From Acidobacteriota bacterium (GTDB lineage: Bacteria; Acidobacteriota; UBA6911; RPQK01; JAJDTT01), in contig OZ253580.1 in the NCBI GenBank assembly GCA_965263035.1, positions 5,120,001 to 5,184,000 of the forward strand: a stretch of DNA of 64,000 nt, read 5' to 3'. Both the position numbers and the translations under genes were made by a program. The notes under the pieces were generated by a model. The model had not been told where the DNA came from and did no database searches. It saw nothing but the letters and a program-made list of their open reading frames with translations. Positions 1 through 64,000 of the stretch are shown here, piece by piece (positions within the stretch are counted from its first letter, which is position 1; each line of letters opens with the position of its first letter).

Positions 1-640
1 GTCGCTGGGCTCGAACCGCCGAGATGTAATCGGGCGGCCTCAGGTCCCGGACCCGGAACGAAGGATCGGAAGGGTCGGAGTCGATGACGAAGGGCTCGTG
101 GGTCTTGCCCAGAAAGCCGGGCCCCTGGCCCTTGTCGGGCTTGAAGGGAAGCAGGACGTGCGCGGGCAGGTCACCTCGGGCTCCCTTGAGCTTGTCGATG
201 ACACAACCCAAGTGCGGGTACTGGATTCCAGGCAGGGGAGGATGTCCGGTCTGCATCCAGGTCTTGGCCTGGGGATGGGCCGGATTGGTGTGGTAGTAGG
301 AGCGGATCAACGCGAATTTATCCGCATGACGAGCCATTCGGGGAAACAGCTCGGTGACCCGGATCCCGGCCACGTTGGTGGCCATGGGCTTGTAGGGTCC
401 CCGAATCTCGGCCGGAGCATCCGGCTTCGGGTCCCAGGTGTCCATTTGGGGCGCGCCCCCTTCCAGGAACAGAAGAATGCAGTTCACGTCCTTGTCGGGA
501 GTGGTCCGGCCTGCCGCTCTCAGCTCCAGGAAACCGGGTAGGGTGAGACCCAGGAAGGCCAGGGAGCCGGCATGAAGGAAGTCCCGGCGGTGAACTTCCT
601 GGCAGAGATGAGGAGTTGAGGGGCCATCGAGTCGAAGCAT
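1..640 (-). CDS. DUF1501 domain protein with Tat-like signal (runs off the window start)
   Basis: Manual translation of the minus strand from ATG at 640: MLRLDGPSTPHLCQEVHRRDFLHAG...ILLFLEGGP.QMDTWDPKPDAPAEIRGPYKP, typical of DUF1501. Not in the ORF track because it has no stop within the window. Confidence 0.8.
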   Translation of the reverse strand, partial: MLRLDGPSTPHLCQEVHRRDFLHAGSLAFLGLTLPGFLELRAAGRTTPDKDVNCILLFLEGGAPQMDTWDPKPDAPAEIRGPYKPMATNVAGIRVTELFPRMARHADKFALIRSYYHTNPAHPQAKTWMQTGHPPLPGIQYPHLGCVIDKLKGARGDLPAHVLLPFKPDKGQGPGFLGKTHEPFVIDSDPSDPSFRVRDLRPPDYISAVRAQR

Positions 641-871
641 CGTTCCGACTTCCAAGTTTAGACTTTAATCCTTCCCGGTGGAAGTCGCCGGAGCGGCGGT
701 TTCTAACCGCCGAACTCCGGACGAAGCATGGGGAGCGGGCGCACGGGGGAAAGGAGGAATCGGCGACTGGAGATCGCCCCGCCACGTCGCCCCGGCATGT
801 TCTTTGGAAACCGCCATGGAACGGAGCAGGCCCAGAGTCCCCATGCTATGATCCCCGCCGGGAGTGACGGC

Positions 872-2374
872 ATGAAAATGAAATCCAGTTTCTGCCTGGC
901 AATTTTCCTTGGGGGCGTCCTGTTGCCGGGAGTCACCTGCGCTCCGGGTCCTGAAGCGGACCCTCCCATCCGGCTGGACGATCGAGTCCAACTGTTCGTC
1001 GATGACCTGCTCATCGAACGGATGGACCGGGTCTGGCGAAGTTTGGGCCGGGGAGGAAAGGTAGCCGGGAACCCCCTGATCCGGCCAGACCGGCCCTGGG
1101 AGGGTTACCTGATCCTTCAACCGGGGAGCGTGATCTACGATCCGGAAAAGGAAATTTTCCAGATGTGGTACAACACGCTGCCCCGAACCGGCGACGCCGA
1201 CATCGAGCAGTTCGTCTGTTATGCCACCTCCAAGGACGGGATCCGGTGGGAGAAGCCGGAGTTGAATCACATGGAGTTCCGCGGCTCCAAGGCCAACAAC
1301 ATCGTCCTGCGCTGGAACAACTGGAACCATTCGGTGATCCGGGATCCGGAGGACCCGGACCCCGACCGCCGGTACAAGATGGGCTATTGGCAGACCAGGG
1401 ATCGGGAACGCTGCGGTATCTGGGCCGCCTTCTCACCTGACGGCATCCGCTGGACCGACTACGAAAAGAACCCGGTGGTGCCCTGCTGGGCAACGGGAGA
1501 CACGTTCGCGGTGATGAGGGATCCCGTCTCCCGGCAGTATTGGCTCTATCACAAGACCAATCCCGGAGGTCCCAGAAAGGTGTCGCGGCTGGTCAGCGAC
1601 GACTTCATTCATTGGACCGATGATCGCCTGGTCCTGGAGCCGGACATCCACGACCGTCCCGGGACCGAGTTCTACGGACTCTCGGCCTTCCCCTACGGCA
1701 GCCAGACCCTGGGATTGCTCTGGGTCTTTCATACCAACATTCAGACCATGGACGTCCAACTGGTCTCCAGCCGGGACGGCGTCGAGTGGGACCGTAGCGT
1801 GTACCGGCGGCCCCTGATCTACCTGGGCTACCAGAGAAACGAGTATTCGGGAAAGAGCTTCGACAGCGGGATGATCTGGCCCATTACGGCTCCCGTGGTC
1901 AAGGATGGACAGGTCTGGATCTACTACTCCGGATTCGACAATCTTCACAACGCCCCGTCGGCGGATCACACCGGGGAGATCGGATTGGCCCGCTTGCGGC
2001 AGGACGGCTTCGTCTCCGTCGACGCCACCGCCGAGGGCTTGGTCCTGACCCGGCCCCTGCAGTTCTCGGGGAGCACGCTCCAGGTCAACGCCCGTCTTCT
2101 GAAGAGGGAGGGGGACGCGTCGACGGCGCCGGGAGAAGTGACCTTCAACGACAGCCCGAACCAGGAGGGGTACCTGAAGGTGGAGGTCCAGGACATCGCG
2201 GGCAACGCCATTCCCGGTTATGAAGCCGACAGTTCCAGTCTGGCCCCCGCAGAGGGGGTCTACTCCAAGGTCTCCTGGGAGGGAAAGGAGAGCCTGGAGG
2301 AGCTTCAGGATCGGCCGGTTCGATTGAAGTTCATTCTGAGCCGAACCCGCCTATATTCCTTCCTGATCAACTGA
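872..2374 (+). CDS. Secreted five-bladed beta-propeller glycoside hydrolase-like protein (GH32/GH43/GH130-like)
   Basis: Signal peptide MKMKSSFCLA; motifs QLFVDD, DRPWEG, CYATSKDGIRWEKP, LRQDGF; C-terminal VRLKF..LYSF. Confidence 0.7.
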   Translation: MKMKSSFCLAIFLGGVLLPGVTCAPGPEADPPIRLDDRVQLFVDDLLIERMDRVWRSLGRGGKVAGNPLIRPDRPWEGYLILQPGSVIYDPEKEIFQMWYNTLPRTGDADIEQFVCYATSKDGIRWEKPELNHMEFRGSKANNIVLRWNNWNHSVIRDPEDPDPDRRYKMGYWQTRDRERCGIWAAFSPDGIRWTDYEKNPVVPCWATGDTFAVMRDPVSRQYWLYHKTNPGGPRKVSRLVSDDFIHWTDDRLVLEPDIHDRPGTEFYGLSAFPYGSQTLGLLWVFHTNIQTMDVQLVSSRDGVEWDRSVYRRPLIYLGYQRNEYSGKSFDSGMIWPITAPVVKDGQVWIYYSGFDNLHNAPSADHTGEIGLARLRQDGFVSVDATAEGLVLTRPLQFSGSTLQVNARLLKREGDASTAPGEVTFNDSPNQEGYLKVEVQDIAGNAIPGYEADSSSLAPAEGVYSKVSWEGKESLEELQDRPVRLKFILSRTRLYSFLIN

Positions 2375-2609
2375 ATCGATCCTTTATCCTGTAGCGAAGA
2401 GTTGTCCCGACTCCGGTCCTGACGGTACCTGTCCGGTCCGCTGTCAGGGGAATCGGTTCAGTCGCTGAAGCAGGCCGGGATCGACCGGAACTTCGTCTTC
2501 AGCAGCAGTCCCAGCAAATTCCAAGCGCCGTTTTTCGGTTCTCATACCGGACTGTCGCCGGATGTGAGACATTGGAATCACGTTGCTGGTGTCGAAGAAG
2601 CATCCTTCC

Positions 2610-5015
2610 ATGGCGTTCCGGATCTTGCGATCCCTGACCTTGGTTCTGGGATTCACCCAGACCTGGGTCGGCGCGCGGGCGACTGATCACGCGTACACGG
2701 TGGACCTTCGCATCACCTCGCCCCTCCCGTTCGCCCAGATTCCCGTCGACCCCTGGATCGACTTCGCCTCCTTGGCCACGGAGGCCGGAGTCAAGGGTGT
2801 TCTGGATCCCAACTCGATCCAGGTTCTGGATGCGGTGTCGGACAGTCCCCTGCCGCACGCCCTGAGCCGCCACTTCCACCACGGCCAACAGGGAAGGGTC
2901 CAGTGGGTGGTGGCGGATCCGGAGCGGAGAAACTATCGGATCCGCTTTCGGATGGGAGCCGTCCGGCCGCCGCTGGATCCTCGTCCAAACGTCCCCATGA
3001 TCGGCACCGGCGAGCTGCTTCGCTACAACGCGGGGGAGCCGAAACCCATATCTCTTCCCATCCTGGGCGCCCTCGTGGACCTGACGGGAGACGGAAAGCG
3101 GGATCTTGTGGGAACGGTCATCTACACTTATTCGCCTGATCGTCCGCCTGGAGGAATCGTCTGCTACCCCCGGGTCGGTGGCACCGGCGAGTTCCGGTTC
3201 GGGGACCCCGTGGCGATCCGATACCTGGAGGCGTCCGGCGCTTCGGAACCGCGGCATCTGCGGGCCGGCTACCTCCACCTGGACGCGGGAGACCTCAACG
3301 GCGACGGCCTGGTCGACCTGGTCTATGCCTCGCCCGCCGACGGCTCGCACCAGAATCCCCGCAGCGCCGGAGATTGGATCGTCTTCCTTCTCAACACCGG
3401 CCGACGAGACGACGGAGGACTTCCCATCTTCCGGGACCACGGCCGAATCTCCCGTCCCCGGGACTGGTGGGGGCCGGTGAGAATCGTGGACCTGGACCGG
3501 GACGGTGTTCTCGACCTGGTGGTGGGGTCCATGTTTCGAGGCAACCGAATTCCCCCCGACGGCCGCGGGTACTTCATTCGGAATACCAATCCCGGAGGCT
3601 GGCCGTTTCAGCCTGCACCTCCCGCTCGAATCGATCCGGGAGTGAGAGCCAGCTTTGTTGACCTGGACAGTGATGGTCTCCCGGACAGTATTTGCCTGGT
3701 TCATGACCCCGAGTCCGAGAGGAAGAAGTATTTCAAACGGGTGGCCTGGCGCCGGAACCTGGGTGGGACGGTTCCCCGCTTCGGTCCGCCCCGCCTGCTG
3801 GAACAGATCGACGTTCGGGCTGCCTTCTTCACCGCGTCCGTGCCCTCGGGTCCGCGCCGGGGATTGCTGGTGGCCTACGATCACTTCCGAAAGTTGGCTT
3901 TCTTCGAGCAGGTTCGAAGCGGTCCCGAAAAGGAACCGGCTTTCCGCCGCCAGGAGGCGCTGTCGCTTTCCGCTCACGCGATCCTGGGAGAGCAGTCCAC
4001 CCCCTATCCCTGCGACTGGGACGGAGACGGGGACTGGGACCTGCTGGCCGGCGACGGATTCGGCTTCGTCCGCGTCCTCATCAATGAGGGCTCCGGCACT
4101 CAACCCGTCTTTCTCCGGGAGCAACCGGTCCGATCCCAGGGGGAGCCCATCCGCCTCTTCATGAGCCAGGTCTTTCCCGGCCTGGAGGAATACGGCCACA
4201 ACATGGGGTACACGCACCCGGTCTACGTCGATTGGGACGGAGACCAACTGCCGGACCTGATGCTGCCCAACCTCACCAACCGGATCTACTGGTACCGGAA
4301 CGTCGGCACCCGGAGCCGGCCCCGGTTCGGGCCGAGACTCCAGGTCCTCTGCGAGGGCTATCCCGACGGAAAGGATCTCTTGGCCGCGACCGCCAAGCTC
4401 CTGGGCGCCGGCACCGGACAGTGGAAGAAGCGGGTTCCCAACCGTCACCAGCCGTTCCGCTGGAGGGCCCGGGCCGCCTTCGCCGATCTGGACGGGAACG
4501 GTCTCACCGATCTGTTCACCGCTGCCGCCGTCACCCGGGAGGCCCACCTGTTCCGGAGGTTCCAGGACCGGGAGGGTTCGCTTCTGCTCCGGGACGACGG
4601 ACCCTTTCGACTCCCCGATGGGGACACCATCCAGGGGGTCGATTTCCAGCCGACCCAGTTCTTCCTGGTGGACTGGAACGGGGACGGCCTGCTGGACCTC
4701 TTCTTCAATGAATGCCGGCGCAAGTCGGGTGAGTGGGATCATAATCCGACCCGGCCTCTCATCTATCCCAACGTCGGCACCCGGACCGAACCGCGCTTCG
4801 GCCGGCCTCAGGTTCTGGCCCTCTTCGGAAAACCGTTGGAAGGGCTTGGCTCACACGGTCCCTACTACGGCTTTCGGGACCTGGACGGAGACGGCAAACC
4901 CGACATCCTGGCCTCTCCCGAAATGGGGACCTATTTTTTCTACCGGCACACGGCGCTGGAACTGGACGCCCGTCCGAACGTCCGATTGGGCCGGGCTGTC
5001 GTATTGGACCGTTGA
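2610..5015 (+). CDS. FG-GAP/VCBS repeat protein
   Basis: Many DxxGDGxxD repeats (DLTGDGKRD, DLNGDGLVD, DWDGDGDWD, DWNGDGLLD); signal peptide. Confidence 0.8.
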   Translation: MAFRILRSLTLVLGFTQTWVGARATDHAYTVDLRITSPLPFAQIPVDPWIDFASLATEAGVKGVLDPNSIQVLDAVSDSPLPHALSRHFHHGQQGRVQWVVADPERRNYRIRFRMGAVRPPLDPRPNVPMIGTGELLRYNAGEPKPISLPILGALVDLTGDGKRDLVGTVIYTYSPDRPPGGIVCYPRVGGTGEFRFGDPVAIRYLEASGASEPRHLRAGYLHLDAGDLNGDGLVDLVYASPADGSHQNPRSAGDWIVFLLNTGRRDDGGLPIFRDHGRISRPRDWWGPVRIVDLDRDGVLDLVVGSMFRGNRIPPDGRGYFIRNTNPGGWPFQPAPPARIDPGVRASFVDLDSDGLPDSICLVHDPESERKKYFKRVAWRRNLGGTVPRFGPPRLLEQIDVRAAFFTASVPSGPRRGLLVAYDHFRKLAFFEQVRSGPEKEPAFRRQEALSLSAHAILGEQSTPYPCDWDGDGDWDLLAGDGFGFVRVLINEGSGTQPVFLREQPVRSQGEPIRLFMSQVFPGLEEYGHNMGYTHPVYVDWDGDQLPDLMLPNLTNRIYWYRNVGTRSRPRFGPRLQVLCEGYPDGKDLLAATAKLLGAGTGQWKKRVPNRHQPFRWRARAAFADLDGNGLTDLFTAAAVTREAHLFRRFQDREGSLLLRDDGPFRLPDGDTIQGVDFQPTQFFLVDWNGDGLLDLFFNECRRKSGEWDHNPTRPLIYPNVGTRTEPRFGRPQVLALFGKPLEGLGSHGPYYGFRDLDGDGKPDILASPEMGTYFFYRHTALELDARPNVRLGRAVVLDR

Positions 5016-5021
5016 AAAGGT

Positions 5022-6704
5022 ATGCGCGTTCCTGAGAAACACCCACTTGAGTCCCGGAAGCCGATCGTCACAGCAAGCAGGGTTCTCCGGACACTACTGT
5101 GGGTCATTCTCAGCGGCTCGTTGGGCTGGGCCTCGACTCCGCCCCGTCCCAACATCATCCTGATCATGGCGGACGATCTGGGCTACTCGGACCTGGGTTG
5201 CTACGGAAGCGAGATCCGAACCCCGAATCTGGACCATCTGGCTCGCAACGGGCTTCGCTTTTCCCAGTTCTACAACAACGCCATCTGTCCCGCGAGCCGG
5301 GCGTCGCTGCTCAGCGGACTCTACTCCCAGCAAGTGGGAAGCAGCCGATTCCTGGGATGCGTCACCTTGGCGGAAGGGCTCCGGGCCGCCGGGTACCGGA
5401 CCCTCATGTCGGGCAAGTGGCACTTGGACGGCCACCCCTTGAAACGGGGTTTCGAGCGTTACTATGGACTCCTGACGGGGACCTGCAACCACTTCAATCC
5501 GGGTCGGCGCAGACCGGGAGAGCCGGAACCGGGCAAGAAATTCCCCGACGACGATCAACCCTTTTCTGTCGACGGGAAGGTGATCCGCCCCTACACGCCG
5601 GAAGATCGCCGCTTCTACAGCACCGACGCCTTCACCGATCGCGCCATCCGCTACCTGGAGCAGTACGGCCGGGAGGACCGCCCCTTCTTCCTCTATCTCG
5701 CCTATACCGTGCCCCACTACCCACTCCATGCCTGGCCTGAAGACATCGTCCGCTACCGGGGCCGATTCATGGCCGGTTGGGATGCTCTCCGCCGGGAACG
5801 CCACCGGCGTCTGGTCCGGGAGGGGCTGATCTCGGAGCAATCCGAACTTTCCGTGCGCAGTTCCCACTCCCCCGCCTGGGACGAAGTGGCGGACAAACAG
5901 GCCTGGGATCTCAAGATGGCGGTCTATGCCGCCATGGTGGACCGCATGGACCAGAACATCGGCCGCCTTCTGGAGACCGTACGTGCACTGGGCAAGGAGA
6001 GCAACACCCTGGTTCTGTTCCTGTCCGACAACGGTGCCAGCGACGAGGACCGCACCCGGACCCCCGACCTGCCGCCCGGTCCGGTGGAATCCTACCGATC
6101 GGTGGATCTTCCCTGGGCCAATCTCAGCAACACGCCATTTCGCCAATTCAAGCGATGGAATCACGAAGGGGGCATCGCCACGCCCCTGGTGGCCTACTGG
6201 CCCCGGGGCATCGCGCAGCCGGGAAGGGTCAGTTCGGAGGTCGGCCACCTCATCGACATCATGGCCACCTGTCTGGAGGTTGCGGGAGCCGACTATCCGT
6301 CGGAGGTCAACGGGATGAAGATCCCGCCGCTCGAGGGCCGGAGCCTGCTTCCCATCTTCCGGGGAAAAACCCGCGCGGGCCATGAGACGCTCTTCTGGAA
6401 TCAGCGTGGCCTCTGGCGGGCGGTCCGGCAGGGAAGGTGGAAACTGGTCTCTCCCGATCATTGGATTCGCTACGAGCCCTGGCGGCAGGCGGGGTCGGAC
6501 AAGACGGTCCCACCAACCCCGGGGGATCGGGAAGAACTGTGGCAACTCTACGACATGGATTCCGACCGCACCGAGGAGCGAGACCTCTCGTCCCGCTATC
6601 CGGACCGCGTGAAGGCAATGGGCCGTCTCTATAAAGCGTGGAATCAGAGGGTTTCGGAGGACTGGGAATCGGCCCTGGAAGGAGAAGTGAGAGTTGAGAA
6701 GTAA
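5022..6704 (+). CDS. Arylsulfatase (formylglycine-dependent sulfatase)
   Basis: PNIILIMADDLG, CPASRASLLSG (CxAxR variant of CxPxR), GKWHL, FLSDNG. Confidence 0.9.
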   Translation: MRVPEKHPLESRKPIVTASRVLRTLLWVILSGSLGWASTPPRPNIILIMADDLGYSDLGCYGSEIRTPNLDHLARNGLRFSQFYNNAICPASRASLLSGLYSQQVGSSRFLGCVTLAEGLRAAGYRTLMSGKWHLDGHPLKRGFERYYGLLTGTCNHFNPGRRRPGEPEPGKKFPDDDQPFSVDGKVIRPYTPEDRRFYSTDAFTDRAIRYLEQYGREDRPFFLYLAYTVPHYPLHAWPEDIVRYRGRFMAGWDALRRERHRRLVREGLISEQSELSVRSSHSPAWDEVADKQAWDLKMAVYAAMVDRMDQNIGRLLETVRALGKESNTLVLFLSDNGASDEDRTRTPDLPPGPVESYRSVDLPWANLSNTPFRQFKRWNHEGGIATPLVAYWPRGIAQPGRVSSEVGHLIDIMATCLEVAGADYPSEVNGMKIPPLEGRSLLPIFRGKTRAGHETLFWNQRGLWRAVRQGRWKLVSPDHWIRYEPWRQAGSDKTVPPTPGDREELWQLYDMDSDRTEERDLSSRYPDRVKAMGRLYKAWNQRVSEDWESALEGEVRVEK

Positions 6705-6746
6705 GAAGCTCCGATCTCATTTTTAGGAATTTGTCCCACACGACCC

Positions 6747-6778
6747 GTAGCGGTGACCCTTGTGGGTGCCCTCTTCCG
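6747..6778 (+). repeat. GTAG-type REP-like palindrome
   Basis: GTAGCGGTGACCCTTGTGGGTGCCCTCTTCCG; a related copy lies on the minus strand at 46305-46359. Confidence 0.55.
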
Positions 6779-6912
6779 TCCAATACAGGGCAAGATGCGA
6801 CCAATATGAAGATTCGGGGACTGGAAAGCCCCCGCTCCGGGGGAGAACTTTTGGTTCCGGCTACACCGGGTTGGGAATTTGGAATTGGTGTTTTCTCCCA
6901 GATGGGAGGGGT

Positions 6913-8757
6913 ATGTATCAAGCGTTGTTAAGTCTTTACGGAATATCTACTGAGAACGTTTCGAGATTCCTGACCGGAACGATCTGCCATCTTGTGTCCG
7001 TCCTCACGCTGGGGACCTGCCTGTTCGCCGGGATCCAGCTCGAACCCGAAGCGCCTCGATGGGGTCAAGACTTTTTCGTACGGATCACTCCGGAATTCCC
7101 CCGGGGGCGCCTTTATCCAGACGATCGCGTGTTCGTCAACTTGTCGACTTGGCATCAAGATGTCCTCTCCACCGTCAACGAGAAGGCCGTTTGGGACGGA
7201 GAGGCTTTCGTCGCTCGGCTGACGTTACCTGATAACTGCGAATGGGCCTCAATCAGGATCCGGACACCGGAAAGGTTTTTTCGTGGCATGGGTTTTGCGC
7301 CTCGAACGGATGCCGGTGAAATGCTGCCCGGAACCCGGGTCATGGCGTCATGCAGACTGCGTACGGACCTCTCGGCGTGTAACGAGGCCATCGACCGTGC
7401 ACTCACTGAGAACCCGGATCTGTGGTGGATCTACCCGAAGGTCTGGGGGCTGAGAGAAAGGATCTTGAAGAATCTCGACAGCAATGAAGTCATTTCGCAG
7501 CTCCGCAGGATGGAGTCGCACCAGAAGAGGCCATCACTGCTTCGGACCCTGGCTGTCGGTTATTGGCTCGCAAAGCGGTCCGACCGCGCGTTTGAGAGTT
7601 TGACCGAACTCTGCACTCGGTTTCCTGGGTCGAGATACTCCGTCCAAGCGCTGAACGAAGCCATTTACTGGATTTCGACTCAGGGTTTGGACCCATTGAG
7701 CGCTCCGTTGGAGAAACTGCAGGCGAAGGTCGTAGACGAGGCGCCGACGAATCCACGTCTGTGGAAGGACAGGAGATCCGTCCTCTGGCTCCGGAGTAAT
7801 TCAAGAGTGAGCCTGGACGCCATGCGCAGCTTGTTCGAAGCCTGGGTCGAAGAGGACCCGGTCGATCCCCATCCGTATTTGCTGCTGGCGAACGCTCTGT
7901 CCAGGGAGGGGACCTCGGACGAAGAAGCCGGTCGACTCATCGACCGGTCCCTTGATCTCTATTACACGCCGCGAGCCTTTGTTGCCGACAAGCACCTGCG
8001 GGATCTGGCCTACAGGGTTCGTGCCCGGCTTCGGCTCCGGAACGGGGATGCCGAAGGGGCACTGGCCGACATCGAGATGGCTCGAGCAGACGGACAAGGC
8101 CGATCGGCGGAGACCCTCGAAATCGAGGCGGCAATCTGGAAAAGCATTGGCCATCTCCGTCGGGCCGAAGAGATCCTCGTGGACGCCTACCGAATGGGAT
8201 CCGCGACGGCCGAGGAGCTGTTGAAGAACGCCTACGTGGCCCGCACGGGCGACAAACACGGTTTTAAAGATTACGTCATGACGCGGTTGACCCGGAACAT
8301 GCCGGAACCGGAATCCGCTCCGGAGATCGAAGGGACGACCCTGGACGGCATCGCACTGACTTCCAAATCACTGAAGGGGAAGCCAGTGGTCGTAAATTTC
8401 TGGTTCACCAGTTGCGGCCCCTGTATCAAGGAAATCCCCGAGCTGAACGACTTGGCGGACGAGTTTGCGGGGAAGGCCAGATTCCTGGCCTTCGCCACGG
8501 ATGACCAGGAACCGATCAAGGAGTTCCTGAAGGGCCGGGAGTTCCGGTACGAGATCGTTCCATCCTCCAGCCGCCTGGCACGGGCGTTCGGAGTAGAGGC
8601 CTACCCGAGCCACTACATCATCGACGGCGAAGGCAACATCGTCTGGAGCGCCCTTGGAGCCGCCCCGAAAACCGTCGAGATCCTGGGAGACATTCTACAG
8701 AGACTGTTTAGGGGAAAGCCGATTCCGGTGAAAGGTCCCAGACAACGGCGAGGGTAG
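6913..8757 (+). CDS. TPR-like helical protein with C-terminal TlpA/redoxin domain
   Basis: VVVNFWFTSCGPCIKEIPELN and YPSHYIID; start chosen at the ATG after a GGAGGG RBS. Confidence 0.75.
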   Translation: MYQALLSLYGISTENVSRFLTGTICHLVSVLTLGTCLFAGIQLEPEAPRWGQDFFVRITPEFPRGRLYPDDRVFVNLSTWHQDVLSTVNEKAVWDGEAFVARLTLPDNCEWASIRIRTPERFFRGMGFAPRTDAGEMLPGTRVMASCRLRTDLSACNEAIDRALTENPDLWWIYPKVWGLRERILKNLDSNEVISQLRRMESHQKRPSLLRTLAVGYWLAKRSDRAFESLTELCTRFPGSRYSVQALNEAIYWISTQGLDPLSAPLEKLQAKVVDEAPTNPRLWKDRRSVLWLRSNSRVSLDAMRSLFEAWVEEDPVDPHPYLLLANALSREGTSDEEAGRLIDRSLDLYYTPRAFVADKHLRDLAYRVRARLRLRNGDAEGALADIEMARADGQGRSAETLEIEAAIWKSIGHLRRAEEILVDAYRMGSATAEELLKNAYVARTGDKHGFKDYVMTRLTRNMPEPESAPEIEGTTLDGIALTSKSLKGKPVVVNFWFTSCGPCIKEIPELNDLADEFAGKARFLAFATDDQEPIKEFLKGREFRYEIVPSSSRLARAFGVEAYPSHYIIDGEGNIVWSALGAAPKTVEILGDILQRLFRGKPIPVKGPRQRRG

Positions 8758-8875
8758 TCCGTCGGCGCCACCGCAGTATCGAAGCAGAGGGTTTCGAAGA
8801 GCGGATATCTGGGCAGCGATCCAGCTATAGATTCCCCAGGGCATTCCCGAAGTGATTTCCAGAATTATTTTTTTG

Positions 8876-8910
8876 TTGAACTAAGGTAACTAACGTACTA
8901 ATCTATACGT
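8876..8910 (+). promoter_or_regulatory. Putative leaderless sigma70 promoter with overlapping operator for the blaI-like gene
   Basis: TTGAAC-N17-TAATCT, then 6 nt to the ATG; no RBS; ACGTA-N8-TACGT palindrome over the -10 box. Confidence 0.45.
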
Positions 8911-9282
8911 ATGTCGAAATCCTTAAGTCGACAGGAACTGGAAATCATGAAACTGATCTGGCGTCTGGGCAGGGACGAGATCACCGTCCGCGACGTCTAT
9001 GAGGAACTGCGCCTGCGGCGCCGGATCGCGTACACGTCGGTCATGGGCACGATGCAGAACCTGGATCGAAAGGGATTCCTCCGGAAGTGGAAAGAGGGCC
9101 GGGCTCACATCTACCAGCCCACTCGTCCCCGGGAAGAGATCATCCGGGAGGTGGTGGCGGATCTGGTAGAGCGGGTATTCGGCGGGTCCAGCGAGGCGCT
9201 GATGCTGCATCTGGTCCAACGCCACGACATTTCCAGGGACAAGCTCCGGGAACTGGAAGAGATGATCGAGGAGGAGGAATGA
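8911..9282 (+). CDS. BlaI/MecI/CopY family repressor
   Basis: LSRQELEIMKLIW, TVRDV, AYTSV, L.RKG; overlaps the downstream M56 gene (ATGA). Confidence 0.9.
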   Translation: MSKSLSRQELEIMKLIWRLGRDEITVRDVYEELRLRRRIAYTSVMGTMQNLDRKGFLRKWKEGRAHIYQPTRPREEIIREVVADLVERVFGGSSEALMLHLVQRHDISRDKLRELEEMIEEEE

Positions 9283-10949
9283 GCCTGGAAATCTGGCTCT
9301 CCAATCTCTGGTTCTACAGCCTCCAGACCGGAATCCTGATTCTGGTGGGTGGGCTCCTCGCCTGGATCTTTCGTCTCCGCGAACCCGGCGGCATCCACCT
9401 CTACTGGCGTCTCCTGCTGGCGGGGTGCCTGATGCTGGCGTTTCAGCCTGGGGTGCCGGAATCCTTGCCTGATCCTGCGATCGCGCTTACGCTCGGAGAA
9501 TCTGTGTTTCCCGTCTCTCCGGTGGGGAACGTACAGGCCCGCCCCGTCGCCAATATGTATCCGTGGCTGGGGGGATTGCTGATTTCTGGCATCCTTCTCC
9601 GCCTGGTCTGGCTGGGAATCGGTTTCCGCCGGCTTCACCGCTTGAAGCTAAGAACCCGGCATCTGCCCCTTCCGAGGCATCTGCGGATGATGAAGGAGAG
9701 GTTGGACGTCTCCGCGAGGTTTCGTGTTTCCTCCGAGGTGAGCGGTCCCATCACCTTCGGCATTCTGCAACCCGTTGTCGTCTTTCCTGAGGCGTTTACG
9801 GAATTGGACGAGAGCATGCAGAGTGCTGTTGCCTGCCATGAGCTTTTGCACGTGAAAAGAAGGGATTGGGTATGGAACACCTTGGACGAATTGGTGCGGA
9901 CTTTCTTTTGGTTCCACCCCGGCTTCCATTGGCTCGTCGGCCGCATTCAGCTAACCCGAGAACAGGTAGTGGACGAGCAGGCCGTGACCCTGTTGGGTTC
10001 CAGGCAGATCTATCTTCGATCCCTGGTAGAGATCGCGAAACGGCGTAACAGCACCGCTTTGCCGGCTCCACTGTTTCTCAAGGAATCGCAGCTAAGTCGC
10101 CGCGTGCAGCTTCTGCTCAGACTCCGGGAGGTGAGAATGTCCAAGGCGAGAAAGAATATATCTATGGCCGTCGGTCTTGCATTGCTGGCTGTGATCGGAT
10201 GGTGGAGCTTGTCTGCATTGCCTTTGACGGCCGCTCAGTCGACCCGACTTCCAGAGTCGGAACCTGCGGTTCAGGAGCCGATTCTTGTGGGCAGTAACGT
10301 GATGAAAAGGAAACTGATCCACCGGGTTGATCCCGAGTACCTGTCTCACCTGACTATCGCTCGACCATCGGGTCTCGTCATATTATCCGTCGTGGTCGGC
10401 AAGCAAGGAGAAGTTCAGCAGGTCGAGGTTGTACAGCCCGATAAAGACAAACCTGCCATGGACTCCGCGGCGATGGACGCAGTTAGACAGTGGCGCTATG
10501 AACCGTATTTGTTAGATGGTCAGCCGATTCGTGTCAGGACCACGGTCTTCCTTCGCTTCCCTCCATCCGGAATCTTTCCTCAAATTTTCAAGGTCAAGAA
10601 AGAGATCTGGCGCGAGACTGAATCGGCGCTCAAGAACACTGAAAGAGTGCTAAGGAACACTGAATACCTAATGAATGGGATAGCTCAGGTTTTCCCCCAT
10701 GCCATGGGTGAGAAGGAGGAGATCCGGGGCGAGTTTGAAAGGGTGCGGAAGAAATTTGAGCGTGTCGCGAGCGAGATGGCTAGGATCGATCTTCAGATGT
10801 TGTTGGACAAGAGGAAAGTGGTTCTAGGGGAGATGGCGAGGGCACGGAAGGTCATGGATGGGGTTCGGAGGGAAATAGAGCGCGTCACAAGTGAGATGAC
10901 AGGGCTTGCCTTGGAAACCCGGGAATCGGGAAATAGTTCCGGACCCTAG
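9279..10949 (+). CDS. BlaR1-like M56 peptidase fused to a TonB C-terminal domain and a coiled-coil tail
   Basis: HELLHVKRRD, FWFHP, REQVVDE; TonB_C motifs AAMDAVRQWRYEP..LDGQPI. Confidence 0.85.
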   Translation: MSLEIWLSNLWFYSLQTGILILVGGLLAWIFRLREPGGIHLYWRLLLAGCLMLAFQPGVPESLPDPAIALTLGESVFPVSPVGNVQARPVANMYPWLGGLLISGILLRLVWLGIGFRRLHRLKLRTRHLPLPRHLRMMKERLDVSARFRVSSEVSGPITFGILQPVVVFPEAFTELDESMQSAVACHELLHVKRRDWVWNTLDELVRTFFWFHPGFHWLVGRIQLTREQVVDEQAVTLLGSRQIYLRSLVEIAKRRNSTALPAPLFLKESQLSRRVQLLLRLREVRMSKARKNISMAVGLALLAVIGWWSLSALPLTAAQSTRLPESEPAVQEPILVGSNVMKRKLIHRVDPEYLSHLTIARPSGLVILSVVVGKQGEVQQVEVVQPDKDKPAMDSAAMDAVRQWRYEPYLLDGQPIRVRTTVFLRFPPSGIFPQIFKVKKEIWRETESALKNTERVLRNTEYLMNGIAQVFPHAMGEKEEIRGEFERVRKKFERVASEMARIDLQMLLDKRKVVLGEMARARKVMDGVRREIERVTSEMTGLALETRESGNSSGP

Positions 10950-11014
10950 CGATCCTTGAAAAGAATTCTTTGGTTAGTCCCCGCTGTCAATCGGACAACC
11001 GGTCGATGCGTTAC

Positions 11015-11563
11015 TTATCCCTCGTAATCGCTGCTGTAGGTGACCTGGAGGGCGTTGTTGAACAGGTTCAGAAGCTGAATGAGCCCGATCAGAAACGTCA
11101 GCTCCACGATCTCCTCGTCCGAGAACTCTTGTCGGAGCCGATCGAAAAAGGCCTCCTCGATACCCTTGGCGTCCCGGATCGCCCGGGCAGTGTAATCCAC
11201 CGCCAACGCTTCTCTGCGGGTCAGATGTTCCGGCGCTTCGAGATCCTCGATCTTAGGATCCGGAATGCCGATCATCCGCATGATGGCCCGGTGGGAGTGG
11301 ATACAGAACTGGCATTCGTTGAGAAGCGAGGCTTTCAGGATCACCTTTTCCTTCAGAGCCCGCTCCAGAATCCCGCCGGGGTAGACGCCTTCTCCGGTGG
11401 CTCCGAAGGCCTTCAGAATCTCCGGCCGCAACGACATGGCCTGAAGCATTTCGACCGGCAGTCCACCAGCCTCGGCGAGAGCCCGGCTCTCTTGGAACGC
11501 GGATGAACCTCTCAATTCCCGAAAGACGCGCTTGACTTGATCGGGATCGACAGTGACTCGCAT
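11015..11563 (-). CDS. Carboxymuconolactone decarboxylase/AhpD family protein
   Basis: KEKVILKASLLNECQFCIHSH; FSDEEIVELT. Confidence 0.85.
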   Translation of the reverse strand: MRVTVDPDQVKRVFRELRGSSAFQESRALAEAGGLPVEMLQAMSLRPEILKAFGATGEGVYPGGILERALKEKVILKASLLNECQFCIHSHRAIMRMIGIPDPKIEDLEAPEHLTRREALAVDYTARAIRDAKGIEEAFFDRLRQEFSDEEIVELTFLIGLIQLLNLFNNALQVTYSSDYEG

Positions 11564-11694
11564 ACGACGCCTCCGGTTGAAAGGTTCCTGCCCGGGGACC
11601 GAAACACTGGAATTCTCTCAGGTTCGGATTTAGCATTCATACAGGGCGACGGTACAGTCCTTTTTCCGGTCCACACAGCCGAGGAGGTGAACAG

Positions 11695-12993
11695 ATGTCC
11701 GCTTCGAATCGTCGAGCTTTCTTGAAGGAATCGGGTCTCGGTCTGACGGCGGCCGCCGTCGGGTTGACTCCCGCGGTGGGCAGCGTTCTGGGAGCCAACG
11801 ATCGCCTCCACGTGGGGGTCATCGGCTGCGGCGGCCGGGGGCGGCGGCTGGGCGAGAACTTCGCCGCCCTGGAGGGCTGCCGGGTGACCCACGTCTGCGA
11901 CCCGGACTCCCAGCGCGTGGCGCAGGCCATCGAGCAGACCGGCGCGACTCACGGGGTCGCAGACCTCCGCTACATCCTGGACGATCCGGAGGTGGATGCG
12001 GTGGTCATCGCCACCTGCGATCATTGGCACGCTCCGGCAGCCATCCTAGCCTGCCAGGCCGGCAAGCACGTCTACGTGGAGAAGCCCTGCTCCCACAACG
12101 TCCGGGAGGGACGCCAGATGATCGAGGCCGCCCGCCGTCACGGCCGGGTGATGCAACATGGCACCCAGAGCCGGTCCAGCTCCGGCGTGATCCGAGCCAT
12201 CGGGATGCTCCGGGAAGGAGTGATCGGCGAAGTCCTGGTGGCCAAGCACGTGAACAGCCAGAAACGGCGCAATATCGGGCACGAAAAGCCGTCCCGTCCG
12301 CCTGAGCACCTGGACTACGATCTCTGGGTCGGCCCCGCTGAATGGGCCGAGTACCAGGCCAACTACGTCCACTACCACTGGCACTGGTTCTACAATTTCG
12401 GCACCGGGGACATCGGTAACGACGGCGTCCATGGCATCGACCTCGCCCGCTGGGGGCTCGGCGTTGAGACCCACCCCGGTCTGGTGACCGGCTACGGGTC
12501 CAAGCTCTTCTTCGACGACGATCAGGAATTCCCCGACACCTACACGGTGACGTTCGTCTATCCCGGGGGCGCCGGCGACTCGCGGGAGCGCCTGCTGGTC
12601 TACGAGCAGCGTATCTGGTCGCCCTATCGAAACGACGCTCAGGACAACAGCCTCTACTTCTACGGCACCGAGGGGATGATGACGCTGGGAGGGCAGGGAA
12701 TCCGGATCTACGGCAAGAAGAACGAGCTGATCCGCCAGGAGGAACGGTATGAGCTCACCAGGGGAGTTCACCAGAAGGACTTCCTGGACGCCATTCGATC
12801 CGGTGGACGCCCAGTGGCGGATATCGAGGTCGGCCACCTCTCCTCCACTCTCCCCCATCTGGGGAACATCGTGGCCCGGACGAATCGAAGCGTCCGCTTC
12901 GACGCGGATCGGGAGCGGATCGTGGGAGACGACGAGGCCAACGCGCTGCTGGCCCGCCGCTACCGGCCCGGCCACTGGGCCGTGCCGAGCTGA
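11695..12993 (+). CDS. Gfo/Idh/MocA oxidoreductase, Tat signal
   Basis: NRRAFLK, GVIGCGGRG, GKHVYVEKP, NDGVHGID. Confidence 0.9.
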   Translation: MSASNRRAFLKESGLGLTAAAVGLTPAVGSVLGANDRLHVGVIGCGGRGRRLGENFAALEGCRVTHVCDPDSQRVAQAIEQTGATHGVADLRYILDDPEVDAVVIATCDHWHAPAAILACQAGKHVYVEKPCSHNVREGRQMIEAARRHGRVMQHGTQSRSSSGVIRAIGMLREGVIGEVLVAKHVNSQKRRNIGHEKPSRPPEHLDYDLWVGPAEWAEYQANYVHYHWHWFYNFGTGDIGNDGVHGIDLARWGLGVETHPGLVTGYGSKLFFDDDQEFPDTYTVTFVYPGGAGDSRERLLVYEQRIWSPYRNDAQDNSLYFYGTEGMMTLGGQGIRIYGKKNELIRQEERYELTRGVHQKDFLDAIRSGGRPVADIEVGHLSSTLPHLGNIVARTNRSVRFDADRERIVGDDEANALLARRYRPGHWAVPS

Positions 12994-13003
12994 GGCGCAA
13001 TGA

Positions 13004-13345
13004 TCAGGCCTTCAGCGAGACCGTGGCTATAAGCTGACACTCGGCCCCGGCTGGAAGTTCCGCTCGGAGCCGCAGGTAGGTGCCGAAGTGGAGAACCCGG
13101 CAGAAGGTCAACTCGCCCACCCGGCCGGGCAGGGCGAGGGTAGTGCCCTCATCGACCCAATGCACACCGTCGGGCGAGATCTGGACCGCGGCGCGAGCGT
13201 CGTCGACTTCTCCCTGCACTCGTAGGGCTCGAAGAAAGAAGATGACTTCCGAGGCCCAGGCGGCTTCGTAGGGCTCGGTCGCGACCTCGTTCTGCCAGTC
13301 TTCGCCCAGCGAGAGAATTGCCGTGTGACTCTCTCGCAACCTCAA
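13004..13345 (-). CDS. Conserved hypothetical protein (about 112 aa)
   Basis: ATEPYEAAWASE...VQISPDG.HWVDEG; start probably a TTG overlapping the upstream stop. Confidence 0.55.
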   Translation of the reverse strand: MRLRESHTAILSLGEDWQNEVATEPYEAAWASEVIFFLRALRVQGEVDDARAAVQISPDGVHWVDEGTTLALPGRVGELTFCRVLHFGTYLRLRAELPAGAECQLIATVSLKA

Positions 13346-14235
13346 TCCCAGTCTCCCGACAAGATCACGGAGTCGACGTAGTAGAAGGCCCTCTTGTCCA
13401 CGTCCGTCTCGACGAAGAAGGCGACATTGAGCATGTTCCTCAGATTGGGCATGGCGGGAATGACGATGGGGTCGATGCCGTCCATGTCGTAAGCCATGCC
13501 GTTGCAGCGGAAATGCGTGTAGCGCATGCTCCGCAAGTCGAACCCCACCTTGACATAGTGCCAGTTCACCTTGGTCGGAATCTCGTTGTAGCACAGCTCC
13601 TGACCGCGGTCCGAGAGGGGGCGCCAGTCCCGGTCGGCCAGGTGATGATGCGTGACCGTCTTCTCACCCACGCGGACGAAATCGACGGTCTGCTTCTTGT
13701 ACTGCCAGCGTTGCACCCTCCGGCCGTCCCTGGCGTTGAGGTATCTCAGGTGCGGCATCACGCGATGGGTATCGTCCTGGAGGTCGAACAGGACGCCTAC
13801 GGAGCGAACGTCCAGGTCCGAGAGCCGGAGCTCGGAGGCCTCGGGCTTGAAGGTGAAGAAGAACTCCAACTGGATGGGACAGGGTCTGGAGAAGGTCACC
13901 CGTTTGATGGCGACTCCCTGGGCGCCGCTCTGAGGACGAGTGGCCATCTTCAGTGCGTAGCTGCCGCTCATGGCCCCATGGGTTCCCCCGTCCCAGTGGG
14001 TCAGGTTGCTCAGCATCGGCTGGGTCAGGGACCTGTAGCCGGGATGCATGCGGTCGAGGCTTCCCTCGTAATTGCCGATCAGCGCCGTCCAACCATTCAT
14101 TCCCTGGTTGAAATCGTCGTAATAAAAGATCCGCGGCAGCGGATCGAAGCGGCTCAGAGAGGGGTGGGAACGAAAGGGGAGACTATGCGGTGACCCCATC
14201 CAACATCCCTGCGCCCGAGAAAACGGGCGGCTCAT
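13342..14235 (-). CDS. Conserved hypothetical protein
   Basis: 297-aa ORF with protein-like composition, coupled to the downstream gene. Confidence 0.65.
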   Translation of the reverse strand: MSRPFSRAQGCWMGSPHSLPFRSHPSLSRFDPLPRIFYYDDFNQGMNGWTALIGNYEGSLDRMHPGYRSLTQPMLSNLTHWDGGTHGAMSGSYALKMATRPQSGAQGVAIKRVTFSRPCPIQLEFFFTFKPEASELRLSDLDVRSVGVLFDLQDDTHRVMPHLRYLNARDGRRVQRWQYKKQTVDFVRVGEKTVTHHHLADRDWRPLSDRGQELCYNEIPTKVNWHYVKVGFDLRSMRYTHFRCNGMAYDMDGIDPIVIPAMPNLRNMLNVAFFVETDVDKRAFYYVDSVILSGDWD

Positions 14236-14323
14236 GACTTGCGATCATCCCGCGGGGCTACTTCCTGATGCCGCGAAGTATACGCGCCTCGTATGACCGG
14301 AAGACCCAGTCACGTAAGTCACC

Positions 14324-14360
14324 TGTCAATGGCCACTGAGAATTGCACACATCGCAGGAG
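14324..14360. mobile_element. Solo IS21-family terminal repeat remnant
   Basis: TGTCAATGGCCACTGAGAATTGCACACATCGCAGGAG matches the IS21 end at 60577 with 3 mismatches in 37 bp. Confidence 0.65.
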
Positions 14361-14449
14361 GCCGAGACGTTGACTCCAGACATCTCTGAGTTCAGGGTGG
14401 TGAAGCGCGAGCCGAGGCTCGTCGGACGGAGTTTCGGGAGGGACGATGC

Positions 14450-15193
14450 ATGGACTACGAAGCGATTGCGCTTGAATACCACGAGAACGGATTCGGGGTC
14501 GTGCCCGGGTTCTTCTCATCCGAGGAACTGGCTGTAGTGGACCGGAAACTCCGCCTCTTTCTGCAGGAATCCCTTTCCGATCTGGAAGCCGGCGAAGCCT
14601 ACTTTGAGGATGGCGACGATGGTGCGGTGCGGTGCGTTTTCAGGATCAACCAACGCTCCGACTTTTTTGCAAGCCTGATGTGGGATCCTCGTCTGATTGC
14701 GCTCGTCGAGGCGCTCTATCCCGGCTTGGCGGCGGAGGCGGACGGCGTGATGCTGATCGACAAGGCCCCCTACGCCACCTACCAGTTCCCCTATCATCAG
14801 GACAATGCCTACCAGTTCTGGAACCCGGCGGAGGCCGTCGCCGTCACCTTGGCCCTGGACGAGGCCAATGACCGGAACGGGTCCATCGTCTGCCTGAAGG
14901 GCTCGCACAACGCTCCCATCCTGCCGCACCGGGCTTCGGGAGTCACCGGCGCCAGCCTGGGCCTGATGGAGAAGCCGGACCTCGGCCGCCACCCTGAGGT
15001 GTCACTCGACCTGAAGCCCGGGGATCTTTCGCTCCACCACGTCAACGTGATCCATCGTACCGGACCGAATCGCACTGCCGATCACAGGCGCAACCTCGGC
15101 TTCGCCTACCACTCTTCCCGGGCCCGGCGGGACCGGGAGGCCCACGCCCGCTACCAGGAACATCTGGGCCGGATCAACACCTCGATCGGGTAG
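14450..15193 (+). CDS. Phytanoyl-CoA dioxygenase (PhyH) family Fe(II)/2-oxoglutarate enzyme
   Basis: YHENGF, PYHQDNAY, GSH, HRTGPN...RR. Confidence 0.85.
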   Translation: MDYEAIALEYHENGFGVVPGFFSSEELAVVDRKLRLFLQESLSDLEAGEAYFEDGDDGAVRCVFRINQRSDFFASLMWDPRLIALVEALYPGLAAEADGVMLIDKAPYATYQFPYHQDNAYQFWNPAEAVAVTLALDEANDRNGSIVCLKGSHNAPILPHRASGVTGASLGLMEKPDLGRHPEVSLDLKPGDLSLHHVNVIHRTGPNRTADHRRNLGFAYHSSRARRDREAHARYQEHLGRINTSIG

Positions 15194-15291
15194 GCGAACT
15201 GAACAGTCGATGCTATCGGCGTGAGAGCCGATCGGGGCGTGGGCGACTGGCAGATCGCCCCTCCGGGTCGCCTTGATCGGCTTCGGACGCT

Positions 15292-16434
15292 GTGCCATTC
15301 TCGCGGCGAGTGACACAGACCTCGCCCAACACCACCTCATCGCCCCGAAACATCACCAGGAAACGCCTGACGCGGGATCTCATTCGACTTGGGGTCCGCC
15401 GGGGGGACTGCGTCATGCTTCACAGCTCCCTGAGCAGCCTGGGGTGGGTTGACGGGGGTGCGGCGACGGTGGTGGAGGCGTTCCTGGACGCCATGGGACC
15501 GGAGGGGACGTTGCTGACGCCGGCCTTTACGGGAGGAGCCTGGACCGAGTACATGGCCCTTCCGGACTGCCGCGACGTCTGCCCCCAGCCCTTCTGTCCC
15601 AGCCAGTGGGCCAGCCGGGAGGGAGCGATCCCGAACGCCGCCCTGCAGCGCCCCGGTCGTCTCCGAGGGTGCCATCCCACCCACTCCTGGATCGCCAACG
15701 GGGCGCGGCGCCAGGAGGCGCTACGCGGTCAACGGGACTGTCCGACTCCCTGCGGCCGAGGGAATCCGTTCGAGAAGGTGGTGGAGTGGGACGGCTGCAT
15801 CGTCATCCTGGGAGTCGGCGTCGACACCATCACGCTCTGGCACTATTACGAGGATCTCTTGGATGTGGACTATCTGGGCTACTACCATCCGGAGGCGCGG
15901 CATCTCTCCTACTGCGCCACCGGAAAGCGGATTCAATACGACTTCCCCGGGATCATGCAGGACGTGGTCCGAGCCTCCACGATCATGACTGTGGGAAAGG
16001 TCGGGAGAAGCGAGTCGGGGTTGATCCGGGCTCGCGTCTTCCGCCGGTTCATGGCCACCATCATGGCCGACGATCCCGATTGTTTCGTGTTGAGACCGGC
16101 GGATGCGGCAAACGGGGACTTGGCCGCCGACGCATTGGCCAAGGGATCCGCCATGCTCCGGGCCTGGCGCCGGGGTCCCGTTGAATTGCCCGTGCGGATC
16201 GACCTGCCGCAAGGCTACGACGATCTGGTCCGGGAGGACTGCCCCTCTTTTGCCGGCTACCACGAGGCGGTCGGCCGGCGATGGCCTCTCTGCTGGGCCA
16301 ACGACCGGCATCCGGAGTTGCACCACCACGGAGGAATCTTCGATCGTCTGGGAAAGACCTGCTGTGGCCGGTGTTCCTGGCACCATCGCTATCCGGAGGG
16401 ATCGGCCCGGTCGGAGAACGAAGGTCAAGGTTAG
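15292..16434 (+). CDS. AAC(3)/YokD family N-acetyltransferase with Cys-rich C-terminal extension
   Basis: LGVRRGDCVMLHSSLSSLGWVDGG, GTLLTPAF, HPTHS, LGV..T.WHY.E. Confidence 0.8.
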   Translation: MPFSRRVTQTSPNTTSSPRNITRKRLTRDLIRLGVRRGDCVMLHSSLSSLGWVDGGAATVVEAFLDAMGPEGTLLTPAFTGGAWTEYMALPDCRDVCPQPFCPSQWASREGAIPNAALQRPGRLRGCHPTHSWIANGARRQEALRGQRDCPTPCGRGNPFEKVVEWDGCIVILGVGVDTITLWHYYEDLLDVDYLGYYHPEARHLSYCATGKRIQYDFPGIMQDVVRASTIMTVGKVGRSESGLIRARVFRRFMATIMADDPDCFVLRPADAANGDLAADALAKGSAMLRAWRRGPVELPVRIDLPQGYDDLVREDCPSFAGYHEAVGRRWPLCWANDRHPELHHHGGIFDRLGKTCCGRCSWHHRYPEGSARSENEGQG

Positions 16435-16444
16435 CCGGAACTTC

Positions 16445-17162
16445 TCACCGGGATTCGAACCGAAAGGCGAACAGGTCCGCGTCCTTCAGGACGAAGCGAA
16501 GACGCACATCTCGTCCGGCCAGCTCGCCGACGTCCGGACCCTCCGTCCAGCGGACCTCCCGCTCCAGCTCGTCCCCGAACGTGGGCGGGCAATCCTCCAG
16601 GCTGTAGCCTTCCAAGGGATTTCCCGCGGCGTCCTGGATCTCCACGCGAAGGCTCCCCGCCGCCGAAGTGGAGAAGTTCAGCAGCAGCCGATCCCCCAGG
16701 AAGCGAATGGGGCGAGTGACGATCTCCCCGCCCGACATGGGTGCCGAGACCGTCACGAACCCGTCCAACCTCAGGGTGTAACGCCGCAGGTTGAGACTCT
16801 CGCCTGTCCAGTACCCCTCGGTGGCGTAGATCGAAATCTCGTTGGGAGCTCCCTCGATGTGGCTTCGGGTCTCCACCAGACCCCAGTTCTGATTGTTGTC
16901 CCCGTAGACCCAGTTATCCACCGGTCTCAGACCAGGACGGATGAAGGCTTCCCGCCAGCGGTGGAAGTGGATCCGGTCGCGGCTTGCCATCAGGAGACCG
17001 TCGGTGAGGCCGGTTCCGTAACGGAGGCTGACGCCGGCTCGCAGCCGGCGATGCTCCAATCCCGGGAGGGCTCTCATGGAATCGGACCATCCCCGCTCAA
17101 GGTAGCGGTTGGGAAACCCCAGCAGGATGTGAGGGGCCCGGTGGTAGGGAATGATCTGGTTG
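16445..17162 (-). pseudogene. 3' half of a beta-propeller glycoside hydrolase gene split by the integrated element
   Basis: Begins NQIIPYHRAPHILLGFP and continues the 5' half ending ...EHLYTNQ at 29381. Confidence 0.85.
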
Positions 17163-17179
17163 TTATGCACATGTTCCCG
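17146..17179 (+). other. Left attachment site, 34-bp lox-like (13-8-13)
   Basis: AGGGAATGATCTG GTTGTTAT GCACATGTTCCCG; shares core CTGGTTG (17156-17162) with the right end. Confidence 0.75.
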
Positions 17180-17211
17180 TCATATGAATCTGTTACTATA
17201 TGGAGGAACAC

Positions 17212-18174
17212 ATGAGCATAAACCTAGCAGAATCAAGACTTTCCATTGTCCCAAAGATGGAACAGGATGCTACGCTATCCAAGCTTCTGTCTCAATCCCA
17301 CAGCATTAACACGCTCAAGGCATATAATGGACAGGTGAACGTTGCCAAGCGCCGGGGACTTGATACTGACAACCTCACAGACTATTCCATCGCTCGATAT
17401 GTCGCCCTCATGATGGACAAGGGGACCGCCTATGCCAGCGCCTACAATGCCGTGAAAAGCTTGAACTGGTATTGGAGAGAAACCCATGGGCGCAAGGCTA
17501 CTGGCCCCATGACGAAAAAAGCCCTCGAAGGATTCCACCGAGACCATGAAGCGCAGAAGCGAGGCTACGGCCAAGTGGACGGGATCACCTGGAAAATGGC
17601 CGATCAGGTCTGTTCTAGGCTGGATCAACTCCGGACCCTGACCGCCCTTCGAGATTCCATGATCTTCGGCATTATGTCGGATGCCCTTCTCAGAGCTTCC
17701 GAGATGGTCAACGTGAGAGTAGAAGATATCGTGAGAGATCCATCCGGTTCCGGACTGGTAATCATCCGCCGATCTAAAACAGACCAGTACGCCGAAGGGG
17801 ACACCCGATATCTCAGGGCCGAGACTCTGAAACGGATAGACACCTTCCTGGATAGAGTCGGCATCACGTCAGGTCATATCGCCGTCAGGTTCCATTCCAA
17901 CCGGTACACCCGAGCAGTCATGGTAAAGTCTCAGAAGCCACTCAAGACACCTGGAATCCGCCAACTCACCGTCCGAAGGTTGACTCAAGCTGGATACCAT
18001 GGCCGGTTCGGTTCGCACTCGTTCCGAGTAGGGTCCGCTCAGGAACTCGCCCGCAATGGTGCCGGAGATATTGACATCATGAGAGCAGGTGGATGGAAGA
18101 GAGCCGACACCGCCGCGAGATACACAAGGAACGTTGAGGCTGGTAGATCCGCAATGGCGAGACTCAGGGGATAG
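17212..18174 (+). CDS. Cre-like tyrosine recombinase/integrase
   Basis: RBS GGAGG; DALLRASE (R), RRSKTDQ (K), GSHSFRVGSA (HxxR), MRAGGW, ARY (Y); 320 aa, apparently no arm-binding domain. Confidence 0.9.
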   Translation: MSINLAESRLSIVPKMEQDATLSKLLSQSHSINTLKAYNGQVNVAKRRGLDTDNLTDYSIARYVALMMDKGTAYASAYNAVKSLNWYWRETHGRKATGPMTKKALEGFHRDHEAQKRGYGQVDGITWKMADQVCSRLDQLRTLTALRDSMIFGIMSDALLRASEMVNVRVEDIVRDPSGSGLVIIRRSKTDQYAEGDTRYLRAETLKRIDTFLDRVGITSGHIAVRFHSNRYTRAVMVKSQKPLKTPGIRQLTVRRLTQAGYHGRFGSHSFRVGSAQELARNGAGDIDIMRAGGWKRADTAARYTRNVEAGRSAMARLRG

Positions 18175-18181
18175 GAGAAAA

Positions 18182-18694
18182 TCAAGCCCCTGTAGGCCAC
18201 TTAGTACTCACGTAACGATATGACCTAGCGCGTTTTAGATTGCCCACCCTTGCCCACGCTTCGAAGAAGGGCAGAACGCGCCACCACTGTTCCAAGTCAT
18301 TTAACTTGGGATATTGAATCCCGAGTCTGTCCAGCTTATGTGTGACCGTCAACAGTGTCGTCCTCAAATCAGGAGAAATCCGAGGCTTTTGTGGATCGTT
18401 AGAAACTTCGAGCGTGTACTCAACTCCATTCCTCAGATGGTGGATGTCGTCCTCTAGAGCACGAAACTTGTTCTTAGGTCTCCACAAACGGACAGCGTCC
18501 CAACAGAAATTGATGGGAAGCACAATTGAAAACACCACCGCTATACAGGCCAGTAACAGGAAGAAAGGCGGGTGGATTTCTAAGTTTCCTAGCACCTTCC
18601 TCGGACCACTGTGAAGGGTCGAAACAAACATCCAGATTGCCCATATATCGATTCCCATAAAACTAGCAATCGTGGCAATTCTTCGAATCCGCAC
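18182..18694 (-). CDS. Hypothetical membrane protein (element cargo)
   Basis: 170 aa with two N-terminal hydrophobic segments; converges on the integrase. Confidence 0.6.
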   Translation of the reverse strand: MRIRRIATIASFMGIDIWAIWMFVSTLHSGPRKVLGNLEIHPPFFLLLACIAVVFSIVLPINFCWDAVRLWRPKNKFRALEDDIHHLRNGVEYTLEVSNDPQKPRISPDLRTTLLTVTHKLDRLGIQYPKLNDLEQWWRVLPFFEAWARVGNLKRARSYRYVSTKWPTGA

Positions 18695-18844
18695 CCAAGC
18701 ACTCTACACCCTATCCCGTATTTGCGTCGAGTGAACAATCACCCATGAACCGGCCCGGCCCATGCTCTGGTACTCGTGAATCAGGGGAGCCAAGAGAGAG
18801 CCTGTCAGAGCCCCTAGAATCGACGTTCTACCGGGAGACGGCCC

Positions 18845-19927
18845 CTAGCCTCCCTCCATATCAAATCCGCAGATCCTCGCCGCCTGTTCCGCCGTCAGGT
18901 TTCCGTCAGTTCCCGTCATCGAACTGAAAGCCCTCGCCCGGCCTTGTAGGTCGCTGGCAAAAAGCCCGGCAAATCCAAGACTGATTTTCGTATCCAGCTT
19001 GGTAGACAACTCAGATTCGATGATCCGAGAACACGGCTTTAGACTTCCATGAAGAAATCTGCGCCAGCTTTCTCGCTGGGACGATCCCTCCGCTGACGCA
19101 TCCGCCAGCGCTGGCGGTATGCCGTTAGCTGCTAGGATCACTCGGCCCACGTCGCTCCATAAATCTACGTTTCCTTGCGGAATTTTGGCTCCCAATCTCT
19201 GCGGCACCCAGTCTCTTTGCGGAGCACTTCCGCGCCCTTCCGACCATCCGCCGGAAGTCGTCTCAACTAGGCTAATGCCGCCGCTCAAAGCTGCTAGGTC
19301 TGTTCTAAGCTGTTTCAATGGGTCCGAGTCTGTACCGTCTCCGCCATCGCTAGGAATCGGCAGAACGTAGCCAACTGGTCCGGATGTTTCTTCCCCTAGT
19401 CTCGTTTCCAGGTTCGCCCCGAGACTGCCCGTAGAACAGGCAAACGAAAGGGGAGAGATCCCTTTCCAGGGGGAGGACGGATGGACCGCAAACCGCACAT
19501 GGACGACTGAGGATGCCGGATAGGTTCGGGAAGTGGTAGAGCTAGGGCCGGGAAGATCAACTCTGTAGATCCAGGATTCCGGATCATAGGAACCTTCCAC
19601 TTGCCAGCCGGACCCCTCGATTAACCTAACCTGTCCACTCGGCTTGATCTCAATTACAAATAGAACCTCGCCGCGCCGGACCATTCCCCGGCCCATAGAC
19701 GCCAGCACAGCGGGAGACAGTGCCGCAGTGACCGGAGACCCTACCGGAGAAATATCAGCACTTGCCAGACCCCGAGACCATACGCCCGCCGCCACTTCCA
19801 AAGCGCCCAGGCCGTCAGGGTCCGGAGTTATTCCCGTCGCCCTGTCTTGAATCGCCTTAACAATGGCATCCGTATAGGTTTCACTAGAACGAGTTTCGAG
19901 ACCTACAATCCGCCGCCAGTTGAACAT
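18845..19927 (-). CDS. Phage portal protein (HK97-like)
   Basis: GLETRS, RRGEVLF, VVHVRF...PWKGISPL, ILAANGIPP, LKP..RIIESELSTKL. Confidence 0.75.
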   Translation of the reverse strand: MFNWRRIVGLETRSSETYTDAIVKAIQDRATGITPDPDGLGALEVAAGVWSRGLASADISPVGSPVTAALSPAVLASMGRGMVRRGEVLFVIEIKPSGQVRLIEGSGWQVEGSYDPESWIYRVDLPGPSSTTSRTYPASSVVHVRFAVHPSSPWKGISPLSFACSTGSLGANLETRLGEETSGPVGYVLPIPSDGGDGTDSDPLKQLRTDLAALSGGISLVETTSGGWSEGRGSAPQRDWVPQRLGAKIPQGNVDLWSDVGRVILAANGIPPALADASAEGSSQRESWRRFLHGSLKPCSRIIESELSTKLDTKISLGFAGLFASDLQGRARAFSSMTGTDGNLTAEQAARICGFDMEGG

Positions 19928-20292
19928 CACGCAATTACCCCGGCCCTTCTGACCTTCCACGGATTCAGAAGTGATCCCGCTCCCGAGTATTTCAACGCGC
20001 CCAGTTCATCCCGGAAGCGTCTTGAGGATATTTCCGTATTTGCCGTCTTGATCGTTTTTCCCCTGGACGCATCCGCCAGCCATGAAACGATCCTCAAAAC
20101 CGATTCGTCTTTGATAGGGTCCGGAGCTAGGCTTGCATATCGCTCTACCAGTTCCGCCGCTACCGGACCGAACCGAAGCGCCCGAGACTGCCCGGACGAT
20201 CCCGAATCGTTAAAGGCTGACGTGGCAATCCGCATAACTGCGGCATCCTGATCTAGAATATCAACCGGCCAAGGTGCGAGATTCACAGCCAA
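19927..20292 (-). CDS. Probable head-tail connector/adaptor (gp6-like)
   Basis: AAELVERYA..AP..IKDE.VLRIV.WL; C-terminal SGA.SLL.PW..RRAG; position next to the portal gene. Confidence 0.55.
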   Translation of the reverse strand: MAVNLAPWPVDILDQDAAVMRIATSAFNDSGSSGQSRALRFGPVAAELVERYASLAPDPIKDESVLRIVSWLADASRGKTIKTANTEISSRRFRDELGALKYSGAGSLLNPWKVRRAGVIA

Positions 20293-20735
20293 ATTCTACG
20301 CCTCCCTTGCCGGTTCCTCAGTTCCGCCTTTCCCTGAGAATATTCCGGAGCCTTCACAATCGCGACCGCTTCCAAGAACGCGGAATTGATCTCCCGGACG
20401 CCGGAGCCGTTGCGCTTCTCTTTCAGGCTGTAGAATTCGATGCTGGCACCCCGGACCCCAGCCGCTAGAGCCTGGATTATCTCGGAAGTGGGATTTTCAG
20501 AACTGACTTGGATTCTGCCGTCCGGTAGTCGTACCGGCATCGACCTTAATTCTTCACGGTTTCCGTGACCTAGCCTGATAGCGATACCATCAGATCCCCA
20601 TTGCATCGAGCCGGGAGCAAACAATTCTTTTAATCCGCTTGCTATTCTTCCCTCTTGTAGCGCCGTCACTATCAACTTGGATTTTCCCGAATCTTCCCGA
20701 ATCTCACAATTTCCAGCTACTTGTAATTCTCTCAA
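20283..20735 (-). CDS. HK97-family prohead protease-like protein
   Basis: KELFAPGS, H, GASIEF, R.I..A.L..VAIV..PEY. Confidence 0.65.
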   Translation of the reverse strand: MRELQVAGNCEIREDSGKSKLIVTALQEGRIASGLKELFAPGSMQWGSDGIAIRLGHGNREELRSMPVRLPDGRIQVSSENPTSEIIQALAAGVRGASIEFYSLKEKRNGSGVREINSAFLEAVAIVKAPEYSQGKAELRNRQGRRRIWL

Positions 20736-21181
20736 CTTGATCTCCCATACCAGCGCCGAAGCGCTTTAGCGCACTCGGGAGACAATTCTCCCGAAGAATC
20801 CGCCAGCCGAGACGCCGCTACCGCTTCCCCTGGATCTACCGTTACAATCCGCCCTAAAGTGCCAGAGCCGCCAGCCGAGATGATCCGTTCCCGGATACGC
20901 TCAACGGCAAGTGGAGAGCTAGAGCTAGTCGTCGCCCAGCCGTTGAGACCCACACTTGCCGCGAATCTTATAGCAGTCGATTTCAAGTAAAGCGCCATTC
21001 TCAAACCGGGATCGGTAGCAAGCCGGATCGGATATCGTTTCGTAACAGGGTCCCTTTCTATTCCGAGAATCGACGACCAGATAGCCGTAACATCAAAGAG
21101 ATGGTCATCGCTGGACCTGTTCTCTTCGTACCATTTCGATTTACCGGCACCAGCCGGTCCCCTGATTATTCCTATCGGCAT
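20732..21181 (-). CDS. Small P-loop NTPase/kinase-like protein
   Basis: IIRGPAGAGKS Walker A; VDPGE..A..R; ends RRWY. Confidence 0.65.
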   Translation of the reverse strand: MPIGIIRGPAGAGKSKWYEENRSSDDHLFDVTAIWSSILGIERDPVTKRYPIRLATDPGLRMALYLKSTAIRFAASVGLNGWATTSSSSPLAVERIRERIISAGGSGTLGRIVTVDPGEAVAASRLADSSGELSPECAKALRRWYGRSS

Positions 21182-22443
21182 TAGACAAGTTTGAACGCCC
21201 GGAGATCAAAAGAATCTTCTCTAATCACTTTGAAATTCCAGAGACTAATTATCGTCAAAGCAACTTGACCGGATGCCGCCGCCGTATACGGATCTCGAAC
21301 GATCTCCACACCTTCCCAGATCGGAGCCACAGCGCCGGTAGCTAGTCGTCTCGTAACAATCGCCGTAGAAACATCCTTATCGGGTCCGGTTGTAGGAGCA
21401 ACCGGAAGATTTCCAGAAACACGAACGCTGGAAAGATCGGCCAAGTATTCCAGAGCCGTTCTAGTCACTCCCGCTGTCATGGTCTTTGTACTCAATTCTG
21501 GATAAAGATCGGAAGGGACCAACAGCCCCACGTCTGCCGCAGTTGCCGCATATTTTCCGTCCACCGCCCCAGTGACGGATTTCACGGCATCCGCCCACGT
21601 AAAAACATCGCTAGGAGTCGTCGGAGCCGTGATCGTTGTAAGGATTCCGGAGACATTAGGTGCCGTTCCGTTTCCCGTAATGGATTGAAGATCAATTGCA
21701 TCAGATACAGTGCTTGATAAGTCTGCCCTCAGAGTATCGTCCATCCCGTCCAACTGCGCCGAATCCTCCACAGAGAACAGATACCGCGCCGTGATCCTGG
21801 TAGGCGTCAGCACTGAGCTACTGAACGTCGCCGCTACCGCATTCTGAGCCACGCCCCGAGTCTTATTCTCTGCCGTAGCACCGGCAGTCAGAAGCGGATA
21901 TGCCGTGGTCCCAGTTGGGACCGTCGGCATGGAAACTCCGAGAAACTGCGCCGCAGAAGCGGCAAAGACTCTCCGGATTATTTGAGTCTGCCGATTCGGG
22001 AAATTTAAAGCCCCTAGAGCCGTCGCCACGTCTGACCGCTTCTCAGGTTCAAGCGCTTCCGGACCCGCCAGAGCAGCCCAGGGGAAGCGCCCAGGGGCTG
22101 CTTTCTCGCCTAACATGGCCGTCCGTAATTCAGACTCGGGAGAAGATTCGGCAAGCGGATTCTGTCCCCATGCTTCCAGCACGTAGCTAGAGAGTTTCGC
22201 TTTCCGAATGAGAGACCGAATTTCCGCTCCCTCGCCGTCTTCTCTATCAACCGGCGGGATAGCCTCATTCTCCGCGATGATGGCCGCTCTATGCCTAGCT
22301 TCAAGATCGGAAAACTCTTTCCGCAGGGTCTCGCCCTCAGATCTAATATCCTCAGTAAAGTCTGCCCCGGATAATCCAGCTATGGAATTCAGTCTTTCGC
22401 GCACCTCAGAAATTCGCAGTGTTATTTTCTGGCTTGTAGTCAT
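21181..22443 (-). CDS. Major capsid protein (HK97 fold) with N-terminal coiled scaffold domain
   Basis: 420 aa; helical N-terminus; LTPTRI, DL..ITGNGT.P..SGI, IVRDPYT.A..GQV.L. Confidence 0.8.
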   Translation of the reverse strand: MTTSQKITLRISEVRERLNSIAGLSGADFTEDIRSEGETLRKEFSDLEARHRAAIIAENEAIPPVDREDGEGAEIRSLIRKAKLSSYVLEAWGQNPLAESSPESELRTAMLGEKAAPGRFPWAALAGPEALEPEKRSDVATALGALNFPNRQTQIIRRVFAASAAQFLGVSMPTVPTGTTAYPLLTAGATAENKTRGVAQNAVAATFSSSVLTPTRITARYLFSVEDSAQLDGMDDTLRADLSSTVSDAIDLQSITGNGTAPNVSGILTTITAPTTPSDVFTWADAVKSVTGAVDGKYAATAADVGLLVPSDLYPELSTKTMTAGVTRTALEYLADLSSVRVSGNLPVAPTTGPDKDVSTAIVTRRLATGAVAPIWEGVEIVRDPYTAAASGQVALTIISLWNFKVIREDSFDLRAFKLV

Positions 22444-22459
22444 TTTTTATCACCTTTAG

Positions 22460-22795
22460 TTATAAATAGTTATCAGTTATGCTTATTCTAGTCGTTTTAT
22501 TTGAAAGTGTCGTTAAATACTCTCGCCATTCTACACTATCGGGGCTGATACGTGTATTATTTTCCTTGCGAGTTTTGGAAATATGACAGGGTACACATAA
22601 AGACTGGATATTGGATCTCCCATACAGAGAACCGCCAGCATTTCTAGGCTTGATATGATCCGCTTCCAGCTTCCCGCGTTTCCCGCAGCGCTGGCACTTA
22701 AAGCCCGCTTCCCGTAAGACTCGCCAGCGCAGCCGCTCCCACCTTCTGCCCTTCAATCCGCTCATGCCGCCCGTACCACTCCGCCATTCCGCCAT
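22460..22795 (-). CDS. HNH endonuclease (packaging-associated)
   Basis: RWERLR..VL...GFKCQRCG, EADHI.P...GG, NIQSLC..CH..KT. Confidence 0.9.
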   Translation of the reverse strand: MAEWRSGTGGMSGLKGRRWERLRWRVLREAGFKCQRCGKRGKLEADHIKPRNAGGSLYGRSNIQSLCVPCHISKTRKENNTRISPDSVEWREYLTTLSNKTTRISITDNYL

Positions 22796-24864
22796 GATCC
22801 GCCAGAATTCTTTATCCTCATGGTCTCGGCCAATCCAGCCGCAATAACTGCCGCTGAGAGACTGTCTATCCTCGATAATCCGGACCTTTTATCTAATGCC
22901 GGATTTCCGGCACCGTCATAGCGGAGACGGGAGCCAGCTACCGCACTCGACAGCATCATCGAATCGCCGTGAAATAGTTTCTTTTCCATCACGAACCGCT
23001 GGAATGCTCGAACGTCATGGGAGCCATCCGCTGTAGCACTCGCCCCGGTTCCGCGCCAGACAACCGGAGACCGGGAGCCAGCATCCGCTAGAGCCTGTTC
23101 CGTCTCTGCCCGCCGGTATCTATCCGCCCCGATCACTAGCACTCGTTCGCCAGCCAGTTTCGATAGGACAGACTGCAAAAAGACTCCGACCCGGACCATA
23201 CGCCCCTGATGGAGATTCAATTCTCCAGACTTCCTCATTAGGTCATATCGGATGCCGTCTCGACGTTGCCGAGCTTCGATCCCGGGCATCGACGGAAAAG
23301 CCCCAAAAACTTCGATCCGACCAGTTCCAGGCCATAAGGCTGTTGCGGCAGTCATAGAAGCGGACCCGCCTAGATCAATGCCCAAAACACATTTCCCGTC
23401 TCTTTCCGGTTGCGGACCGCTGCAACGCTTCCAGTCTGAAGGGGAAACGATCCTTTCCACGGATGGCGACCCCGGCAGATTCAAGTCTTGAGACCTAAAG
23501 AAAATTTCATCAGATGGAGTCGATTTAGCCCGCCTGGATTCATGCTCCATATACGCCGTGGCTTTGATGGTCCCTAGACCTGGATTAGCGTTTTCCCACT
23601 CAATTCGGTTCAGTAGGTCGCAATCCTTACTAGATGCCTGGAACAGATGCGCGACAACGCCAGCGGCTTCCCGCCTTTTCATAATTTCGGGAATGTAGGG
23701 ACCGCTCCCCCATATGGACAACGCTATAAATTTCCCGTTTTTCGCCGATACCGCAGCCCTCATGCTGGCGACTAGTTCCCGATCTCGTTCGGATAGCAAG
23801 CCCAGTTCGTCAACAATCGCTAGATCCAAGCTGGCGGAATGCCCGCCCATGCCCGAGTCACCAGCCAAAATCTCAACCTGACCATGCTTACTAACAATCT
23901 TTCCAGGCCATGGACTTCTCTTAAACAATAATGTTCTGGATAGTCCACTTGCTCCCGCTATTTGCTCAATTTGTTTCGTTAGTTCCCTCGCTTTAGCCTT
24001 GTTAACACTGCAAATTCCAGCCCGCCACCCACCTTTAACGTTTCTTAATGGCCCTACCAAGTGACCTAGGCAGAATACGGCAACTATTGCGGATTTAGCA
24101 TTCTTTCTAGCGAGACAGAGCAGCGCTTCTCTTGTCGATGGCTTTAAGCAATCACCTAGAAAATTGCGTCCAAAAGGTGGCAAAGCCATAGGCAGACCCT
24201 CTTTAGGATGCCCAGGGGGAACTATTAATGTCTCTTCTGCCCATGCTGACAACCGTTCTATCTTGGATTTCTTCCGTTTAACACTGCTACTCGGCCCTTT
24301 TCCCGGTATAACGTTGTTTTTCCGGTTGATTTTCCTCCAGGCACGAGCATTACACGCCCTAGTAGCATACTTTTTAGGTTTTTTGGTATTCTGTATCAAT
24401 TCAACGCCGCAGCCACAAGCACAGTATTTAAGTCTATTCCCTACTAGGCCAAGTCGCTTATTAGTAAGAAAAGCCTGAATTCTGCAATTATCGGTAGCGT
24501 ATAGAGTAGGTATCCCGTGGAGTTTATGTATCCGAGCTGGACGACCGCACCCGCAAGCGCAGTCCGGACCAGGATTCGGCTTTTCGTAAACCGTTTGATA
24601 TGATGCCCGATGCCGACAATTTTTTGAAGCGAATCCAGTCCATTTCCTCAGTGACTTCTCAGAGCGTGAAACCGGTTCACCACAACCGCCCCGGCAACGT
24701 GGTCTAGTCTCTGGTCTCAGTGAGTCTAGGCCACCCCTCGATCCCCCCGGTTCGGATGGATTCGGAACAGGGTCCCGGACCATTTTTTGATCCATATTCT
24801 CGTATGTACAAATTTTTGGATCATCCCCTTTGACCATCTTCGATCGAGAACCGACAAGCATCAA
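22762..24864 (-). CDS. Terminase large subunit with N-terminal Cys-rich repeats
   Basis: Walker A LARKNAKS, Walker B LAIVDELG, W..ANPGL, nuclease LGIDLG, RID...A; three N-terminal CxxGCG...CR/CN repeats. Confidence 0.8.
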   Translation of the reverse strand: MMLVGSRSKMVKGDDPKICTYENMDQKMVRDPVPNPSEPGGSRGGLDSLRPETRPRCRGGCGEPVSRSEKSLRKWTGFASKNCRHRASYQTVYEKPNPGPDCACGCGRPARIHKLHGIPTLYATDNCRIQAFLTNKRLGLVGNRLKYCACGCGVELIQNTKKPKKYATRACNARAWRKINRKNNVIPGKGPSSSVKRKKSKIERLSAWAEETLIVPPGHPKEGLPMALPPFGRNFLGDCLKPSTREALLCLARKNAKSAIVAVFCLGHLVGPLRNVKGGWRAGICSVNKAKARELTKQIEQIAGASGLSRTLLFKRSPWPGKIVSKHGQVEILAGDSGMGGHSASLDLAIVDELGLLSERDRELVASMRAAVSAKNGKFIALSIWGSGPYIPEIMKRREAAGVVAHLFQASSKDCDLLNRIEWENANPGLGTIKATAYMEHESRRAKSTPSDEIFFRSQDLNLPGSPSVERIVSPSDWKRCSGPQPERDGKCVLGIDLGGSASMTAATALWPGTGRIEVFGAFPSMPGIEARQRRDGIRYDLMRKSGELNLHQGRMVRVGVFLQSVLSKLAGERVLVIGADRYRRAETEQALADAGSRSPVVWRGTGASATADGSHDVRAFQRFVMEKKLFHGDSMMLSSAVAGSRLRYDGAGNPALDKRSGLSRIDSLSAAVIAAGLAETMRIKNSGGSWRNGGVVRAA

Positions 24865-25301
24865 CGACCACTCCCGCCACGTCTCTCGAAATTTCCACGA
24901 CGTAGCCTATCCGTCACCACTCGCACCGTTCCAGCTACCGCCCTTTGGACAAAAGCGGCAGGGACACCAAGCCGAGCCGATCCTGATGCGTTTAATTTCT
25001 CGATATGCCGCAGCCCATTAGAAACGTAGGTTTTTCCTCGTTCCAACTTGTAGCCAGTAAGGATAGCCCCGGAGGACGTTAGCCTATTCTCCCGAGCCTC
25101 CCGCAGCCCTCGAACTGTCCCATCCCCTTGCCCGCCCATCGACGGATTCCAGTTACTTGCCGTCCACGTCGATTCTTTAGGGCATTTATTATAAAGCTGG
25201 CGTGACGCTTCAAGTGTGGCGTTTACTACAGTGTTTTCGACAATTCGCCTAATCTCTTTGCGGATTGCCTGGATTTGAGCCTTTTCGCTTGCCGTGGGCA
25301 T
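24861..25301 (-). CDS. HK97 gp10-like neck/tail-completion protein
   Basis: CP.ESTWTASNW, YVSNGL.HIEKLN..GSA....PAAFVQRAV. Confidence 0.55.
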   Translation of the reverse strand: MPTASEKAQIQAIRKEIRRIVENTVVNATLEASRQLYNKCPKESTWTASNWNPSMGGQGDGTVRGLREARENRLTSSGAILTGYKLERGKTYVSNGLRHIEKLNASGSARLGVPAAFVQRAVAGTVRVVTDRLRRGNFERRGGSGR

Positions 25302-25352
25302 ATTTTGACTCTTGGAAACGGAACAGTTACAGGGGAATGGTCATTGACCTAG

Positions 25353-27117
25353 CCCGGATATCTCATCAGAAAGATTGATAAAGGCCGCGTTTTCTGCTAT
25401 AAGTGTTGTGTAATCAATAACTTACAAAGCAGAAGGGACGCGACCTTATGACCGCAGAGTGTACCAGAATAAAGCTCAGATTTCAGGGCCTGGACGGACG
25501 GGATGTCGTGGGCCGGTTCGACGGCGGCGAGATCACCTCCGACGCCGGTGGCGTGCTCCTGCGCGAAGTGGAGCAGCGGACCCGGATTCTGGGTCGTCTG
25601 AGCGAATGCTTCACCGACTATCGAGACTCGGATCGAGTCGAACACCCGGTGGAGGCGTTGATCAAACAGCGGGTGCTGGGGCTGTGCCTGGGCTACGAGG
25701 ACCTCAACGACCACGACGAGTTGTGCCGGGACCGGCTCTTGGCGCTGTTGTGTGATCGAGATGATCTGACGGGGGAGTTCCGGCGCGTGGAGTCGGATCG
25801 AGGCAAGCCGCTGGCAGGCAAGAGCACCCTGAACCGACTGGAGCGGACTCCGTTGGAGGGACCGGAGGGCGCGTACAAGAAGATCGTGGCCGACCCGGCG
25901 GGGATGGACGAGCTGCTGCTGGAGGTGTTTGTGGAAGCGCATCCGGAGCCCCCGGAGGAGGTGATCCTGGATGTAGACGCCACGGACGATCCGCTGCATG
26001 GGAAGCAGGAGGGACGGTTCTTCCACGGCTATTACAAACGCTACTGCTACCTGCCGCTGTACGTCTTCTGTGGGGAACACCTGTTGCGTGCGCGGCTGCG
26101 CACGGCGGATCGAGGCGCGGCCCACGGGGTGGTGGCGGAGTTGGAACCAATCGTGAGGCGGCTGCGTGAAGCGTGGCCCCAGGTGCGGATCACGGTTCGA
26201 GGGGACAGTGCCTTCTCCAACGACGAGTTGATGGTCTGGTGCGAGAAGGAAGGGATCGATTACGTCCTGGGGTTGGCGCAGAACGATCGGCTGAAGCGGA
26301 GGATCGCGACCCGGATGGAGACCGTCCGGCAGTTGCAGCGGGCGATCGGGAAGGCCGTGAGGCAGTTCCAGGAACTGCGCTATCAGACGCACAAGAGTTG
26401 GTCGTGCGAGCGCCGGGTGGTGGCGAAGGTGGAGCACCTGCCCCGGGGAAAGAACCCGCGATTCATCGTGACTTCGGTCCCGGTCCAGGAATGCGATGGG
26501 CGAAGATTGTACGAGGAGGTCTACTGCGCGCGGGGAGACATGGAGAATCGGATAAAGGAACAGCAGATGGGTCTGTTTGCGGACCGCACGTCGACCCGGA
26601 AGCTGGCGGGGAATCAACTGCGGTTGTATTTCTCGGCATTCGCCTACGTGATGATGGAGACGTTGCGACGGGTGGGGCTGGCGGGGACGAAGCTGGCGCG
26701 GGCGCAGAGCTGGACCCTGCGGGTGAGATTGCTGAAGATCGGGGCACAGGTCCGGATCACCAGCCGCAAGGTCTGGTTGTCCTTTTCCGAGAGCTATCCG
26801 TATGCGGCGCTGTTGAGGACGGCTCTGACGCAAGTGCAAGCCCTCCCGCTTCGCTGTTAGCAACGGATGGAAAGAACTCTTTGGACGATGGCGACTTGGG
26901 AGTCCCCAGGATGGACTGCGCCCCGGAGTGGGCACCGGGTCGAGAGTCGTCGCTCAGAAGCGCAGGATGGGCGTCAAAAGGCTCTGGAGAAGCGCTGCAT
27001 CTGGCCGTTGGTCGGCACGTTCGAGCACGAAAACTGCCTCTTGAACTCGTATGGATAAAGAATCACCCAGACGACGGTTCAACTTCCGTTTATTGTTCTA
27101 CTGATGAGAAATGCAGG
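25353..27117 (+). mobile_element. IS1380-family insertion sequence
   Basis: Terminal inverted repeats CCCGGATATCTCATCAG / CCTGCATTTCTCATCAG; CTAG duplicated at 25349-25352 and 27118-27121; GC much higher than its surroundings. Confidence 0.9.
25448..26860 (+). CDS. IS1380-family DDE transposase
   Basis: FDGGEITSDAG, GYEDLNDH, LDVDATDD.LHG.QE, RGDSAF, YCARGDMENRIKE. Confidence 0.95.
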   Translation: MTAECTRIKLRFQGLDGRDVVGRFDGGEITSDAGGVLLREVEQRTRILGRLSECFTDYRDSDRVEHPVEALIKQRVLGLCLGYEDLNDHDELCRDRLLALLCDRDDLTGEFRRVESDRGKPLAGKSTLNRLERTPLEGPEGAYKKIVADPAGMDELLLEVFVEAHPEPPEEVILDVDATDDPLHGKQEGRFFHGYYKRYCYLPLYVFCGEHLLRARLRTADRGAAHGVVAELEPIVRRLREAWPQVRITVRGDSAFSNDELMVWCEKEGIDYVLGLAQNDRLKRRIATRMETVRQLQRAIGKAVRQFQELRYQTHKSWSCERRVVAKVEHLPRGKNPRFIVTSVPVQECDGRRLYEEVYCARGDMENRIKEQQMGLFADRTSTRKLAGNQLRLYFSAFAYVMMETLRRVGLAGTKLARAQSWTLRVRLLKIGAQVRITSRKVWLSFSESYPYAALLRTALTQVQALPLRC

Positions 27118-27164
27118 CTAGGGGAAAAGGCTCCATTCCCCTGCAACAAGGAGATATCAAAGAC

Positions 27165-27173
27165 AGTATAGCA
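27165..27173 (-). promoter_or_regulatory. Extended -10 promoter (TGCTATACT) facing the packaging operon
   Basis: Same 9-mer as at 29247-29255; lies upstream of the gp10-terL operon once the IS is removed. Confidence 0.45.
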
Positions 27174-27426
27174 AAAAGATATGACTATTTATTGGGAATA
27201 TAGCCTCGAAGCCATAGTAAACAATGAAGGTAGGCTATTCACTACTGACAGTATCACTAAGGACACTCCAAATTAAGGCTCCGAGACTATAGGGTGATGA
27301 ATCCAACTGCATTATCTCATAAAAGGTATGACTAAAAATCTTTCCAGACCAAAGAGAATAGATAAAGCGTCAGCTTATAAACGATATGCCACAACGCCAA
27401 GAATATCAGCACGAGTACAAGCAACG

Positions 27427-27663
27427 TCACCGAGACGCCACTCTCCAGCGACGATCAAGCCGGGAGCCATCGACCCACCGCCAAGCTTGTATCCCTTCCA
27501 ATGGCCCCCAGTGCAAGGTAGCGATCTCTGCCCCATTGCCTTTTAGGATCAGCCTACCGCGCATCCGATCCCACTCTACAGCCGTCGCCCTGTAGATTCG
27601 GCAGTCATTCGATTTCCCCTGGAATTGCACTTGAACCGACTTGATCTTGATTTTTTGCATCAA
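27427..27663 (-). CDS. Small hypothetical protein
   Basis: 78 aa, co-oriented with neighbours; an overlapping + strand ORF is the alternative reading. Confidence 0.4.
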   Translation of the reverse strand: MMQKIKIKSVQVQFQGKSNDCRIYRATAVEWDRMRGRLILKGNGAEIATLHWGPLEGIQAWRWVDGSRLDRRWRVASR

Positions 27664-27691
27664 GTGAGTCTAGTGTACCAGGGAGACAGCG

Positions 27692-28105
27692 TCAGTCGTC
27701 GTGGTGTCCAGCGATCCGCGTCAAATCACGATAAAGGTCCCAAATATCACGAGCGATCATTGCCCCAGTTTTTCGGATAATTCTTCTCATCGTAGCTTCA
27801 ATTCGACCCTCACTAGGAGGACGGATTCCCGGAGGAAGGGTCTCGATGGGATACACATACGATTTATGTAAGTCGCTTCCATCATACTTTGTTGATTGTT
27901 CCATTATTTTTCTGAATTTATGTCTTAAGCCATCTGGAAAATCTTGTTCTCTCAGTGAAGATAGGTGGTAAATCAGCGCGTCTTTCAATCTATTCCTCAC
28001 ATCTCCCTTCCCAACGCACATAGTTTCAATCGCTAAAGTTACTCGTTCAAGAACGTCCTTTGCTTTTTCTTTGTTTCCCATCGGAACTAGACCCCCGTAA
28101 GCCAT
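27692..28105 (-). CDS. Hypothetical helical protein (element cargo)
   Basis: 137-aa AT-rich ORF; G.GDVRNRL, DFP..LR, EGRIEATM. Confidence 0.6.
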   Translation of the reverse strand: MAYGGLVPMGNKEKAKDVLERVTLAIETMCVGKGDVRNRLKDALIYHLSSLREQDFPDGLRHKFRKIMEQSTKYDGSDLHKSYVYPIETLPPGIRPPSEGRIEATMRRIIRKTGAMIARDIWDLYRDLTRIAGHHDD

Positions 28106-28108
28106 CCC

Positions 28109-28514
28109 TCACTTAGTGGCATCTCCGCAATCTTTCATGACCCGACATATATCGCTCATAGACTCTTTGATTCTTATAATTTTCATTGATTGCGATTTAT
28201 TGAGTTTACGGAGCACAGTCGCTTCGGACTGTGAAACCTTGTCGTCTGGAAACTGTTGGGATGGAATATTTGCATTATAAAACCGGATGTTTTCGCATCG
28301 GTCCAGCAATACTGGCCGTGGCTTATTCGATGACATCTCAGGTCGGAGTTCAAATTTTTTGGATTCCAAATTTTCATACCAAACATGCTGGGCAACTACT
28401 GTGACCAGCAAATACCTTGGATCAGCATCACAGGGCTTTTCAGCCTGCACCAGACCCGTGAACAGAACCGCCAGCAATGCAAAATTCTTGCCAAAGTTGC
28501 AGCCCTCACTCATG
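28109..28514 (-). CDS. Hypothetical exported Cys-containing protein (element cargo)
   Basis: Signal-like FALLAVLFTGLVQA after MSEG; upstream RBS GGAAGG. Confidence 0.5.
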
Positions 28515-28792
28515 TTCCCCTTCCTTCCTTCTCGCCCTAGTCTCCAAAATTTGCCGTATCCGCTCACGGGATATCCCGAACCGGCCACCGATCCTCTCTA
28601 ACGTCTAATCCGCAGCCCGAAGGGACCGGATGACCCGGTTCCGTATTGGCCGATGGTGTGGAACTGCTTTTTTCATGCCGCTTTATTCAGGATTTCTTCT
28701 TTTTTTATTTTTAACACTTCAACCTATAAAGTGAAACAACTTAACGATGCTTTCTCTAGTCTGGAAGATACTCAGGAAGGATTCTCACTCGG

Positions 28793-29240
28793 CCCCTTCT
28801 CTCTCCCCCTATAGATCCTGTTTCGATTACCCTGGATAGATTCAGGCAGAGAACTATCTAGCACTGTGCATGCGTTAGGAAAATACCTTCCGCACACACA
28901 GTCCTGTTCCTTGTCTGAATCTATGATCCCGCTCCGATCAGAGCCTATCAAGACCCAGGCAGAGACCCAAAAGTTGTGGATCTCATGGCGTCAGCTACTT
29001 TATCGCGGAGCAACTTCTCACACGTCATGCTCCCCTTCCGACGCTCCGAACTGGGGAAGAATCCTAGTGCATGATGCACGGCAGTGGATTCATTTTTTGC
29101 GGATTACTTACTTCCTCGATCCCTGCCGCCAAGCGGTTCGAGAAAGGTGCAATGTCACGCCCGCTCCAATCTTGAATCCAGCCTCAAGACTCCGAGTGGA
29201 TCAGACCCGGTATCCCAATCGCCTTAAGGCTGGATTCGAT
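28793..29240 (-). ncRNA. Candidate highly structured non-coding RNA (about 410-450 nt)
   Basis: Extended -10 just upstream; about 9 consecutive hairpins whose non-Watson-Crick pairs are mostly G-U on the minus strand; ends in a purine tract. Confidence 0.55.
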
Positions 29241-29246
29241 GGAGGG

Positions 29247-29255
29247 AGTATAGCA
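29247..29255 (-). promoter_or_regulatory. Extended -10 promoter of the candidate ncRNA
   Basis: TGCTATACT; predicted +1 near 29240, 3 nt before the first 17-bp stem. Confidence 0.5.
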
Positions 29256-29330
29256 GATAGGTCTGTAAAAAAGAAGCGTTTTTCCAACTTTTTATCATAC
29301 CATTGTAAATTTAATGCTCAATGCCGAGGC

Positions 29331-29359
29331 TTGACACTGGAAAGGGAATTTAGTACAAT
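29331..29359 (+). promoter_or_regulatory. Near-consensus sigma70 promoter pointing out of the element's right end
   Basis: TTGACA-N17-TACAAT. Confidence 0.7.
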
Positions 29360-29370
29360 AGGCGAGTAGT

Positions 29371-29404
29371 AGGGAACATACTGGTTGGTGTAGAGATGCT
29401 CGTC
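29371..29404 (+). other. Right attachment site, 34-bp lox-like
   Basis: AGGGAACATACTG GTTGGTGT AGAGATGCTCGTC; core CTGGTTG at 29381-29387. Confidence 0.75.
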
Positions 29405-30212
29405 CGGAGAACCGGTGGTAGTTGAGCCAGACCGGATCGGTCCAATTCAGAAAATCCTGGGAAGTTCCGGTCATGACGTCCCGGATACCCTTGGTTCTCG
29501 GCTGATTCTCCGCAGTCTGCCTGAAGTCGCGGTGGTATTCGCGGTACTCGTTTCTGACCGAATCCCAGAAAGCCAGGTTCTGGGAGTCGAAGTAGCCCTT
29601 GGTGATAACCGGGCGGTCCGCCATCAACTCCCAGTGGATGGCGTCGGCCGACTTCCAGGCGTAGAGTCCCCATTTACGGCTCAAGGAGAAGGCCTTGTAG
29701 CGCGCGTCGGGCGAGGCCGCCGGATTTGCGTCCTTGAAAGGGACGAAGTTCCGAATCGTATCCCCGTTTGGGAGCCGATCCAGGAGGATGTTGTTCCGCT
29801 TCGACCCCTCGAACTCGACCAGGCCCAGTTGGGGCCGGTACCAGTGGATCCCGTCCAGACTCTCGGCGTAACAGGTCACCTGCCGGCGTGGGAACTCGAG
29901 CTTCTTCCCGGTCACGAAGTGCCAGCCCCGGTAGTACATGCGATAGCGGTTTTCATCCTGGAAGATAGTGAAAGTGAAGCAGGCATTCCCCTCCCACGGA
30001 CGATCGGTCACCAGGGCCACTCCTTGGGGAATCGGGCGTTGCAACCGGAGTCGAGCCTCGCCCCGGAGTTCTTCCACCAAGCTCGGTTCCACGAACAACT
30101 CCAGCCGGGAACCGATGTCCAGGACCTCCGAGTGGAGGCTCCAGCAGAGCATGGGGAAGAGCATTGCGAGGATCCGCGGCCTACTGAAAAGCGACGTCAA
30201 GGTCCGGTTCAT
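29381..30212 (-). pseudogene. 5' half of the split glycoside hydrolase gene (also has a +1 frameshift near 29416)
   Basis: MNRTLTS signal, ELFVE, DRPWEG, CYAESLDG.HW.RP, FDSQN.AFWD; GSPDEHLYTNQ lies in a shifted frame. Confidence 0.85.
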
Positions 30213-30232
30213 TCCTGTTTCTTCCTTTCGCT

Positions 30233-31738
30233 TCAGTCCGAGGTGCGGGCCGGGAAGATCCGCGACAGCACCAGAGCCGATCCGAACGTGATCAGCGAGG
30301 AGACCGGGATCACCCACATCCAGGCCAACCGGGGGAGGCCGAAGAGCCAGTGGCCCTGGGCCCAGACCAGGCCCGCCGACATTCCCGCCAGCGCCGATAA
30401 GATGACCGCCCGGCCGCTGGCCGGAACCTTCAGTATGGCCAGAAACATCATGGCCCCCAGAGTGCCCACCAGGAAGCTGCTGATGCGACCCGTCAGGTCG
30501 AAGAGGTTCCCCCGCTGATCGTCGGGAATCGAATCCAGAAGGAAGCAGGTCAGTATGGCCACGACTCCCGCCGCCACGGTGACGGCGCGCGCCAGGATCA
30601 TCTCGGCGCGGGGACCGGCAACCGTCCTGCGCAGGCGCCTGTAGTAGTCGGTGATGATCACGGACGAGATGGAGTTGATTCCCGAATCCAGGCTCGACAT
30701 GGCGGCGGAGAAGAGGGCGGCCACCACCAACCCGGCCAGGCCCCGGGGGAGGACGTGGCCGATGAAGTGGGGGAAGACGCTGTCCGTGTCCGCGGGGAGA
30801 TGGGTCCGGTAGTAGGAGTAGAGAGCCATGCCGCACAGGCTCAGGAGGAGGGTGATGACGACGCTCGCCGTCAGGTTGCAGGCGAAGGAGCGGCGGGCCG
30901 ACCTGGCCGAGTCGGTGCTGAGGTAGCGTTGCACGGCCACCTGGTCTCCGGCCGCGGTGCAGATCCACCAGAAGAAGGTCCAGGTGATCATTCCGAACCA
31001 GCTCAACCGGACCGTCGGATCGAGGCTGAAGAGCGGTTGCGGTTCCATCTCAGCCGCCGCCATTTCCTGGTACCAGGTGATCGGTCCGGTCCCGGCGTCG
31101 AAGGCGATGTAGCCGATGGTGAAGAGGGCGCCCCCCAGGAGAATGAAGAACTGGACCACGTCGGTCCAGATGACGGCGCGGATTCCCCCCAAAGTCGTGT
31201 AGAGGGTTCCCACGGCCGCCACCCCCAGGACCACGGTCGCGAAGGGCAGGCCGCTGATGGTCGCCAGTGCGCCGGCCGCCGTGAAGACGATGGTGCCCAT
31301 CCACGCCAACCGGATCAGGACGAAGATGGAGGCCCCGAAGAGGCGCGTGGGCAGATCGAACTGCCGCTCCAGGCATTCGTAGGCCGAGGTGATCTTCAAT
31401 TTCATCAGGAAGGGGACCACCAGGTAGCCCACCAGTACAAAGACCAGGGGATAGGAGAGCAGCTGCGAGTTGGCGCCCAGGCCGTGCTTGATGATCTCAC
31501 CGGGGTGGGAGAGATAGGTGATGGTGGAGATGATCGAAGCCAGCAGGCTCAGTCCGACCGCGAACCAGGGCATGTTCCGCCCCGCCAGGAAGTACTCCTC
31601 GGTGTCGCTCTGGCGCCGGCTGAAGTAGTAGCCGAGGAGGACCACGGCGGCCAGGTAGAGGAGAATGGCCGCGTAGTCGATGCCGTGGAGCCCCTGAAAT
31701 CGGTCGGGCGGACCGCCCAGGGCCAGCAAGGTGCTCAT
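30233..31738 (-). CDS. Sodium:solute symporter (SSS/SLC5 family)
   Basis: EEYFLAGRNMPW, YTTLGGIRAVIWTDVVQ, DQVAVQRYL, AAMSSLDSGINS. Confidence 0.9.
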   Translation of the reverse strand: MSTLLALGGPPDRFQGLHGIDYAAILLYLAAVVLLGYYFSRRQSDTEEYFLAGRNMPWFAVGLSLLASIISTITYLSHPGEIIKHGLGANSQLLSYPLVFVLVGYLVVPFLMKLKITSAYECLERQFDLPTRLFGASIFVLIRLAWMGTIVFTAAGALATISGLPFATVVLGVAAVGTLYTTLGGIRAVIWTDVVQFFILLGGALFTIGYIAFDAGTGPITWYQEMAAAEMEPQPLFSLDPTVRLSWFGMITWTFFWWICTAAGDQVAVQRYLSTDSARSARRSFACNLTASVVITLLLSLCGMALYSYYRTHLPADTDSVFPHFIGHVLPRGLAGLVVAALFSAAMSSLDSGINSISSVIITDYYRRLRRTVAGPRAEMILARAVTVAAGVVAILTCFLLDSIPDDQRGNLFDLTGRISSFLVGTLGAMMFLAILKVPASGRAVILSALAGMSAGLVWAQGHWLFGLPRLAWMWVIPVSSLITFGSALVLSRIFPARTSD

Positions 31739-31775
31739 GGCCCGGTTCTCCGCTTGGAGCCGCGGCTATCAGCCA

Positions 31776-33188
31776 TCAACCCTCCGGCCCGCCGTAGCAG
31801 TCCGTGGTGAAAGTCCCGCGAGCACCGAGACCGTTCCTGCGCCCGCCGGACAAGGCGCGATGAGGGAGCATACCGGGAGTATGTGACCGAATCGCAACGC
31901 AGTCCGCCGGGATGCAGGGACGGTCGAATGCCGTGACGACTTTTGCCACGGGCTGGTAGAGCCAGTCCCTGGTGACGATCTTGATCTTGGTGGCATGGGC
32001 GCGGTCCAGACGTCCGGTTCCGTATCCGTAGTCATAGGCGAAGACGACCTCGTCTCCAAGGAAGGCGACCGTGGCGTAGGCGCAACGCAGAGGACCCGGC
32101 GCCCGGAAATAACGCTTGCGGCCGCTCGGTTGCCGGTAGCCGGAACTCCGGGTCACTTTCGCCTCGTCCGGCGGAGGGACGTAGACCGTGTCGTCCAGCG
32201 ACTCCAGGTTCCGGTGCAGCTTCCAGCTCCGGGCCTCGTCCCGGGAGACGGCGCACGACAGGCGGTGGCGGGAGAGGCCCAGCTCCACTTCCCGCGGCGA
32301 CGCCTGGTTCCAGACCAGCAGCAGGTCCCCGGTGGAGGGAATCCTCACCAGGGTGCAGGGCGCGTACGACGCGGCGACGCTCGTGGGCTCGGGAACGGAC
32401 CAGGAAACCCCCTGATCGGAGGAGAAGCTCTGGTAGAAGCGTCCCAGGGCCGTCCGTCCGTACATGAGAATGCGGCCGTCGAAGAGCTCCTCGACCACCG
32501 GTTCCTCGAAGTGGTGGGCGCCACGCTGCATCTCTTCCAGGATCAGGACCGGTTCCGAGAGGCTGCGCTGCCAGGTCCGGCCGTCGTCGTCCGAATAGAC
32601 CGTCCAGCTGTAGCAAAGACCCTTTCCTCCCTGCTCCGACTCCCGGCCGGCGTACGAACTGACCCAGGCGAAGAGGGGCGCCAGAATCCGCCCCGATTTC
32701 AGGACCCGCACGCTCCCGTTGCGGCAGACGGCGAATCGCGGTTCCAGGACGGTGGGCGTGGACCAACTCTTTCCGCCGTCGTCGGACCGGCGAAAGAGGA
32801 CGGTCCCGTCGCGGCCCGATCGAACGTAAGGCCCCCCGTAGACCAGCCCCAGCGCACCCGACGGCAGATTCAACAGGGTGTGGTGGGCCGTATTGCGCCC
32901 GGTGGGGATGCGGGCGCCGTCCTTTTGCCGCAGCGCCTCGGCGCCGGTCCACGACCTGCCGCCGTCGCTGGATGTCTGTCCCACCAGGTGGCGGTCCTGG
33001 CCGAAGAGGAGCCAAAGACGCCCGTCCTCCAGTTGGGCCAGGGTGGCTTCCTGGCTCCCGGCGCGAGAGGGTTCGATGGCGATCCCTTCGAACCGGATCC
33101 CCGGACTCGGCCTGGAGTAAAGCTGCGCCCAGACTCCCGCGCCGGCCCCGAGAGCCGACTTCAGGAAGCTCCGGCGCGGTTCGTCCAT
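31776..33188 (-). CDS. Sialidase/BNR (Asp-box) family protein, Tat signal; C-terminus extended by an in-frame MITE
   Basis: RRSFLK; Asp boxes SSDGGRSW, SDDGGKSW, SDDDGRTW, SSDQGVSW, SRDEARSW. Confidence 0.85.
   Translation of the reverse strand: MDEPRRSFLKSALGAGAGVWAQLYSRPSPGIRFEGIAIEPSRAGSQEATLAQLEDGRLWLLFGQDRHLVGQTSSDGGRSWTGAEALRQKDGARIPTGRNTAHHTLLNLPSGALGLVYGGPYVRSGRDGTVLFRRSDDGGKSWSTPTVLEPRFAVCRNGSVRVLKSGRILAPLFAWVSSYAGRESEQGGKGLCYSWTVYSDDDGRTWQRSLSEPVLILEEMQRGAHHFEEPVVEELFDGRILMYGRTALGRFYQSFSSDQGVSWSVPEPTSVAASYAPCTLVRIPSTGDLLLVWNQASPREVELGLSRHRLSCAVSRDEARSWKLHRNLESLDDTVYVPPPDEAKVTRSSGYRQPSGRKRYFRAPGPLRCAYATVAFLGDEVVFAYDYGYGTGRLDRAHATKIKIVTRDWLYQPVAKVVTAFDRPCIPADCVAIRSHTPGMLPHRALSGGRRNGLGARGTFTTDCYGGPEG
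31798..31955. mobile_element. 158-bp MITE, copy 1
   Basis: Terminal inverted repeats CAGTCCGTGGTGAAAGTC / GACTTTTGCCACGGGCTG; GTAG target duplication; one difference from copy 2. Confidence 0.9.
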
Positions 33189-33608
33189 TTGTCTAGATCC
33201 TTCGGGCACATTACCAGTTCCGGTTCGATGTGGGACTCTCACCATTGACGGTTCGATCTCCGTCTCCCTGAGAGACTGTGAGGCTCGCAAACGAATCCAT
33301 TCAATTCAATGTGGCCCTGTGTAGTCGGGGGCGTGACTATCAGCCGTGCCAAGCATAATCTGCTGAAATTGTTCTTGCTGCCGATCCCGGATCGTGCCGG
33401 CTCGCAAGGACGCACGGAGGTCAGCAAGGCCGCCTCTGACCACGGAACTGGCTCCCCGCAGATCGCTAAATCCTCGGGACCCTCAAAGATGAAGTGCCGG
33501 TTTGAACTCAGCTGTCAAGAGCAGTAGCCTGTCCAGGACTTCTGGATGCTCTGACGGTCGTGTGTCCGGGCGTTCGAGAACGTGATTCCGCGAGCTGCTG
33601 TGGAGAGG

Positions 33609-34751
33609 ATGATGGGAGAAACCCAACACCGGGAAACACCTGAAAAAGAGTTTGTTGACCACTGGCACGAAGAAGATGTAGATATCCTCGATGAAGCTGA
33701 GGAGGTCATTCCCTACATGTACAGCATCACTTCCTATGGTGCTGACTACCCGGTGGACTCCCTCGTAAAACGACTCGAGTCCGGCGACATAACTGTGCCG
33801 ACATTCGACTGGGTTTCCGAAGAAGACACTGATGTCGTAGGATTTCAACGCGAATATGTATGGTCGAGGCCGAAGGCGGACAAGTTCATAGAGTCCCTCC
33901 TCCTCGGTCTGCCTGTTCCCGGTATTTTTCTGGTCAAGGAAGCGAAGGGGCGCTTACTGGTACTGGATGGGCACCAGCGGCTTCACACCCTCCACGCTTA
34001 CTACAAAGGCGTCATAAATGGACGAGAATACCGCCTCCAAAACGTACAAGAGCGTTTCGTGGGATTGCGTTTCCGGGATCTGGATATGGAGGACCGTCGT
34101 CGACTCGATGACAGCATCATTCACGCCACCGTCGTCAGGCAGGACGAGCCGACTCAGGACCAGAGCAGTATCTACATAATCTTCGAACGTCTCAACACTG
34201 GAGGTGTCAACCTCCAGCCACAAGAGATCCGGGTGGCGCTCTATCATGGGGAACTGGTGCGGGTTCTGAAGAGCCTCAATGAAGAGCAGGCATGGCGAGG
34301 ACTGTACGGCAAGAAATCCAGACGCCTGAAGGACATGGAGATGATCCTCCGATTCTTTGCCTTCTACTATCGCGCCGATCAATATCGCAGCCCCATGAAG
34401 GATTTCTTGAATCGCTATATGGCCGAGAATCGGAACCTCGGCAGGCAGTCCGAGGCAGAACTGCGAGAGGTCTTCTCCAAAACCACTTCAGTTCTGAATA
34501 GCACCCTGGGACGGCGGGCATTCCGACCCAAGAGAGCTGTGAACGCTGCTGTCGTGGACTCGTTGATGACGGGTGTTGCCAAACGTCTCAGGTCTGGAGA
34601 GATACGGGAGGCTGCCCAATTCCGGGATCGGTACAACTTGCTACTCGCAAACGAGGAGTACATCGCGGCCACTGAGACAGGGACTTCGCAAGACGCTAAC
34701 GTCAAGGCCCGAATGAGGCTCGCGAAGGATATTTTTGTGGATGTCAAATGA
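33609..34751 (+). CDS. DUF262 (ParB/GmrS-like) domain protein
   Basis: FQREYVW, FIESLLLGLPVPGIF, VLDGHQRL, IFERLNTGG; RBS GGAGAGG. Confidence 0.85.
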   Translation: MMGETQHRETPEKEFVDHWHEEDVDILDEAEEVIPYMYSITSYGADYPVDSLVKRLESGDITVPTFDWVSEEDTDVVGFQREYVWSRPKADKFIESLLLGLPVPGIFLVKEAKGRLLVLDGHQRLHTLHAYYKGVINGREYRLQNVQERFVGLRFRDLDMEDRRRLDDSIIHATVVRQDEPTQDQSSIYIIFERLNTGGVNLQPQEIRVALYHGELVRVLKSLNEEQAWRGLYGKKSRRLKDMEMILRFFAFYYRADQYRSPMKDFLNRYMAENRNLGRQSEAELREVFSKTTSVLNSTLGRRAFRPKRAVNAAVVDSLMTGVAKRLRSGEIREAAQFRDRYNLLLANEEYIAATETGTSQDANVKARMRLAKDIFVDVK

Positions 34752-35230
34752 CGGGTCGAGCTGAAGTTTCCATGATGAAGCAGCGGCTCGATGCGACATT
34801 CGAGCGAGTGAAACGCGTCACCCCGGACCTTGAATTGCAGGCGGACTTCGCCAGGTACCTATGTGTGTTGGTTTCCGGCTATATCGAAAAGGCTGTTGTT
34901 GCGTTTGTTCTGGAACATGCGCGCCAAAGGGGCGGGCCGACATTGCAACGGTTTGTTGAGCAACGGACGAAGAAGTTCTCGAGCGCGAAGGCCTCACGTG
35001 TCCAAGAGTTGTTGGGCAGTTTCGATCCGGCATGGCAGCAGGAGCTTGGGGAGTTCCTGGTCGACGAACGTAAGGACGCGGTCGACAGTATCGTGAGTCT
35101 GCGAAATGTCATCGCTCACGGAGGTTCCGTCGGGCTGACCTACAGCCGCGTCCTTGAGTACTACGAGCATGCACAACGCGTCGTAGACCGGGTGGGGGAA
35201 CTTTGCGTTCCTGGCGCCGACAGTGGCTGA
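34748..35230 (+). CDS. HEPN domain protein (RiboL-PSP/MAE_28990-like)
   Basis: SGYIEK and LRNVIAHG (RxxxxH); ATGA overlap with the DUF262 gene. Confidence 0.8.
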   Translation: MTGRAEVSMMKQRLDATFERVKRVTPDLELQADFARYLCVLVSGYIEKAVVAFVLEHARQRGGPTLQRFVEQRTKKFSSAKASRVQELLGSFDPAWQQELGEFLVDERKDAVDSIVSLRNVIAHGGSVGLTYSRVLEYYEHAQRVVDRVGELCVPGADSG

Positions 35231-35297
35231 GCCAGCAATCTTCCACGCCGGTACCCAGGATCGACTTCAGGAGGTTTCGGAGGGGTCGTTCATTTGC

Positions 35298-36605
35298 CTA
35301 CCCCTCGTTGGCCCGGAGGACGCGCAGAAAGTTCCCACTCAGGATCTTGACGATCTCCTCTTCCGAGTATCCCCGTTCCAGCAGACCGCTGACGAACTGC
35401 TGGTAGAGCCACGTATAGTCTTCCCGCCTGATGTCGGTGTCGGTTCCGATGCTCACGTGGTCGATTCCAACCAGCTTCACGATGTAGTCGATGTGGTCCA
35501 GGGTGCCTTCCACGCTGGCCCCTTGGGTGATGATTCCCGACCGTGGCCGGACTTTGTGGAGGTTAGACAGAGGCTCCAGATCCAAGGCCTGGAGAGCTTC
35601 CTGCGTCTCTGCCGGGTTGCGTATGGCCGCAGCCAGCCGGAAGGGATCCGGATAACGTTCCAACAGATAGTTGTTCACCTTGGCCATCGTGATCCACGCT
35701 CCCGTCTTGCGGATCGGTTCGAGGTGTTTGGGGTCGTACATGGCGCCGACGGCGATCAATCCACCCTTTTGGGCCAGTGCCTTGATCTGATCGTCGGTGA
35801 GGTTGCGAACCGCATCGACGACACCCCGGGCCCCCGAATGGGACGCGATGACCGGTTTCTTGGAGGCCTCGATGGCCTCTTCCATCGTCTGGTCCGAGGA
35901 ATGGGACAAATCCACGAGAATCCCCAGGCGGTTGCACTCCCGCACCACCTCCAGACCGAAGTCGTTCAGTCCCAGGTCGTCATCGTCCAGGATCCCGGAG
36001 CAGGCATCGGCCCAGGAGGCGGGGAACGCATGAGCGAGCTCCAGCCGCCTGAGGCCCAGCTTGTGGTAAACACGAAGGGTCGCCAGATCCTCGACCACGA
36101 TGCCGCTGTCCACGCCCAGCATCAGGGAGAGCTTGCCTTCCGCACGGTAACGTTCCAAATCTTTCGCGGTGCGAGCCAGCTCCACCTGGGGGTGAGCAGA
36201 GGCCGTCTCGTGGACAGCATCTATTTCCCAAAGGAAACGCTTGACGGCGTCCGCTCCGGTAAAGACGCTGTGAGCTATGACATACCCCGGCGGAGGGGAG
36301 GTGTACCAGTAGTTACTCAGGTCTCCCACCAAGAGCGCCTCGGTGACGGTGCCGACGCCCAAAACGGCCACGTCGATCCCATCCGCCAGCAGAGCCGCCG
36401 GATCGAAGGGGGTCTCCGGCTCCTCGGGAAAGCGGAAAAATCGCGTCGTGACCGCGGGGTCGACGACCATGTGCCGTTGGAGAATCGCGCCGGCTGGATC
36501 CGCTGCCGGGGCTTCGGGAGCGGGACCGGTGCAGGCCGCGCCCAGGAACAGGACGGCCGACACGGCTCGTAAAAGGATGGGAAACCGGCTTCCGTTCGTT
36601 TTCAT
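35298..36605 (-). CDS. Membrane dipeptidase (M19) family lipoprotein, paralog 1
   Basis: LGAAC lipobox; GLNDFG..VVRECNRLGILVDLSH, PVIASHS, HIDYIVKLVGIDHV.IGTD, KILSGNFLRV. Confidence 0.85.
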   Translation of the reverse strand: MKTNGSRFPILLRAVSAVLFLGAACTGPAPEAPAADPAGAILQRHMVVDPAVTTRFFRFPEEPETPFDPAALLADGIDVAVLGVGTVTEALLVGDLSNYWYTSPPPGYVIAHSVFTGADAVKRFLWEIDAVHETASAHPQVELARTAKDLERYRAEGKLSLMLGVDSGIVVEDLATLRVYHKLGLRRLELAHAFPASWADACSGILDDDDLGLNDFGLEVVRECNRLGILVDLSHSSDQTMEEAIEASKKPVIASHSGARGVVDAVRNLTDDQIKALAQKGGLIAVGAMYDPKHLEPIRKTGAWITMAKVNNYLLERYPDPFRLAAAIRNPAETQEALQALDLEPLSNLHKVRPRSGIITQGASVEGTLDHIDYIVKLVGIDHVSIGTDTDIRREDYTWLYQQFVSGLLERGYSEEEIVKILSGNFLRVLRANEG

Positions 36606-36761
36606 GGGTAAGTCGCCTCCTTTGACTGGTCCGGTCGGCAGTGTAGTGGAGTCATTCTGGAAAGGCATGGCCCGCTCCGACATCCGGTTCCGGTTGGGAT
36701 TCGGGGGATGCATGCACGAGCGTTTTATTGAGGGTGAGTGCGGCGCGGTCGTCGCATTGGC

Positions 36762-38069
36762 CTACCCCTCGTTGGCCCGGAGCACGCGCAGGAAGTTTCC
36801 ACCCAGGATCTTGGCGATCTCCTCCACCGAGTAACCTCGCTCCAGGAGGCCACCCGCGAACTGCCGGTAGAGCCAGGTGTAGTCTTCCCGCCTCATGTCG
36901 ATGTCGGTCCCGATGCCCACGTGGTCGATCCCCACCAGCTTCACGATGTGGTCGATGTGGTCCAGGGTGCCTTCCACGTTGGAGCCATGAGTGATGAGTC
37001 CCGAGTGGGGTTGGACCCTCAGGAGGGGACTCAGAGGAGGCAGGCCCAAGACCTTGAGAGCGTTCTGCTTTTCGGCCGGGTCGCGGATGGCCGCGGCCAA
37101 GCGGAAAGGATCCGGATATCGTTCCGCCAGAAAGTTGCCGATCCGGGCTTGAGCGGTCCAGGTCCCCACCGTCCGGATCGCCTCCAGGTGTTCGGGGTCG
37201 TAATAGGCGCCGACTGCGATCAATCCGCCTTTTTTGGCCAGTGCCTTGATCAGATCGTCCGTGAGGTTTCGGACCGCGTCGACGAGTGCCCGGGCTCCCG
37301 AATGGGACGCGATGACCGGTTTCTCGGAGGCCTCGATGGCCTCCTGCATGGTCTGGTCCGAGGAATGGGACAGATCCACGAGGATCCCCAGGCGATTGCA
37401 CTCCCGCACCACCTCCAGACCGAAGTCGTTCAGTCCCAGGTCGTCGTCATCCAGGATTCCGGAGCAGGAATCGGCCCAAGAGGCGGGGAAGGCGTGAGCC
37501 AGCTCCAAACGGCGGAGTCCCAGCCTGTGGTAGACCCGAAGAGTGGCCAGGTCCTCGACCACGATGCCACTGTCCACGCCCAGCATGAGGGACAGCTTGC
37601 CTTCCGCACGGAAGCGTTCCAGATCATCCGCTGTGAGAGCCAGACCCACCTGCGGGTGGGCAGCGGCCGTCTCGTGGACGGCGTCCACTTCCAACAGGAA
37701 ACGCTTGACGGCGTCGGCGCCAGTGAAGACACTTCGAGCCAGGACATGCCCCGGCTCGGGGGAGGCGTAGACGTAAGGAGTGAAGTCTCCCACGATGAGC
37801 GCCTCGGTGACCGTCCCGATGCCCAAGACGGCGACGTCGATCCCATCCGCCAGCAGGGCCGCCGGATCGAAGGGGGTCTCCGACTCCTTGGGGAAGCGGA
37901 AGAATCGCGTCGTGACCGCAGGGTCGACGACGATGTTCTGCTGGAGAATTTCGGTGACCGGGTCCGCCTCCGGGGCATCGGGAGCGGGACCGGCGCAGGC
38001 TGCGCCCAACAACAGGCCGGCCAGCGCGGCCCCAAGCGTGGTAGAAAATGGGTTTGTACCTGCAGGCAT
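36762..38069 (-). CDS. Membrane dipeptidase (M19) family lipoprotein, paralog 2
   Basis: Highly similar tandem copy of 35298-36605. Confidence 0.85.
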   Translation of the reverse strand: MPAGTNPFSTTLGAALAGLLLGAACAGPAPDAPEADPVTEILQQNIVVDPAVTTRFFRFPKESETPFDPAALLADGIDVAVLGIGTVTEALIVGDFTPYVYASPEPGHVLARSVFTGADAVKRFLLEVDAVHETAAAHPQVGLALTADDLERFRAEGKLSLMLGVDSGIVVEDLATLRVYHRLGLRRLELAHAFPASWADSCSGILDDDDLGLNDFGLEVVRECNRLGILVDLSHSSDQTMQEAIEASEKPVIASHSGARALVDAVRNLTDDLIKALAKKGGLIAVGAYYDPEHLEAIRTVGTWTAQARIGNFLAERYPDPFRLAAAIRDPAEKQNALKVLGLPPLSPLLRVQPHSGLITHGSNVEGTLDHIDHIVKLVGIDHVGIGTDIDMRREDYTWLYRQFAGGLLERGYSVEEIAKILGGNFLRVLRANEG

Positions 38070-38211
38070 GGATGAGTCGCCTCCTTTCCTGGTCCGCCCG
38101 GAAGTGTAGCGGAATGATCCGGGAAAGGCATGGCCCGTACCGGGGTCCGGTGGCGCTGGGAACCCGGTCAATGCAGGCTCGGGTATTCTGTGGTGCGGGA
38201 GGATAGGAAAG

Positions 38212-39945
38212 ATGCTTCACGTCGGATCGCTGGAGGAAGTTCGGTCCAGAAGTCCCCTGGTGGTGTCCAAGGGCCCGGTCCCCATCGTGATCTTCCACCA
38301 CGATGGGGAGCTGCACGCCGTCGACAACCGCTGCCCGCACATGGGTTTTCCGCTGCATCGCGGCACCGTGGAGGACGGCATCCTCACCTGCTACTGGCAC
38401 CATGCGCGCTTCGACCTGGTGAGCGGCTGCACCTTCAATCTCTTCGCCGACGATGTGGATTCCTACGGCGTCCAGGTCCGGGACGGGCAGGTCTTTCTGG
38501 ACGTCACGCCTCCCTCCGCCGACCCGGTCCAGCGCTGGAGCCGTCGGCTGAAGGAGGGGATGGAGCAGAACCTCAGCCTGATTGTGGGCAAGTCGGTGGT
38601 GGGCCTCCACCACTGCGGCGTCTCCCACGACCAGGTGGCACGGCAGGGGGCGCTCTACGGAGTCCGCCATCGCCGGGACTGGAGCTCGGGCCTGACCATC
38701 CTCAGCGCCATGGCCAACGTCTGCGACCGCCTGGAGGGGACGGAGCGGATCCCGCCCCTGTACCACGGACTGGTCCACATCGCCCGGGACTGCGCCGGCC
38801 GCACCCCCAAGTTCGAGATTCCGCCTCTTCAGAATCAGGAGATCCCGGCGGAGCATCTCAAGCGCTGGTTCCGGTACTTCGTGGAGGTGCGGAGCACCGA
38901 GGGCGCCGAGCGCTGCCTGCTGACCGCCATTCACAAGGGAATGTCGGACGCCCAACTGACCGACCTGGTCGGCGCCGCGGCCACCGACCACGTCTACCTG
39001 GACGGCGGTCACGTCATCGACTTCGTGAACAAGGCGTTCGAGCTGCTGGACCGGATCGGCTGGGAGCACGCCGGTCGGGTGTTGCCGTCCCTGATCCAGC
39101 CCCTCTGCCTGGCGGTGCGGAGCGAGGAGAGAAATCCGTGGCGCCACCCCATCGATCTGGTGCCCGTGCTGCGTCAGGCGGTGGCCCAAATCCCCGAGGC
39201 GCTGGAAACGGGGCAGGGAAAGACCTGGACCAAGCCAAAGGACTTCACTGATGCTCTGTTCAGCGACGATCCCCACACGCCTATCGAGGCTCTGTTGGAG
39301 GCGTTGCGCCAGGGTGCCCAGCCGATCCAACTGGCCCAGGCCGTCGCCTACTCCGCGGCGCTGCGCATCGTCCGCTTTCACGTTCAGAACGAGTTGGCCG
39401 ACTGGATCGCGGTCCTGCACACCTTCACTTACTCCAACGCCCTGTACCAGTTGCTCAAACGCAACCCGTCGCCCGATCTGACGAGGGGTGTCTTTCACGG
39501 CGCCATGCGGGTTTATCTGGACCGTTTCTTCAATATCCCGCCGGCGAGACTGCCATCAAGCCGGGCCTCGGCCGCGGCGGGGCTGAACGGAGATTCGATC
39601 CGGTCCCGCCTGCTGACCCTAATGAATCACCAACAGGAGACGGACCGAGCCGGCCAGATGGTCTGGAGTTACCTGGAGGGGGGCGGGTCCGAGGGTCCGC
39701 TCATCTCGGCCCTGACCGAGAGCCTGATGCGGGAGGACGCCAACTTCCACACGTTTCAGATGCTGGAGGCGGCCATTCGACAATACGCCGAGTCCGGGGA
39801 CCCGGAGGAGAAGCATCTCGTGATGGTCGGAGCCGCACGCTACCTGGCCGCCCACGCGCCGACGCAACGTGCCATGAACCAGACCCTCCGCGTCGCCATC
39901 CGCCTTCATCGAGGAGACCCGGTCTACGAACCGGAGACGGACTAG
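38212..39945 (+). CDS. Rieske [2Fe-2S] domain fused to a long helical domain
   Basis: NRCPHMG...CYWHHARFD. Confidence 0.85.
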   Translation: MLHVGSLEEVRSRSPLVVSKGPVPIVIFHHDGELHAVDNRCPHMGFPLHRGTVEDGILTCYWHHARFDLVSGCTFNLFADDVDSYGVQVRDGQVFLDVTPPSADPVQRWSRRLKEGMEQNLSLIVGKSVVGLHHCGVSHDQVARQGALYGVRHRRDWSSGLTILSAMANVCDRLEGTERIPPLYHGLVHIARDCAGRTPKFEIPPLQNQEIPAEHLKRWFRYFVEVRSTEGAERCLLTAIHKGMSDAQLTDLVGAAATDHVYLDGGHVIDFVNKAFELLDRIGWEHAGRVLPSLIQPLCLAVRSEERNPWRHPIDLVPVLRQAVAQIPEALETGQGKTWTKPKDFTDALFSDDPHTPIEALLEALRQGAQPIQLAQAVAYSAALRIVRFHVQNELADWIAVLHTFTYSNALYQLLKRNPSPDLTRGVFHGAMRVYLDRFFNIPPARLPSSRASAAAGLNGDSIRSRLLTLMNHQQETDRAGQMVWSYLEGGGSEGPLISALTESLMREDANFHTFQMLEAAIRQYAESGDPEEKHLVMVGAARYLAAHAPTQRAMNQTLRVAIRLHRGDPVYEPETD

Positions 39946-40132
39946 GAGCGGCGACTTTCTTGCCGCCGAACGGGAGCGGCGGCTTTCTTGCCGCCGATTA
40001 GGGGGGCAGGGGGGACGGAGTCCCCACTTTACGCTTTCCCGCCACCGAATCACATAGCAACAAAGAAGACGAGGCGACAAGAAAGTCGCCTGTACCTCTC
40101 CCAGTGGGCGACAAGAAAGTCGCCCCTCCTAC
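39943..40132. repeat. REP/BIME-like cluster between convergent genes
   Basis: Two GCGGCGRCTTTCTTGCCGCCG copies and two inverted GGCGACAAGAAAGTCGCC copies; same family at 60399-60456. Confidence 0.7.
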
Positions 40133-41343
40133 CGCGGACCCCGGTTGTGCCACCAGCGCAACTCCAGGCCCCGCTCGTTGACGGCGACCACGTCGGACCA
40201 CTCATCCCCGTCCATGTCCGCCACGATCACGGTGGCGCCCAGGATCCAATGCTCCTTCAGCGGGTGCTTCTTCCAGGGCGCTGTGGGATCTCCGGAATTC
40301 TCGAACCAGGCAATCTGTCCCTTCTGGCCGAACCCGGTGGCCACCACGTCCAGGTCGCCGTCTTTGTCCAGATCGTGGGGGACCCCCTCGAAGCCGTACC
40401 AGAAACCTTCCTGGATGTTGTGCATGCGCCAGCGGTGGCCCCGTCCGGGTTCGCCCGCGTTCTCGTACCAGACCAGATAGTGGCGGTCGGGAGCATCTCT
40501 CCCCAGCAGGCCGCCCGCCATGATCAGGTCCAGGTCGCCGTCCCGGTCGAGGTCGACGGGCGTCCCATGCATGGGCAGATGCCGGAGGCTGATGGTGTGC
40601 CGCCGCCAGGGACCGGAGGCCGGATTCCCGCTGTTCTCGTACCAGAGAACCATGCCGGCCACCCGGGCCGAACCCACCAGGTCCATGAGCCCGTCCCCGT
40701 TGAAGTCACCCGCGCGGATCATCCGGGTCTCGAACCGGCCTTCGTCCACGACGTGGGTGGGCCACTCTTCGTGCTGCCACGGACCGGGATTCCGATACCA
40801 GGTGAACTTGTTCCCGAGCCGCCAACTGGAGGCGGCCACGTCCGGGCGGCCGTCCCCGTCCAGATCGGCCACGTCCACATCGTAGGCCCCCATGAGGCCG
40901 CCGCTGGTGATGGAGTGCCTTTTCCACGATTTGGTCTGCGCCGGATTTCCCGGGTTCTCGAACCAGAAGACGTCGCCGTAGAAGTTGTCGATCCCCACCA
41001 GATCGATACGCCCGTCCTGGTTGATGTCCGCCAGCCGGTGCCGTTCGTAACGGCCTTGCCAGTCCTCGCTGGCGATGGAATGGCGCCGGAACTTGCCGGA
41101 TCCGTCGTTCTCGTACCAGTAGAAGGCGTTGTGGACGCGTGATCCCTTGGTCCCGCAATCGGAACTGGTGAGATCCAGGTCGCCGTCACCGTCCAGGTCG
41201 GCCGCGGCCACGGCGTAGGCGTAGGTGTAGTCGTTGGAGATGAGGTGTTCCTCGAACTTCAGGTCACGGGCCTGAAGCAGCAGGCTCGCAGTGACGAGGC
41301 CGAGACAGATTCCGTACGGGTATCGATACTTGGACCAATTCAT
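40129..41343 (-). CDS. FG-GAP/VCBS repeat protein
   Basis: Repeated ADLDGDGDLD...WYEN.G units. Confidence 0.85.
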   Translation of the reverse strand: MNWSKYRYPYGICLGLVTASLLLQARDLKFEEHLISNDYTYAYAVAAADLDGDGDLDLTSSDCGTKGSRVHNAFYWYENDGSGKFRRHSIASEDWQGRYERHRLADINQDGRIDLVGIDNFYGDVFWFENPGNPAQTKSWKRHSITSGGLMGAYDVDVADLDGDGRPDVAASSWRLGNKFTWYRNPGPWQHEEWPTHVVDEGRFETRMIRAGDFNGDGLMDLVGSARVAGMVLWYENSGNPASGPWRRHTISLRHLPMHGTPVDLDRDGDLDLIMAGGLLGRDAPDRHYLVWYENAGEPGRGHRWRMHNIQEGFWYGFEGVPHDLDKDGDLDVVATGFGQKGQIAWFENSGDPTAPWKKHPLKEHWILGATVIVADMDGDEWSDVVAVNERGLELRWWHNRGPR

Positions 41344-41533
41344 GACGCCTCCCGGTTGTCCAGAGACCATAGCTTGCCCGCTCTGCCGGTATCAAGGACC
41401 AGGCGCCGTCGGTTCCGGTCCCCACGAATGCCGATAGACTGAAGTGGTGATCAAGTTTTTCGAGAAACAATGAAACTTTCGCCCGGCTTTCGGGTTTCCA
41501 TTAAGACGATGGGATCGCAATCGCCAGTGCGTT

Positions 41534-42076
41534 ATGAACGACACTAGCGCTTTTGAAGCGTTCGTTTGCAAACACCAGGACCGGGTCTTCGGCATCGCCG
41601 TGCGGCTGCTGGGAGATGAGTCCGAGGCCGAGGATGTGTCCCAGACCGTCTTCCTGAAAGCGTTCGAACGATTCGAACGGTTGGGGAGCAACCCTGCGGC
41701 AGGAGGCTGGCTGCGAACCGTGACCACGAACCTGTGCCTGAACCTTCTGTCCCGCTATCGGGCTCGTTGGCGTCTGTTCAGCCAGCGATCGCCCGATGCA
41801 GCCGGAACCGGACGGAGCTACGAAGAGCGTCTGGTTATGCCCGGGTCCCAGTCGGTGGACCTGGAACGCGCCGAGGAGCATGCGCGATTGGAGCAGAGAA
41901 TTCGTGGGTTGCCGCCTCATCAACGTGTGCCGCTTGTGCTGTTTCATTTCGAAGATAAGAGTTATGGAGAGATCGCCGGAATCCTGGGTGTCACCCTGGC
42001 CAAGGTCAAGACCGACATCCACCGGGGCCGCCAGGCTCTCCGGCGCTTGATGGAGATGAACGATGAACGGCGATGA
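41534..42076 (+). CDS. ECF RNA polymerase sigma factor
   Basis: AEDVSQTVFLKA, WL..VT.NLC, SYGEIA.ILG....VKT.IHRGR. Confidence 0.9.
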   Translation: MNDTSAFEAFVCKHQDRVFGIAVRLLGDESEAEDVSQTVFLKAFERFERLGSNPAAGGWLRTVTTNLCLNLLSRYRARWRLFSQRSPDAAGTGRSYEERLVMPGSQSVDLERAEEHARLEQRIRGLPPHQRVPLVLFHFEDKSYGEIAGILGVTLAKVKTDIHRGRQALRRLMEMNDERR

Positions 42077-42515
42077 TCTGGAGTCCTTGATTGATCGAAG
42101 GCTGTCCCAACTCCCGCCGCCGCGTGCGCCGAGGACACTCGTTCCCCGGGTGATGGCTCGGGTTCGAAAGCGGCGTCGGAGACCTTGGTATGCGCAGCCT
42201 TGGATCGCTTGGCCGCGGGTTTGGCAAGTATTGTCGGTGACGCTGCTCCTGGGCCTTTGCAGTATGGCTTGGTACGTATTCGAAGGCGCACGTGGCCTTT
42301 TCGATTTCTACGGGGCCACGAGTGTAGAGACGAGCATCATCGCCGTCACCGACACGGTTGCGGCGCTGGCGGAAAGTGCGCGTATCCTGCGTCGTGTGAT
42401 TCTGGAACCGATTGCCGGACCTCTCATGTTCGTGATGGTGATCGTGTGCATGGCGAGCGCATTGCTCGGTGCGGCGCTGGCCCGTTTGCTCCAGGAAAGG
42501 GAGGCTGGACGATGA
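42063..42515 (+). CDS. Putative membrane anti-sigma factor
   Basis: L.QLP..RAP.TL..RVMARV followed by two transmembrane segments; coupled to the sigma gene. Confidence 0.7.
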   Translation: MNGDDLESLIDRRLSQLPPPRAPRTLVPRVMARVRKRRRRPWYAQPWIAWPRVWQVLSVTLLLGLCSMAWYVFEGARGLFDFYGATSVETSIIAVTDTVAALAESARILRRVILEPIAGPLMFVMVIVCMASALLGAALARLLQEREAGR

Positions 42516-43993
42516 AGTTCGCTTGGGGAATCTCGGGATTGTTGGCAGTGGCGCTGGGTCTCTCCGCGGGTTGTGCCGCCGATTCAAGCGGCCCTGAGGA
42601 ACCGCCGGTTCCAGGGATTCTGGAGGTCGGCAGCGATGACGGTGAAGTGGTGAAGATCGGAGGGAGCTACGTTCTCCGAAAAGATCAAGAGGTCGAAAGG
42701 CTCGTCGTCATCTCAGGTCTGGCCCGAATCGAAGGGACGGTCAAGGACGAAATCGTGGTGATCGCCGGCGGAGCGACGCTTGCCGGAAGTGCCCGCGTCC
42801 AGGGGAATGTCGTGGTCTTGGGAGGAACGGTCGAAGTCGAGGAGGGAGCCACCGTACGAGGAGATCTGGTGGTGCTTGGCGGCGGGTTGGAGGTTCCCCC
42901 CGGCTTTGAACCGGGCGGAGAACAGGTATCGATCGGGACGATCCCTACAGGAGGGATGCTGGCCGAAGTGATTCCCTGGTTCACCCAAGGGCTGTTTCTG
43001 GGCCGGCCTATCGTGCCGAGTCTGACCTGGATCTGGGCTGTCGTGGCCGTTCTGGCACTCTTGTATCTGCTGATCAACTTTATCTTCTCCGGTCCCGTGC
43101 ACGCTTGCGCTCAAGCTCTCGCCGACAAGCCGCTGAGCGTGGGTCTGGTGGGTATGTTGGTAGTGGTGTTGATTGCTCCCCTGTCTTTGATGCTGGTGGT
43201 GTCCGTTATCGGGCTGGTGCTGATTCCGTTCTTCTGGGTCATGCTCCTGGTCGCCGGACTCGTCGGGAGTGTGGGTGTGGCCCGCTGGATCGGAACCCGT
43301 GTTCTGGCTGAGGAATCTCCGGAGAACCGCGTCGATGCAGCGCGGTCGCTGCTCATCGGACTTGCCTTGATCACTCTGGTCTTCATGATTCCTGTCCTGG
43401 GTTTCGCCGCATGGTCCGTGTTGTGCGTACTGGCATTGGGCGCGGCGGCGACCGAAGCCTTTGCAGGGTTGAGGAGAGAGAATCCGGCCGCACCGTCCCC
43501 GGCCGCGCCATCGCCGCCGCCGGTACCGGCAGGAAGCGGACCAGTGGATGACAAAGCTGTGGAATCCGCCGCACTAACGGCATCGCAAGACGAACGCGTT
43601 TCGGCGGACGATCTTTCCGCGTTTCAGAGAGCCACCTTTCTGGTTCGACTGGGGGCTTTCCTGATTGATCTCGCCATGGTGGCCTTCTTGACGTACCTCC
43701 TGGAGATAGGAGGCGGAAAAACGTTTCTGCTTTTCTTGATCTATCGCATCGCACACTGGAGTTGGCAGGGGACGACGGTCGGCGGCATCATCTGCCGTTT
43801 GCGCGTCGTTCGCACCGATGGAACCCCGATCCGCTTCACCGAGGCGGCGGTGCGGGGACTCAGCAGCATTCTTTCGACGTTGGTCGTGGGATTGGGTTGG
43901 CTTTGGATTCTCTGGGATCCGGAGCGGCAGGCATGGCACGACAAGATCGCGGGTACCCTCGTGGTCCGGGTCCCGTCCGATTGGCCCCGGTGA
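42512..43993 (+). CDS. Membrane protein with bactofilin-like beta-helix N-terminus and C-terminal RDD domain
   Basis: V.GDLVVLGG repeats; multi-TM core; RLGAFLID, LRVVR.DG, RQAWHDKIAGT.VV. Confidence 0.75.
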   Translation: MKFAWGISGLLAVALGLSAGCAADSSGPEEPPVPGILEVGSDDGEVVKIGGSYVLRKDQEVERLVVISGLARIEGTVKDEIVVIAGGATLAGSARVQGNVVVLGGTVEVEEGATVRGDLVVLGGGLEVPPGFEPGGEQVSIGTIPTGGMLAEVIPWFTQGLFLGRPIVPSLTWIWAVVAVLALLYLLINFIFSGPVHACAQALADKPLSVGLVGMLVVVLIAPLSLMLVVSVIGLVLIPFFWVMLLVAGLVGSVGVARWIGTRVLAEESPENRVDAARSLLIGLALITLVFMIPVLGFAAWSVLCVLALGAAATEAFAGLRRENPAAPSPAAPSPPPVPAGSGPVDDKAVESAALTASQDERVSADDLSAFQRATFLVRLGAFLIDLAMVAFLTYLLEIGGGKTFLLFLIYRIAHWSWQGTTVGGIICRLRVVRTDGTPIRFTEAAVRGLSSILSTLVVGLGWLWILWDPERQAWHDKIAGTLVVRVPSDWPR

Positions 43994-44017
43994 TAACCGA
44001 AGTGACGGGCGGAAAAG

Positions 44018-44053
44018 TGTCCGAAATCGGACAGTTCGTCCCGATTTCGGACA
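44018..44053. promoter_or_regulatory. Palindrome array A1 (TGTCCGAWWTCGGACA x2)
   Basis: Boxes at 44018-44033 and 44038-44053, 20-bp period. Confidence 0.55.
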
Positions 44054-44157
44054 CCTGCGACCGACTCGATATAGCGTCACGGATTCCGCTGCCCATGGAC
44101 CTCTGTTACCCGGAAGGGCCACCCGGATTCGCGGATGATCTATCGTGGTCGGTTTAG

Positions 44158-44315
44158 CAGTCCGTGGTGAAAGTCCCGCGAGCACCGAGACCGTTCCTGC
44201 GCCCGCCGGACAAGGCGCGATGAGGGAGCATACCGGGAGTATGTGACCGAGTCGCAACGCAGTCCGCCGGGATGCAGGGACGGTCGAATGCCGTGACGAC
44301 TTTTGCCACGGGCTG
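44158..44315. mobile_element. 158-bp MITE, copy 2
   Basis: Same terminal repeats as copy 1; TTAG target duplication. Confidence 0.9.
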
Positions 44316-44335
44316 TTAGAGGTAGAAAATCTGCC

Positions 44336-44605
44336 ATGACCTCAACCATCGACAGAGCTGGCCGTATCGTGATTCCCAAGGCGATTCGAGACGCGGCGCG
44401 GCTGGAACCGGGTACCAGAGTCAGATTTCGGGTCGTTTCCGGACGGGTTCAGATTGAACCGGTGCCACTTGAAGTCACGCTTGAGCAGCGCGGTTCACTT
44501 GTCGTCGCCGTTCCGGGCCCGGACCAGCCGGCCTTGAAGGCCTCCACGGTGGAGCGCACGATGGATTTGGTTCATGATCGCGGAGCCGCGAAGGGTGCTT
44601 CCTGA
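44336..44605 (+). CDS. AbrB/MazE/VapB-type antitoxin
   Basis: TIDRAGRIVIPKAIRD...LEPG. Confidence 0.85.
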   Translation: MTSTIDRAGRIVIPKAIRDAARLEPGTRVRFRVVSGRVQIEPVPLEVTLEQRGSLVVAVPGPDQPALKASTVERTMDLVHDRGAAKGAS

Positions 44606-44673
44606 TTGAGTCGGTGTCTCTGCGACACCAGATGTCTCGTCCCAGCGGCGTACCGACCGCGTCATTTCCGCCA
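44606..44673 (+). pseudogene. Probable truncated PIN/VapC toxin start
   Basis: RCLCDTRCLV resembles the PIN beta1 DT motif; cut off by the convergent creD. Confidence 0.35.
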
Positions 44674-46038
44674 CTACGAAGACCCGGTTGATTCCGGAGG
44701 TTGGGAACCAGCCGTGTACCAGTCCACACGCCGCGTGGCGTACATGATTGCCGCGAGGATGGCGAGAAGGCCCAGCGATCCGATGAGAAGGGCATAGTCC
44801 TCGTTCATGAGGAGGATGTAGAGGTAGGCGTAGAGCAGGGCGACGCCGGCGGCGACAAGAAAAGCAAGCCGCATACGGTGCAGTATCGTAGCGGAGTACG
44901 CCCCCACCAGTGCGATGATCGAAACGCTCGCCAAAGCATAGGCGAGCGGGAAACCGATGTGCTCCGACAGTGAGAGTTCCAGCAGGTAGAAAAGACAGAG
45001 CGCGCCTCCGAGCATGAGGAATTGGATCGGATGGACGCGGACGCCGGCCAGGACTTCAATCAGCCAGACGATGGCGAAGGGGAGAAGGATGAAGAGGAAT
45101 GCGTACTTTGCGCTGCGCTCCGCCATCCGATAGTGGTCCACTGGATGGATCAGCTCGACGCCGAAGCGTGAGCCGTCGACGGCTTCGCTCATCTTGGCCT
45201 CGGCTATCCACGCCTGCGGGTAGTTTCGGCCGAGAAACGGGATGGACCACTTGGCTTGGAAGTCCGTAGCCGACACGGTGCGCTCGTTCGGGAGCCAGTT
45301 GCCTTGGAAGCTTGGATGCCCGTAGTCCGACTGGAGCTCGACGATCGTCTGCTGACCGAAGGGGGTGAGGTAGAGTCCGAGGCTGCCGTTCAGAGAGAGC
45401 GGGAAGGAGAATTTGAACCGCTCCGTTGCGTCCGCCACGCCAACCGCTGCGCGGATGCCCGCAACTCCGTCCAGGAAGGCTCCAGTCCCCGGAAGGAACG
45501 GTACCCGCTGGCCGTGCCACGACACGGCCGTCTCTTTCTGAATGGCGCGCGCGTCCGATATTCCGACTGCAAGATAGGCTCGCTCCCAGTCGACCGCCGC
45601 GGGTTCGACACTCAGCTCGGAAAAGCTGGGACGTGCAAACTCTCCTTCGACCGTGAGGCCGAGCCTGTAGACCGGAACCGAGAAAATCCCCCGATAGCGG
45701 GTCTCGCTGTCGATGGAGCCGCGAGTGTGGAGCCGCTCCGGCAGGAAGATGGCGTTCCGGACTTCGGTGCGAGTGATCTCTTGGCCGCCTGTTGGGAACT
45801 CGGTCCAACGCCAGGTGTAGGGAACGACCAGCGCCGGGCCGGTGATGACCTGGGCGTTTCCCCACTTTGACGAAACCTCCGCCACCGCCTCTTGACGACG
45901 CTCTTGGCGCTCGGAAACCAGTTCCGCAATCAGCGCGATCGGGATCTGGAGCAGTAGCGCCAGGAACCCGACCAACAAGAGGCGCAGCATCTGCGAACTG
46001 CGAAGCGAGGATGTCAACCGCTCGATCGAATCTTGCAT
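44674..46038 (-). CDS. creD: Inner membrane protein CreD
   Basis: LLLQIP, W...Q.ITGP, RYRGIFSVPVY, HPSFQG..LP, KYAFLF, VHPIQF, EDYALL.GS, TRRVDWY. Confidence 0.9.
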   Translation of the reverse strand: MQDSIERLTSSLRSSQMLRLLLVGFLALLLQIPIALIAELVSERQERRQEAVAEVSSKWGNAQVITGPALVVPYTWRWTEFPTGGQEITRTEVRNAIFLPERLHTRGSIDSETRYRGIFSVPVYRLGLTVEGEFARPSFSELSVEPAAVDWERAYLAVGISDARAIQKETAVSWHGQRVPFLPGTGAFLDGVAGIRAAVGVADATERFKFSFPLSLNGSLGLYLTPFGQQTIVELQSDYGHPSFQGNWLPNERTVSATDFQAKWSIPFLGRNYPQAWIAEAKMSEAVDGSRFGVELIHPVDHYRMAERSAKYAFLFILLPFAIVWLIEVLAGVRVHPIQFLMLGGALCLFYLLELSLSEHIGFPLAYALASVSIIALVGAYSATILHRMRLAFLVAAGVALLYAYLYILLMNEDYALLIGSLGLLAILAAIMYATRRVDWYTAGSQPPESTGSS

Positions 46039-46153
46039 TGAGTGCGCTCCGTAATCTTAGGGAGAATTCCGAAAAATAGCAGGAATACGGGCTCCTTGTA
46101 ACCGTTCCGTTTTTCGCGGGAGGCGGAAAGACCTCCGGTCTTGCTCGCTGAAC

Positions 46154-46479
46154 TGTCCGATTTCGGACAGTTTGTCCCGAAATCGGACAGTTGCAACGGA
46201 TTTTCCATGGGGTCACGTGCTTGCGCGAACGTGGTCTTGGGTTCTCTGAACGAGTTGCCTGGACTCACGGATGATCGGTGATGGTATGTTCAGGGGCAAC
46301 ACAACGGAAGACGGTACCCACAAGGGGCGGAAGAGGGCACCCACAAGGGGAGCCCCTACGGCGGCGACCCGGTGAGAATTTCGCGTCAGGTGCCCTTGCC
46401 GGGTCTGAGTAAAGCCGGACGGACTGTCCGAAAACGGACAAACTGTTCGAAATTGGGACGAACTGTCCGAAATCGGACA
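46154..46479. promoter_or_regulatory. Palindrome arrays A2 (46154-46189) and A3 (46425-46479), with REP copies at 46305-46359 between them
   Basis: Five TGTCCGANNNCGGACA-like boxes at 19-20 bp spacing in a divergent intergenic region. Confidence 0.55.
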
Positions 46480-46495
46480 CTGGAGGCGAGTTTCC

Positions 46496-48118
46496 ATGAG
46501 GCCATTCACGAATCGACTGGTTCTGGCAGCGGCGGTGCTTTTGTTTGGCATTGGCGGGTACGCGGGTGCGGCCGGCGCGGAGAGTGCCCTAAAGCCCTCT
46601 CCGGACGCCGCCCTCTACGCCTACGGCTACCATCAGCGCCCCTACCCGCTGGAACCGGGCCCTCATCTCTTCGTGGATTGGCGCTACGTGAATCCAGGGC
46701 ACGTGAGCTATACCTACCGGGGAAAGCGGATCCAGCGGGATCGGCCCGAGGAATACGGCCCGGAGATCAACTCCCAGGTCGAGGTCCATCCCCGGGACGT
46801 CCCCACCGGGATCCGGATCGAGGTGCAGCCGGCGGGCAAGCTGGGACCGGTGATCCGGAACGACCAGCCCTGGGAATTCTTCACCCCCTACGTCACCCTG
46901 ATTCACCACGAAGGGAAGTACCTTCTCTTCTACAACACCACGACCTACCGGCTCGGGCGGAGCTCGGAAGGCTACATGGTCTGCTACGCCGAGTCCGAAG
47001 ACGGCTTGAACTACCGCAAACCGCCGCTGGGACAGGTGGAGTTCCAGGGCAGCCGCGAGAACAACCTCGTGCTGGGCCCGGGGGTCTGCAGATACGGGAT
47101 TCACGGTCCGGCCATCTTCGTGGACCCAACCGCCGAGCCGGCCGAGCGCTTCAAGGCCATCTACCAGGCCGCCGTCGACCAGGCGACGGTCGAGCAGCTG
47201 CAGGCCGTCCGTCCCGAGTCGGTGACTCCGGCATCGCATGACGGAACGGCTCTCATGGGGGCGGTCTCTCCCGACGGCATCCGGTGGCGGGAGCTGGAGG
47301 AGCCGCTCATGGGGCACGTCAGCGATACGGGCACCACGGCCTATTGGGACCAGCGCCTGGGCCGCTACGTGGGGTACTTCCGGATGGGGGTCTGGGGACG
47401 GCGCATGATCGGCCGGGCAGAAACCACAGACTTCCGGCGCTGGCCCCGCCCCGAGATGGTTCTGGCCCCCGACTCTGCCGAGGCGCCCTGGGTCGACTAC
47501 TACACCAACGGGAAGGAACTCTACCCGGGCACCAGCACCATGCATCTCATGTTTCCCATGATCTATCACCGGAATCTGGACACCAGCACGGTCCGTGTGG
47601 CCGCCAGTCTGGCGGGACGGATCTGGAATTTCCTGCCGGGGGGACCGGTGCTGGAGCCCGGCCCGGAGGGATCGTTCGACGCCGGTTGCCTCTTTCCCGG
47701 CGCCGGATTGGCCGAGATCTCGGGAGACCGGGTGATCCTGCCCTACAGCGGTTTCGCCGTTCCCCACAAGTTTCCGCGCCTGGGTCCCTTGGGAGAGGTC
47801 GCCTTCGCCGTCTGGCCCAAGCAGCGGCTGAGCGCCCTGGTGGCGGACGAGGAGGGGACCTTCGTCACCAATCCCCTCTCCAGCCAGGGCACGACCCTCT
47901 GGCTGAACTTCGACGCGGGCCGGAACGGATCGGTCCGCGTGGAGGTGGTGGGAGTGGAGGAACGGAGCCTGGCCGAGTGCGATACCCTGTTTGGTGACCG
48001 GCTGTCGAAGCAGGTGACCTGGAAGGGTCGGCCGGATCTGGGGATCGATCCGGGTGAGTCTTTTCGCCTGAGGTTCCGGTTGCGCGGCGCCAAGCTCTTC
48101 GCCTTCGAGATGCGTTGA
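46496..48118 (+). CDS. Secreted beta-propeller glycoside hydrolase-like protein
   Basis: HLFVD, DQPWE, CYAESEDG..Y.KP, SPDGIRW; C-terminal FRLRF....KLFAF. Confidence 0.7.
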   Translation: MRPFTNRLVLAAAVLLFGIGGYAGAAGAESALKPSPDAALYAYGYHQRPYPLEPGPHLFVDWRYVNPGHVSYTYRGKRIQRDRPEEYGPEINSQVEVHPRDVPTGIRIEVQPAGKLGPVIRNDQPWEFFTPYVTLIHHEGKYLLFYNTTTYRLGRSSEGYMVCYAESEDGLNYRKPPLGQVEFQGSRENNLVLGPGVCRYGIHGPAIFVDPTAEPAERFKAIYQAAVDQATVEQLQAVRPESVTPASHDGTALMGAVSPDGIRWRELEEPLMGHVSDTGTTAYWDQRLGRYVGYFRMGVWGRRMIGRAETTDFRRWPRPEMVLAPDSAEAPWVDYYTNGKELYPGTSTMHLMFPMIYHRNLDTSTVRVAASLAGRIWNFLPGGPVLEPGPEGSFDAGCLFPGAGLAEISGDRVILPYSGFAVPHKFPRLGPLGEVAFAVWPKQRLSALVADEEGTFVTNPLSSQGTTLWLNFDAGRNGSVRVEVVGVEERSLAECDTLFGDRLSKQVTWKGRPDLGIDPGESFRLRFRLRGAKLFAFEMR

Positions 48119-48156
48119 GCCCGGCGGTTGTTCGTAAGTTCTGGAGGTTGAATTCC

Positions 48157-50919
48157 ATGAAGAAGCTTGCCGTGTTGATCTCTCTGGTTCTGGTCTGGTC
48201 CGGCGTCGCTTTCCCCGCGAAGAGCGCCGACAGTTCCATGGCGTCCCAGATCGAAATTCCATTCGAGAAGTTCGTCCTGCCCAACGGTCTCACGCTGATC
48301 GTCCACGAGGACCACAAGGCGCCCATCGTGGGCGTCAACGTCTGGTACCACGTGGGGTCCAAAAACGAGAAACCGGGGCGTACGGGGTTTGCCCACCTTT
48401 TCGAGCACCTGATGTTCAACGGGACGGAACACTGGCCCGGCGAGTTCTTCGAACCCCTGGAGGAGGTCGGCGCCACCGGCATGAACGGCACCACCAACGC
48501 TGATCGCACCAACTACTTCGAGAACGTCCCCACGAACGCGCTGGATCTGGCCCTGTGGCTGGAGTCGGACCGCATGGGCCACATGCAGGGGGCCATTACC
48601 AAGGAGAAGCTGGACGAGCAGCGCGGCGTGGTCCAGAACGAGAAGCGCCAGGGGGAGAATCAACCGTACGGCCGGACCTGGACTCTTCTGACCGAGAACA
48701 CCTATCCGGCCGGCCATCCCTACTCCTGGTCCACCATCGGCTCCATGGAGGATCTGGATGCTGCCGAGTTGGACGACGTCAAGGAGTGGTTCAAGACCTA
48801 TTACGGCGCCGCCAACGCGGTGCTGTCCATCGCCGGCGACGTCGACGCCCAAGAGGTGAAGAAGAGGGTCGAGCATTTCTTCGGGGACATCCCTTCCGGG
48901 CCGCCGGTGGACAAACAGGAAGCCTGGATCGCCAAGATGACGGGGACTCACCGGCAGCAGATGCAGGACCGTGTCCCCCAGGCCCGGATCTACCGGGTCT
49001 GGAACGTTCCCCAGTGGGGTACCCGGGAAGCGGCGCTTTTGGGCCTGGCGGGCCGGATCCTGGGGCGGGGCAAGACCTCGCGGCTCTACAAGCGGCTGGT
49101 CTACAAGGACCAGATCGCCACGGACGCGTCGGCTTACGTCTCCTCACGCGAACTCGGCGGCCAATTCCAGATGATCTCCACGGCTCACCCGTCCAAGACG
49201 CTGGGTGAGGTGGAGCGGGCCCTGGCCGAAGAGGTGGAGAAATTTATCCAGGAGGGTCCGACCCAGTCGGAGCTCGATCTGGCCAGAACCCAGATATTCG
49301 CCGGTTTCGTGCGGGGCTTGGAGCGGGTCGGCGGGTTTGGAGGCAAGTCCGACATCCTGGCGTCCAACGAGGTCTACGGCGGTTCTCCCGATACCTACAA
49401 GAGATATTTCCGGTATCTGGAGGAGGCGAGCCCGGAGGATCTCCGCGACGCGGCTCGCGACTGGTTGTCCGACGGGGATTTCATCCTGGAGGTCCACCCG
49501 TTTCCCAAGTACTCGACGGCCGATTCGGGAGCGGATCGGGACCGGTTGCCGGACGTGGGCGAGTCGCCGCCCGCCGAGTTTCCCCGCCTTCAGAAGGCGA
49601 AGCTGTCCAGCGGTCTGAAGGTGATCCTGGCCGAGCGCCACGCGGTGCCCATCATCAACTTCCGGTTGCTCATGGATGCCGGATATGCCGCCGATCTGGG
49701 CGGACTGGCGGGGACGGCCAACCTGACGGCGGACATGATGGACGAGGGGACCTCGACCCGCAGCGCGCTTGAGATCAGCGAGGAAGCGGCCCGTCTCGGG
49801 GCCGGCATCGGCAGTAGAGCTTCTCTGGACGACTCGACTGTCTCTCTTTCGGCGCTCAAGTCGAACCTCGTCGAGTCGCTGGATCTCTACGCCGACGTGG
49901 TCTTGAATCCCTCTTTCCCGGAGAAGGAGCTGGAGCGGCTCCGGCGCCAGCTTCTGGCCCAGATCCAGAGGGAGAAGGTCAGCCCGGTCAGCATGGCGCT
50001 GCGGGTGATGCCCAAGCTCATCTACGGGGCCGGCCATGCCTACGGGAATCCGCTGACCGGGTCCGGAACCGAAGAGACGGCCAAAGCCATCTCCCGGGAC
50101 CAGCTCAAGGATTTCCACGCCACCTGGTATCGGCCCAACAACGCCACGCTGATCGTAGTGGGGGACACGACCTTGGCTGAGATCGAACCTCAGTTGGAGC
50201 GGGTCTTCAAGCCCTGGCAGAGCGGACCGGTCCCAGAGAAACAGGTCGGGCGAGTAGACCACCACTCCCGTTCCCAGGTCTACCTCATGGATCGGCCAGG
50301 GTCTCAACAATCGCTGATCTTTGCCGGGCACGTCGCGCCGCCCACCAACAATCCGGACGAGATCGCCCTGATCACCATGAACCGGATCATCGGCGGCAGC
50401 TTCACCTCCCGGATCAACATGAACCTGCGGGAAGAAAAACACTGGTCCTACGGGGCCCGGACCCTCCTGCTGGGAGCCAAGGGGCAGAGGCCCTTCATCG
50501 TCTATGCTCCCGTTCAGACGGACAAGACCAAGGAATCGGCCGCCGAGATTGACCGCGAGCTGAGGGAGTACCGGGGGGATCGGCCGGCGACGGCGGAGGA
50601 GTTGGACCGGGCCCAGAAGGCCCAGACGCTCAGCCTGCCTGGACGGTGGGAGACCTCGGGTGCAGTGGGAGGAACCATCGCCGAGATCGTCCGCTTCGGG
50701 CTGCCCGACGACTACTACCGGACCTTTCCCGGTAAGGTGCGAGCGCTGGACATCCCGGCCATCCAGGCGTCCGCCAACGACGTGATTCGCCCCGACCAGT
50801 TGGTGTGGGTCATCGTCGGCGATCTCTCGAAGATCGAGGAGGGGGTCCGCGAGCTCAATCTTGGGGAGCTGAAACGGCTCGATCAGGACGGAAACGTGAT
50901 CAACCCTGCCGCGCAGTAA
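48157..50919 (+). CDS. M16 family zinc protease (pitrilysin/PqqL-like, duplicated domains)
   Basis: GFAHLFEHLMF (HxxEH), NGTT..DRTNY, LREEK.WSYG. Confidence 0.9.
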   Translation: MKKLAVLISLVLVWSGVAFPAKSADSSMASQIEIPFEKFVLPNGLTLIVHEDHKAPIVGVNVWYHVGSKNEKPGRTGFAHLFEHLMFNGTEHWPGEFFEPLEEVGATGMNGTTNADRTNYFENVPTNALDLALWLESDRMGHMQGAITKEKLDEQRGVVQNEKRQGENQPYGRTWTLLTENTYPAGHPYSWSTIGSMEDLDAAELDDVKEWFKTYYGAANAVLSIAGDVDAQEVKKRVEHFFGDIPSGPPVDKQEAWIAKMTGTHRQQMQDRVPQARIYRVWNVPQWGTREAALLGLAGRILGRGKTSRLYKRLVYKDQIATDASAYVSSRELGGQFQMISTAHPSKTLGEVERALAEEVEKFIQEGPTQSELDLARTQIFAGFVRGLERVGGFGGKSDILASNEVYGGSPDTYKRYFRYLEEASPEDLRDAARDWLSDGDFILEVHPFPKYSTADSGADRDRLPDVGESPPAEFPRLQKAKLSSGLKVILAERHAVPIINFRLLMDAGYAADLGGLAGTANLTADMMDEGTSTRSALEISEEAARLGAGIGSRASLDDSTVSLSALKSNLVESLDLYADVVLNPSFPEKELERLRRQLLAQIQREKVSPVSMALRVMPKLIYGAGHAYGNPLTGSGTEETAKAISRDQLKDFHATWYRPNNATLIVVGDTTLAEIEPQLERVFKPWQSGPVPEKQVGRVDHHSRSQVYLMDRPGSQQSLIFAGHVAPPTNNPDEIALITMNRIIGGSFTSRINMNLREEKHWSYGARTLLLGAKGQRPFIVYAPVQTDKTKESAAEIDRELREYRGDRPATAEELDRAQKAQTLSLPGRWETSGAVGGTIAEIVRFGLPDDYYRTFPGKVRALDIPAIQASANDVIRPDQLVWVIVGDLSKIEEGVRELNLGELKRLDQDGNVINPAAQ

Positions 50920-50958
50920 GACTGGCGGGCAGGATCAGGGCCGGTTCCGGGAGGATAC

Positions 50959-51660
50959 ATGAAGATCGGAATTTTGCCGGCGATACTCCTCATTTGCACC
51001 GGATGCGGGGAGCTCGATGAGATGCAGAGGACCAGTGCGCGGATCAATACGTTCGACGCCGGCCGGGAGAGTTGGCAGATCTACGACTACACCGGCGGAA
51101 GCGGAAACCAGAACGTCTTCTACCTGACCAGTTGGGAGAAGACGGGCGGAGTGGGAGATTCCGGGTACGTCTGGGCCGACGACTCCCGGTGGCGGATCGA
51201 CACTCCTGAGGACCCGCACTCGATCCTTCCTCTGATCCTCTATCACCGGTGGATTGCCGAGGATCTTGAGGAAGGGGCAAGTGCAACTCCCCGGCCCACG
51301 GGATTTCGGGAGGAGGAAGCCCTCGATCTTCGGGGCGCCCGGGTGTCGGTTCACCTTCGCGGAGACGATCTGGATCTGAAGGGCACCCAGTGCTACTTCT
51401 GGGTCCACTCCGGTGGCACCCGTTGGCACTACACTGGCCGCCCGCTAAAGATCCACCACGGGGAATGGGGTCCGCCCGAGCATTTCGTCCTGGTGAACGA
51501 CGAATCCCTGTGGCACCGGAGTTGGGCCCCCTCCAGAGCCTCCCTGGATGCGCTGCTCAAGAAAAGCGCCAGCTACGGCTTCTCCTTCGTAGGGTTCTCG
51601 GAGGAGGTGACCGGGAAGCTCTCCATGGACCAGTTCGAGCTCCATCTGGCGAGTCCGTAG
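50959..51660 (+). CDS. Hypothetical lipoprotein
   Basis: Lipobox-like CTGC; RBS GGAGG. Confidence 0.65.
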   Translation: MKIGILPAILLICTGCGELDEMQRTSARINTFDAGRESWQIYDYTGGSGNQNVFYLTSWEKTGGVGDSGYVWADDSRWRIDTPEDPHSILPLILYHRWIAEDLEEGASATPRPTGFREEEALDLRGARVSVHLRGDDLDLKGTQCYFWVHSGGTRWHYTGRPLKIHHGEWGPPEHFVLVNDESLWHRSWAPSRASLDALLKKSASYGFSFVGFSEEVTGKLSMDQFELHLASP

Positions 51661-51960
51661 CCGAGACCTTCGCTTTCCAAGAGGATTCAGATCCTAACGG
51701 TCCTCGCATGCAATGACGGCCCGAATCATAAATCCTGATGCGAGCGGCCCTGGAATTGAATCGGGCGGTCGAGGTGACCACGAAGGCGGCTATGGGACTT
51801 GTTCGTCGGTAATCAGATCGGTCGGGACCGGGTCGATGCTTCGGCTGGCCAATCCGGGCGTGACCTGGCGCGCGTCACTGTGCCCGGGATGGCCGTTTCA
51901 GAGTCCGTTTGTACCGATGGATTACTGGGGGCAGGAGCCAAGTTCCGGAATCTAAGAATA

Positions 51961-51988
51961 GGACCCGATAATATACTTTATCGTGCCC
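51961..51988. other. dif-like 28-bp site (11-6-11)
   Basis: GGACCCGATAA TATACT TTATCGTGCCC. Confidence 0.35.
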
Positions 51989-52134
51989 TTAGATGGCCCC
52001 TTCCCTGTTGCGGGGACGAAATCCGGAAGAGAGTTCCCAGGCACGCGATGTCCAAGAGTCGTCCTGGCGTGTCGTGATTTCAAATGGAGCGCCCGGCCAG
52101 ATCGAAGGGCCCGGAGAGGGGATGTCTCGCCGAC

Positions 52135-52752
52135 TCAGTCCGCACCAGTCAACCGCAGCCACGTTCCTTCGTGGAAGTAGTGCACCGTAGAACCCTTTTC
52201 AAGAAAGGCATTATCGATGCCTTGATGATCGATCAGCGGTGGCTTCGGTCCTCCGTAGGCTTGGTAGACGGACAGGATGTAATCAGCCCCGGCTGGGCTC
52301 AACCAACGCGAATAGGCGATCTTTCCGCACCCGATACCTTGCAAATACCTCCGGTCCGGGGCCGATGCGAGTTCGGCCCGAACTCGGCCGTTCTCATCGA
52401 TCACAATGATCGCTGATGACCGATTTCGAGAGCAGAGCCCGGCCCACTGCGTTCGTCCGGCTTCCATGAATTCGCCTGAGACGACGTTGTGAGGTCGGTC
52501 GCTGCCCCCGGGCGGAGGGATCGAGCAGCCTTGATCGTTGTTGCCCACTGCGTTGCCCCAGGCCTGAGGAATCGAGCAACCTAGGTCGGAAAGTGCCTTC
52601 CGGATGGCCGCCGGAACCTTCTCGAATGCTGCGGGCGCCAGACGCACGATCTCCTCGTCCGCGACGCTCCAGCGGTCCTGGGTGTGAACCGAGGCACTCG
52701 TCGCGCCGAACAACAGCACGAGCATCAAGCTACGGGACACGTCTGCCGTCAC
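52135..52752 (-). CDS. Hypothetical exported protein
   Basis: Signal-like LMLVLLFGATSA; GCSIPQ, NVVSGEF, W.GLCS, F.EKGS, W.RL.GAD. Confidence 0.6.
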   Translation of the reverse strand: MTADVSRSLMLVLLFGATSASVHTQDRWSVADEEIVRLAPAAFEKVPAAIRKALSDLGCSIPQAWGNAVGNNDQGCSIPPPGGSDRPHNVVSGEFMEAGRTQWAGLCSRNRSSAIIVIDENGRVRAELASAPDRRYLQGIGCGKIAYSRWLSPAGADYILSVYQAYGGPKPPLIDHQGIDNAFLEKGSTVHYFHEGTWLRLTGAD

Positions 52753-52832
52753 ACCTCGATGCTCTTGATCGCCTCGCCGATGCCACCTTCTCTCAGAGGG
52801 GCGCCAAGCCCCTTGCCCCCTACAGACTCCCA

Positions 52833-53207
52833 TTAGTCCCCTTTGCGAGAGTCCAGACCCACCAGGGGCCGGCCCGGGTCGGAATAGGGGCGTCCCAAGC
52901 CATACTCCCGCCTGATCGACTCCTCCTTGCTACGCAGGATTCGGACTCTTCCCAGATATTCTTTCGCAGTCGCGGGATCGGCTGCAGACAGCGCCTTTTG
53001 GGACATGGAGAGGTGATAGGTGTCCACGAGCCATATCACCCCCCAAATCGTGGCCCGCATAGCAAGGCTGAGTCCCTGCGAGTAGATGAGCTCCGTGCCG
53101 AAATGGTGGATCATATAGCTTGCCAACACCATGCCCCCCAAAGACCCGCAGACCATGATCGCGCCAATGACGACCAAGGCCTTGATGCTGGCATGGCTCC
53201 AGTTCAT
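52833..53207 (-). CDS. Hypothetical membrane protein
   Basis: Two hydrophobic segments; start uncertain. Confidence 0.4.
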   Translation of the reverse strand: MNWSHASIKALVVIGAIMVCGSLGGMVLASYMIHHFGTELIYSQGLSLAMRATIWGVIWLVDTYHLSMSQKALSAADPATAKEYLGRVRILRSKEESIRREYGLGRPYSDPGRPLVGLDSRKGD

Positions 53208-54599
53208 TTCGGTTCTCAATGGGGAAATATGAAGAATCCTTAGCGCATGTGAACCGAGAGTGTTAATCAGCCAATCCGGATACGAGGCTCCGAGCGAAGA
53301 AATAATCGGTCGGGTGGGATCCCCGGATCCGGATCTCAAGGACGACCCTGGCCCTCCTTCGACTGTCCGTCCGGTAGGTCCGTTAACTGAAACTTACGGA
53401 CATTCGGCAGAAAAAGGGGGATCTGCCGACGTATTTCCGTTTCTCTCGGGGGCCGTGCATCAGCCCCGAGCCACCTGGAAACAAGCGTCAGGAGAAGATA
53501 CCGTCGTCCCTTTTGGAGGAAGTTTAGGATACAATAAGATCAATTTATTGGACTCTATGCCCCGCCCCTGACCTTCTGGTTTTCGCTCGCCGGGGTGGTC
53601 AGCCGCTGCCCCTCCTTACGTGATCTGGTGAGCCCATTGGGGTGAAAAACGAGGCCAGGATCCACACCATCGAGGTCGGTGGCCCAGCCTACAATTCGGC
53701 CAGAAAGAACTCCCCCTCATCACTGAATATTGTAGGCATTACCGTCAACCCAGAGGAACCGTTCCGGATGTCAGCACCTTCTCCCAAGACCTCGCATCTT
53801 TGCCGACAGCGAGCCAGGATCTCACTGTTCACCGTAACCGTGGGCTTCGGACTGATGGGCGCGGCGGAGCCAGCCGCGGCGCAAATCGTCCCCGTCTGTG
53901 ACCGGACCGCGGAAGTGCGCGAGGAAATCGTGAGGCTCGTGCCGGGAATAGATGACTGCGTCGACGTGACCGAGGCGCATCTGGCTGCGATTGAGGGCGA
54001 GTTTTTTCACACCGGCTGGTATGACGCTCTTCCCTCTTGGGGCGGCGGACCCTATCTCGATCGGTTGCCCCCTCCGCAGGTAGAAGAGTTGAGAGCCGGC
54101 GATTTTTCTGGACTGTCCTCAGTGACAAACCTTTACCTCGACCGCACCCCGCTGACCCGTCTGCCGGAGGGGATCTTCGCCGGTCTCTCGTCGTTGAAGG
54201 TGCTCACCTTGGATCGCACTCAGTTTAGCACTCTGCCGGAGAAGATCTTCTCCGGCCTTTCATCGCTGGAAGAACTCCGCCTGCATCAAACTCAGTTAAG
54301 CACGCTACCGGTTGGGGTATTCGCTGGCCTCTCCTCATTGAGAAAGCTCAATCTGTACCAAAGCCAGTTAAGCCTGCTGCCGGAAGGAGTTTTTGCCGGC
54401 CTCTCCTCGCTGAAACGCCTTACCCTGACTCACAATCGATTGGATACTCTGCCGAAGGGGATCTTCTCCGATCTTGTCTCGCTGAAGGAGCTCGATCTGA
54501 ATAACAATGATCTGGTCAGTCTCCCAGTCAACGTCTTCTCTAATCTCTCTTCACTGGAAGGTCTCAATCTGGATCACAATCTGTTGAGCACCCTGTCAA

Positions 54600-56337
54600 C
54601 CCAGATTATTCATGGGACATGTTGATAAGGGCTTCCAACCCGGCGTTTTCGTGCGGTCGCAGCCCGGTTTCTCTTGAAGCTCTGTCGATTCGACTGAATC
54701 GGCTCGAAAACAGGACGATTGAACCAGTCATAAACCGTTTTCCGGCCAGGGGGACCGTCACCCGCCGACAGGTTGACTTTCCGGTGAGAAATCCCCACCG
54801 TTTCGGTCCCTTCCACGGGCCCGTTTTCTCCTCCGTCCACTATCCCGGCGCCCAGGACACCCGCGCCAGTCTCTGCCACAACCGCTTCCAGTCCGTCGCC
54901 CCTTGACTGATGACGAAAATCAATCGCCTCCCCTGACGCAGCGCCCGACTCGCCACTCGCAACACCCGCTCGCGAAAACGACGCAGACTCCAGCCCCGAC
55001 GCGTCGCCTGCTCCATCAGCACCCGACCCAGGTGCAGGATCTCGTACCCCAGCAGATTCAGCAGGAACCGGACTTCGTTGTGGGGTCGAACGCCGGCCTC
55101 CGTCCTCGCTTCCGGCTTGGCTTCCGACTTCAGCGGTTGGCCCCGATAGTGCGTCTTGGGCCGGCTCGCGGAGGACAAGGCCGGATCGAGCACGTCCATG
55201 AACTCCCCCATGTGGCCTTCCGCCTTCCCCCGCTTTCGATACTGTGCCAGCAACTCCTGAGCCTCGTATCGTTTCCGGCTCAGGCTCGTCAGCAACCAGA
55301 AATGATCCGGATACAACTCCCCCGGTCGCTCCCGCACCACCAGCACCACCCGGAGCGTCAACTTCAGCGCCTTTTTCCCCAGGTAGCTGGCTCCCGGAAA
55401 AATCTCCCCGTCGATCAGGTCCCCCGTCTCGGCACAACTCGCCACCAACCCGTGGTACATCCGCTGGCGATAGTATCCGTTCCATTCGCTTCCCGGGGGA
55501 TGCCCATGGACCTCGACCGGGAGACCGTCCACGTCCAGGTACATCGTCTTTTTCCGTCTCTTCTTCCGTGGGGTCTTTTTCCCCCGTTTTCGCCGCTGGC
55601 CTTCGATCATCTCGATCCGACGGCACGCCAGCTCCGTCACCGCCTGGTGCAGGACCGGAAGGTTCTCCTCCCGGCTGAGCGTGTCCAGCAGTCGGGACAA
55701 GGTCGGCTGCGACGCCAGCCCCTGGCCCTCCTCCAAGGCCGCCGTGCCCCGACGGGTCCGGCTCGCCACCCGCAAGCTCGGATCCTGACGCAGGCGGTCG
55801 GCGTCGGACTGGTCGCGCCAGCCCTGACCCAGCAGCAGGAGTCGAGTCCGCAGCAGATCCGACAGCGGATAGCGGATCGAACTCGGGTGTCGCGGATCGT
55901 GCAACCGCTCGGTCAACCAGTCGATGAGGCCGCTGCGCTCCATCAGCTCCCGTTGCACCAGGGCTCCCGTGTCCGCACTGAGCAACTCGGGGCGGGTCTC
56001 GAGGCGGAGGGATCGGTTGAATGAGGGCCGGATCTGCGGTATCGTCTCAGGCATGGCGTGCTCCGTTCTTTGTGGTTGTTTCTTAGCACTATAATCATAC
56101 CACAAATGACGGGCACGCCGTCTCTTTATGCCGCCCTTGGAGGGGACGAAAACCGTGGAAATGCTTGGGTTTCGGCCCCCCTTGAATCCTGGGGTTAAAC
56201 CGACGTTGAAAACAAATATAGCGTTTCACCCAGGTCGGATCCCATCCGTTTTCTGTGGGTATCCCGTAACCCTCTGATCCGACTCGACATGACGGGCACG
56301 CTTGCTCATTTTATGTTTGCGTGGTGAATAATCTGGG
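54600..56337 (-). mobile_element. IS1380-family insertion sequence
   Basis: Inverted repeats CCCAGATTATTCA; 5-bp duplication GTCAA at 54595-54599 and 56338-56342. Confidence 0.9.
54840..56054 (-). CDS. IS1380-family transposase (possibly internally deleted)
   Basis: LSADTG, LASQPTLSRL, LDVD...VHG, YRKRGKAE..MGE; no R.D.G motif seen. Confidence 0.75.
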   Translation of the reverse strand: MPETIPQIRPSFNRSLRLETRPELLSADTGALVQRELMERSGLIDWLTERLHDPRHPSSIRYPLSDLLRTRLLLLGQGWRDQSDADRLRQDPSLRVASRTRRGTAALEEGQGLASQPTLSRLLDTLSREENLPVLHQAVTELACRRIEMIEGQRRKRGKKTPRKKRRKKTMYLDVDGLPVEVHGHPPGSEWNGYYRQRMYHGLVASCAETGDLIDGEIFPGASYLGKKALKLTLRVVLVVRERPGELYPDHFWLLTSLSRKRYEAQELLAQYRKRGKAEGHMGEFMDVLDPALSSASRPKTHYRGQPLKSEAKPEARTEAGVRPHNEVRFLLNLLGYEILHLGRVLMEQATRRGWSLRRFRERVLRVASRALRQGRRLIFVISQGATDWKRLWQRLARVSWAPG

Positions 56338-58633
56338 GTCAAAGGGGGTCTTCGCCGGCCTCTCGTCGCTCAAATCACTTTCCGTGGGAGGTAATCGGCT
56401 GGATCATCTGCCCGCTGGGGTCTTCGCCGACCTCCTCTCACTGGAAGATCTCGTTTTGTGGTTCAATCAACTTACACGTCTACCGGTTGGGGTCTTTTCG
56501 GGTCTTTCCACACTCAAAACACTCCGCGTGTCTGTCAATCAGTTGACCCATCTGCCGCCAGGTGTCTTTGCCGGCCTCGCCTCGCTTGCAGAACTTTCAC
56601 TGAGCCACAATCAGTTGACCCATCTACCGGCTGGGATCTTCGCCGGCCTCTCTTCACTCCGACACCTCAGCCTGTATGACAATCCCTTGACCCATCTGCC
56701 AGCCGGAATCTTCTTCGGCCTTTCCAATCTGATAGAAGTGCGAGCAGGTGGCGGCTCCAAGCCGCCATTGCCCATTCATGTTTCACTGGAGTCGGCCGGA
56801 CGAGGCCAGTTTAAAGCCAGGGCTCACACCGGAGCGCCCTTTGATATCGGCTTGACGGTCACTGTTGTCAACGGCGTCATCAGCGCTGGTCCAAACAGCA
56901 TCACCATTCCCACGGGGAGCATGGAAAGCTCCGTCTTCGAGGTTTCCCGCCGGCCGGGAACAGCCACGGCCGTAACCGTGGATATTGCAAGCTTGCCCAT
57001 TATCACCAATCACCCAAGATTTCCGGGCCTCGAACTGGTCAGGTCTCCTGATTTGCCGCTGATAGTTTTCGAACCTTTATTCGATTCGATCTTTGATTTG
57101 ACCTTTGCGCATTTCGGGAACGGACCATCGATCCGGTCCGATCTGGTGTTGGTGAATGTGGGCTCGAATCCGATCCGTCCCATCATCTACTTCTTCGACC
57201 GTGGCGGAAATCTCCTCGACGGAGGTTGGTTGGTGGAAATGACGGAAAACTTGATGGTCCGAGGGGACGGATCGTTGAGTGTGAACACAAAGATGGCGCC
57301 TTTTGAAGAACTCCTGATCTCAACCCACCATCGAAAGGTGACGGTCACCGGGTCGGTACGCGTGGTGGCCGACGGGCCGATCGGCGGAGGATTACGTTTC
57401 GACGTTTCGGACGTGGGGGTCGCCGGAGTAGGAGCAAGCTTTTCCGTTCAAGGCGCACTCTTCCCGGTTCGCAGCCAAGCGGGAGGGATCCGTACGGCGA
57501 TCGCGATTCGCAATCTAGAAGCGGAGTGGATGAAGGTAAGTTGCTCTCTGATGAAGGGAAGTTCCGTATTGGAAGAGGCGGACATCTCTCTGGCAGGTGA
57601 CGGGCAGGCGGCCCGGTTCATGGACGAGATGTTCACCGAGACGGACACCTCCAACTTCGTGGGATTGGTGTCCTGCACTGCACCGGGGACGAAACGATTC
57701 ACGGGAGCAGCGGTAGAAATGGATGTCGAAAATCAGATCTTCACGACCTTGCCGGTAGTGGCGACAGAACTAGCAAGCCGGAATGAGTCTTCGGTCCTGA
57801 ATTTTCCCCATTTCGGGAATGGGGACTCCATTCGATCCGAGTTGGTGTTGGTGAACGGCAACACTGCGGGAGTCCGGCCTTCCGTCTATTTTTTCGATCA
57901 CGAGGGTGAGCCTATTGCTCCGGAGTTGGTCATAGATGTGGAGGGGGACTTGGAAGTTAGAGAAAATGGCGCCTTGAGCGTTCTGGCGGGGATGTCCCCT
58001 CTGAGTCAGATTACGATCTCGACCCATGGGCGAGGGGAACTGGTCACCGGATCGGCGCGCGTGGTGGCAGACAGTCCCATCGGTGGGGGACTCCGATATG
58101 ACATTCCAGGCGTAGGCGTGACCGGAGTGGGAGCCGGTGAACCAGTCCGCGAAGCTATGTTTCCAGTCCGGCGCCAGCTTGGTGGCGTCACCACCGGCGT
58201 GGCGATCCTTAACCTGGAAGCGGACTCGATGACGGTGTCCTGTCAACTAATGCGAAAGGGCAGCGTATTGGAAGAGAAGAAAATCCCACTGGCAGGCCGT
58301 GGACAGACGGCCCGATTCATTGATGAATTGTTTGCCAGGACCGACACATCCGACTTCGTGGGATCCGTGCGCTGCACCACGCCAGACGGCGGGAAGTTCA
58401 CGGGAGTTGCGCTGGAGATGGACGTCGACAACCGCATCGTCACGACCTTGCCCGTGGTGCCGATTCTACAATGACTAGTCGGCGATAACCCACGAACCAC
58501 ACCCTTTCCTGGAACCTGCCCAGATCGACTGAGGGCGACGATCCTCGGGGTAACGTTTGTTAACTGAAATTTACGCAAGGGAGGGCAGGGACCGGGAGAA
58601 GGGGACAGTTACCTTTTCTAAAGCTCTGGCACT

Positions 58634-58936
58634 CTACCTGAGAACGGTGTCAAGAGGTTGAATATGCGAGACATCGATCATTGCGCCTGCCTGGGCAAGA
58701 TCGTAGCTCATCTGCATATTCATCCAGTAATGCGGCGTTGTCTTGAAGGCTTTCGCCAGTCGGAATGCAGTATCCGGTGTTACCGACGTCTGGCATTTTA
58801 CGATGCGTTCTATACGCGTTCGTGGCACGCCCAATTTCTTTGCCAAGGCCCCGGCGCTCATCTCGAGCGGCTTAAGGTACAGCTCGTCCAAGACTTCACC
58901 AGGATGCATCGCTACAAGGATATCAGCCATTTCCAT
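58634..58936 (-). CDS. higA: HigA-family antitoxin (no adjacent cognate toxin)
   Basis: HPGEVL.E.YL.PL, LA..LGV.RTRI, TA.RLAKAF.TT..YWMN.Q. Confidence 0.85.
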   Translation of the reverse strand: MEMADILVAMHPGEVLDELYLKPLEMSAGALAKKLGVPRTRIERIVKCQTSVTPDTAFRLAKAFKTTPHYWMNMQMSYDLAQAGAMIDVSHIQPLDTVLR

Positions 58937-59000
58937 CGGTCCTCATGAGGAGAAGGGGACAGTCACCTTCTCTCTTATGCCCCCTGCTCTGCTGGAGCGG

Positions 59001-59345
59001 CTATGCTTCAACGCCGAGCCGTCCGGGTCGCTCCGAGTGCGACTCGCGAATAACGATGTGTACATCGCGCCCCAGAGCCGTCAGGAGGCGCAGAAGCCGT
59101 TCCATGGAGTACTCTCGGAAGCTGCCCCGCAGCAGGCGCGACACATCGGGTTGAGACAGCCCGAGCAGCTTTGCTGCGTCGACCTGCTTGAGGCGGCGCT
59201 CTCGAATGATCTTGTCGATCTGCGTGACCAGCTTGGCCTTGAGCAGATGCGCGTCGGCATTCGGGAGTCCCAGGTCAGCGAATATGTTTCCGCTGCCGCG
59301 TTCAATCTTCACGTTGTCGGTCTTCATCGTTTTACCCTCTGCCAA
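59001..59345 (-). CDS. XRE/HTH antitoxin
   Basis: GSGNIFADLG, Q..AA.LLGL.QP.VS.L.RG, LG.DV.I. Confidence 0.85.
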   Translation of the reverse strand: MAEGKTMKTDNVKIERGSGNIFADLGLPNADAHLLKAKLVTQIDKIIRERRLKQVDAAKLLGLSQPDVSRLLRGSFREYSMERLLRLLTALGRDVHIVIRESHSERPGRLGVEA

Positions 59346-59700
59346 AGTTCTCGCGGTAGTGTTGCTCCGCCGCTTTCAGCCTCCGCCTGATCAGGTCGAT
59401 CTCCGGCTTCGGAGTCGCGATGCCCTGCTTGGCCTTCTTCTGGAAGGCATGTAGCACGTAGACGGCGGACCTGAACCGGACCGTATACACGGCCCGAAAG
59501 GCGTCGCCATCATGACGCGAGACCACTTCCAGGACGTTGCTGCCCAAGCCTCTGAGCGGCTTGACGTCCCGGTGTCTGAGACCAACCTGAGCTTGATAGA
59601 GCGCATAGCCGACTACGCGTCGCACGGACTCCGGAAACGTCTTCAGGTCCGCCTTGCTGGAGCCAATCCATTCAACAGGTCTCGGCAGGTCCGCGGCCAT
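59332..59700 (-). CDS. RelE/ParE (Gp49-like) toxin
   Basis: W.GSSK.DL..FP, GY.L...Q.G, FRAVY, YVLHAFQKK. Confidence 0.9.
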   Translation of the reverse strand: MAADLPRPVEWIGSSKADLKTFPESVRRVVGYALYQAQVGLRHRDVKPLRGLGSNVLEVVSRHDGDAFRAVYTVRFRSAVYVLHAFQKKAKQGIATPKPEIDLIRRRLKAAEQHYRENFGRG

Positions 59701-60075
59701 GTCCTATTATGGTGGTTCCGCCATATCCACGCAACCTGATTCTTGACATGCAGGCCTGCCAGTGGTTCCTGTTGTTGCTCGAGCGGAACGCGCCAAACCC
59801 TCCCGACATCTGCTCCCACGCGCCGGCAATTGACCGCTGAAGACCATCGAGGGGTTGGCCCAAGCGGAGACCGGCGCCTGGACCTAAACCTATTTCGACG
59901 CAGCGTTCCTCACCCAGATCGAGCGACAGGTCCTGTAGGCGGACCTTGCCGGCGAGATCACCGCGTTCGTTTTCAAGGACGACAGGGAAGAGTTCAACGT
60001 GACGGAGAGTCGGGGAGAAGGGGATACCTACCTTCTCTCTCCTGTAATATTAAATGTACTCAAAAGAGGATTCTC

Positions 60076-60306
60076 ATGGCCCCGGTTTCACCGCGCTTGC
60101 CCGATGACTTATCTCAGCGCCTGCAACGGTTGGCCGACCTTACGGGGCGGAACAAGACCTTCTACATGATCGAGGCAATTCGGGAGCATCTGGACGACCT
60201 TGATGATTTGTATGTTGCTGAGCAACGGCTGGTCACCCTTCGATCCAGGGAGTCTCGGACCGTGCCGCTGGTCGAGGTGATGCGGCGTTATCGGTTGGAC
60301 GACTGA
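60076..60306 (+). CDS. RelB-like ribbon-helix-helix antitoxin (orphan)
   Basis: RL..LA..TGR.KTFY..EAI..HLDDL.D.Y.A; no toxin follows. Confidence 0.75.
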   Translation: MAPVSPRLPDDLSQRLQRLADLTGRNKTFYMIEAIREHLDDLDDLYVAEQRLVTLRSRESRTVPLVEVMRRYRLDD

Positions 60307-60456
60307 ATCGGATAAGAAACGCGGGGATGGGACAGTCTTGTTCCCCTCTTCGTCGTCTCTTCGCCGTCCCAAAGAGTCGGGCTGGTCGTAAGCGTAGAGG
60401 GGGGACTAATCGTCCCCCCTAACCCCCCCTAATCGGCGACAAGAAAGTCGCCGCTC

Positions 60457-60576
60457 GTGCGCCCGACATGGGCTGTATCTAAGGGATGAAAGATCCCAAG
60501 GGAGGTGATGGGACCAACCCTAGCCGAACCGCAAGGCGTAGCCGCGAGGTGAAGCTGAAGGAAGCGGAAGGCAAAC
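60457..60576 (+). ncRNA. Group IIC intron, 5' part of domain I, interrupted by IS21
   Basis: GTGCGCCCGACATGGG...GGGATGAAAGATCCC...TAGCCGAACCGCAAGG...CTGAAGGAAGCGGAAGGCAAAC closely follows the IIC pattern (as I recall it for the O. iheyensis intron); begins just after a hairpin. Confidence 0.75.
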
Positions 60577-61163
60577 TGTCAATGGCCATTGAAAATTGCA
60601 CACATCGCGGGAGCCCCCGTGAAGGGAGCGGAGCGACCGCCACGGGGGCTCCCGCGGTCGGACCTGATCCCCTCATGCCTCCCTCCTTCCCGCTCCGGAT
60701 TCCTGTGCGCTGACCGCTCGGGCGGCGGTCGGATGGATCGCCCTGGAGAGCTCGGCGTGGCGGCGCAGCCGGTAGCTGTTGCCCCGGATGTTGACGATGT
60801 GGCAGCGGTGCAGGATGCGGTCCAGAAGCGCTGCCGCCATCACTTCGTCTCCCAGGATCTGGCCCCATTCCTCGAAGCCCTTGTTCGAGGTCAACACCGT
60901 CGAGGCCCGCTCGTAGCGCCGGTTCACCAGTTGGAAGAACAGAACCGCTCCGCTCTGGCCGACCGGAAGGTAGCCGATCTCATCCACCACCAGGAGCGCC
61001 GGATAGGTCAGGGTCTTGAGACGGTGGTTGAGCCGGCCCGCCGCCTTCGCTTCCTCCAAGGAGTCGATGAGGTCCACCAACGTCCCGTAGTAGACACGAC
61101 GGCCGCTCTCGGCCGCCGCGATCGCCAAGCTGATGGCCAGATGGGTCTTCCCCACTCCGGGCG

Positions 61164-61628
61164 AACCCACGACACAATGCTCACATTGCGACCTCCGTTA
61201 GAATCCATTACCCCTTTCACCCCTTAGCCGGACGAGACCTTGAACTGGCCGAGCCTCCTCGTCACGGCCAGTGTGGGGAGTGGTTCACCTGCCGGCTACC
61301 GGACAGTACTCACGCGAAGATCCCACGCTGGATGTGCCGGCCCGAAGCTGCGGCAGTGGGTCGGGTCGACGACCAGCCGCGATGCAGCGTCGGCGCCTTG
61401 CAAGAACTTCTGGACCTGATCGAGACGTTCGGGTCGAAGTCGGATTGTCAGACCACCCGGGGCAACGTTGCCCCCGGAGGACGGCATGAAGCAAAAGGAG
61501 TTCGCGTTTGCAACCCCCAACCAGCCCGAGTGGGACCAGCTACCCCCTTCGACCAGGAAGCAACTGCTGCGGCTGATGGCTCAGCTGCTGGAGCAGGCTT
61601 GGCGAGGGCAAAAGGAGGACGCCGATGA
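61164..61628 (+). CDS. HPFHPL/P.WM-motif accessory protein lacking its start in the integrated state
   Basis: Open frame NPRHNAH...IHYPFHPLAG...IPRWM...ALQELLDL; the in-frame ATG is at 63724, across the junction. Confidence 0.6.
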   Translation, partial: NPRHNAHIATSVRIHYPFHPLAGRDLELAEPPRHGQCGEWFTCRLPDSTHAKIPRWMCRPEAAAVGRVDDQPRCSVGALQELLDLIETFGSKSDCQTTRGNVAPGGRHEAKGVRVCNPQPARVGPATPFDQEATAAADGSAAGAGLARAKGGRR

Positions 61629-61644
61629 GAGGAAAGATCACTGA
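61486..61644 (+). CDS. 52-aa accessory peptide of the recombinase element
   Basis: RBS GGAGG; PEWDQLPPSTRKQLLRLMAQLL. Confidence 0.55.
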   Translation: MKQKEFAFATPNQPEWDQLPPSTRKQLLRLMAQLLEQAWRGQKEDADERKDH

Positions 61645-63709
61645 GGATCACCTGAGACGCCAAGCCTACGTCTACGTGCGCCAGTCGAGCCTGCGGCAGG
61701 TTCGTTACCACCAGGAGAGTGGCCGGGTGCAATACCGGCTGGCGGCCAAAGCCGAAGAACTCGGATGGAACCAAGTCGAGGTGATCGACGAGGATCAGGG
61801 GCGTTCGGGGGCCACTACGGTCGATCGGGTGGGCTTTCAACGCTTGTCCGCCGAGGTCAGCCTGGGACGGTGCGGGGCCATCTTCAGTCTGGATGCCTCT
61901 CGACTGGCTCGCAACAATGCCGACTGGTACCGATTGCTGGACCTGTGCTCGCTGACGCGGACCCTGATCGTCGACAGCGAGGCCGTGTACGATCCGCGTC
62001 TCAGCAACGACCGACTGCTTCTCGGGTTGAAGGGAACGATGAGCGAGGCAGAGTTGAGCCTGCTCCGGCAGCGTGCCCAACAGGGACTGCTCAGCAAAGC
62101 GGCTCGCGGAGAACTGTACACCTCATTGCCAGTGGGGTTCGTTCTGAACCCGAACGGATGTTTGGAGAAGGATCCGGACCGCCGGGTGCAGGAAAGCATT
62201 CAGGGGGTGTTTGCTAAATTCTCCGAGACGGGCAGTGCCCGGCAGACTCTTCTGTGGTATCGGCAGGAAGGGATCCGGTTGCCCGTGAGACGACACACCG
62301 CTTGGGGTTGGGAGACGGTGTGGAAGCGGCCCGTCTACAGCAGCGTGCTGAGGGTCTTGAAGAACCCCCTGTACGCGGGGGCCTATGCTTGGGGGCGCAC
62401 CTGGACCGAGACCTACTTGAAGGACGGTCAAGCTCGCAAACGGATTCGGTCCCGGGCCCACCCGGAACAGTGGACGGTCTGGCTCAAGGAGCATCACCCG
62501 GGCTACATCGACTGGACGAGCTTTGAAGCGAATCAACGCCTCTTGGCCGACAACGCACAGATGCGAGGCAAAATGGCGAAGGGAGCCGTTCGTTCGGGAA
62601 AGAGTTTGCTGGCGGGTCTGCTGCTGTGTGGGCACTGCGGTCGCCGGCTGCACGTGGCCTACAGTGGAGTTGGGGGACGAGTCCCCCGCTACCATTGCCG
62701 AGGGGCGCGGATCAACCACGGCGTCGCGGGTTGCATCTCGTTTGGCGGACGCAGGGTCGACCAAGCCGTGGGGCGCGAGATCGTGCGAGTGGTTTCCCCA
62801 GGCGCGATCGAGGCGGCTCTGCGAGTGCAAGAGGAAGCCACCGAGCGAGACCGGTTGAAACGAGAACTCCTGGAGCGCGAACTCGAGCAGTTGCGCTACC
62901 AGGCAAGACGGGCTGAGCGACAGTACGATGCAGTCGACCCGGAGAACCGGCTGGTAGCCTCGACGCTGGAGCGGAAGTGGAACGAAGCCCTGAACAGTGT
63001 GCGCCAAGTGCAGTCCCGTCTGGAGCAGATCGGGCAGAAGCGGTCGAGTTCGCCGGGACCGCAGCGAGTGGAACTGCTCCGGCTAGCCGAGCGGTTTCCA
63101 GCGCTCTGGTCCGATGCCGTCACCGACAATCGGATCAAGAAGCGGATCGCACGCACGTTGATTGAAGAGATCATTGCGAGCGTGGATCAGGGTAGGCGGG
63201 AGGTGGAGTTGATCATCCGCTGGCGCGGGGGCAAACACACGCGGCTGCAGGTACGAAAGAACGCCACCGGTCGCCATCGCTACCGCACCGAGGAGGACGT
63301 GGTGAAGTTGGTTCGCCAGTTGGCCCGGCAGGTGAGTGACGATCAGATTGCCCGGATCCTGAACCGAATGGGCAAGAAGACGGGACGAGGGCACAGCTGG
63401 AACAAGACTCGTGTTCGCAGCTTGCGCAACTATCGGCGCATCCCAGCCTTCTCGCAACGCCCTCACGAATTCTGCAACATGCAAGAAGCGGCTTCGCAAC
63501 TGGGAATCAGCCCCAGTTCCGTACGCAAGCTGGTTGCCCGCAAACTCCTGCCAGCACGGCAGGTGGTGGCCACGGCCCCCTGGCAGATTCGGCACTCGGA
63601 CTTGGGATCTGAAGCAGTCCAACGAGCCGCCGAGGCCATTCGAAGCGGCAGAAGAGTTCCGCGAGGTACCAACGCGTCACAGTTAAGTCTCATGACATCA
63701 ACGATGTAG
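61625..63709 (+). CDS. Large serine recombinase with zinc ribbon, coiled coil and C-terminal HTH
   Basis: AYVYVRQSS, SRLARN, LKNPLYAGAY, LLAGLLLCGHCG...YHC, EAASQLGIS.SSVRKL. Confidence 0.95.
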   Translation: MRGKITEDHLRRQAYVYVRQSSLRQVRYHQESGRVQYRLAAKAEELGWNQVEVIDEDQGRSGATTVDRVGFQRLSAEVSLGRCGAIFSLDASRLARNNADWYRLLDLCSLTRTLIVDSEAVYDPRLSNDRLLLGLKGTMSEAELSLLRQRAQQGLLSKAARGELYTSLPVGFVLNPNGCLEKDPDRRVQESIQGVFAKFSETGSARQTLLWYRQEGIRLPVRRHTAWGWETVWKRPVYSSVLRVLKNPLYAGAYAWGRTWTETYLKDGQARKRIRSRAHPEQWTVWLKEHHPGYIDWTSFEANQRLLADNAQMRGKMAKGAVRSGKSLLAGLLLCGHCGRRLHVAYSGVGGRVPRYHCRGARINHGVAGCISFGGRRVDQAVGREIVRVVSPGAIEAALRVQEEATERDRLKRELLERELEQLRYQARRAERQYDAVDPENRLVASTLERKWNEALNSVRQVQSRLEQIGQKRSSSPGPQRVELLRLAERFPALWSDAVTDNRIKKRIARTLIEEIIASVDQGRREVELIIRWRGGKHTRLQVRKNATGRHRYRTEEDVVKLVRQLARQVSDDQIARILNRMGKKTGRGHSWNKTRVRSLRNYRRIPAFSQRPHEFCNMQEAASQLGISPSSVRKLVARKLLPARQVVATAPWQIRHSDLGSEAVQRAAEAIRSGRRVPRGTNASQLSLMTSTM

Positions 63710-64000
63710 AAAGGTGGTGCAGTATGTCACCGGATCGGGCGGACCCAGGAAGACGATGTTTTCCCTTCGCTCCACGAAGCCCAGCTCGTGCAGCGAGTCG
63801 ATCTGCTCCCGTTTGATCGATGGCTGGAAGCTGAAGTCGAACTCCGCCAGCGTCTTGATCGCCGGCAGTCGGCTGGAACGCATGGCCGCCTCCAGCCGCC
63901 GGCTGTTGCGCAGGGCGATCTGGGCCGCCAGGAGCCGTTCGATGGCTTCCGAAGCGGTGGTCCCTCCGCCGTCCACCCCGGAGAGCACGCCGTCGAGGGC

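Follow-up and report, generated by a model that had tools for sequence, protein, structure and literature searches.

A low-GC phage-like island of an Acidobacteriota bacterium and its arm-less Cre-fold tyrosine recombinase, a candidate short-site integrase

Main finding

A low-GC island of 12.2 kb was identified in the window, i.e. the whole 64,000-nucleotide stretch of Acidobacteriota DNA that was analysed, and direct comparison of its junctions showed that it was bounded by attL (17146-17179) and attR (29371-29404). With moderate confidence, the island is read as inserted by short-site recombination through its own arm-less Cre-fold integrase (Int), at sites in an 11-6-11 register whose overlaps match, with a direction set by expression. 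In this mechanism attP, lying beside int, would have recombined with a look-alike attB in the coding sequence of one host-family paralogue, and Int would be the author of the insertion, presumably needing no accessory factor. Int monomers would bind the two half-sites of a core of roughly 28-34 bp, and two cores would probably synapse as a tetramer, like those of Cre and Xer.

Integrated island and empty site

17146-17179, + strand: attL, a 34-mer of host arm B, shared core and element arm P'; its host part is contiguous with that of attR in orthologues.
17156-17162, + strand: the 7-bp identity CTGGTTG, common to attL and attR by junction comparison.
17163-29387, no strand assigned: the integrated island (12,225 bp, counting the core once), from GC profile, junctions and empty sites in relatives.
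29371-29404, + strand: attR, made of element arm P, shared core (29381-29387) and host arm B'; its host part is confirmed in orthologues.

In the GC profile, values between the junctions were 0.46-0.57, versus 0.61-0.66 outside. The sequence-only reading had put two 34-mers at the island ends and rebuilt attP and attB from them; their positions were exact, and swapping the halves of attL and attR gave both sites just as quoted. The reconstructed attB proved to be a real site, since it was contiguous in uninterrupted orthologues. The left and right host flanks abutted without a gap in all eight related loci examined (L018-L024, L027), six of which were orthologues of 88-93% protein identity from six same-genus genomes, and one of these loci (L020) differed from the rebuilt attB 34-mer at one base. 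Judged from the junction letters, the crossover must lie within or beside the CTGGTTG block. No tRNA was found in 15000-31000.

The integrated form spanned both junctions in contigs of 4 runs. Neither an excised circle nor an empty site was seen in these contigs, which drop rare forms. A joint 17149>29380 interrupted by five other letters, considered as an empty site, was the paralogous gene at G000:4422045.

Gene content and interrupted host gene

16445-17155, - strand: 3' part of the host gene, whose family has 71 or more matches in each genome; no Pfam family.
18845-19960, - strand: portal-like gene (PF04860, 1.4e-08, under the curated cut-off; phrog_12 portal, 8.7e-07).
21181-22443, - strand: major capsid gene (PF05065, 3.7e-08, exceeding the cut-off).
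22460-22795, - strand: HNH endonuclease gene (PF01844, 2.4e-10).
22762-24864, - strand: large terminase gene (PF20441 TerL nuclease, 5e-11).
25378-27092, + strand: multi-copy IS within the island, with a DDE transposase at 25448-26860 (PF13701, 2.6e-148).
29388-30290, - strand: 5' part of the host gene, far end approximate; no Pfam family.

By its predicted genes the island is phage-like, carrying int, portal, capsid, HNH and terminase genes plus an IS. Contigs broke at the IS edges (25377 and 27093), where word depth was about 8-24 times that of the flanks; the GC of the IS was 0.57-0.63, and the island without it measured about 10.5 kb. Screened with a directionality factor in mind, the small ORFs of the island had no Pfam, PHROG or PADLOC match, and PADLOC gave 0 matches for 8 island proteins.

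The gene that the island splits is one paralogue of a large gene family, so the placing of attB inside a CDS was borne out. At 29416 its 5' part has one T more than L018 and L020, a difference that shifts the frame. Given the IS insertion and this frameshifted host fragment, the island is possibly no longer mobile.

The integrase and its relatives

17212-18174, + strand: int, a 320-aa two-domain Cre-fold tyrosine recombinase (PF00589, 6e-13).

The int ORF opens at an in-frame ATG at 17200, and ATG 17212 was taken as the start because GGAGG lies at 17203-17207 and the database protein has 320 aa; the start codon stands 32 nt from attL. PF00589 scored 49.4 bits against a cut-off of 27.1, which placed Int in the tyrosine recombinase superfamily, and the NCBIfam Xer models fell far under their cut-offs (35 bits versus 220). 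Residues R161, K189, H269, R272, W295 and Y304 aligned to R173, K201, H289, R292, W315 and Y324 of Cre, the list of Cre catalytic residues coming from excerpted text of PMC10250229. The AF2 model (pLDDT 88.3) had residues 1-19 at low confidence, followed by helices at 20-115 and then the catalytic domain. No arm-binding domain was found in this model, and PF00589 was the sole Pfam domain, in agreement with the earlier suggestion that the recombinase has none. No standout family of arm-type repeats was present in 28550-29420 or 17100-17400; the 1226-bp attP region held 20 half-site-like matches (about 16/kb, versus 11/kb island-wide), which is no enrichment, and the promoter spacer contains a third such match (29344-29351, 6/8), at a frequency no higher than background.

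A Cre-like enzyme with a C-terminus parallel to that of Cre had been proposed, and both points held in sequence and predicted fold. All 17 matches at E<=0.01 in a PDB sequence search with Int were Cre or Tre (3e-15 to 2e-13), and pairwise comparison with Cre gave 28% identity over 196 residues (E 4e-18), with no BLASTP alignment between the N-terminal domains. In Foldseek, Cre chains reached TM 0.72-0.76 over 304-323 columns, thus a Cre fold across the whole protein; every match listed to rank 30 was Cre or a Cre derivative (TM 0.65-0.76), the next after the Cre group was XerA at rank 33 (TM 0.47), and lambda Int chains matched the model much more weakly (E 3e-7, TM 0.57-0.59). A search of 50,697 phage records returned 25 matches, all in P1-like phages, with Cre or Dre as the annotated genes and two matches under unnamed genes. 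Int is placed next to Cre by this ranking of E-values and TM scores.

Homologues 87%, 65% and 40% identical to Int were obtained in the protein search, on ENA contigs only. No close homologue was found in viral or genome contigs by single-protein scans, or in metagenome contigs by an alignment-based scan. The 76 order-level genomes (G000 included) yielded nothing beyond 38-40% paralogues at E<=1e-30, and the 401 phylum-level genomes (G000 included) no close relative at E<=1e-55. The genome itself had 10 tyrosine recombinase matches including int, among them a 38% paralogue. The paralogue at G000:5660883-5661893 was considered as a model for the island and rejected, since it has its own consensus promoter and its upstream region was not repeated within 60 kb. 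The clade is large and uncharacterised: the protein database yielded at least 562 matches at E<=1e-5, and the confirmed places in genomes of species number at least 530.

The scarcity of close relatives in these two genome sets would suit a decayed, immobile remnant, whose attL and attR are no longer functional sites, for example through a 6-bp insertion in P' after integration; they would then permit no inference on site geometry or spacer tolerance. The IS, the extra T and the missing excision joint in the contigs point the same way, and in a hand comparison the right arm reads as the left arm plus six bases (GGGAACAT[GTGCAT]AA versus GGGAACATAC). We consider this improbable, since int is intact with all catalytic residues kept, by hand count the present P' arm matches B' at 6/11 positions and the idealised arm matches B' at only 3/11, and the proteins 87% and 65% identical in metagenomes suggest that the lineage is alive.

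Geometry of the attachment sites

An 8-bp inverted repeat, GGGAACAT/ATGTTCCC, with a gap of 16 nt is contained in attP. Perfect 8-bp inverted repeats numbered about 226 per gap length in the 6.2-Mb genome, and the chance of such a repeat enclosing the crossover came to about 0.5%, a post hoc figure from our own arithmetic on genome counts. Of the loxP-like attP with a perfect inverted repeat described earlier, the 8-bp repeat is present, but its 13-nt arms are symmetric at only 8/13 positions and the 13-8-13 register had been assumed. attB equals attP at 21/34 positions, a level that by our own tally is reached at roughly 70 genome positions out of about 12.4 million. The CTGGTTG block, whose 7 bp are the usual size of an overlap region, occupies positions 11-17 of the 34-mer, just left of the inverted-repeat dyad.

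Two registers give different spacers. In the 11-6-11 register the site would read AGGGAACATAC-TGGTTG-TTATGCACATG, with a spacer identical in attP and attB and flanked by CATAC/TTATG; in the 13-8-13 register (14-6-14) the overlap is TTGTTA in attP versus TTGGTG in attB. Spacer mismatches between attP and attB are thus present in 13-8-13 and absent in 11-6-11, and the tolerance of spacer mismatch claimed from the sequence is not established, because it depends on the assumed 13-8-13 site. The strand exchanges most likely flank the 6-bp TGGTTG inside CTGGTTG, at predicted cleavage positions, and an ordinary homology-dependent exchange would suffice since the overlaps match.

The 11-6-11 geometry comes from relatives only 25-40% identical to Int, beside whose genes a palindrome with the half-site consensus GCTTCCGATAA around a 6-nt spacer was found in 10/11 genus paralogue loci, 23/80 genome loci and 42/80 viral loci; two scrambled motif controls gave 0/0, 5/1 and 4/1 in the same sets. 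In 35 of the 42 viral loci the closest palindrome preceded the gene, with a median distance of 64 bp; the site here likewise precedes int, by about 50 bp. Conservation in the relatives' sites is highest at the five inner arm positions (GATAA), and CATAC/TTATG here resembles their inner GATAA/TTATC. In the 11-6-11 register attP had an inner-motif score among the best 0.23% of the genome positions sampled; the model is partly circular, the motif having been used to choose its sites. The register 3 nt further right scored at 23%, and among the 373 positions of the AT-rich 400 bp surrounding attP the site ranked only 6th. Relatives (L118) had site arrays with like arms and 6-nt spacers that all differ. 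A generic inverted-repeat scan upstream of the relatives' genes (15/80 windows versus 26/274 control windows) was replaced by the motif counts, and several upstream inverted repeats (e.g. L088, L094, L110, L111) were terminators. Arrays with the same arms and different spacers were placed right after ORFs in the wider clade.

The repeat itself favours another core, lox-sized (13-8-13, i.e. 14-6-14) and centred on the GGGAACAT/ATGTTCCC dyad, 3 bp right of the centre of the TGGTTG spacer. The left exchange would use the shared TTG; the second would tolerate two mismatches, or replication would resolve the Holliday junction, a homology-independent second step as in IntDOT. Such a core accounts for a perfect repeat that encloses the crossover, and the distance between the outer limits of the repeat is 32-34 bp, as long as loxP (13-8-13) in excerpted literature. 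By hand alignment a word agreeing with ATGTTCCC at 5/8 or more positions occurs in each of the four half-sites, always equally far from the 13-8-13 dyad, the B' half-site reads ATGCTCGT, and B' agrees with P' at 5/6 positions (ATGnTC) and at 8/14 in the same register; under 11-6-11, by comparison, the right arm has only its inner 4-5 nt in common with the left arm. The products also fit a left top-strand exchange, with an element-type spacer in attL and a host-type spacer in attR, and the L118 arrays combine constant arms with varied spacers. IntDOT of CTnDOT provides a precedent if the attP and attB spacers really differ: in the excerpted account, identity is required only beside the first cleavage, where it can suffice, and the second exchange is homology-independent.

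Several observations speak against this core. It offers no explanation for the CTGG identity (positions 11-14), its inner five arm positions are asymmetric here, unlike the family motif GATAA, and overlap identity is needed by most tyrosine recombinases according to the excerpted literature. The observed junction type is one of two that it predicts and the sole prediction of matched overlaps, and a single integration event is its basis. Heterologous spacers are therefore held as a tentative alternative, and the ordinary homology-dependent reading is favoured. The fuller version, in which arm-less Int integrates across overlaps differing at 2 of 6-8 positions with an IntDOT-like second exchange, only a promoter split across the att site sets the direction, and the clade may run integron-like or dif-module-like cassette systems, is doubtful, a shade more so than the lox-sized core itself.

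Two recombinases on one core, like XerC/XerD on dif, would explain why the 11-6-11 inner arms are near-palindromic (CATAC/TTATG) and the outer arms differ; inner arms near-palindromic and outer arms different are features of dif-type sites. Int would then bind the AGGGAA-type left arm and a host or paralogous partner the right, the outer right copy of the repeat being an operator or accessory site. The outer parts of attP and attB agree by hand comparison (AGGGAA left, nAnATG right), and the nine other tyrosine recombinase matches of the genome, including the 38% paralogue, could supply a partner. We regard this as very unlikely, the least probable of the readings, because the true palindromes found in relatives imply a single recombinase, and the island encodes its own complete Int, catalytically intact by sequence.

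Direction of recombination

29331-29359, + strand: candidate outward sigma-70-type promoter, TTGACA-17-TACAAT, 11/12 consensus.

In the matched-overlap reading the direction is probably set by expression, with int having no own promoter as long as the island is a prophage. The site at 29331-29359 is among only 36 genome-wide, on both strands, with at least 11/12 of the sigma-70 consensus, in a scan that is no evidence of function, and no promoter-like site was found on the + strand in 16700-17400, upstream of int. The predicted right-end promoter would join int across attP only in the circular form, so that re-integration would be favoured if this strong outward promoter is active.

State-dependent int promoters are described, in excerpted text, for ICEclc (Pcirc) and ICEKp1, where an outward end promoter likewise comes to lie upstream of int only once the element is circular, favouring re-integration. 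These are conjugative elements whose integrases are of the arm-binding kind, and ICEclc has a weak Pint in addition, whereas upstream of int here no promoter-like site was found.

Significance

A new recombinase/site pair of engineering use is plausible from the sequence. If Int alone recombines short sites, it would give a new Cre-like recombinase/site pair, and the difference between attP and attB would provide a natural landing-pad logic attractive for genome engineering. If the preferred reading is true, a natural Cre-fold enzyme serves chromosomal integration and not dimer resolution, and the split promoter suggests a very simple integration bias for a reversible recombinase. The conserved 11-6-11 sites of the clade would be easy to test. 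Nothing here is surprising in kind: published work already describes arm-less tyrosine integrases as well as hundreds of Cre-type candidates.

Comparison with known systems

XerC/XerD-dif resembles the present system in its 11-6-11 layout: the relatives' palindromes have 11-nt arms, a 6-nt spacer and inner ATAA/TTAT, and the preferred register here is the same. It differs in that a dedicated recombinase is encoded beside the site on the island and that relatives carry their sites as palindromes in multiple copies.

Cre/loxP of phage P1 and Dre/rox of D6 provide the closest solved structure and the closest cultured-phage relatives of Int. Int has the two-domain fold of Cre, likewise with no arm-binding domain, and shares with it the six catalytic residues, the C-terminal helix and a short site near the gene. 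Cre separates P1 genome dimers according to the literature and is annotated, in excerpted records, as a cyclization recombinase, whereas the island of Int is integrated in the chromosome; loxP is a perfect 13-8-13 on both partners, whereas attP has 8/13 symmetric arm positions and attB is degenerate.

With its 320 aa and its resemblance to Cre, in a comparison that covered Cre and Tre, Int agrees in sequence and length with the Cre-type Y-SSRs of 300-400 aa. In its excerpted text, PMC10250229 (Jelicic et al. 2023) reports Cre-type Y-SSR candidates with roughly 500 recombinase/site pairs, which Int resembles in being Cre-like, 300-400 aa long, with catalytic residues kept and a candidate site <1 kb from the gene. 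The site filter given there (at most 2 asymmetries in 13-15-bp half-sites, an 8-bp spacer, a site within 1 kb of the gene) would leave out attP, which has 5 asymmetric positions in its 13-bp arms, and attB, which is more degenerate.

Int lacks the N-terminal arm-binding domain that defines heterobivalent (lambda-type) integrases and consists of core-binding and catalytic domains only, on an integrated mobile element, as simple arm-less integrases do. The functionally closest kind is that of Brujita Int, IntKX and XerT, which in the excerpted text of PMC8138268 likewise have these two domains only and integrate phages or islands. Those enzymes are Xer-related and come from mycobacteriophages and gammaproteobacterial islands, whereas the nearest characterised relatives of Int are Cre and Dre. 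Int adds a new enzyme to the arm-less tyrosine integrases.

Integration of the island into the host gene

The phage-like island (17163-29387) had a size of 12,225 bp with one core copy included, and the GC content was 0.46-0.57 between ~17.1 and 29.4 kb of the window versus 0.61-0.66 outside.

Features of the island and its edges
17146-17179, attL, left edge: AGGGAATGATCTG-GTTGTTAT-GCACATGTTCCCG
17212-18174, + strand, left end of the island: int, the recombinase gene
Within the island, - strand: portal-like, capsid, HNH and large terminase genes, by family matches
25378-27092, inside the island: multi-copy IS with DDE transposase (DDE_Tnp_1_4 at 2.6e-148)
29371-29404, attR, right edge: AGGGAACATACTG-GTTGGTGT-AGAGATGCTCGTC

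Read directly, the two junction 34-mers were present exactly as the sequence-only reading had implied. Both share the order GTAGGGAA, four differing bases, CTGGTTG and nTnT, and the 7-bp CTGGTTG (17156-17162 and 29381-29387) is their sole long identity. No tail, lysis, replication or excisionase-like gene was recognised in the island, and five to eight of its small ORFs had no match in Pfam, PHROGs or PADLOC. Assemblies break at both ends of the IS, and in four runs the word depth of the IS was ~8-24x the depth of its flanks, so many copies of it exist in the genome.

Both host flanks (16445-17155 and 29388-30290) are parts of a single - strand gene without a Pfam match, and genomes of this genus and of the sister genus each gave at least 71 scored matches to its family. 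The left flank abuts the right flank exactly in all eight related loci examined, six of which are orthologues with 88-93% protein identity and open frames of 513-1034 codons. The attB rebuilt by swapping junction halves is the sequence across this joint, with locus L020 off by one base of 34. The island was integrated into the host gene, and in four public runs, drawn from two studies, contigs bridged both junctions of the integrated form. One "skipping" joint in the run contigs was rejected as an empty site, being a paralogous gene, and no other such joint appeared. Relative to two aligned orthologues, an extra T at 29416 breaks the frame of the 5' host fragment. The island has inserted into a conserved motif of the host gene family, the 12-mer core of which is common to four other paralogues; among these five, the AGGGAA left arm was present in the occupied one only.

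The recombinase

The likely start of int is the ATG at 17212, because GGAGG lies at 17203-17207 and the matching database protein has 320 aa. All 17 PDB sequence matches at E<=0.01 were Cre or its derivative Tre (3e-15 to 2e-13), and tblastn against 50,697 phage records (E<=1e-6) gave only 25 matches, all in P1-like phages; two of these records have the match under an unnamed gene, and the others have it under Cre or Dre. Pairwise identity to P1 Cre was 28% over 196 residues, with R161, K189, H269, R272, W295 and Y304 aligned to the six catalytic residues of Cre listed in PMC10250229, and the C-terminal helix aligned as well (SAMARL vs GAMVRL in Cre). An AlphaFold model from 62 relatives (pLDDT 88.3) consisted of low-confidence residues 1-19, helices over residues 20-115 and then the catalytic domain. 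All Foldseek matches listed through rank 30 were Cre or Cre derivatives (TM 0.65-0.76, mostly 0.72-0.76, ~300-320 columns), while XerA came at rank 33 with TM 0.47. No beta-rich arm-binding domain was present in the model, and Pfam found the catalytic domain only. Thus both the proposed kinship with Cre and the proposed lack of an arm-binding domain found support.

Close relatives of Int are few (87, 65 and 40% identity), and beyond them lies a broad clade at 33-38%. Among the matches listed, members of this clade turned up frequently in MAGs labelled Poribacteria, Dadabacteria, Thermodesulfobacteriota, Acidobacteriota and Gammaproteobacteria, and a single genome often carried more than one copy. 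A 38%-identical paralogue with its own consensus promoter occurs within G000:C1:5660618-5661893 of the window's genome, and paralogues at 38-40% were found in seven of eight other same-genus genomes. In addition, one MAG chromosome (OZ243919.1) carries two 1.9-kb copies, 99.3% identical (L049:9566-11444 and L051:9566-11444), of essentially one family recombinase gene alone; since their flanks are unrelated, these copies may represent a minimal mobile unit, although neither showed palindromic ends.

Palindromic sites beside related genes

A conserved palindrome with half-site consensus GCTTCCGATAA and a 6-nt spacer of variable sequence adjoins genes of the clade. Sites were counted with at most three substitutions in 16 specified bases, alongside two controls.

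Loci with a palindromic site
Same-genus paralogue loci: 10/11; control 1, 0; control 2, 0
Genome_contigs loci: 23/80; control 1, 5; control 2, 1
Viral_contigs loci: 42/80; control 1, 4; control 2, 1

Overall, 75 of the 171 loci (L002 and L029-L198), from many phyla and from IMG/VR contigs, had this 11-6-11 palindrome near the recombinase gene; no established name for it was found. Of the 42 viral loci with a site, 35 had the nearest one upstream of the gene (median 64 bp), as did 17 of the 23 genome loci (median 120 bp); likewise, the att core of the window lies ~50 bp ahead of the int start codon. The best-conserved arm positions are the inner five, GATAA, and the arm resembles the lox arm in the P1 record.

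A Rhodothermales MAG (L082:9914-9941) and a Terriglobia MAG (L102:9923-9950) each have a site immediately upstream of a family gene; both sites show the pattern ACTTnCGATAA-TTGnAn-TTATCnnAAG, and the L082 arm has TAACTT..CG..ATA in common with the P1 lox arm. The window's genome holds seven copies of the palindrome, one ~240 bp downstream of the 38% paralogue. Seven sites with identical arms and all-different spacers occupy 8 kb downstream of one recombinase gene (L118:11676-19380, MAG contig JAJEDB010000073.1), at least five of them within ~50 nt of a + strand ORF end; judged from this arrangement, they may form an integron-like or dif-module-like cassette array. Other multi-site loci were L111 with four sites, and L066 and L078 with three each.

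Structure of the att site

The rebuilt attP contains the perfect inverted repeat GGGAACAT/ATGTTCCC that had been reported, with 16 nt between the copies and its dyad between positions 17 and 18, immediately right of the CTGGTTG block. Such repeats number ~226 per gap length in the genome, and by our own post hoc arithmetic from these counts the chance of one enclosing the crossover is ~0.5%. attB equals attP at 21/34 positions, a match reached at ~70 of ~12.4 million genome positions in our own tally.

We lean towards the arrangement AGGGAACATAC-TGGTTG-TTATGCACATG, in which a 6-bp spacer flanked by CATAC/TTATG is the same in attP and attB, because the 7-bp identity block has a typical overlap size, the geometry agrees with the family palindromes, overlap identity is generally required by tyrosine recombinases (PMC2817482) and the observed junction type is the only one that it predicts. 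It gives attP an inner motif similar to the relatives' GATAA, with a score that places it among the highest 0.23% of positions sampled from the genome; in the AT-rich 400 bp that surround attP, however, the same score ranked only 6th of 373, and the motif model is partly circular. The 13-8-13 site first proposed, whose attP and attB spacers differ at 2/8 positions, has the perfect repeat, a lox-like total size, ATGnTC common to the B' (host) and P' (element) arms in the same register and, by hand alignment, a word resembling ATGTTCCC common to the four half-sites, but its equivalent inner-motif score stood only at 23% of sampled positions and we consider it doubtful. Heterologous spacers, the more striking reading, seem unlikely. 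Overall, the sequence-only observation was confirmed, and its interpretation gained partial support. The small remaining probability is shared by a two-recombinase model of the site and by post-integration decay, for which the right arm resembles the left arm plus six extra bases.

Predicted outward promoter

A promoter TTGACA-17-TACAAT (11/12) was predicted at 29331-29359, facing outward 12 nt from attR; the whole 6.2-Mb genome, with both strands counted, has only 36 sites that score this high. No + strand promoter-like site was found in the 500 bp before int. In an excised circle, the predicted promoter would read across attP into int, the same circle-dependent logic as described for Pcirc of ICEclc (PMC5812530) and for ICEKp1 (PMC13023037).

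Comparison with known systems

Elements of this kind are already known, since publications describe both the integration of phages or islands by tyrosine recombinases without arm-binding domains (Brujita Int, IntKX and XerT; PMC8138268) and ~500 predicted Cre-type recombinase/site candidates, eight of them shown to be active (PMC10250229). The att site of the window would fail the symmetry filter applied to those candidates. Set against the consulted portions of these papers, what is new is the lineage, which has its nearest kin in Cre and Dre rather than Xer, an asymmetric attP/attB pair in coding sequence, and a split promoter, the last being predicted.

Follow-up and report, generated by a model that had tools for sequence, protein, structure and literature searches.

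To our knowledge, phage satellites have been catalogued almost solely in Proteobacteria and Firmicutes. P4 and PICIs use helper capsid proteins and carry a primase or Rep, a complete temperate tailed prophage is usually at least 30 kb long with tail, lysis, and replication modules, and a GTA of the RcGTA type packages host DNA and is encoded by one vertically inherited gene cluster that includes tail genes and no integrase.

Experiments in the accessible part of a preprint show that cf-PICIs release tail-less capsids, which capture free tails (bioRxiv 10.1101/2025.02.11.637232). The SatelliteFinder cfPICI model needs at least 9 of 11 components, and the main text of its source reports cf-PICI hosts in Proteobacteria and Firmicutes and contains "Acidobacteri" 0 times (PMC10085698). 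The Streptomyces satellites MulchMansion and MiniFlayer, as far as the accessible text goes, encode encapsidation machinery without key replication genes (deCarvalho et al., 2023, PMC10690885); one of the two is non-integrating and has a tail adapted to helper attachment (PMC10690885). For mini HK97 genomes of 5–11.6 kb from the "twilight zone," a satellite lifestyle has been raised as one hypothesis (Nat Commun 2026, PMC13669383); in the accessible text, the group described in detail has encapsulin-like major capsid proteins (MCPs) and no portal or terminase, and the words "HNH" and "Acidobacteri" are absent from the main text.

The island described here (copy A) lies in a window of 64,000 nucleotides, the whole stretch of Acidobacteriota DNA that was analyzed. 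It is probably a capsid-forming, tail-borrowing satellite, of the cf-PICI kind in a functional sense.

Element Boundaries and Integrase

Copy A is a real, cleanly bounded, mobile element of ~10.4 kb plus an inserted insertion sequence (IS) (Table 1). It splits a host gene whose ortholog is uninterrupted in a genome of the same genus (G170), where an open 538-aa frame with 91% amino acid identity reads through one CTGGTTG core; a copy of that core stands at each end of the island, and the window flanks on both sides are contiguous in the alignment to this ortholog. Both ends are thus exact where the earlier note had placed them, with an empty orthologous site in G170. GC content falls from ~0.65 in the flanks to 0.46–0.57 within the island. 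Subtracting the 1,774-bp IS1380 leaves ~10.45 kb, in agreement with the ~10.5 kb first estimated, and within this length Pfam, PHROGs, and NCBIfam recognize no tail, lysis, or replication modules such as a complete temperate tailed prophage would have.

All 17 matches of the integrase among PDB sequences are to Cre/Tre (best E 3e-15, residues 134–322), which bears out its description as Cre-like. The integrase type does not define a class, as had been proposed, because relatives with the same head module have P4-type integrases and AlpA.

Table 1. Features of copy A, with positions in the window.
Feature	Position	Strand	Basis
attL core CTGGTTG, left end	17156..17162		left flank aligns up to core; single copy at G170 (L042) site
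Tyrosine integrase, Cre-like, 324 aa	17200..18174	+	PF00589 6e-13
orf170	18182..18694	-	hydrophobic N-terminal segments, read by eye
Terminator-like hairpin just 3' of portal gene	18744..18764	-	consensus scan, 9-bp stem + T-run; pattern match only
Portal protein, 371 aa	18845..19960	-	PF04860 1.4e-8; phrog_12 8.7e-7
orf121, conserved small head gene, presumed head-tail adaptor	19927..20292	-	position between protease and portal
Prohead protease, S78-type, 150 aa	20283..20735	-	homology to paralogues matching Peptidase_S78
P-loop kinase, polynucleotide-kinase-like fold, 149 aa	20732..21181	-	AlphaFold2 model pLDDT 91
HK97-fold major capsid protein, 420 aa	21181..22443	-	PF05065 3.7e-8
HNH endonuclease, 111 aa	22460..22795	-	PF01844 2.4e-10; phrog_589 4.5e-21
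Large terminase TerL, 700 aa	22762..24864	-	phrog_9 4.4e-48 from residue 165; PF20441 5e-11
orf146, possible neck/tail-completion (gp10-like) protein	24861..25301	-	phrog_169 E 1.7e-3, sole library match
15-nt inverted repeat, 25326-25340 / 27133-27147	25326..27147		repeat search, 93% complementary; loop now contains IS
IS1380-family insertion sequence, 1,774 bp	25349..27122	+	transposase NF033539 7.8e-116; host-like GC
orf137, conserved all-helical protein	27692..28105	-	model pLDDT 78
orf159	28109..28588	-	signal-peptide-like N-terminus, read by eye
ORF-poor leader / attP-proximal region	28589..29380		two short inverted repeats (repeat search)
attR core CTGGTTG, right end	29381..29387		right flank aligns to uninterrupted G170 site from core onward

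Head, Packaging, and Neck Genes

Six cf-PICI components are found in copy A (integrase, HNH, TerL, portal, capsid, and prohead protease), and five of them have profile matches of their own, which supports the genes named earlier. The PF04860 score of the portal is 34.8 bits, under the Pfam cut-off of 39.1; the portals of sister copies B and C and of relatives L034 and L078 score above it. The capsid protein has six further paralogues in the same genome, and at E <= 1e-30 its profile matches the representatives of 1,468 metagenomic protein clusters. The protease was rightly recognized, through homology: it is called in copy A because paralogues homologous to the copy A protein match Peptidase_S78 (copy G, 1.8e-13; copy D, 6e-5; relative L038, 1e-16). 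The model of the P-loop protein, likewise correctly singled out, finds its best Foldseek PDB matches in T4 Pnk and the Clostridium thermocellum Pnkp kinase (E 3e-5, TM 0.6–0.66); the gene occurs in A–D, L034, and L082.

TerL has an N-terminal extension of ~200 aa with three Cys-rich repeats, which is missing in five paralogues; the TerL of L034 has one copy of the Cys-rich motif and the identical deviant Walker A, RKNAKS. No TerS family match was found in copy A with Pfam, PHROGs, and NCBIfam, and phrog_4581 ("terminase small subunit") matches just the HNH and P-loop parts.

The proposed gp10-like and adaptor genes stand less firmly, orf146 having a single library match and orf121 none (Pfam, PHROGs), nor any in the PDB. 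Comparison of orf146 with neck genes of family members (hhalign) gives probabilities of 0.1–0.3%. Genes adjacent to TerL are clearer as neck genes in copy B (phrog_5, 4e-15) and L034 (phrog_5, 1.2e-4), and clear neck/tail-completion genes (Neck1/gp10-like) lie away from TerL in L056 (1.2e-9) and L078 (PF04883). The orf121 gene is kept between protease and portal in A–D and many relatives, and its product is homologous to the N-terminus of a fibre-like protein, 900–1000 aa long, that free relatives encode (phmmer 3.6e-7); we infer an adaptor role.

Accessory ORFs, Missing Functions, and the IS1380 Insertion

Neither orf170 nor orf159 has a match in Pfam, PHROGs, NCBIfam, or PADLOC, and orf170 has no paralogue in the other elements. 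For orf137 there are 22 unnamed metagenomic homologue clusters, and no structure in the PDB or BFVD matches the fold of its model at E <= 0.001. Searches of Pfam, PHROGs, and NCBIfam recognized no tail, lysis, holin, primase/Rep, repressor, AlpA, or TerS gene in copy A, in line with the original claim that tail, replicase, repressor, and a separate terS are lacking, and no AlpA/MerR/Stl-type regulator in any of its ORFs. An AlpA from the family matches the genome at three loci by tblastn, all of them outside elements A–G. Primase-replicases were found in 0 of 81 accessory ORFs of B–G and L034–L040 (PHROGs), and an O-like initiator profile compared with orf137, orf170, and orf159 (hhalign) reaches a probability of at most 1.1%; by hhalign and PHROGs, no cargo ORF resembles a Rep, a possibility that the earlier note had raised against itself.

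A structured non-coding region had also been proposed as a class feature. This part is not supported: the leader has no Rfam match and a weak folding z of just -2.3 (20 shuffles). A sigma70-like site at 29331–29359 (+) agrees with the consensus at 11 of 12 positions.

IS1380 is a later arrival in the element, and its insertion in copy A, between the cargo genes and the head operon, is recent. The genome holds at least 15 copies at 96–100% identity, with a read depth ~15x that of the flanks. Since IS1380 lengthens copy A by 17%, this copy is probably no longer transferable; it is probably crippled by the insertion and may be inert.

Sister Elements and Relatives in Other Genomes

In the 6.2-Mb genome of this soil bacterium there are six intact elements of ~9.3–11.8 kb, strongly diverged from one another (27–37% capsid identity to copy A), as well as one decayed copy and seven or more portal relics. 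In all six intact elements the core ORFs (int, TerL, HNH, capsid, protease, and portal) are open, every element brings an integrase of its own and occupies a different site, and none has a recognizable tail, lysis, or primase gene (104 ORFs against Pfam, 81 accessory ORFs against PHROGs). Accessory ORFs differ from element to element by clustering, and IS1380 is carried by three copies (A, F, and G). In a quick capsid tree the six copies are scattered, which indicates separate acquisitions.

The same synteny occurs in the same genus and in Vicinamibacterales, Terriglobia, and Bryobacterales, and the minimal layout with abutting adaptor and portal genes recurs in other genera and orders. Because six diverged elements of one genome and these relatives share the same minimal content, copy A is not a one-off deletion derivative, as had been argued in calling it more than a truncated prophage. 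The family is wider than first supposed, large and unannotated. Some members have a P4-type integrase and AlpA (AlpA in L036, L037, L056, L082, and others), and cargo in relatives includes SIR2, PDC-S48, PD-T7-4, a methylase, and AlpA. Among 50,697 GenBank phage records, matches to the capsid and portal are almost absent. Related IMG/VR contigs are small throughout (20 of 20 are 4.8–12.4 kb), and the start points of five diverged ones, upstream of TerL, differ by no more than ~20 nt, which suggests fixed packaged ends.

Distant relatives also exist as free 10–12-kb forms with a fibre-like protein, an endolysin, and a Rep or primase-helicase. Their head modules are homologous to those of integrated forms, and the fibre-like protein (730–1035 aa) is encoded exactly between adaptor and portal. 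In L078 and L079, the first ~100 aa of this big protein resemble orf121 of A, C, and D (phmmer 6.5e-8 to 4e-4), and in L064 and L060 an adaptor ORF lies immediately before the big ORF. An O-like replication initiator is encoded in L056 and a VapE primase-helicase in L079; the absence of regulators and Rep therefore does not extend to the wider family. The earlier note had allowed that close homologs might carry rep/primase or tail genes, and such genes occur in distant relatives (31–40% capsid identity), not in close ones. In the capsid tree, 13 of 16 free forms fall in a different clade, and integrated forms make up a group of their own with deep internal splits rather than tips within the free clade. 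The titles of the free forms (Limisphaerales, Phototrophicaceae, Bryobacterales) merely reflect how single contigs were binned.

A Probable Tail-Borrowing Satellite and Its Alternatives

The family of copy A probably spreads via tails borrowed from other phages. The Cre-like integrase would recombine the 7-bp core inside a host protein-coding gene, as the ends and the empty site attest, and the excised circle would be cut and packaged by TerL and HNH into capsids built from MCP, protease, and portal. The Cys-rich N-terminal domain of TerL may stand in for the missing TerS, and orf121, possibly with orf146, would dock a tail from an infecting or neighboring phage. As no replication gene is recognizable, copying would have to rely on host or helper functions.

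Several observations favor this reading: a complete head and packaging set with nothing tail-like in copy A; exact ends with an empty site, six paralogous elements, and synteny shared across orders; neck/tail-completion genes in B, L056, and L078, with satellite-typical cargo in relatives; the scatter of the six copies in the capsid tree; the uniformly small IMG/VR contigs, five of them with nearly coincident starts; and the tail capture shown for cf-PICIs. The absence of a detectable resident tailed prophage is counted here too: searches of the genome with PF10145, PF04984, PF04865, PF03237, and PF05876 detected none, and the sole PF05065 match is the copy A element. Against it, the tail-docking candidates orf121 and orf146 are the weakest annotations in copy A, no Rep, regulator, or TerS was found that would account for induction, replication into packageable concatemers, or cos recognition, and the IS may render this copy inert. 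Contigs of four public runs contain the integrated state alone, and contigs cannot reveal rare forms.

In a tentative and rather improbable extension, integrated and free forms would be one ancient, very large minimal-HK97 lineage, which at 50% identity comprises more than 1,400 capsid clusters. The free members would then be autonomous phages of a size below that of every tailed phage yet isolated, and the integrated forms Rep-less, regulator-less satellites that parasitize them, or any long-tailed phage, via the shared adaptor domain, in some hosts inserting into the tail-tube gene of a helper prophage.

It is unlikely that the chromosomal copies are instead reduced, non-mobile remnants of temperate mini-phages, of which the free relatives would be the complete form, now decaying after loss of fibre, lysis, and replication genes. 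Such genes in the free relatives, the correspondence of orf121 to the N-terminal domain of the fibre-like protein, the decayed copy and portal relics, and IS1380 in three copies would suit this origin, but six copies have kept every core ORF open at 27–37% capsid identity to A, each with its own integrase, the same layout with abutting adaptor and portal recurs in other genera and orders, and integrated forms are a separate deep group.

Quite unlikely, too, is a capsid vehicle that works autonomously and without tails, whether as a GTA-like or domesticated particle or as a virus whose delivery device goes unrecognized, in which orf170, orf159, orf137, and orf146 would supply exit and entry. 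Six intact copies do persist without an evident helper in a genome with no detected tailed prophage, each element has 4–6 ORFs without a match (PHROGs, PADLOC; for orf137 the fold also against PDB and BFVD), and to the eye the products of orf170 and orf159 have the look of membrane or secreted proteins. However, the accessory ORFs vary between elements and so fit an essential delivery machine poorly, an own integrase and a different insertion site per element are unlike a domesticated GTA, and the neck/tail-completion homologues of the family point to long-tail docking.

A satellite of the related free mini-phages, whose adaptor-fibre protein would assemble on the satellite portal for adsorption and injection, has equally little probability: the orf121 matches in L078 and L079, the adjacent ORFs in L064 and L060, and the homologous head modules fit it, but no free form was found in the genome (tblastn) or the contigs of its runs, most free forms lie in another capsid clade, and their taxon titles are only binning labels.

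Comparison With Known Systems

Read as a tail-borrowing satellite, copy A extends capsid-forming satellites to Acidobacteriota, a dominant, poorly studied soil phylum, in a more reduced form (nothing beyond an integrase and the genes for head and packaging, with as many as six intact copies in one genome). Its head genes are nearly invisible against sequenced phages, yet the capsid profile finds more than 1,000 metagenomic protein clusters, which implies a large reservoir of small capsid-borne elements left unannotated or called "viral contigs." The link to free 10–12-kb genomes offers a concrete system in which to study whether satellites originate from small phages or small phages from satellites, and how a satellite manages without its own replication and small terminase.

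P4-like satellites and classical PICIs share with the element its small size, integration, and (as proposed here) helper dependence, and with its relatives the P4-type integrase and AlpA; the element differs in bringing its own capsid and no Rep. From RcGTA-type GTAs the element is set apart by having an integrase, by occurring as six diverged copies, each inserted elsewhere, and by its lack of tail genes. MulchMansion and MiniFlayer, compared by their partial descriptions only, contrast with an element that is integrated and has no tail gene, and the "twilight-zone" group with a family that has TerL, HNH, and portal. Closest are the cf-PICIs EcCIEDL933 and KpCIDSM30104, which are likewise integrative islands of ~10–15 kb with their own HNH, TerL, portal, protease, and HK97-type capsid genes and no tail or lysis genes; their neck genes have clear counterparts in family members B, L034, L056, and L078 and candidate ones in copy A (orf121, orf146), and relatives of the element add variable defence cargo and, in some, AlpA with a P4-type integrase. 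In contrast to cf-PICIs, copy A and its five genome-mates have no recognizable AlpA, primase-replicase, or TerS, which leaves no more than 8 of the 11 components in the SatelliteFinder model, two of the 8 weak. It also differs in its gene order (TerL-HNH-capsid-(kinase)-protease-adaptor-portal), its Cre-like integrase targeting protein-coding genes, its host phylum, and a capsid and portal nearly unmatched among GenBank phages.

Boundaries and Target Gene of the Element

The head-only island in the window, referred to here as copy A, is integrated at a 7-bp core within a coding gene, in a host genome that is a single contig of 6.2 Mb. Its flanks are the C- and N-terminal portions of a single host gene, whose orthologue in a genome of the same genus (G170; 91% identity) is open over 538 aa, and in alignment both flanks match this orthologue contiguously across one CTGGTTG. 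The element-side arms partly mimic the target (~16/22 nt left of the core, by hand count). GC content is 0.46–0.57 inside the element and ~0.65 outside, except for a host-like stretch at 25.3–27.1 kb, which is an IS1380-family copy; without this copy the element measures ~10.45 kb. Because the two cores, the uninterrupted G170 gene and the IS-free length agree, the coordinates, size and exact ends proposed in an earlier note on this DNA are right. A 1-bp insertion just right of the junction, next to attR, shifts the frame of the N-terminal host fragment. The interrupted gene belongs to a large paralogue family, with 82–94 matches per same-genus genome, and neither of its fragments has a Pfam match. 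Positions 15500–31000 were also compared with Logan contigs (not raw reads) of the public runs X1, X2, X3, and X5; contigs of these runs bridge both junctions, and none contains a circle or empty-site joint at the att cores. A joint 16648->29528 (20-nt side; X2 and X3) lies off the cores and was set aside as probable paralogue cross-talk.

Features of copy A, of its genome-mates and of related members (positions in the window, G000:C1:5120001-5184000, unless a contig or locus is named)
Feature	Position	Strand	Remark
Copy A	17156-29387		
Core CTGGTTG, 7 bp	17156-17162 and 29381-29387		both element ends
Interrupted host gene	16445-17170 and 29388-30200	minus	
TerL N-terminus	24192-24864	minus	
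IS1380-family element	25349-27122		1,774 bp; at least 15 near-identical genome copies
Inverted repeat, 15 nt	25326-25340 / 27133-27147		25 nt upstream of orf146
Sigma70-like site TTGACA-17-TACAAT	29331-29359	plus	11/12
Element B			within sodium:solute (SSF) symporter gene
Element C			within HlyD-family gene
Element E	G000:C1 5097900-5108000		~12 kb before window start
Portal relics	G000:C1 143693-146206		
P4-type integrase + AlpA pairs	G000:C1 149867-151313, 2118567-2120063, 2930117-2931643		
Member in L036 (G367:C1:1453000-1472999)	15110-19553		adjoins major tail protein fragment
Member in L074	15648-19920		adjoins major tail protein fragment

Gene Content of Copy A

Copy A carries a full set of head and packaging genes, with no recognisable tail, lysis or replication genes. 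Library searches support the tyrosine integrase, the HK97-type capsid, the HNH protein and TerL, and recognised no tail, lysis, Rep/primase, AlpA, repressor or TerS gene in the element. Every solved relative of the integrase is Cre/Tre. The portal match is weak in copy A, with paralogue portals exceeding the Pfam cut-off, and the 150-aa ORF is identified as the prohead protease via homology to paralogues that match Peptidase_S78. The P-loop ORF is not a replicase, since the top structural matches of its confident model (pLDDT 91) are the kinase domains of the T4 and Clostridium thermocellum polynucleotide kinases; a PDB sequence search with its profile gave Walker-A-level matches only.

The small ORFs, named by their length in amino acids, are less readily placed. 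The "gp10-like" orf146 has a single PHROG match (E 1.7e-3), nothing useful in a PDB sequence search, and hhalign probabilities of 0.1–0.3% against the Neck1-like genes of the paralogues, while orf121, the presumed adaptor, has no match in the libraries or PDB. For orf137, the metagenomic homologues fall into 22 unnamed clusters, and its model is all-helical and matches no fold in PDB or BFVD at E<=0.001. orf170 and orf159 have zero matches in the libraries; PADLOC, which is among these, returned none for six copy-A proteins, four of them cargo ORFs.

TerL of copy A bears a ~200-aa unique N-terminal extension with three Cys-rich repeats (C..C ... Y-A/C-T/S-x-x-C-R/N-x-x-A), which is missing from five paralogues and has no Pfam or PDB match. 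In the TerL of the related locus L034, the closest one (55% identity), the motif occurs once and the unusual Walker A of copy A, RKNAKS, recurs. Since they are also found there, the repeats and RKNAKS are lineage features, and RKNAKS was rejected as a mark of decay.

Insertion Sequence and Non-coding Regions

The IS1380 copy occupies the loop of a 15-nt inverted repeat, adds 17% to the length of copy A, and lies between the head operon and the promoter-proximal cargo genes. Cos packaging in lambda has size limits and, by analogy, copy A is probably not transferable at its present, IS-lengthened size. IS1380 copies are present in elements F and G of the same genome as well. The structured non-coding region postulated in the earlier note was not borne out: Rfam has zero matches at E<=1 across 16500–30000, and the folding of the 800-nt leader (z -2.3) was equalled by one in 20 shuffles. 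A sigma70-like site points outward over attR and in a circle would read into int; such sites are no commoner than in shuffles, and it is therefore a lead only.

A Family of Elements Within One Genome

Elsewhere in its genome the copy-A capsid has six paralogues (27–37% identity), most with an adjoining TerL. Mapping of the core proteins identified six complete elements (A, B, C, D, E, and G), one decayed element (F) and at least seven portal-only relics. The complete elements span ~9.3–11.8 kb and share a conserved layout, each with int, TerL, HNH, capsid, protease and portal. A–D also have the kinase and orf121, and the copies share no accessory ORFs. Six complete elements with the same core genes, together with the recurrence of this synteny in other genomes, rule out copy A as a deletion derivative and uphold the view that it is not simply a truncated prophage. 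In element E, TerL is inverted relative to the other head genes. A direct-repeat search for att cores of B–G gave chance-level repeats only, so that their limits rest on split host genes (B and C) and on GC or gene content. Pfam searches of 104 ORFs gave no primase, Rep or tail match, and seven of 81 accessory ORFs from these and related loci had any PHROG match, none of them to a primase or Rep. In a capsid tree built by a quick maximum-likelihood method, rooted at the midpoint and with several long branches, the six own copies fall on separate branches, and were thus acquired separately.

Relatives in Other Acidobacteriota

A capsid profile search of 401 genomes sampled from the phylum, in which at most four candidates were scored per genome, found the family in six, among them the genome of the window. 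Copy-A synteny recurs in the same genus, Vicinamibacterales, Terriglobia and Bryobacterales. Members in Vicinamibacterales and elsewhere carry a P4-type integrase with an arm-binding domain plus AlpA, so the Cre-like integrase does not define the class, contrary to what had been proposed. Defence cargo of these members includes SIR2, a methylase, PDC-S48 and a PD-T7-4-like system, and the combination of P4-type integrase, AlpA and defence genes matches the pattern of known satellites. The window's genome has three P4-type integrase/AlpA pairs, one of them 4–6 kb from portal relics, which suggests that these relics and the nearby pair are a decayed element of this subtype.

In two Vicinamibacterales genomes (L036 and L074), a member comprising TerL to portal, AlpA, cargo and a P4-type integrase adjoins a C-terminal fragment of a major tail protein. 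Beyond the tail fragment come a tail chaperone and a tape measure; on the opposite side are a CI-like repressor and a major-head-like ORF. With tail genes on one flank and repressor and head-like genes on the other, the member appears to sit in the tail-tube gene of a siphovirus-like prophage.

Free 10–12-kb Relatives

More distant relatives occur as small stand-alone contigs. All 20 related IMG/VR contigs are 4.8–12.4 kb long, and GTDB "MAGs" include stand-alone family contigs of 10,551 and 11,233 bp. A terminal repeat of 99 bp is present in L064. In L080, taken from a contig of 31,994 bp, the same 256 bp opens and closes a stretch of 11,445 bp, so that the tandem period is 11,189 bp; the contig is a concatemer or over-assembled circle of the mini genome. 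tblastn with own-genome integrases found no integrase in any related IMG/VR contig, and a P4-type integrase is seen (Pfam) in L056 alone, a contig lacking the large protein described below.

Between adaptor and portal, the free forms encode a protein of 730–1035 aa. Its N-terminal ~100 aa is homologous to orf121, and in L079 it has tail-fibre and collagen matches. In six whole contigs of 10.5–11.9 kb (L059, L064, L078, L079, L060, and L067), the adaptor is fused to, or followed by, this fibre-like protein. An endolysin occurs in L078, an O-like replication initiator in L059 and L064, and a VapE primase-helicase in L079. The reported lack of Rep or primase holds for copy A and its genome-mates but not for the distant free relatives. 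These may be autonomous phages no larger than the smallest tailed phage isolated, which measures 11.6 kb. The starts of five diverged contigs cluster within ~20 nt upstream of TerL, suggesting that the molecules have a fixed end ~220 nt before that gene. In the capsid tree, 13 of 16 contigs labelled free or large-protein (three of the 16 stop short of the portal) form one clade (SH-aLRT 96), and the integrated forms another group (88).

Proposed Function and Comparison With Known Satellites

A plausible cycle would begin with excision by the integrase. TerL and HNH would make a cos-type cut, with the Cys-rich TerL domain possibly substituting for TerS; the element's own genes would assemble a small head, and orf121 with a neck protein would capture a tail in the fashion of cf-PICIs, the capsid-forming satellites that borrow helper tails. 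Such capture has been demonstrated experimentally for cf-PICIs (bioRxiv 10.1101/2025.02.11.637232). The genome has no tape measure, sheath, baseplate-J, Terminase_6N or GpA-type terminase match, and its sole PF05065 match is copy A. Helper function would therefore have to be supplied by an infecting phage or by free tails.

Among 50,697 GenBank phage records, the capsid has one marginal match and the portal none. Among 1.84 billion cluster representatives, the capsid profile matches 1,468 at E<=1e-30, 2,772 at 1e-10 and 4,222 at 1e-3; a word-indexed search gave 39 unnamed metagenomic clusters. One metagenomic relative is 88% identical to copy A. No description of this ~10-kb head-only family was found in the published literature (supplements and subscription journals outside the scope), nor in the accessible portions of PMC10085698, PMC13669383, PMC10690885, 10.64898/2026.09.15.751708, and 10.1101/2025.02.11.637232. 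The SatelliteFinder definition of cfPICI (PMC10085698) has 11 components, of which at least nine are required; copy A has at most eight, two of them weak, and is not filed as a cf-PICI because AlpA, the primase-replicase and TerS are absent. The observation of an intact-ended, tail-less element with its own head genes made in the earlier note is confirmed, and its interpretation is partly supported. Overall, copy A most likely works like a cf-PICI and is a variant of the capsid-forming satellites, with putative excision, packaging and helper, set within a well-documented family.

Follow-up and report, generated by a model that had tools for sequence, protein, structure and literature searches.

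The window, which is the whole stretch of DNA that was analysed (64 000 nt), has a G+C content of ~62% with a lower stretch at 17-29.4 kb, and here we found an integrative island of ~12.2 kb (17163-29365) carrying an integrase gene (int), genes for portal, capsid and large terminase (TerL), an IS and a cargo cassette. The island interrupts a glycosidase-like gene, the parts of which lie at 16445-17162 and 29366-30230 on the minus strand. This gene is intact in five genomes of the genus (80-88% protein identity) and belongs to a family with ~100 paralogues per genome in the genus. By alignment to four intact orthologues we placed the left end of the island at 17162 and the right junction at 29366-29381, with flanks that overlap by 22 nt. 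An imperfect 33-nt repeat is found at both ends, with the left att copy at 17144-17176 and the right att copy at 29369-29401 (plus strand). Near the junction the N-terminal half of the interrupted gene is out of the orthologue's frame. We also came across a contig joint leading from 16648 to 29528, which has 20 letters on one side and probably stems from a paralogue of the interrupted gene; we infer nothing from it. Approximately 4 kb beyond the right island end (33582-34751, plus strand) lies a restriction-type gene with a GmrSD_N domain (PF03235).

The int gene (17200-18174, plus strand) encodes a tyrosine integrase (PF00589), which aligns to Xer-type recombinases over residues 28-311 and has no separate arm-binding domain. 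Portal, capsid and large terminase are encoded on the minus strand and were assigned with Pfam and PHROGs: the capsid matches PF05065, the portal matches phrog_12 as well as PF04860, the latter with 34.8 bits and hence below the Pfam cut-off of 39.1, and the large terminase (PF20441/phrog_9) is a classical TerL with a nuclease domain. The terminase gene (22762-24864, minus strand) codes for 700 aa, of which the first ~160-200 residues are without counterpart in the closest relatives and belong to no Pfam family. The IS, with a DDE_Tnp_1_4 transposase, is located between the packaging genes and the cargo cassette (25350-27121); in public DNA runs it is covered ~15-fold more deeply than the flanks, and we therefore take it to be multi-copy in the genome. 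Among the scanned ORFs of the island no tail or lysis family was detected. In Pfam, PHROGs and NCBIfam we recognised no AlpA-type regulator, primase-replicase or small terminase and no replication gene, and the sole hint of a small terminase is a weak terS-like match of o149 (E 0.00028).

At the right end, opposite to int, lies the region that we analyzed most closely, 130-570 nt inside the island. The promoter scan of this end, which used consensus matches only and covered 2.6 kb, found 3 sites where 3.1 were expected, and the consensus of the host may differ. Two of the promoter-like sites stand back to back: TTGAGC-16-(TG)TATGAT on the minus strand (29294-29321, 9 of 12 consensus matches) is directed into the island, and the near-consensus TTGACA-17-TACAAT on the plus strand (29331-29359, 11 of 12) is directed outward across att. 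Only in the excised circle would the outward site lie ~60-70 nt upstream of int and face it, and strong int expression might depend on excision if this predicted promoter is used. Direct reading of the minus strand shows the extended -10 TGcTATACT (29247-29255), from which a long structured RNA had been proposed to start in the first-pass annotation, as well as the two features proposed to follow this RNA, namely the 18-nt purine tract AGGGGGAGAGAGAAGGGG (28810-28793) and an AT-rich spacer (~28680-28760). All three were found where they had been annotated. The consensus scan detected no plus-strand (antisense) promoter-like site within 28793-29255 and no terminator-like site on the minus strand between the hairpins described below and the cassette.

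The DNA past the AT-rich tract is not empty but contains a three-gene cassette with a G+C content of 0.46, composed of an HTH pseudogene, o134 and o137, all on the minus strand. The first is an unannotated 56-codon frame (28506-28676) with a sigma-70 region 4-like HTH, which across 51 residues shares 90% identity with the N-terminus of a metagenome protein (P0024); P0024 matches Pfam Sigma70_r4 (E 1.1e-06) and has its HTH domain fused in frame to an o134 homologue. The frame is broken by a TAG (28605-28607), and the corresponding residue of P0024 is tryptophan. Stop and start overlap between the HTH frame and o134, and a gap of 3 nt separates o134 from o137. The o134 gene (28109-28513) codes for a small protein that is hydrophobic at its N-terminus and has four invariant cysteines. 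We found four metagenome homologues of it (64-70% identity), and among 136 other genomes of the class 3 contain distant ones (5 loci). The product of o137 (27692-28105) is a conserved helical protein with 22 homologues; its family was located at 12 genome loci and 7 metagenome loci, and the records come from Acidobacteriota, Alpha- and Gammaproteobacteria, Chlorobi and Bacillota. Its family is made up of helical proteins of ~130 residues that occur across several phyla without conserved neighbours. Neither o134 nor o137 belongs to a family in Pfam, PHROGs, PADLOC or NCBIfam, and the structure model of o137, a helical bundle (pLDDT 78.1), has no fold match in the PDB (best E 0.66); nor did the Atlas offer a usable lead on either protein. 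The cassette is real and tightly packed, and all three products have homologues. With its IS insertion and the stop codon in the HTH frame, the island as a whole looks partly decayed.

We then compared the folding energy of the 463-nt region (29255-28793) with that of dinucleotide shuffles. On the minus strand it folds with -185.0 kcal/mol versus -153.2 +/- 6.2 kcal/mol in 100 shuffles (z = -5.15, none of them as good) and on the plus strand with -155.8 versus -130.8 kcal/mol (z = -4.54). The region is unusually foldable on both strands. However, when the region was divided, better-than-shuffle folding was confined to two hairpins, which we call H1 and H2. H1 (29174-29237, minus strand; inverted repeat I2/I18) is composed of a 17-bp stem (29237-29221 with 29190-29174) around a small branched top, contains two perfect 10-bp half-sites and begins 3 nt after the transcript start predicted from the extended -10. 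Folded alone (29170-29241) it reaches -35.6 kcal/mol on the minus strand (z = -5.16) and -27.0 kcal/mol on the plus strand (z = -3.42). H2 (28836-28924, 89 nt, minus strand; inverted repeat I1/I11) is an imperfect hairpin of ~33 pairs with small internal loops, the long stem of which is ATAGATTCAG...CTGAATCTAT (28924-28836); folded alone (28832-28933) it reaches -47.3 kcal/mol on the minus strand (z = -6.13) and -41.2 kcal/mol on the plus strand (z = -5.89). In each of these four cases none of 200 shuffles was as good. The 17-bp stem and the long stem had both been annotated from the letters alone, and they lie at exactly these positions.

The remaining sequence behaves differently. The stretch of 238 nt between the hairpins (28935-29172, minus strand) holds most of the short helices of the proposed RNA of about ten helices, but its folding is at chance level, with z = -1.19 on the minus strand (25 of 200 shuffles as good) and z = -0.31 on the plus strand (68 of 200), and windows of 150 nt at 28925-29075 gave z-scores of -0.08 to -1.21. 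We observed an excess over shuffles of ~16 kcal/mol for H1 and ~22 kcal/mol for H2, which covers the 32 kcal/mol found for the 463-mer, and the excess stability of the whole region is therefore assigned to H1 and H2 only. In a scan over 17000-30500 (13.5 kb), 180 windows of 150 nt were folded and 5 had z-scores of -4 or lower on either strand. H1 or H2 accounts for three of them, and the rest are located in the terminase gene and at an IS end. The 64-kb window contains 7 inverted repeats whose arms measure 15 nt or more and are complementary to 84% or more, H1 and H2 included; such repeats are infrequent, but these two are not the only ones. The candidate is two strong hairpins and not a single large folded RNA: of the earlier proposal the foldability holds on both strands, while the helices between the hairpins do not stand out from shuffled sequence.

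The minus strand had been favoured because about ten of the pairs are G-U pairs, which would be mismatched on the other strand. We counted 7 G-U pairs on the minus and 4 on the plus strand in H1 and H2 together, and 17 versus 10 in the whole folds; the minus strand is also richer in G (137 versus 103), and the plus strand has its own significant fold. The G-U pairs do not decide the strand, and the argument is weak. The energies differ between the strands, H1 being more stable by 8.6 kcal/mol and H2 by 6.1 kcal/mol on the minus strand. When folded as single-stranded DNA both hairpins are significant as well (z = -3.70 and -2.69 for H1; z = -4.94 and -4.82 for H2).

These folds on both strands and with DNA parameters bear on the possibility that H1 and H2 are DNA-level elements, that is inverted repeats bound by protein or extruded as cruciforms, which we regard as somewhat unlikely. 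As candidate roles they could be operators of the back-to-back promoters, recombination-accessory sites by attP or components of an origin at which the replication proteins of a helper act. H1, with its two half-sites, lies 60-130 nt from two promoter-like sites and ~130-190 nt from the att core, and an AT-rich tract follows. Moreover, the motif GAATCC/GGATTC was found 5 times in 28779-29237, where ~0.6 are expected from the 79 sites in 64 kb, although the sites were counted post hoc and the H1 arms account for two of the five. For an operator, however, the loops of 34 and 51 nt are a wide arm spacing; a recombination-accessory role is at odds with an Xer-type integrase that has no separate arm-binding domain; and for an origin we recognised no initiator gene and TRF detected no tandem or iteron-like repeats in the region. 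The 12-mer GATYGGAGCGGG is indeed present in two copies as annotated, but 58 of 300 shuffles score as well, which is chance level. The energetic preference for the minus strand also argues against a function in the DNA. A tandem duplication of ~232 nt, suggested by the repeat spacings, was rejected, as TRF reported none and local alignment was at chance level.

Next, we searched for known RNA families and for coding potential. With the 4227 models of Rfam 15 and the gathering threshold of each family as criterion, no match was obtained across the whole window, and even at E up to 10 the stretch 28300-29700 gave only 6 matches with 10.8-19.7 bits, compared to thresholds of 36-167. This agrees with the first-pass annotation, in which no known family had been recognised. 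A retron, a group I or II intron and a riboswitch were rejected, with no RT gene nearby and no Rfam match. The region is spanned on the plus strand by a 167-codon ORF (28866-29369), which we judged spurious: it has no Pfam or PHROG family, and a HMMER search of 1.84 billion representatives returned 2 matches only, both to short stretches of long repeat proteins. A conserved protein in this frame, which would have spoken against an RNA, is not what we found. On the minus strand ORFs of 59 and 43 aa gave a single weak PHROG match (E 0.024), none of them credible. A 26-codon ORF (29028-28948) that shares a 15-mer with the start of o134 was also considered, but its score of 26 is not significant compared to shuffles (mean 20, maximum 29).

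The Rfam result also concerns the suggestion that the region is a packaging RNA of the phi29 pRNA type. The element does carry capsid, portal and packaging genes; however, pRNA was among the families without a match, and for packaging the island uses a classical TerL that includes a nuclease domain (PF20441, phrog_9), not a phi29-type ATPase. To our knowledge classical TerL motors need no pRNA, and we consider the probability of this reading to be negligible.

In order to find relatives of the region we searched several collections. It is single-copy in its own genome, which excludes a repeat family or MITE. BLAST against 60 related genomes returned one 30-nt match at chance level, and no match was found in the phage and plasmid collections. 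Covariance models built from the single sequences found H2 in none of 100 relatives and H1 in 1 of 100, a marginal match (E 0.038 per genome), and neither model had a match in 28 loci (297 873 bases). Of two 17-mers searched in IMG/VR, one gave 4 chance matches that lack the second arm and the other none. The neighbours were no more informative: none of the o137 family loci (12 and 7) has o134, the HTH or similarity to the region, o137 was found in none of 400 other genomes of the phylum, and upstream of the o137 and o134 homologues we observed no comparable or consistent structure. The distant o134 loci (5 loci in 3 genomes) show no similarity, with none of 85 upstream windows below z = -3, and the search with the o134 alignment in viral and metagenome contigs found no relatives.

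The large terminase was more productive. While a TerL scan of the genome contigs collection found none, among 400 other genomes of the phylum 11 contain relatives, and the closest belongs to a syntenic island of another genome from this genus (G001; L022 9600-19400). The two islands have TerL, capsid, o149, o150, portal and int in common (35-60% identity). The G001 island has a different insertion site, next to a gene with a metallo-beta-lactamase fold, and an unrelated upstream module, in which none of 48 windows falls below z = -3, none of 7 ORFs matches a Pfam family and no replication genes are recognisable. Since this module differs and is without comparable structure, the hairpins belong to the variable cargo end of the island and not to its conserved core. 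It had been proposed that the region stands in for the absent replication genes. The G001 island, which lacks both, speaks against this, and the missing recognisable replication genes are a trait of the island family that is not compensated by the region.

The lack of relatives in all collections searched could also be explained by a non-functional relic, with hairpins derived from decayed sequence (a palindromic insertion or a dead gene) in a decaying island. The IS insertion and the in-frame stop in the HTH ORF would fit such a history, as would the absence of a comparable structure from the G001 island and from the upstream regions of the o137 and o134 homologues. Long near-perfect stems are lost fast in the absence of selection, however, and here two of the seven best inverted repeats of 64 kb share a single ORF-free stretch, with 250 nt between them; each occurs only once in the genome, hence there is no repeat family from which they could come. 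We consider a relic unlikely.

The same comparisons weigh on the most far-reaching reading, a functional long ncRNA. It would be a satellite RNA of ~450-560 nt on the minus strand, whose purine tract seeds an R-loop origin without an initiator protein as in a ColE1 RNA II-like primer, or a P4-like immunity or regulatory RNA processed from a leader. If this were true, H1 and H2 would be functional modules in a phylum without described satellites. The order of the features is in keeping with it: a promoter-like site is followed by ~450 nt with hairpins, an 18-nt purine tract and AT-rich DNA, and the region is poor in ORFs, without a known-family match and located in an island with no recognised replication gene. 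Nevertheless, we regard this reading as very improbable. The central 238 nt fold at the level of shuffled sequence; the Rfam search, even when extended to E of 10, returned neither an RNA I nor a C4/CI-type match; and the consensus scan detected no antisense promoter-like site in the region. The primer proposed in the first-pass annotation is thus not borne out. Since the G001 island is without the structure and without recognisable replication genes, the island family does not depend on this RNA, and the region accompanies a variable cargo cassette of lower G+C content (0.46) rather than a conserved module. Finally, satellites poor in replication genes are known: the available part of one report describes satellites that have encapsidation machinery but lack key replication genes (PMC10690885).

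We tentatively prefer another reading, to which we assign somewhat less than an even chance, namely that H1 and H2 are two cis-acting RNA hairpins in a leader of ~560 nt. The untranslated stretch would reach on the minus strand from ~29240 to 28677, between the back-to-back promoter region and the first gene of the cassette, and the hairpins would most likely act in the RNA of the predicted minus-strand transcript. If the extended -10 is used, H1 would form the very 5' end with 3 unpaired nucleotides and could either protect the RNA as a 5'-terminal stem-loop or be a site that overlaps the point where transcription starts. H2 could be an RNase III-type processing site, or it could act in front of the cassette as a hairpin for stability or attenuation. 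The analysis itself shows the hairpins with their statistics, the genes around them and the ends of the island, and it is the transcription, its start site and the mechanisms of both hairpins that we infer. Four sequencing runs compared with the window were contigs of even depth, in which no start, end or strand of a transcript is visible. We prefer an RNA over a DNA element because of the orientation, with the hairpins downstream of the minus-strand promoter-like sites and co-oriented with every gene of the following operon, and because of the energy advantage of the minus strand, the absence of a minus-strand terminator-like site from the scan and the absence of a conserved ORF from the region.

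Several observations weaken the leader reading. On the plus strand the folding is almost equally good (z = -4.54 for the region and -5.89 for H2), the G-U asymmetry is small (7 versus 4) and the hairpins are significant also as DNA, where protein-binding inverted repeats or cruciforms fit equally well. The promoter-like sites occur at chance rate (3 versus 3.1 expected) with a consensus that may not be that of the host. In an island that looks decayed by its IS and its HTH stop the hairpins could be relics; 7 comparable inverted repeats in 64 kb mean that they are not rare; and no relatives were found in the collections searched. All in all, the region looks like an ordinary leader or regulatory/control region at the edge of an island, and the feature is an orphan hairpin pair in a regulatory stretch of a mobile island; its earlier interpretation is largely unsupported. 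Strong hairpins in the leader or control region of mobile elements are common, and this orphan pair without relatives matters little as it stands, whereas the long ncRNA, if true, would represent a new mode of replication or self-control in a satellite. What the analysis changes is that the large RNA becomes two hairpins, that an HTH pseudogene is seen to head a conserved cassette and that the exact ends of the island are defined.

With regard to known systems, the island as a whole is most readily compared with the cfPICI satellites. By its gene content it has the cfPICI-type set (integrase, capsid, portal and terL, no tail or holin gene), and its dependence on a helper is putative. As far as the available part of the report goes, cfPICIs likewise combine an integrase with their own capsid, portal and large terminase in ~10-14 kb, with no tail or lysis genes seen (PMC10085698). 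The core genes named there also include an AlpA-type regulator, a primase-replicase, an HNH gene and a small terminase (PMC10085698), none of which was recognised here, and the phylum of the host is outside those given in that part of the report for cfPICI (PMC10085698). A literature search for phage satellites together with structured RNA found no paper, from which we do not claim that none exists.

Among large RNAs, the region resembles ROOL and GOLLD in being non-coding and prophage-associated; in contrast to them it has two supported hairpins only, no family of relatives and no Rfam match, a comparison which assumes that both are in the Rfam set searched. The likeness to ColE1 RNA II lies in the succession of a promoter-like site, several hundred nucleotides with stem-loops, a G-rich tract and AT-rich DNA. 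Unlike ColE1, the region has no RNA I match, no antisense promoter-like site and a centre at chance level, and it is part of an integrative island with terminase packaging instead of a plasmid. As with the P4 CI RNA/C4, a satellite leader could yield a small regulatory hairpin whose pairing partners are repeated sites of its own transcript; here, however, no Rfam family was matched with E allowed up to 10, the 12-mer repeat does not exceed chance and no significant complementarity of this kind was established.

The closest counterparts are leader hairpins, of which the 5' stem-loop of ompA and the RNase III sites of T7 and lambda are examples. The pair described here differs from the ompA, T7 and lambda leaders in having no sequence relatives, and its start site and role are deduced from the letters of the DNA. 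Like 5'-terminal stem-loops and RNase III leaders, it would place strong hairpins in an untranslated leader, one of them at the predicted 5' end. H2 in particular resembles the RNase III leaders, as it is an imperfect duplex of more than two helical turns that stands before a polycistronic operon.

What the first reader, a model, noticed from the sequence alone, without database searches (positions are those of the whole stretch)
61158..63741. Serine recombinase element that hits a Walker A codon run and completes a gene only when circular
Seen: insertion at CGGGCG within the GPPGVGKT codons of istB, with extended similarity CGGGCGaACCCA / CGGGCGgACCCA. Joining the ends gives AAAGGTGG-N5-ATG TCA CCG GAT CGG GCG | AAC CCA CGA CAC..., an in-frame 160-aa ORF (MSPDRANPRHNAH...HYPFHPL...PRWM...) whose stop overlaps the recombinase ATG. 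In the integrated state its RBS and start are 2.5 kb from the body. Inference: an excision-gated directionality or targeting factor, in an element that may parasitise conserved P-loop sequences of other mobile elements.
Basis: partly seen in the sequence, partly recalled or inferred. Interest (0 to 1): 0.75.

Follow-up and report, generated by a model that had tools for sequence, protein, structure and literature searches.

The report
Recombinase mini-element with a split gene
A 2.6-kb jumping element sits in the ATP-binding-loop codons of another jumping element's gene, and one of its own genes is whole only when its two ends are joined; many relatives in several phyla show the same design.

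Summary
A 2578-bp element (window 61164-63741) splits istB inside its Walker A codons. Contigs of two other sequencing runs carry the same istB without it, with a 6-nt shared core.

- **Contents:** a DUF5372-like ORF body, a 52-aa ORF and a 694-aa large serine recombinase (LSR).
- **Split gene:** the DUF5372 frame has no ATG/GTG/TTG before Met-57 of the body. A Shine-Dalgarno-like block, an ATG and six codons lie at the opposite end, in phase. This exact 160-aa joined protein exists in a public protein collection (P0002), although the joined DNA is absent from this genome.
- **Targets:** all four genomic copies lie in P-loop codons, and two are 100% identical in unrelated genes.
- **Conservation:** the in-phase split held in 8 of 8 other lineages where I could place both ends, in 49 of 62 loci of one subfamily, and in 14 of 17 metagenome relatives.
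- **Other clades:** they hit other conserved motifs, mostly of mobile-element genes.
- **Cofactor:** a complex model places DUF5372 at the LSR zinc-ribbon/coiled-coil junction, where directionality factors bind (score 0.73, best control 0.00).
- **Not shown:** circles, expression and the direction of the cofactor's effect.

The parts
61158..61163 (+). Core copy at the left junction (attL), CGGGCG. Comparing copies c1 and c2 places the probable crossover dinucleotide at GG, 61159-61160.
   Evidence: The joint has 6 nt that fit either side.
61164..63741 (+). The mobile element, 2578 bp, counted with one copy of the core.
   Evidence: the empty site skips 2578 nt; a second copy is 100% identical over 2605 nt in an unrelated gene.
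61164..61628 (+). Body of the split DUF5372-like ORF (154 codons plus stop). The folded domain is about residues 17-100 of the joined protein. The tail (61486 onwards) is probably not selected.
   Evidence: translation. PF17342 E 0.01, 16.3 bits, profile positions 1-74 of 78; alignment with clade members; four strands plus a helix, tail pLDDT about 57-67; synonymous excess in this frame only up to 61485.
61486..61644 (+). 52-aa ORF that overlaps the recombinase start. A small ORF of similar pattern sits at the same place in other short elements.
   Evidence: this frame has the most synonymous changes in 61486-61624 (6/10, 6/10, 3/8); counterparts in L047, L053, L054, read by eye.
61625..63709 (+). 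Large serine recombinase, 694 aa.
   Evidence: Resolvase 4.7e-19, Recombinase 2.3e-17, Zn_ribbon_recom 9.5e-09, C-terminal HTH_17 below cut-off.
63710..63741 (+). Head of the split ORF: purine-rich Shine-Dalgarno-like block AAAGGTGG (63710-63717), ATG at 63724-63726, then codons up to the core (63736-63741). The same stretch is the P arm of attP.
   Evidence: The block GGTGCAGTATG recurs at the right ends of relatives.
60673..61163 (-). C-terminal part of the interrupted istB, from GVGKT onwards.
63742..64000 (-). N-terminal part of the interrupted istB, ending ...ENIVFLGPP. It runs off the window.

Best explanation
This is an active, cargo-free mobile element moved by a large serine recombinase (LSR).

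Shown or directly read:
- The LSR recombines a roughly 40-bp imperfectly palindromic site, formed by the element's joined ends (attP), with DNA that encodes the start of a Walker A loop (hhhhGP[PTCS]G.GK[ST]), read on the antisense strand.
- The crossover is a conservative exchange at a GG dinucleotide and leaves no target duplication.
- Integration cuts the element's DUF5372-like gene after its sixth codon. The ribosome-binding block, ATG and first codons end up 2.5 kb away at the right end, and the body at the left end.

Inferred:
- The protein can be made only from joined ends, that is from an excised circle or a head-to-tail tandem.
- DUF5372 is a small SH3-like barrel plus a helix. It binds the recombinase at the junction of the zinc-ribbon domain and the coiled coil, the place where recombination directionality factors act.
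- I therefore read it as a recombinase cofactor whose supply is gated by the element's physical state.

My preferred direction, which is not shown: it works in the circle phase, favouring or locking integration or target capture, and is switched off by the integration it promotes.

Because the target is a sequence that selection on the encoded motif keeps constant, the element always finds sites, often inside other mobile elements. It can then be carried along with them.
For: Mobility and ends.
- Four copies exist in the genome.
- c1 and c2 are 100% identical over 2605 nt but sit in istB and in an AAA_19/AAA_11 helicase-like gene.
- The empty istB site is present in contigs of runs X3 and X10, with a 2578-nt skip and 6 shared nt.

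Recombinase. The three LSR Pfam domains are all above cut-off.

P-loop targets.
- c1 PGVGKT, c2 GPPGTGKSH, c3 GPSGTGKT, c4 PGVGKT.
- G002 ...FLGPP.
- G253 LLITGPTGIGKS in IstB.
- 17 of 58 metagenome relatives allow a G....GK[ST] reconstruction across their joined flanks.

Split gene.
- There is no in-frame start between 61134 and 61332.
- Head and body are in phase.
- The exact 160-aa joined protein, P0002, is in a public protein collection, from one contig of 95,240 nt.
- The phase is conserved in G012, G022, G050:C8, G050:C4/C6, G028, G009/G010, G253 and G160. That is 8 of 8 lineages where I could place both ends. Their cores and targets differ, and the linker between the P' arm and the domain differs in length.
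- 49 of 62 loci of the IS66-tnpB subfamily have both ends recognisable, and all 49 are in phase. Their starts are GTG in 26 and ATG in 23.
- 14 of 17 metagenome relatives are in phase when the junction is chosen without regard to frame.
- The frame up to 61485 shows the highest share of synonymous differences (6/16, 11/25, 13/24) compared with the other two frames.

Protein.
- c1 aligns with clade members at 27-36% identity.
- It folds like them, with pLDDT 80-95 over residues 20-100.

Binding.
- Scores were 0.73, 0.74 and 0.73, and the best of 3 controls was 0.00.
- The mark was reached by 58 of 80 solved complexes and by 2 of 110 mismatched pairs. These counts hold only roughly, because my own alignments were used.
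- The runs agree in at least 69% of contacts, and partner pLDDT is at least 65.
- Contacts on the LSR: 333-339 (zinc-ribbon CxxC), 389-405, 476-513, 531-539.
- Contacts on DUF5372: the HPFHPL loop and the C-terminal helix.

Verified directionality factors bind the DBD2/coiled-coil junction (PMC12286644, passages read).
Against: Joined ends were not seen directly.
- No contig with a 'goes back' joint was listed in 4 runs. These were contigs, which drop rare forms.
- The joined DNA is absent from the genome assembly.
- No contiguous junction ORF occurs in any fetched locus.
- None of the 20 short contigs examined has a terminal overlap.

Alternative readings of the conserved signals.
- The ATG lies inside the recombinase's own half-site. 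By my own count, attP is symmetric at 13 of 19 positions around GG. Part of the conservation of the start, and the fixed 30-nt distance to the mirrored AATGC, may therefore be an att-site constraint.
- 31 of 49 loci of one subfamily have an internal in-frame GTG, and NCBI's pipeline starts the gene there in one plasmid.

Other weaknesses.
- Copy c3 gives a joined frame that is off by +1. It is a decayed copy with a frameshifted recombinase.
- For the window copy the Pfam DUF5372 match is below the curated cut-off (16.3 bits against 25).
- The complex was modelled for a 36%-identical homologue pair, not for c1 itself.
- A classical directionality factor made only after excision would hinder re-integration, so the direction of action is open.
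- No promoter was found (0 sigma-70-like sites, a scan that may not suit this organism).
Confidence: 0.6

Rival explanations
1. DUF5372 is a classical recombination directionality factor that promotes excision. Because only joined ends encode it, it acts in trans. A rare first circle, a tandem or an incoming copy makes it, and it then drives resident copies out in a burst.
For: The predicted contact site is the one used by known excision factors (PMC12286644, passages read). Genomes hold several copies on which a trans-acting factor could act: 4 copies and 8 in G012.
Against: The circle that makes the factor would itself be blocked from integrating while it makes it. The first excision would still need another route. 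No data here separate this reading from the preferred one.
Confidence: 0.2
2. The gene is not really split. DUF5372 is translated in the integrated element from an internal or non-canonical start. The in-phase head at the other end is a by-product of att-site geometry.
For: PGAP starts a 'DUF5372 family protein' at an internal GTG in Rhizobium sp. C104. 31 of 49 loci have GTG at that Val position. The ATG sits in the symmetric half-site (my count). Many database proteins of the family have other N-termini.
Against: The window copy has no ATG/GTG/TTG in frame before a point downstream of the conserved motif. 18 of 49 loci have GTA/GTC/GTT at the Val codon and 14 of 49 have no canonical start in the linker. 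The linker length varies between lineages but always keeps phase and stays open. The purine-rich block before the ATG lies at or beyond the edge of the symmetric part of the site. In 25 listed plasmid hits the stretch is mostly unannotated, though that gene table is incomplete.
Confidence: 0.12
3. The joined ORF matters only as an upstream cistron. Its translation, possible only on the circle, is coupled to translation of the recombinase (overlapping TGA/ATG) and raises recombinase supply for integration. The protein itself has no role.
For: The stop overlaps the recombinase ATG in c1, G002 and G028, and the ORF ends next to the recombinase start in G009/G010. Junction-dependent expression of the recombinase is known for other circle-forming elements (recalled, not read here).
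Against: In the 3.3-kb subfamilies the ORF ends about 700-900 nt before the recombinase, with an HTH gene between them. The domain is conserved as a family of 2960 cluster representatives at E<=0.001. It has a confident fold and a predicted specific interface.
Confidence: 0.08

Closest known systems
Large-serine-recombinase transposons of the TnpX/TndX type (Tn4451, Tn5397)
   Same: An LSR alone moves the element through an excised circle. There is a short identical core and no target duplication. In Tn4451 the joint of the circle creates an expression signal for the recombinase (recalled from the literature, not read here). Durrant et al. describe this 'multi-targeting' clade (PMC10083194, passages read).
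   Different: No DUF4368 hit appears in this recombinase (one search lists none). The element has no cargo and is 2.6 kb. The target is a defined coding motif rather than a loose AT-rich site. What is assembled at the joint is an ORF for a second protein, not a promoter.
Phage and ICE serine integrases with their recombination directionality factors (Bxb1 gp47, phiC31 gp3, SPbeta SprB)
   Same: The recombinase has the same domain order. A small, family-specific accessory protein is predicted at the DBD2/coiled-coil junction (PMC12286644).
   Different: Known factor genes are intact in the integrated state and are induced to trigger excision. Here integration decapitates the gene, so supply follows the physical state of the DNA. 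The direction of action is unknown.
Junction promoters of circle-forming DDE insertion sequences (IS911, IS30, IS2, IS21; also IS110/IS1111)
   Same: Abutting the two ends creates an expression signal that integration destroys. This confines a transposition function to the intermediate. These papers were seen as search listings and abstracts only.
   Different: The chemistry differs (DDE or DEDD enzymes). A promoter is assembled there, not a reading frame.
Genes that contain attP: integration-dependent immunity of mycobacteriophages, Mx8 int (recalled, not read here)
   Same: The attachment site lies inside a coding sequence, so integration changes the product.
   Different: Those systems use tyrosine integrases and trim the 3' end of a repressor or integrase gene. 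Here the 5' end with its start signals is removed from a recombinase cofactor gene.
Homing elements in conserved motifs (group I introns, inteins, homing endonuclease genes)
   Same: They follow the same logic of aiming at DNA that encodes an indispensable protein motif, which cannot drift away (established knowledge).
   Different: No splicing restores the host gene. The mechanism is site-specific recombination.
IS607 family (serine-recombinase insertion sequences)
   Same: A small element moved by a serine recombinase.
   Different: IS607 transposases are small and carry the DNA-binding domain at the N-terminus (abstract of PMC4058570). Here the catalytic domain is N-terminal and is followed by the Recombinase and zinc-ribbon domains.

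Membership tests
Large serine recombinases | N-terminal resolvase catalytic domain followed by the 'Recombinase' domain and a zinc-ribbon domain | tested here: met
   PF00239 69.4 bits (residues 14-163), PF07508 63.5 bits (189-309), PF13408 35.9 bits (328-382). All are above their cut-offs.
Large serine recombinases | Conservative exchange at a short identical core, no target-site duplication, imperfectly palindromic attP | tested here: met
   the empty site differs by exactly 2578 nt, with 6 nt shared; c1 and c2 leave GG as the only dinucleotide common to all four half-junctions. By my own count, 13 of 19 positions are symmetric around it.
Large serine recombinases | Coiled-coil insertion in the zinc-ribbon domain | tested here: inconclusive
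   Not modelled on its own. The interface residues (389-405 and 476-513 of the homologue) flank a long insertion after the CxxC pairs. No coiled-coil predictor was run.
DUF5372 (PF17342) | Match to the Pfam profile above the gathering score | tested here: inconclusive
   Window copy: 16.3 bits against a cut-off of 25, although profile positions 1-74 of 78 are covered. Rhizobium homologue: 62.3 bits. The window protein aligns with clade members at 27-36% identity and has the same predicted fold. A whole-genome scan at E<=1 also 'rang' in 9 of 14 control genomes, so that scan proves nothing.
Recombination directionality factors (functional class) | Binds the cognate recombinase at the DBD2/coiled-coil junction | tested here: inconclusive
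   This is a prediction only; score 0.73 against a best control of 0.00, for a 36%-identical homologue pair. The model supports binding but does not show it.
Recombination directionality factors (functional class) | Switches the reaction: allows attL x attR and inhibits attP x attB | not testable with these tools
   This needs recombination assays.
TnpX/TndX-like multi-targeting LSRs | DUF4368 domain, present in 63% of that clade according to PMC10083194 | tested here: not met
   at E<=0.1 lists no DUF4368 for the recombinase.
IS607 family | Small serine recombinase with an N-terminal DNA-binding domain | tested here: not met
   694 aa, with the catalytic domain at residues 14-163 and the DNA-binding domains after it.
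IS21 family (the host element, not the finding itself) | IstB helper ATPase with a Walker A motif | tested here: met
   IstB_IS21 188.1 bits (C-terminal part) and 65.8 bits (N-terminal part). The halves abut at GPP|GVGKT.

The most novel reading that the evidence does not exclude
DUF5372-plus-LSR mini-elements form a large, undescribed superfamily of 'motif-homing' hyperparasites. I found hundreds of loci and 2960 protein cluster representatives. Record titles name Acidobacteriota, Planctomycetota, Myxococcota, Alpha- and Betaproteobacteria, Gemmatimonadales, Binatia and Actinomycetes.

Each clade has evolved an attachment site that matches DNA encoding an indispensable motif of other mobile elements' proteins:
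- the IstB Walker A;
- the catalytic-Glu and (W/F)YN motifs of rve transposases;
- IS66 TnpB KRLE and TnpC GRKNWLFAGS;
- the group II intron reverse-transcriptase FFD motif;
- the tyrosine-recombinase HxLR motif.

The elements disable those host elements and then ride on them. All clades share a directionality switch in which excision itself assembles the gene of the recombinase cofactor.
Probability: 0.45. Interest if true: 0.9.

Novelty: new variant of a known kind. Interest (0 to 1): 0.85.

Why it matters
- **Control principle.** Large serine recombinases are prized genome-engineering tools, and their one-way action is set by poorly understood, unrelated accessory proteins. Here the DNA topology of the element itself decides whether the cofactor gene exists. 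This gives a testable function to a domain of unknown function with thousands of members.
- **Ready-made specificities.** The family offers natural recombinases with short, well-defined targets that sit in highly conserved coding motifs.
- **Parasitism among mobile elements.** The elements inactivate IS21, IS66, IS3-like, IS91-like and group II intron genes. In one genome the element appears to be carried along inside an IS21-family element: six of its eight copies lie in one repeated unit, up to 5.9 kb long and at least 98.8% identical.
- **Annotation.** Pipelines either miss this gene or start it at an internal Val codon.

Tried and rejected
**Direct evidence for joined ends**
- A junction 68-mer and 24-mer, computed in a script from window slices, gave 0 hits in the genome.
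- Four public runs laid on the locus listed no back-joint. They are contigs, so absence means little.
- None of the 20 fetched genome-contig loci (L056-L135) shorter than 4400 nt has a terminal overlap of 10 nt or more. No metagenome contig (L142-L221) has one either.
- No contiguous head-plus-body ORF occurs in any fetched locus. The single regex hit was spurious.

**Provenance of P0002**
- A metagenome scan with P0002 found 146 pattern matches, none confirmed.

**Function and sequence signals**
- Fold searches gave only generic SH3/KOW/Tudor-like matches (Foldseek best E 0.094; VIA best Z 5.9). They give no functional lead.
- NCBIfam had nothing for the two small ORFs.
- The promoter and terminator scan found 0 of each.

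**Other checks**
- No uninterrupted copy of this IS21's istB exists in the genome.
- A whole-genome scan with the Pfam DUF5372 model at E<=1 is uninformative, because 9 of 14 control genomes also ring.

**Lineages where I could not place both ends, so they are not counted**
- G017: the contig ends before the right end.
- G014: the contig lacks the left end.
- G213 (L140): the recombinase has an internal stop and the right end was not identified.
- The second G253 copy (L141): the left end was not placed.

**Scripts and exceptions**
- One search used a faulty pattern and its counts are void. One search replaces it.
- In one search the three out-of-phase cases are L153, L164 and L213. L153 and L164 had an in-phase alternative solution. 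For L213 the script picked a GTG inside the upstream block as the start.
- I read the targets of the non-P-loop metagenome clades by eye and did not test them with profiles.

**Literature**
- 'DUF5372' gave 0 papers.
- Six further searches returned nothing that describes such elements.
- Supplements, such as the target-gene tables of PMC10083194, were closed and may bear on novelty.

Full report
**1. What is at the coordinates**

On the minus strand an IS21-type istB is broken in two.
- The C-terminal part (60673-61170) matches Pfam IstB_IS21 positions 98-235.
- The N-terminal part (63737 to the window end) matches positions 30-101.
- The two translations abut as ...ENIVFLGPP and GVGKTHLAISL..., so the break is inside the Walker A loop.
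- CGGGCG stands at both junctions (61158-61163 and 63736-63741), followed by aACCCA and gACCCA.

Contigs of two other public runs (X3, X10) carry the same istB uninterrupted. They join 61157 to 63736, skip exactly 2578 nt, and have 6 nt that fit either side. The insert is therefore a precise 2578-bp element without target duplication.

It holds three reading frames on the plus strand:
- a 154-codon frame from the very left end (61164-61628);
- a 52-aa ORF (61486-61644);
- a 694-aa large serine recombinase (61625-63709) with Resolvase, Recombinase and zinc-ribbon domains, all above the Pfam cut-offs.

**2. The split gene**

The left-end frame opens after a stop at 61131-61133. It contains no ATG, GTG or TTG until 61332, which is downstream of its most conserved motif, HYPFHPL. 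One base after the recombinase stop, the right end carries AAAGGTGG, six bases, then an ATG at 63724 and codons for MSPDRA up to the core. Joining the ends at the core puts head and body in phase, and the frame then ends in the ATGA that starts the recombinase.

A search of a 5.8-billion-cluster protein collection with the body alone returned a single protein, P0002. It is 160 aa long, is identical to the body, and carries exactly the head at its N-terminus. It came from one contig of 95,240 nt. The joined DNA is not in this genome assembly, so some other public assembly holds joined ends.

**3. Is the body a real gene?**

- It matches Pfam DUF5372 weakly (16.3 bits, cut-off 25) but over the whole profile.
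- It aligns with 30 metagenome clade members at 27-36% identity.
- AlphaFold gives the same fold as for the canonical family: four strands and a C-terminal helix, with pLDDT 80-95 over residues 20-100.
- The fold is a generic SH3/KOW/Tudor-like barrel.
- I compared c1 with the 88-92% identical copies. The body frame has the largest share of synonymous changes up to 61485 (6/16, 11/25, 13/24).
- From 61486 on, the frame of the 52-aa ORF takes over (6/10, 6/10, 3/8, against 3/10, 2/10, 3/8 for the body frame). These numbers are small.
- The last 60 residues of the joined protein are predicted to be unstructured.

I conclude that the domain is coding and that its tail is read-through. The 52-aa ORF is a separate small gene with counterparts in other short elements (read by eye).

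**4. Mobility and target in this genome**

The genome holds four copies.
- **c1 and c2** are 100% identical over 2605 nt but lie in different genes. c2 splits VLVQGPP|GTGKSHT of a protein with AAA_19/AAA_11 hits, an SF1-helicase type.
- **c3** (92% identical, recombinase frameshifted) lies in GPSGTGKT of another istB-like gene.
- **c4** (92% identical) lies in PGVGKT of a further istB. It is cut off at the equivalent of window 63088.

All four are thus in antisense Walker A codons. Comparing c1 with c2 leaves GG as the only dinucleotide shared by all half-junctions. By my own count, attP is symmetric at 13 of 19 positions around it.

Reconstructing attP from the decayed c3 gives a frame that is off by one base, and its target is also one base short. 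I take this as decay, but it is a counter-example.

**5. Relatives**

*Hand-checked lineages.* Recombinase homologues at E<=1e-30 occur in 10 of 61 related genomes, the window's own included. Further ones appeared in a 401-genome sample of the phylum. I placed both ends by comparing copies at different sites or by reconstructing the target gene. The head (a purine-rich block, then ATG or GTG, then 3-6 codons) was in phase with a start-less DUF5372 body in all 8 lineages:

| Lineage | Core | Target |
|---|---|---|
| G012 (8 copies) | TT | the NG.VE / KG.AE motif at the end of the rve domain, once in a non-transposase gene |
| G022 | AAGCT | same IstA motif; rve profile ends at the junction |
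| G050:C8 | 9 nt | group II-type reverse transcriptase, RVT_1 split 1-76 / 97-204 |
| G050:C4 and C6 | TTG(TA) | two different IS66 tnpB genes at (Y/A)KRLE |
| G028 | TTGTAC | rve transposase at WYN |
| G009/G010 | 10 nt with one mismatch | a CPxC zinc motif, sense orientation |
| G253 | GTCG | IstB LLITGPTGIGKS, a P-loop again (recombinase 48% identical to c1) |
| G160 | CGAAGG | an IS91/Y2-like gene (by eye) |

These readings rest. Four further loci could not be scored; they are listed under Tried and rejected.

*The IS66-tnpB subfamily.* A scan of one genome per species with four canonical bodies found at least 523 relatives. All 80 belong to the IS66-tnpB subfamily. These elements are 3.35 kb and run DUF5372, an HTH_28/32/29 protein, a small ORF, then the recombinase.
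- Of the 62 loci with both genes, 49 have both end blocks, and all 49 are in phase.
- Starts are GTG in 26 and ATG in 23.
- The only recurrent internal candidate start is a Val codon: GTG in 31, GTA/GTC/GTT in 18.
- 14 of the 49 have no canonical start in the 18-codon linker.
- These 49 are homologous to one another, so they count as one deep lineage that has kept the arrangement, not as 49 independent trials.

*Plasmids.* The stretch occurs in 59 plasmid records, 35 of them Rhizobium. It is mostly unannotated or overlapped by tnpB fragments among the 25 hits listed. In one record PGAP starts a 'DUF5372 family protein' at the internal GTG.

*Metagenomes.* A metagenome scan with the c1 recombinase gave 401 relatives, of which 80 loci at 45-51% identity were kept.
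- 68 of 76 have a DUF5372 match upstream at E<0.001.
- For 17 of the 58 loci tested, a Walker A pattern can be rebuilt across the joined flanks. Choosing the junction by the longest core, without regard to frame, put 14 of 17 in phase.
- Other groups in that set have right flanks that I read by eye as IS66 TnpC GRKN(W/Y)LFAGSD, TnpB KRLE in sense orientation, the tyrosine-recombinase HxLR motif, and IS3-type (F/W)YN.

**6. The cofactor idea**

I modelled the canonical pair, using alignments of 44 recombinases and 61 DUF5372 sequences.
- The scores were 0.73, 0.74 and 0.73, and the best of three controls was 0.00.
- The mark was reached by 58 of 80 solved complexes and by 2 of 110 mismatched pairs. 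These counts hold only roughly, because my own alignments were used.
- The runs agree in at least 69% of their contacts, and the partner's pLDDT is at least 65.
- The model supports binding but does not show it.
- The contacts join the HPFHPL loop and the C-terminal helix of DUF5372 to recombinase residues 333-339 (the CxxC of the zinc ribbon), 389-405, 476-513 and 531-539. This is the zinc-ribbon domain and the base of the insertion that follows it.

According to the passages I read of PMC12286644, all verified directionality factors examined there bind the DBD2/coiled-coil junction despite unrelated folds. This is the main support for calling DUF5372 a directionality-type cofactor.

It does not give the sign of the effect. 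A gene that exists only on the excised form is the reverse of what an excision trigger needs. I therefore favour a role in the circle phase, in integration or target capture. I keep a trans-acting excision factor as the main rival.

**7. Caveats**

- Nobody has seen the circle here.
- The ATG and the mirrored AATGC (Asn-Ala codons 11-12 of the joined protein) are parts of the two half-sites. The phase between the head and the first dozen codons may therefore be fixed by site geometry. The independent signal is the linker after that point, which varies in length between lineages yet stays open and in phase.
- The profile search of 1.84 billion representatives found 2960 family members at E<=0.001. 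Of the 25 I read, the N-termini are varied. One (P0088) looks like a head-plus-body form, one (P0003) is clearly flank-derived, and several could be either. Contexts could not be fetched, so family members with an unsplit gene may exist.

**8. Comparison and novelty**

Three things are already known:
- the chemistry, which is LSR recombination;
- transposon-like LSRs of the TnpX/TndX type;
- the principle that joined ends create an expression signal, or that attP lies inside a gene.

Three things are not in the literature I could search. 'DUF5372' gave 0 papers, and six further searches found nothing. The main text of PMC10083194 mentions neither Walker motifs nor DUF5372, and supplements were closed. 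The three are:
- a widespread family of cargo-free LSR elements;
- their aim at codons of indispensable motifs, mostly of other mobile elements;
- assembly of a cofactor ORF by excision.

I file it as a new variant of a known kind, with high interest.

Noticed in passing
G000:C1 about 5832870 (copy c4; equivalent to window 63088): The recombinase gene of copy c4 is cut off by foreign DNA. Its translation reads like an IS3-family OrfA (leucine-zipper/HTH type), judged by eye. So an insertion sequence has in turn landed in the element.
   Followed up: no
L039-L046 (G012), unit at oriented L044 486-6421: Six of the eight G012 copies lie inside one repeated unit, up to 5.9 kb long and at least 98.8% identical. 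It is an IS21-family element (rve, Mu-transpos_C_2, IstB_IS21) whose istA the element interrupts. This suggests that the disabled IS, with its passenger, is still copied in trans.
   Followed up: partly
L137 5504-6073 and counterparts in L044, L049, L051: The 3.3-kb relatives carry an extra HTH_28/HTH_32/HTH_29 protein, and a further small conserved ORF just before the recombinase. Either could be the true excision factor.
   Followed up: partly
P0088 (and P0096, P0115, P0109 and others): Some database proteins of the family start with a short head resembling the right-end codons of these elements. If their contigs hold joined ends, they would be further assembled circles or tandems. Contexts could not be fetched.
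   Followed up: no
window 60600-60660: A G+C-rich perfect hairpin (arms of about 16 nt) lies just past the istB stop codon, seen by eye. It may be an IS21 end structure or a terminator. The terminator scan did not cover this stretch.
   Followed up: no
window 58634-60306: A run of small ORFs that look like toxin-antitoxin or HTH/ribbon-helix-helix pairs, for example 58634-58936, 59001-59345, 59332-59700 and 60077-60306. This was judged from the translations only.
   Followed up: no
L160, L161, L165, L193 (metagenome): One clade appears to enter the IS66 tnpB KRLE motif in the sense orientation. The large subfamily enters the same motif antisense (by eye).
   Followed up: no
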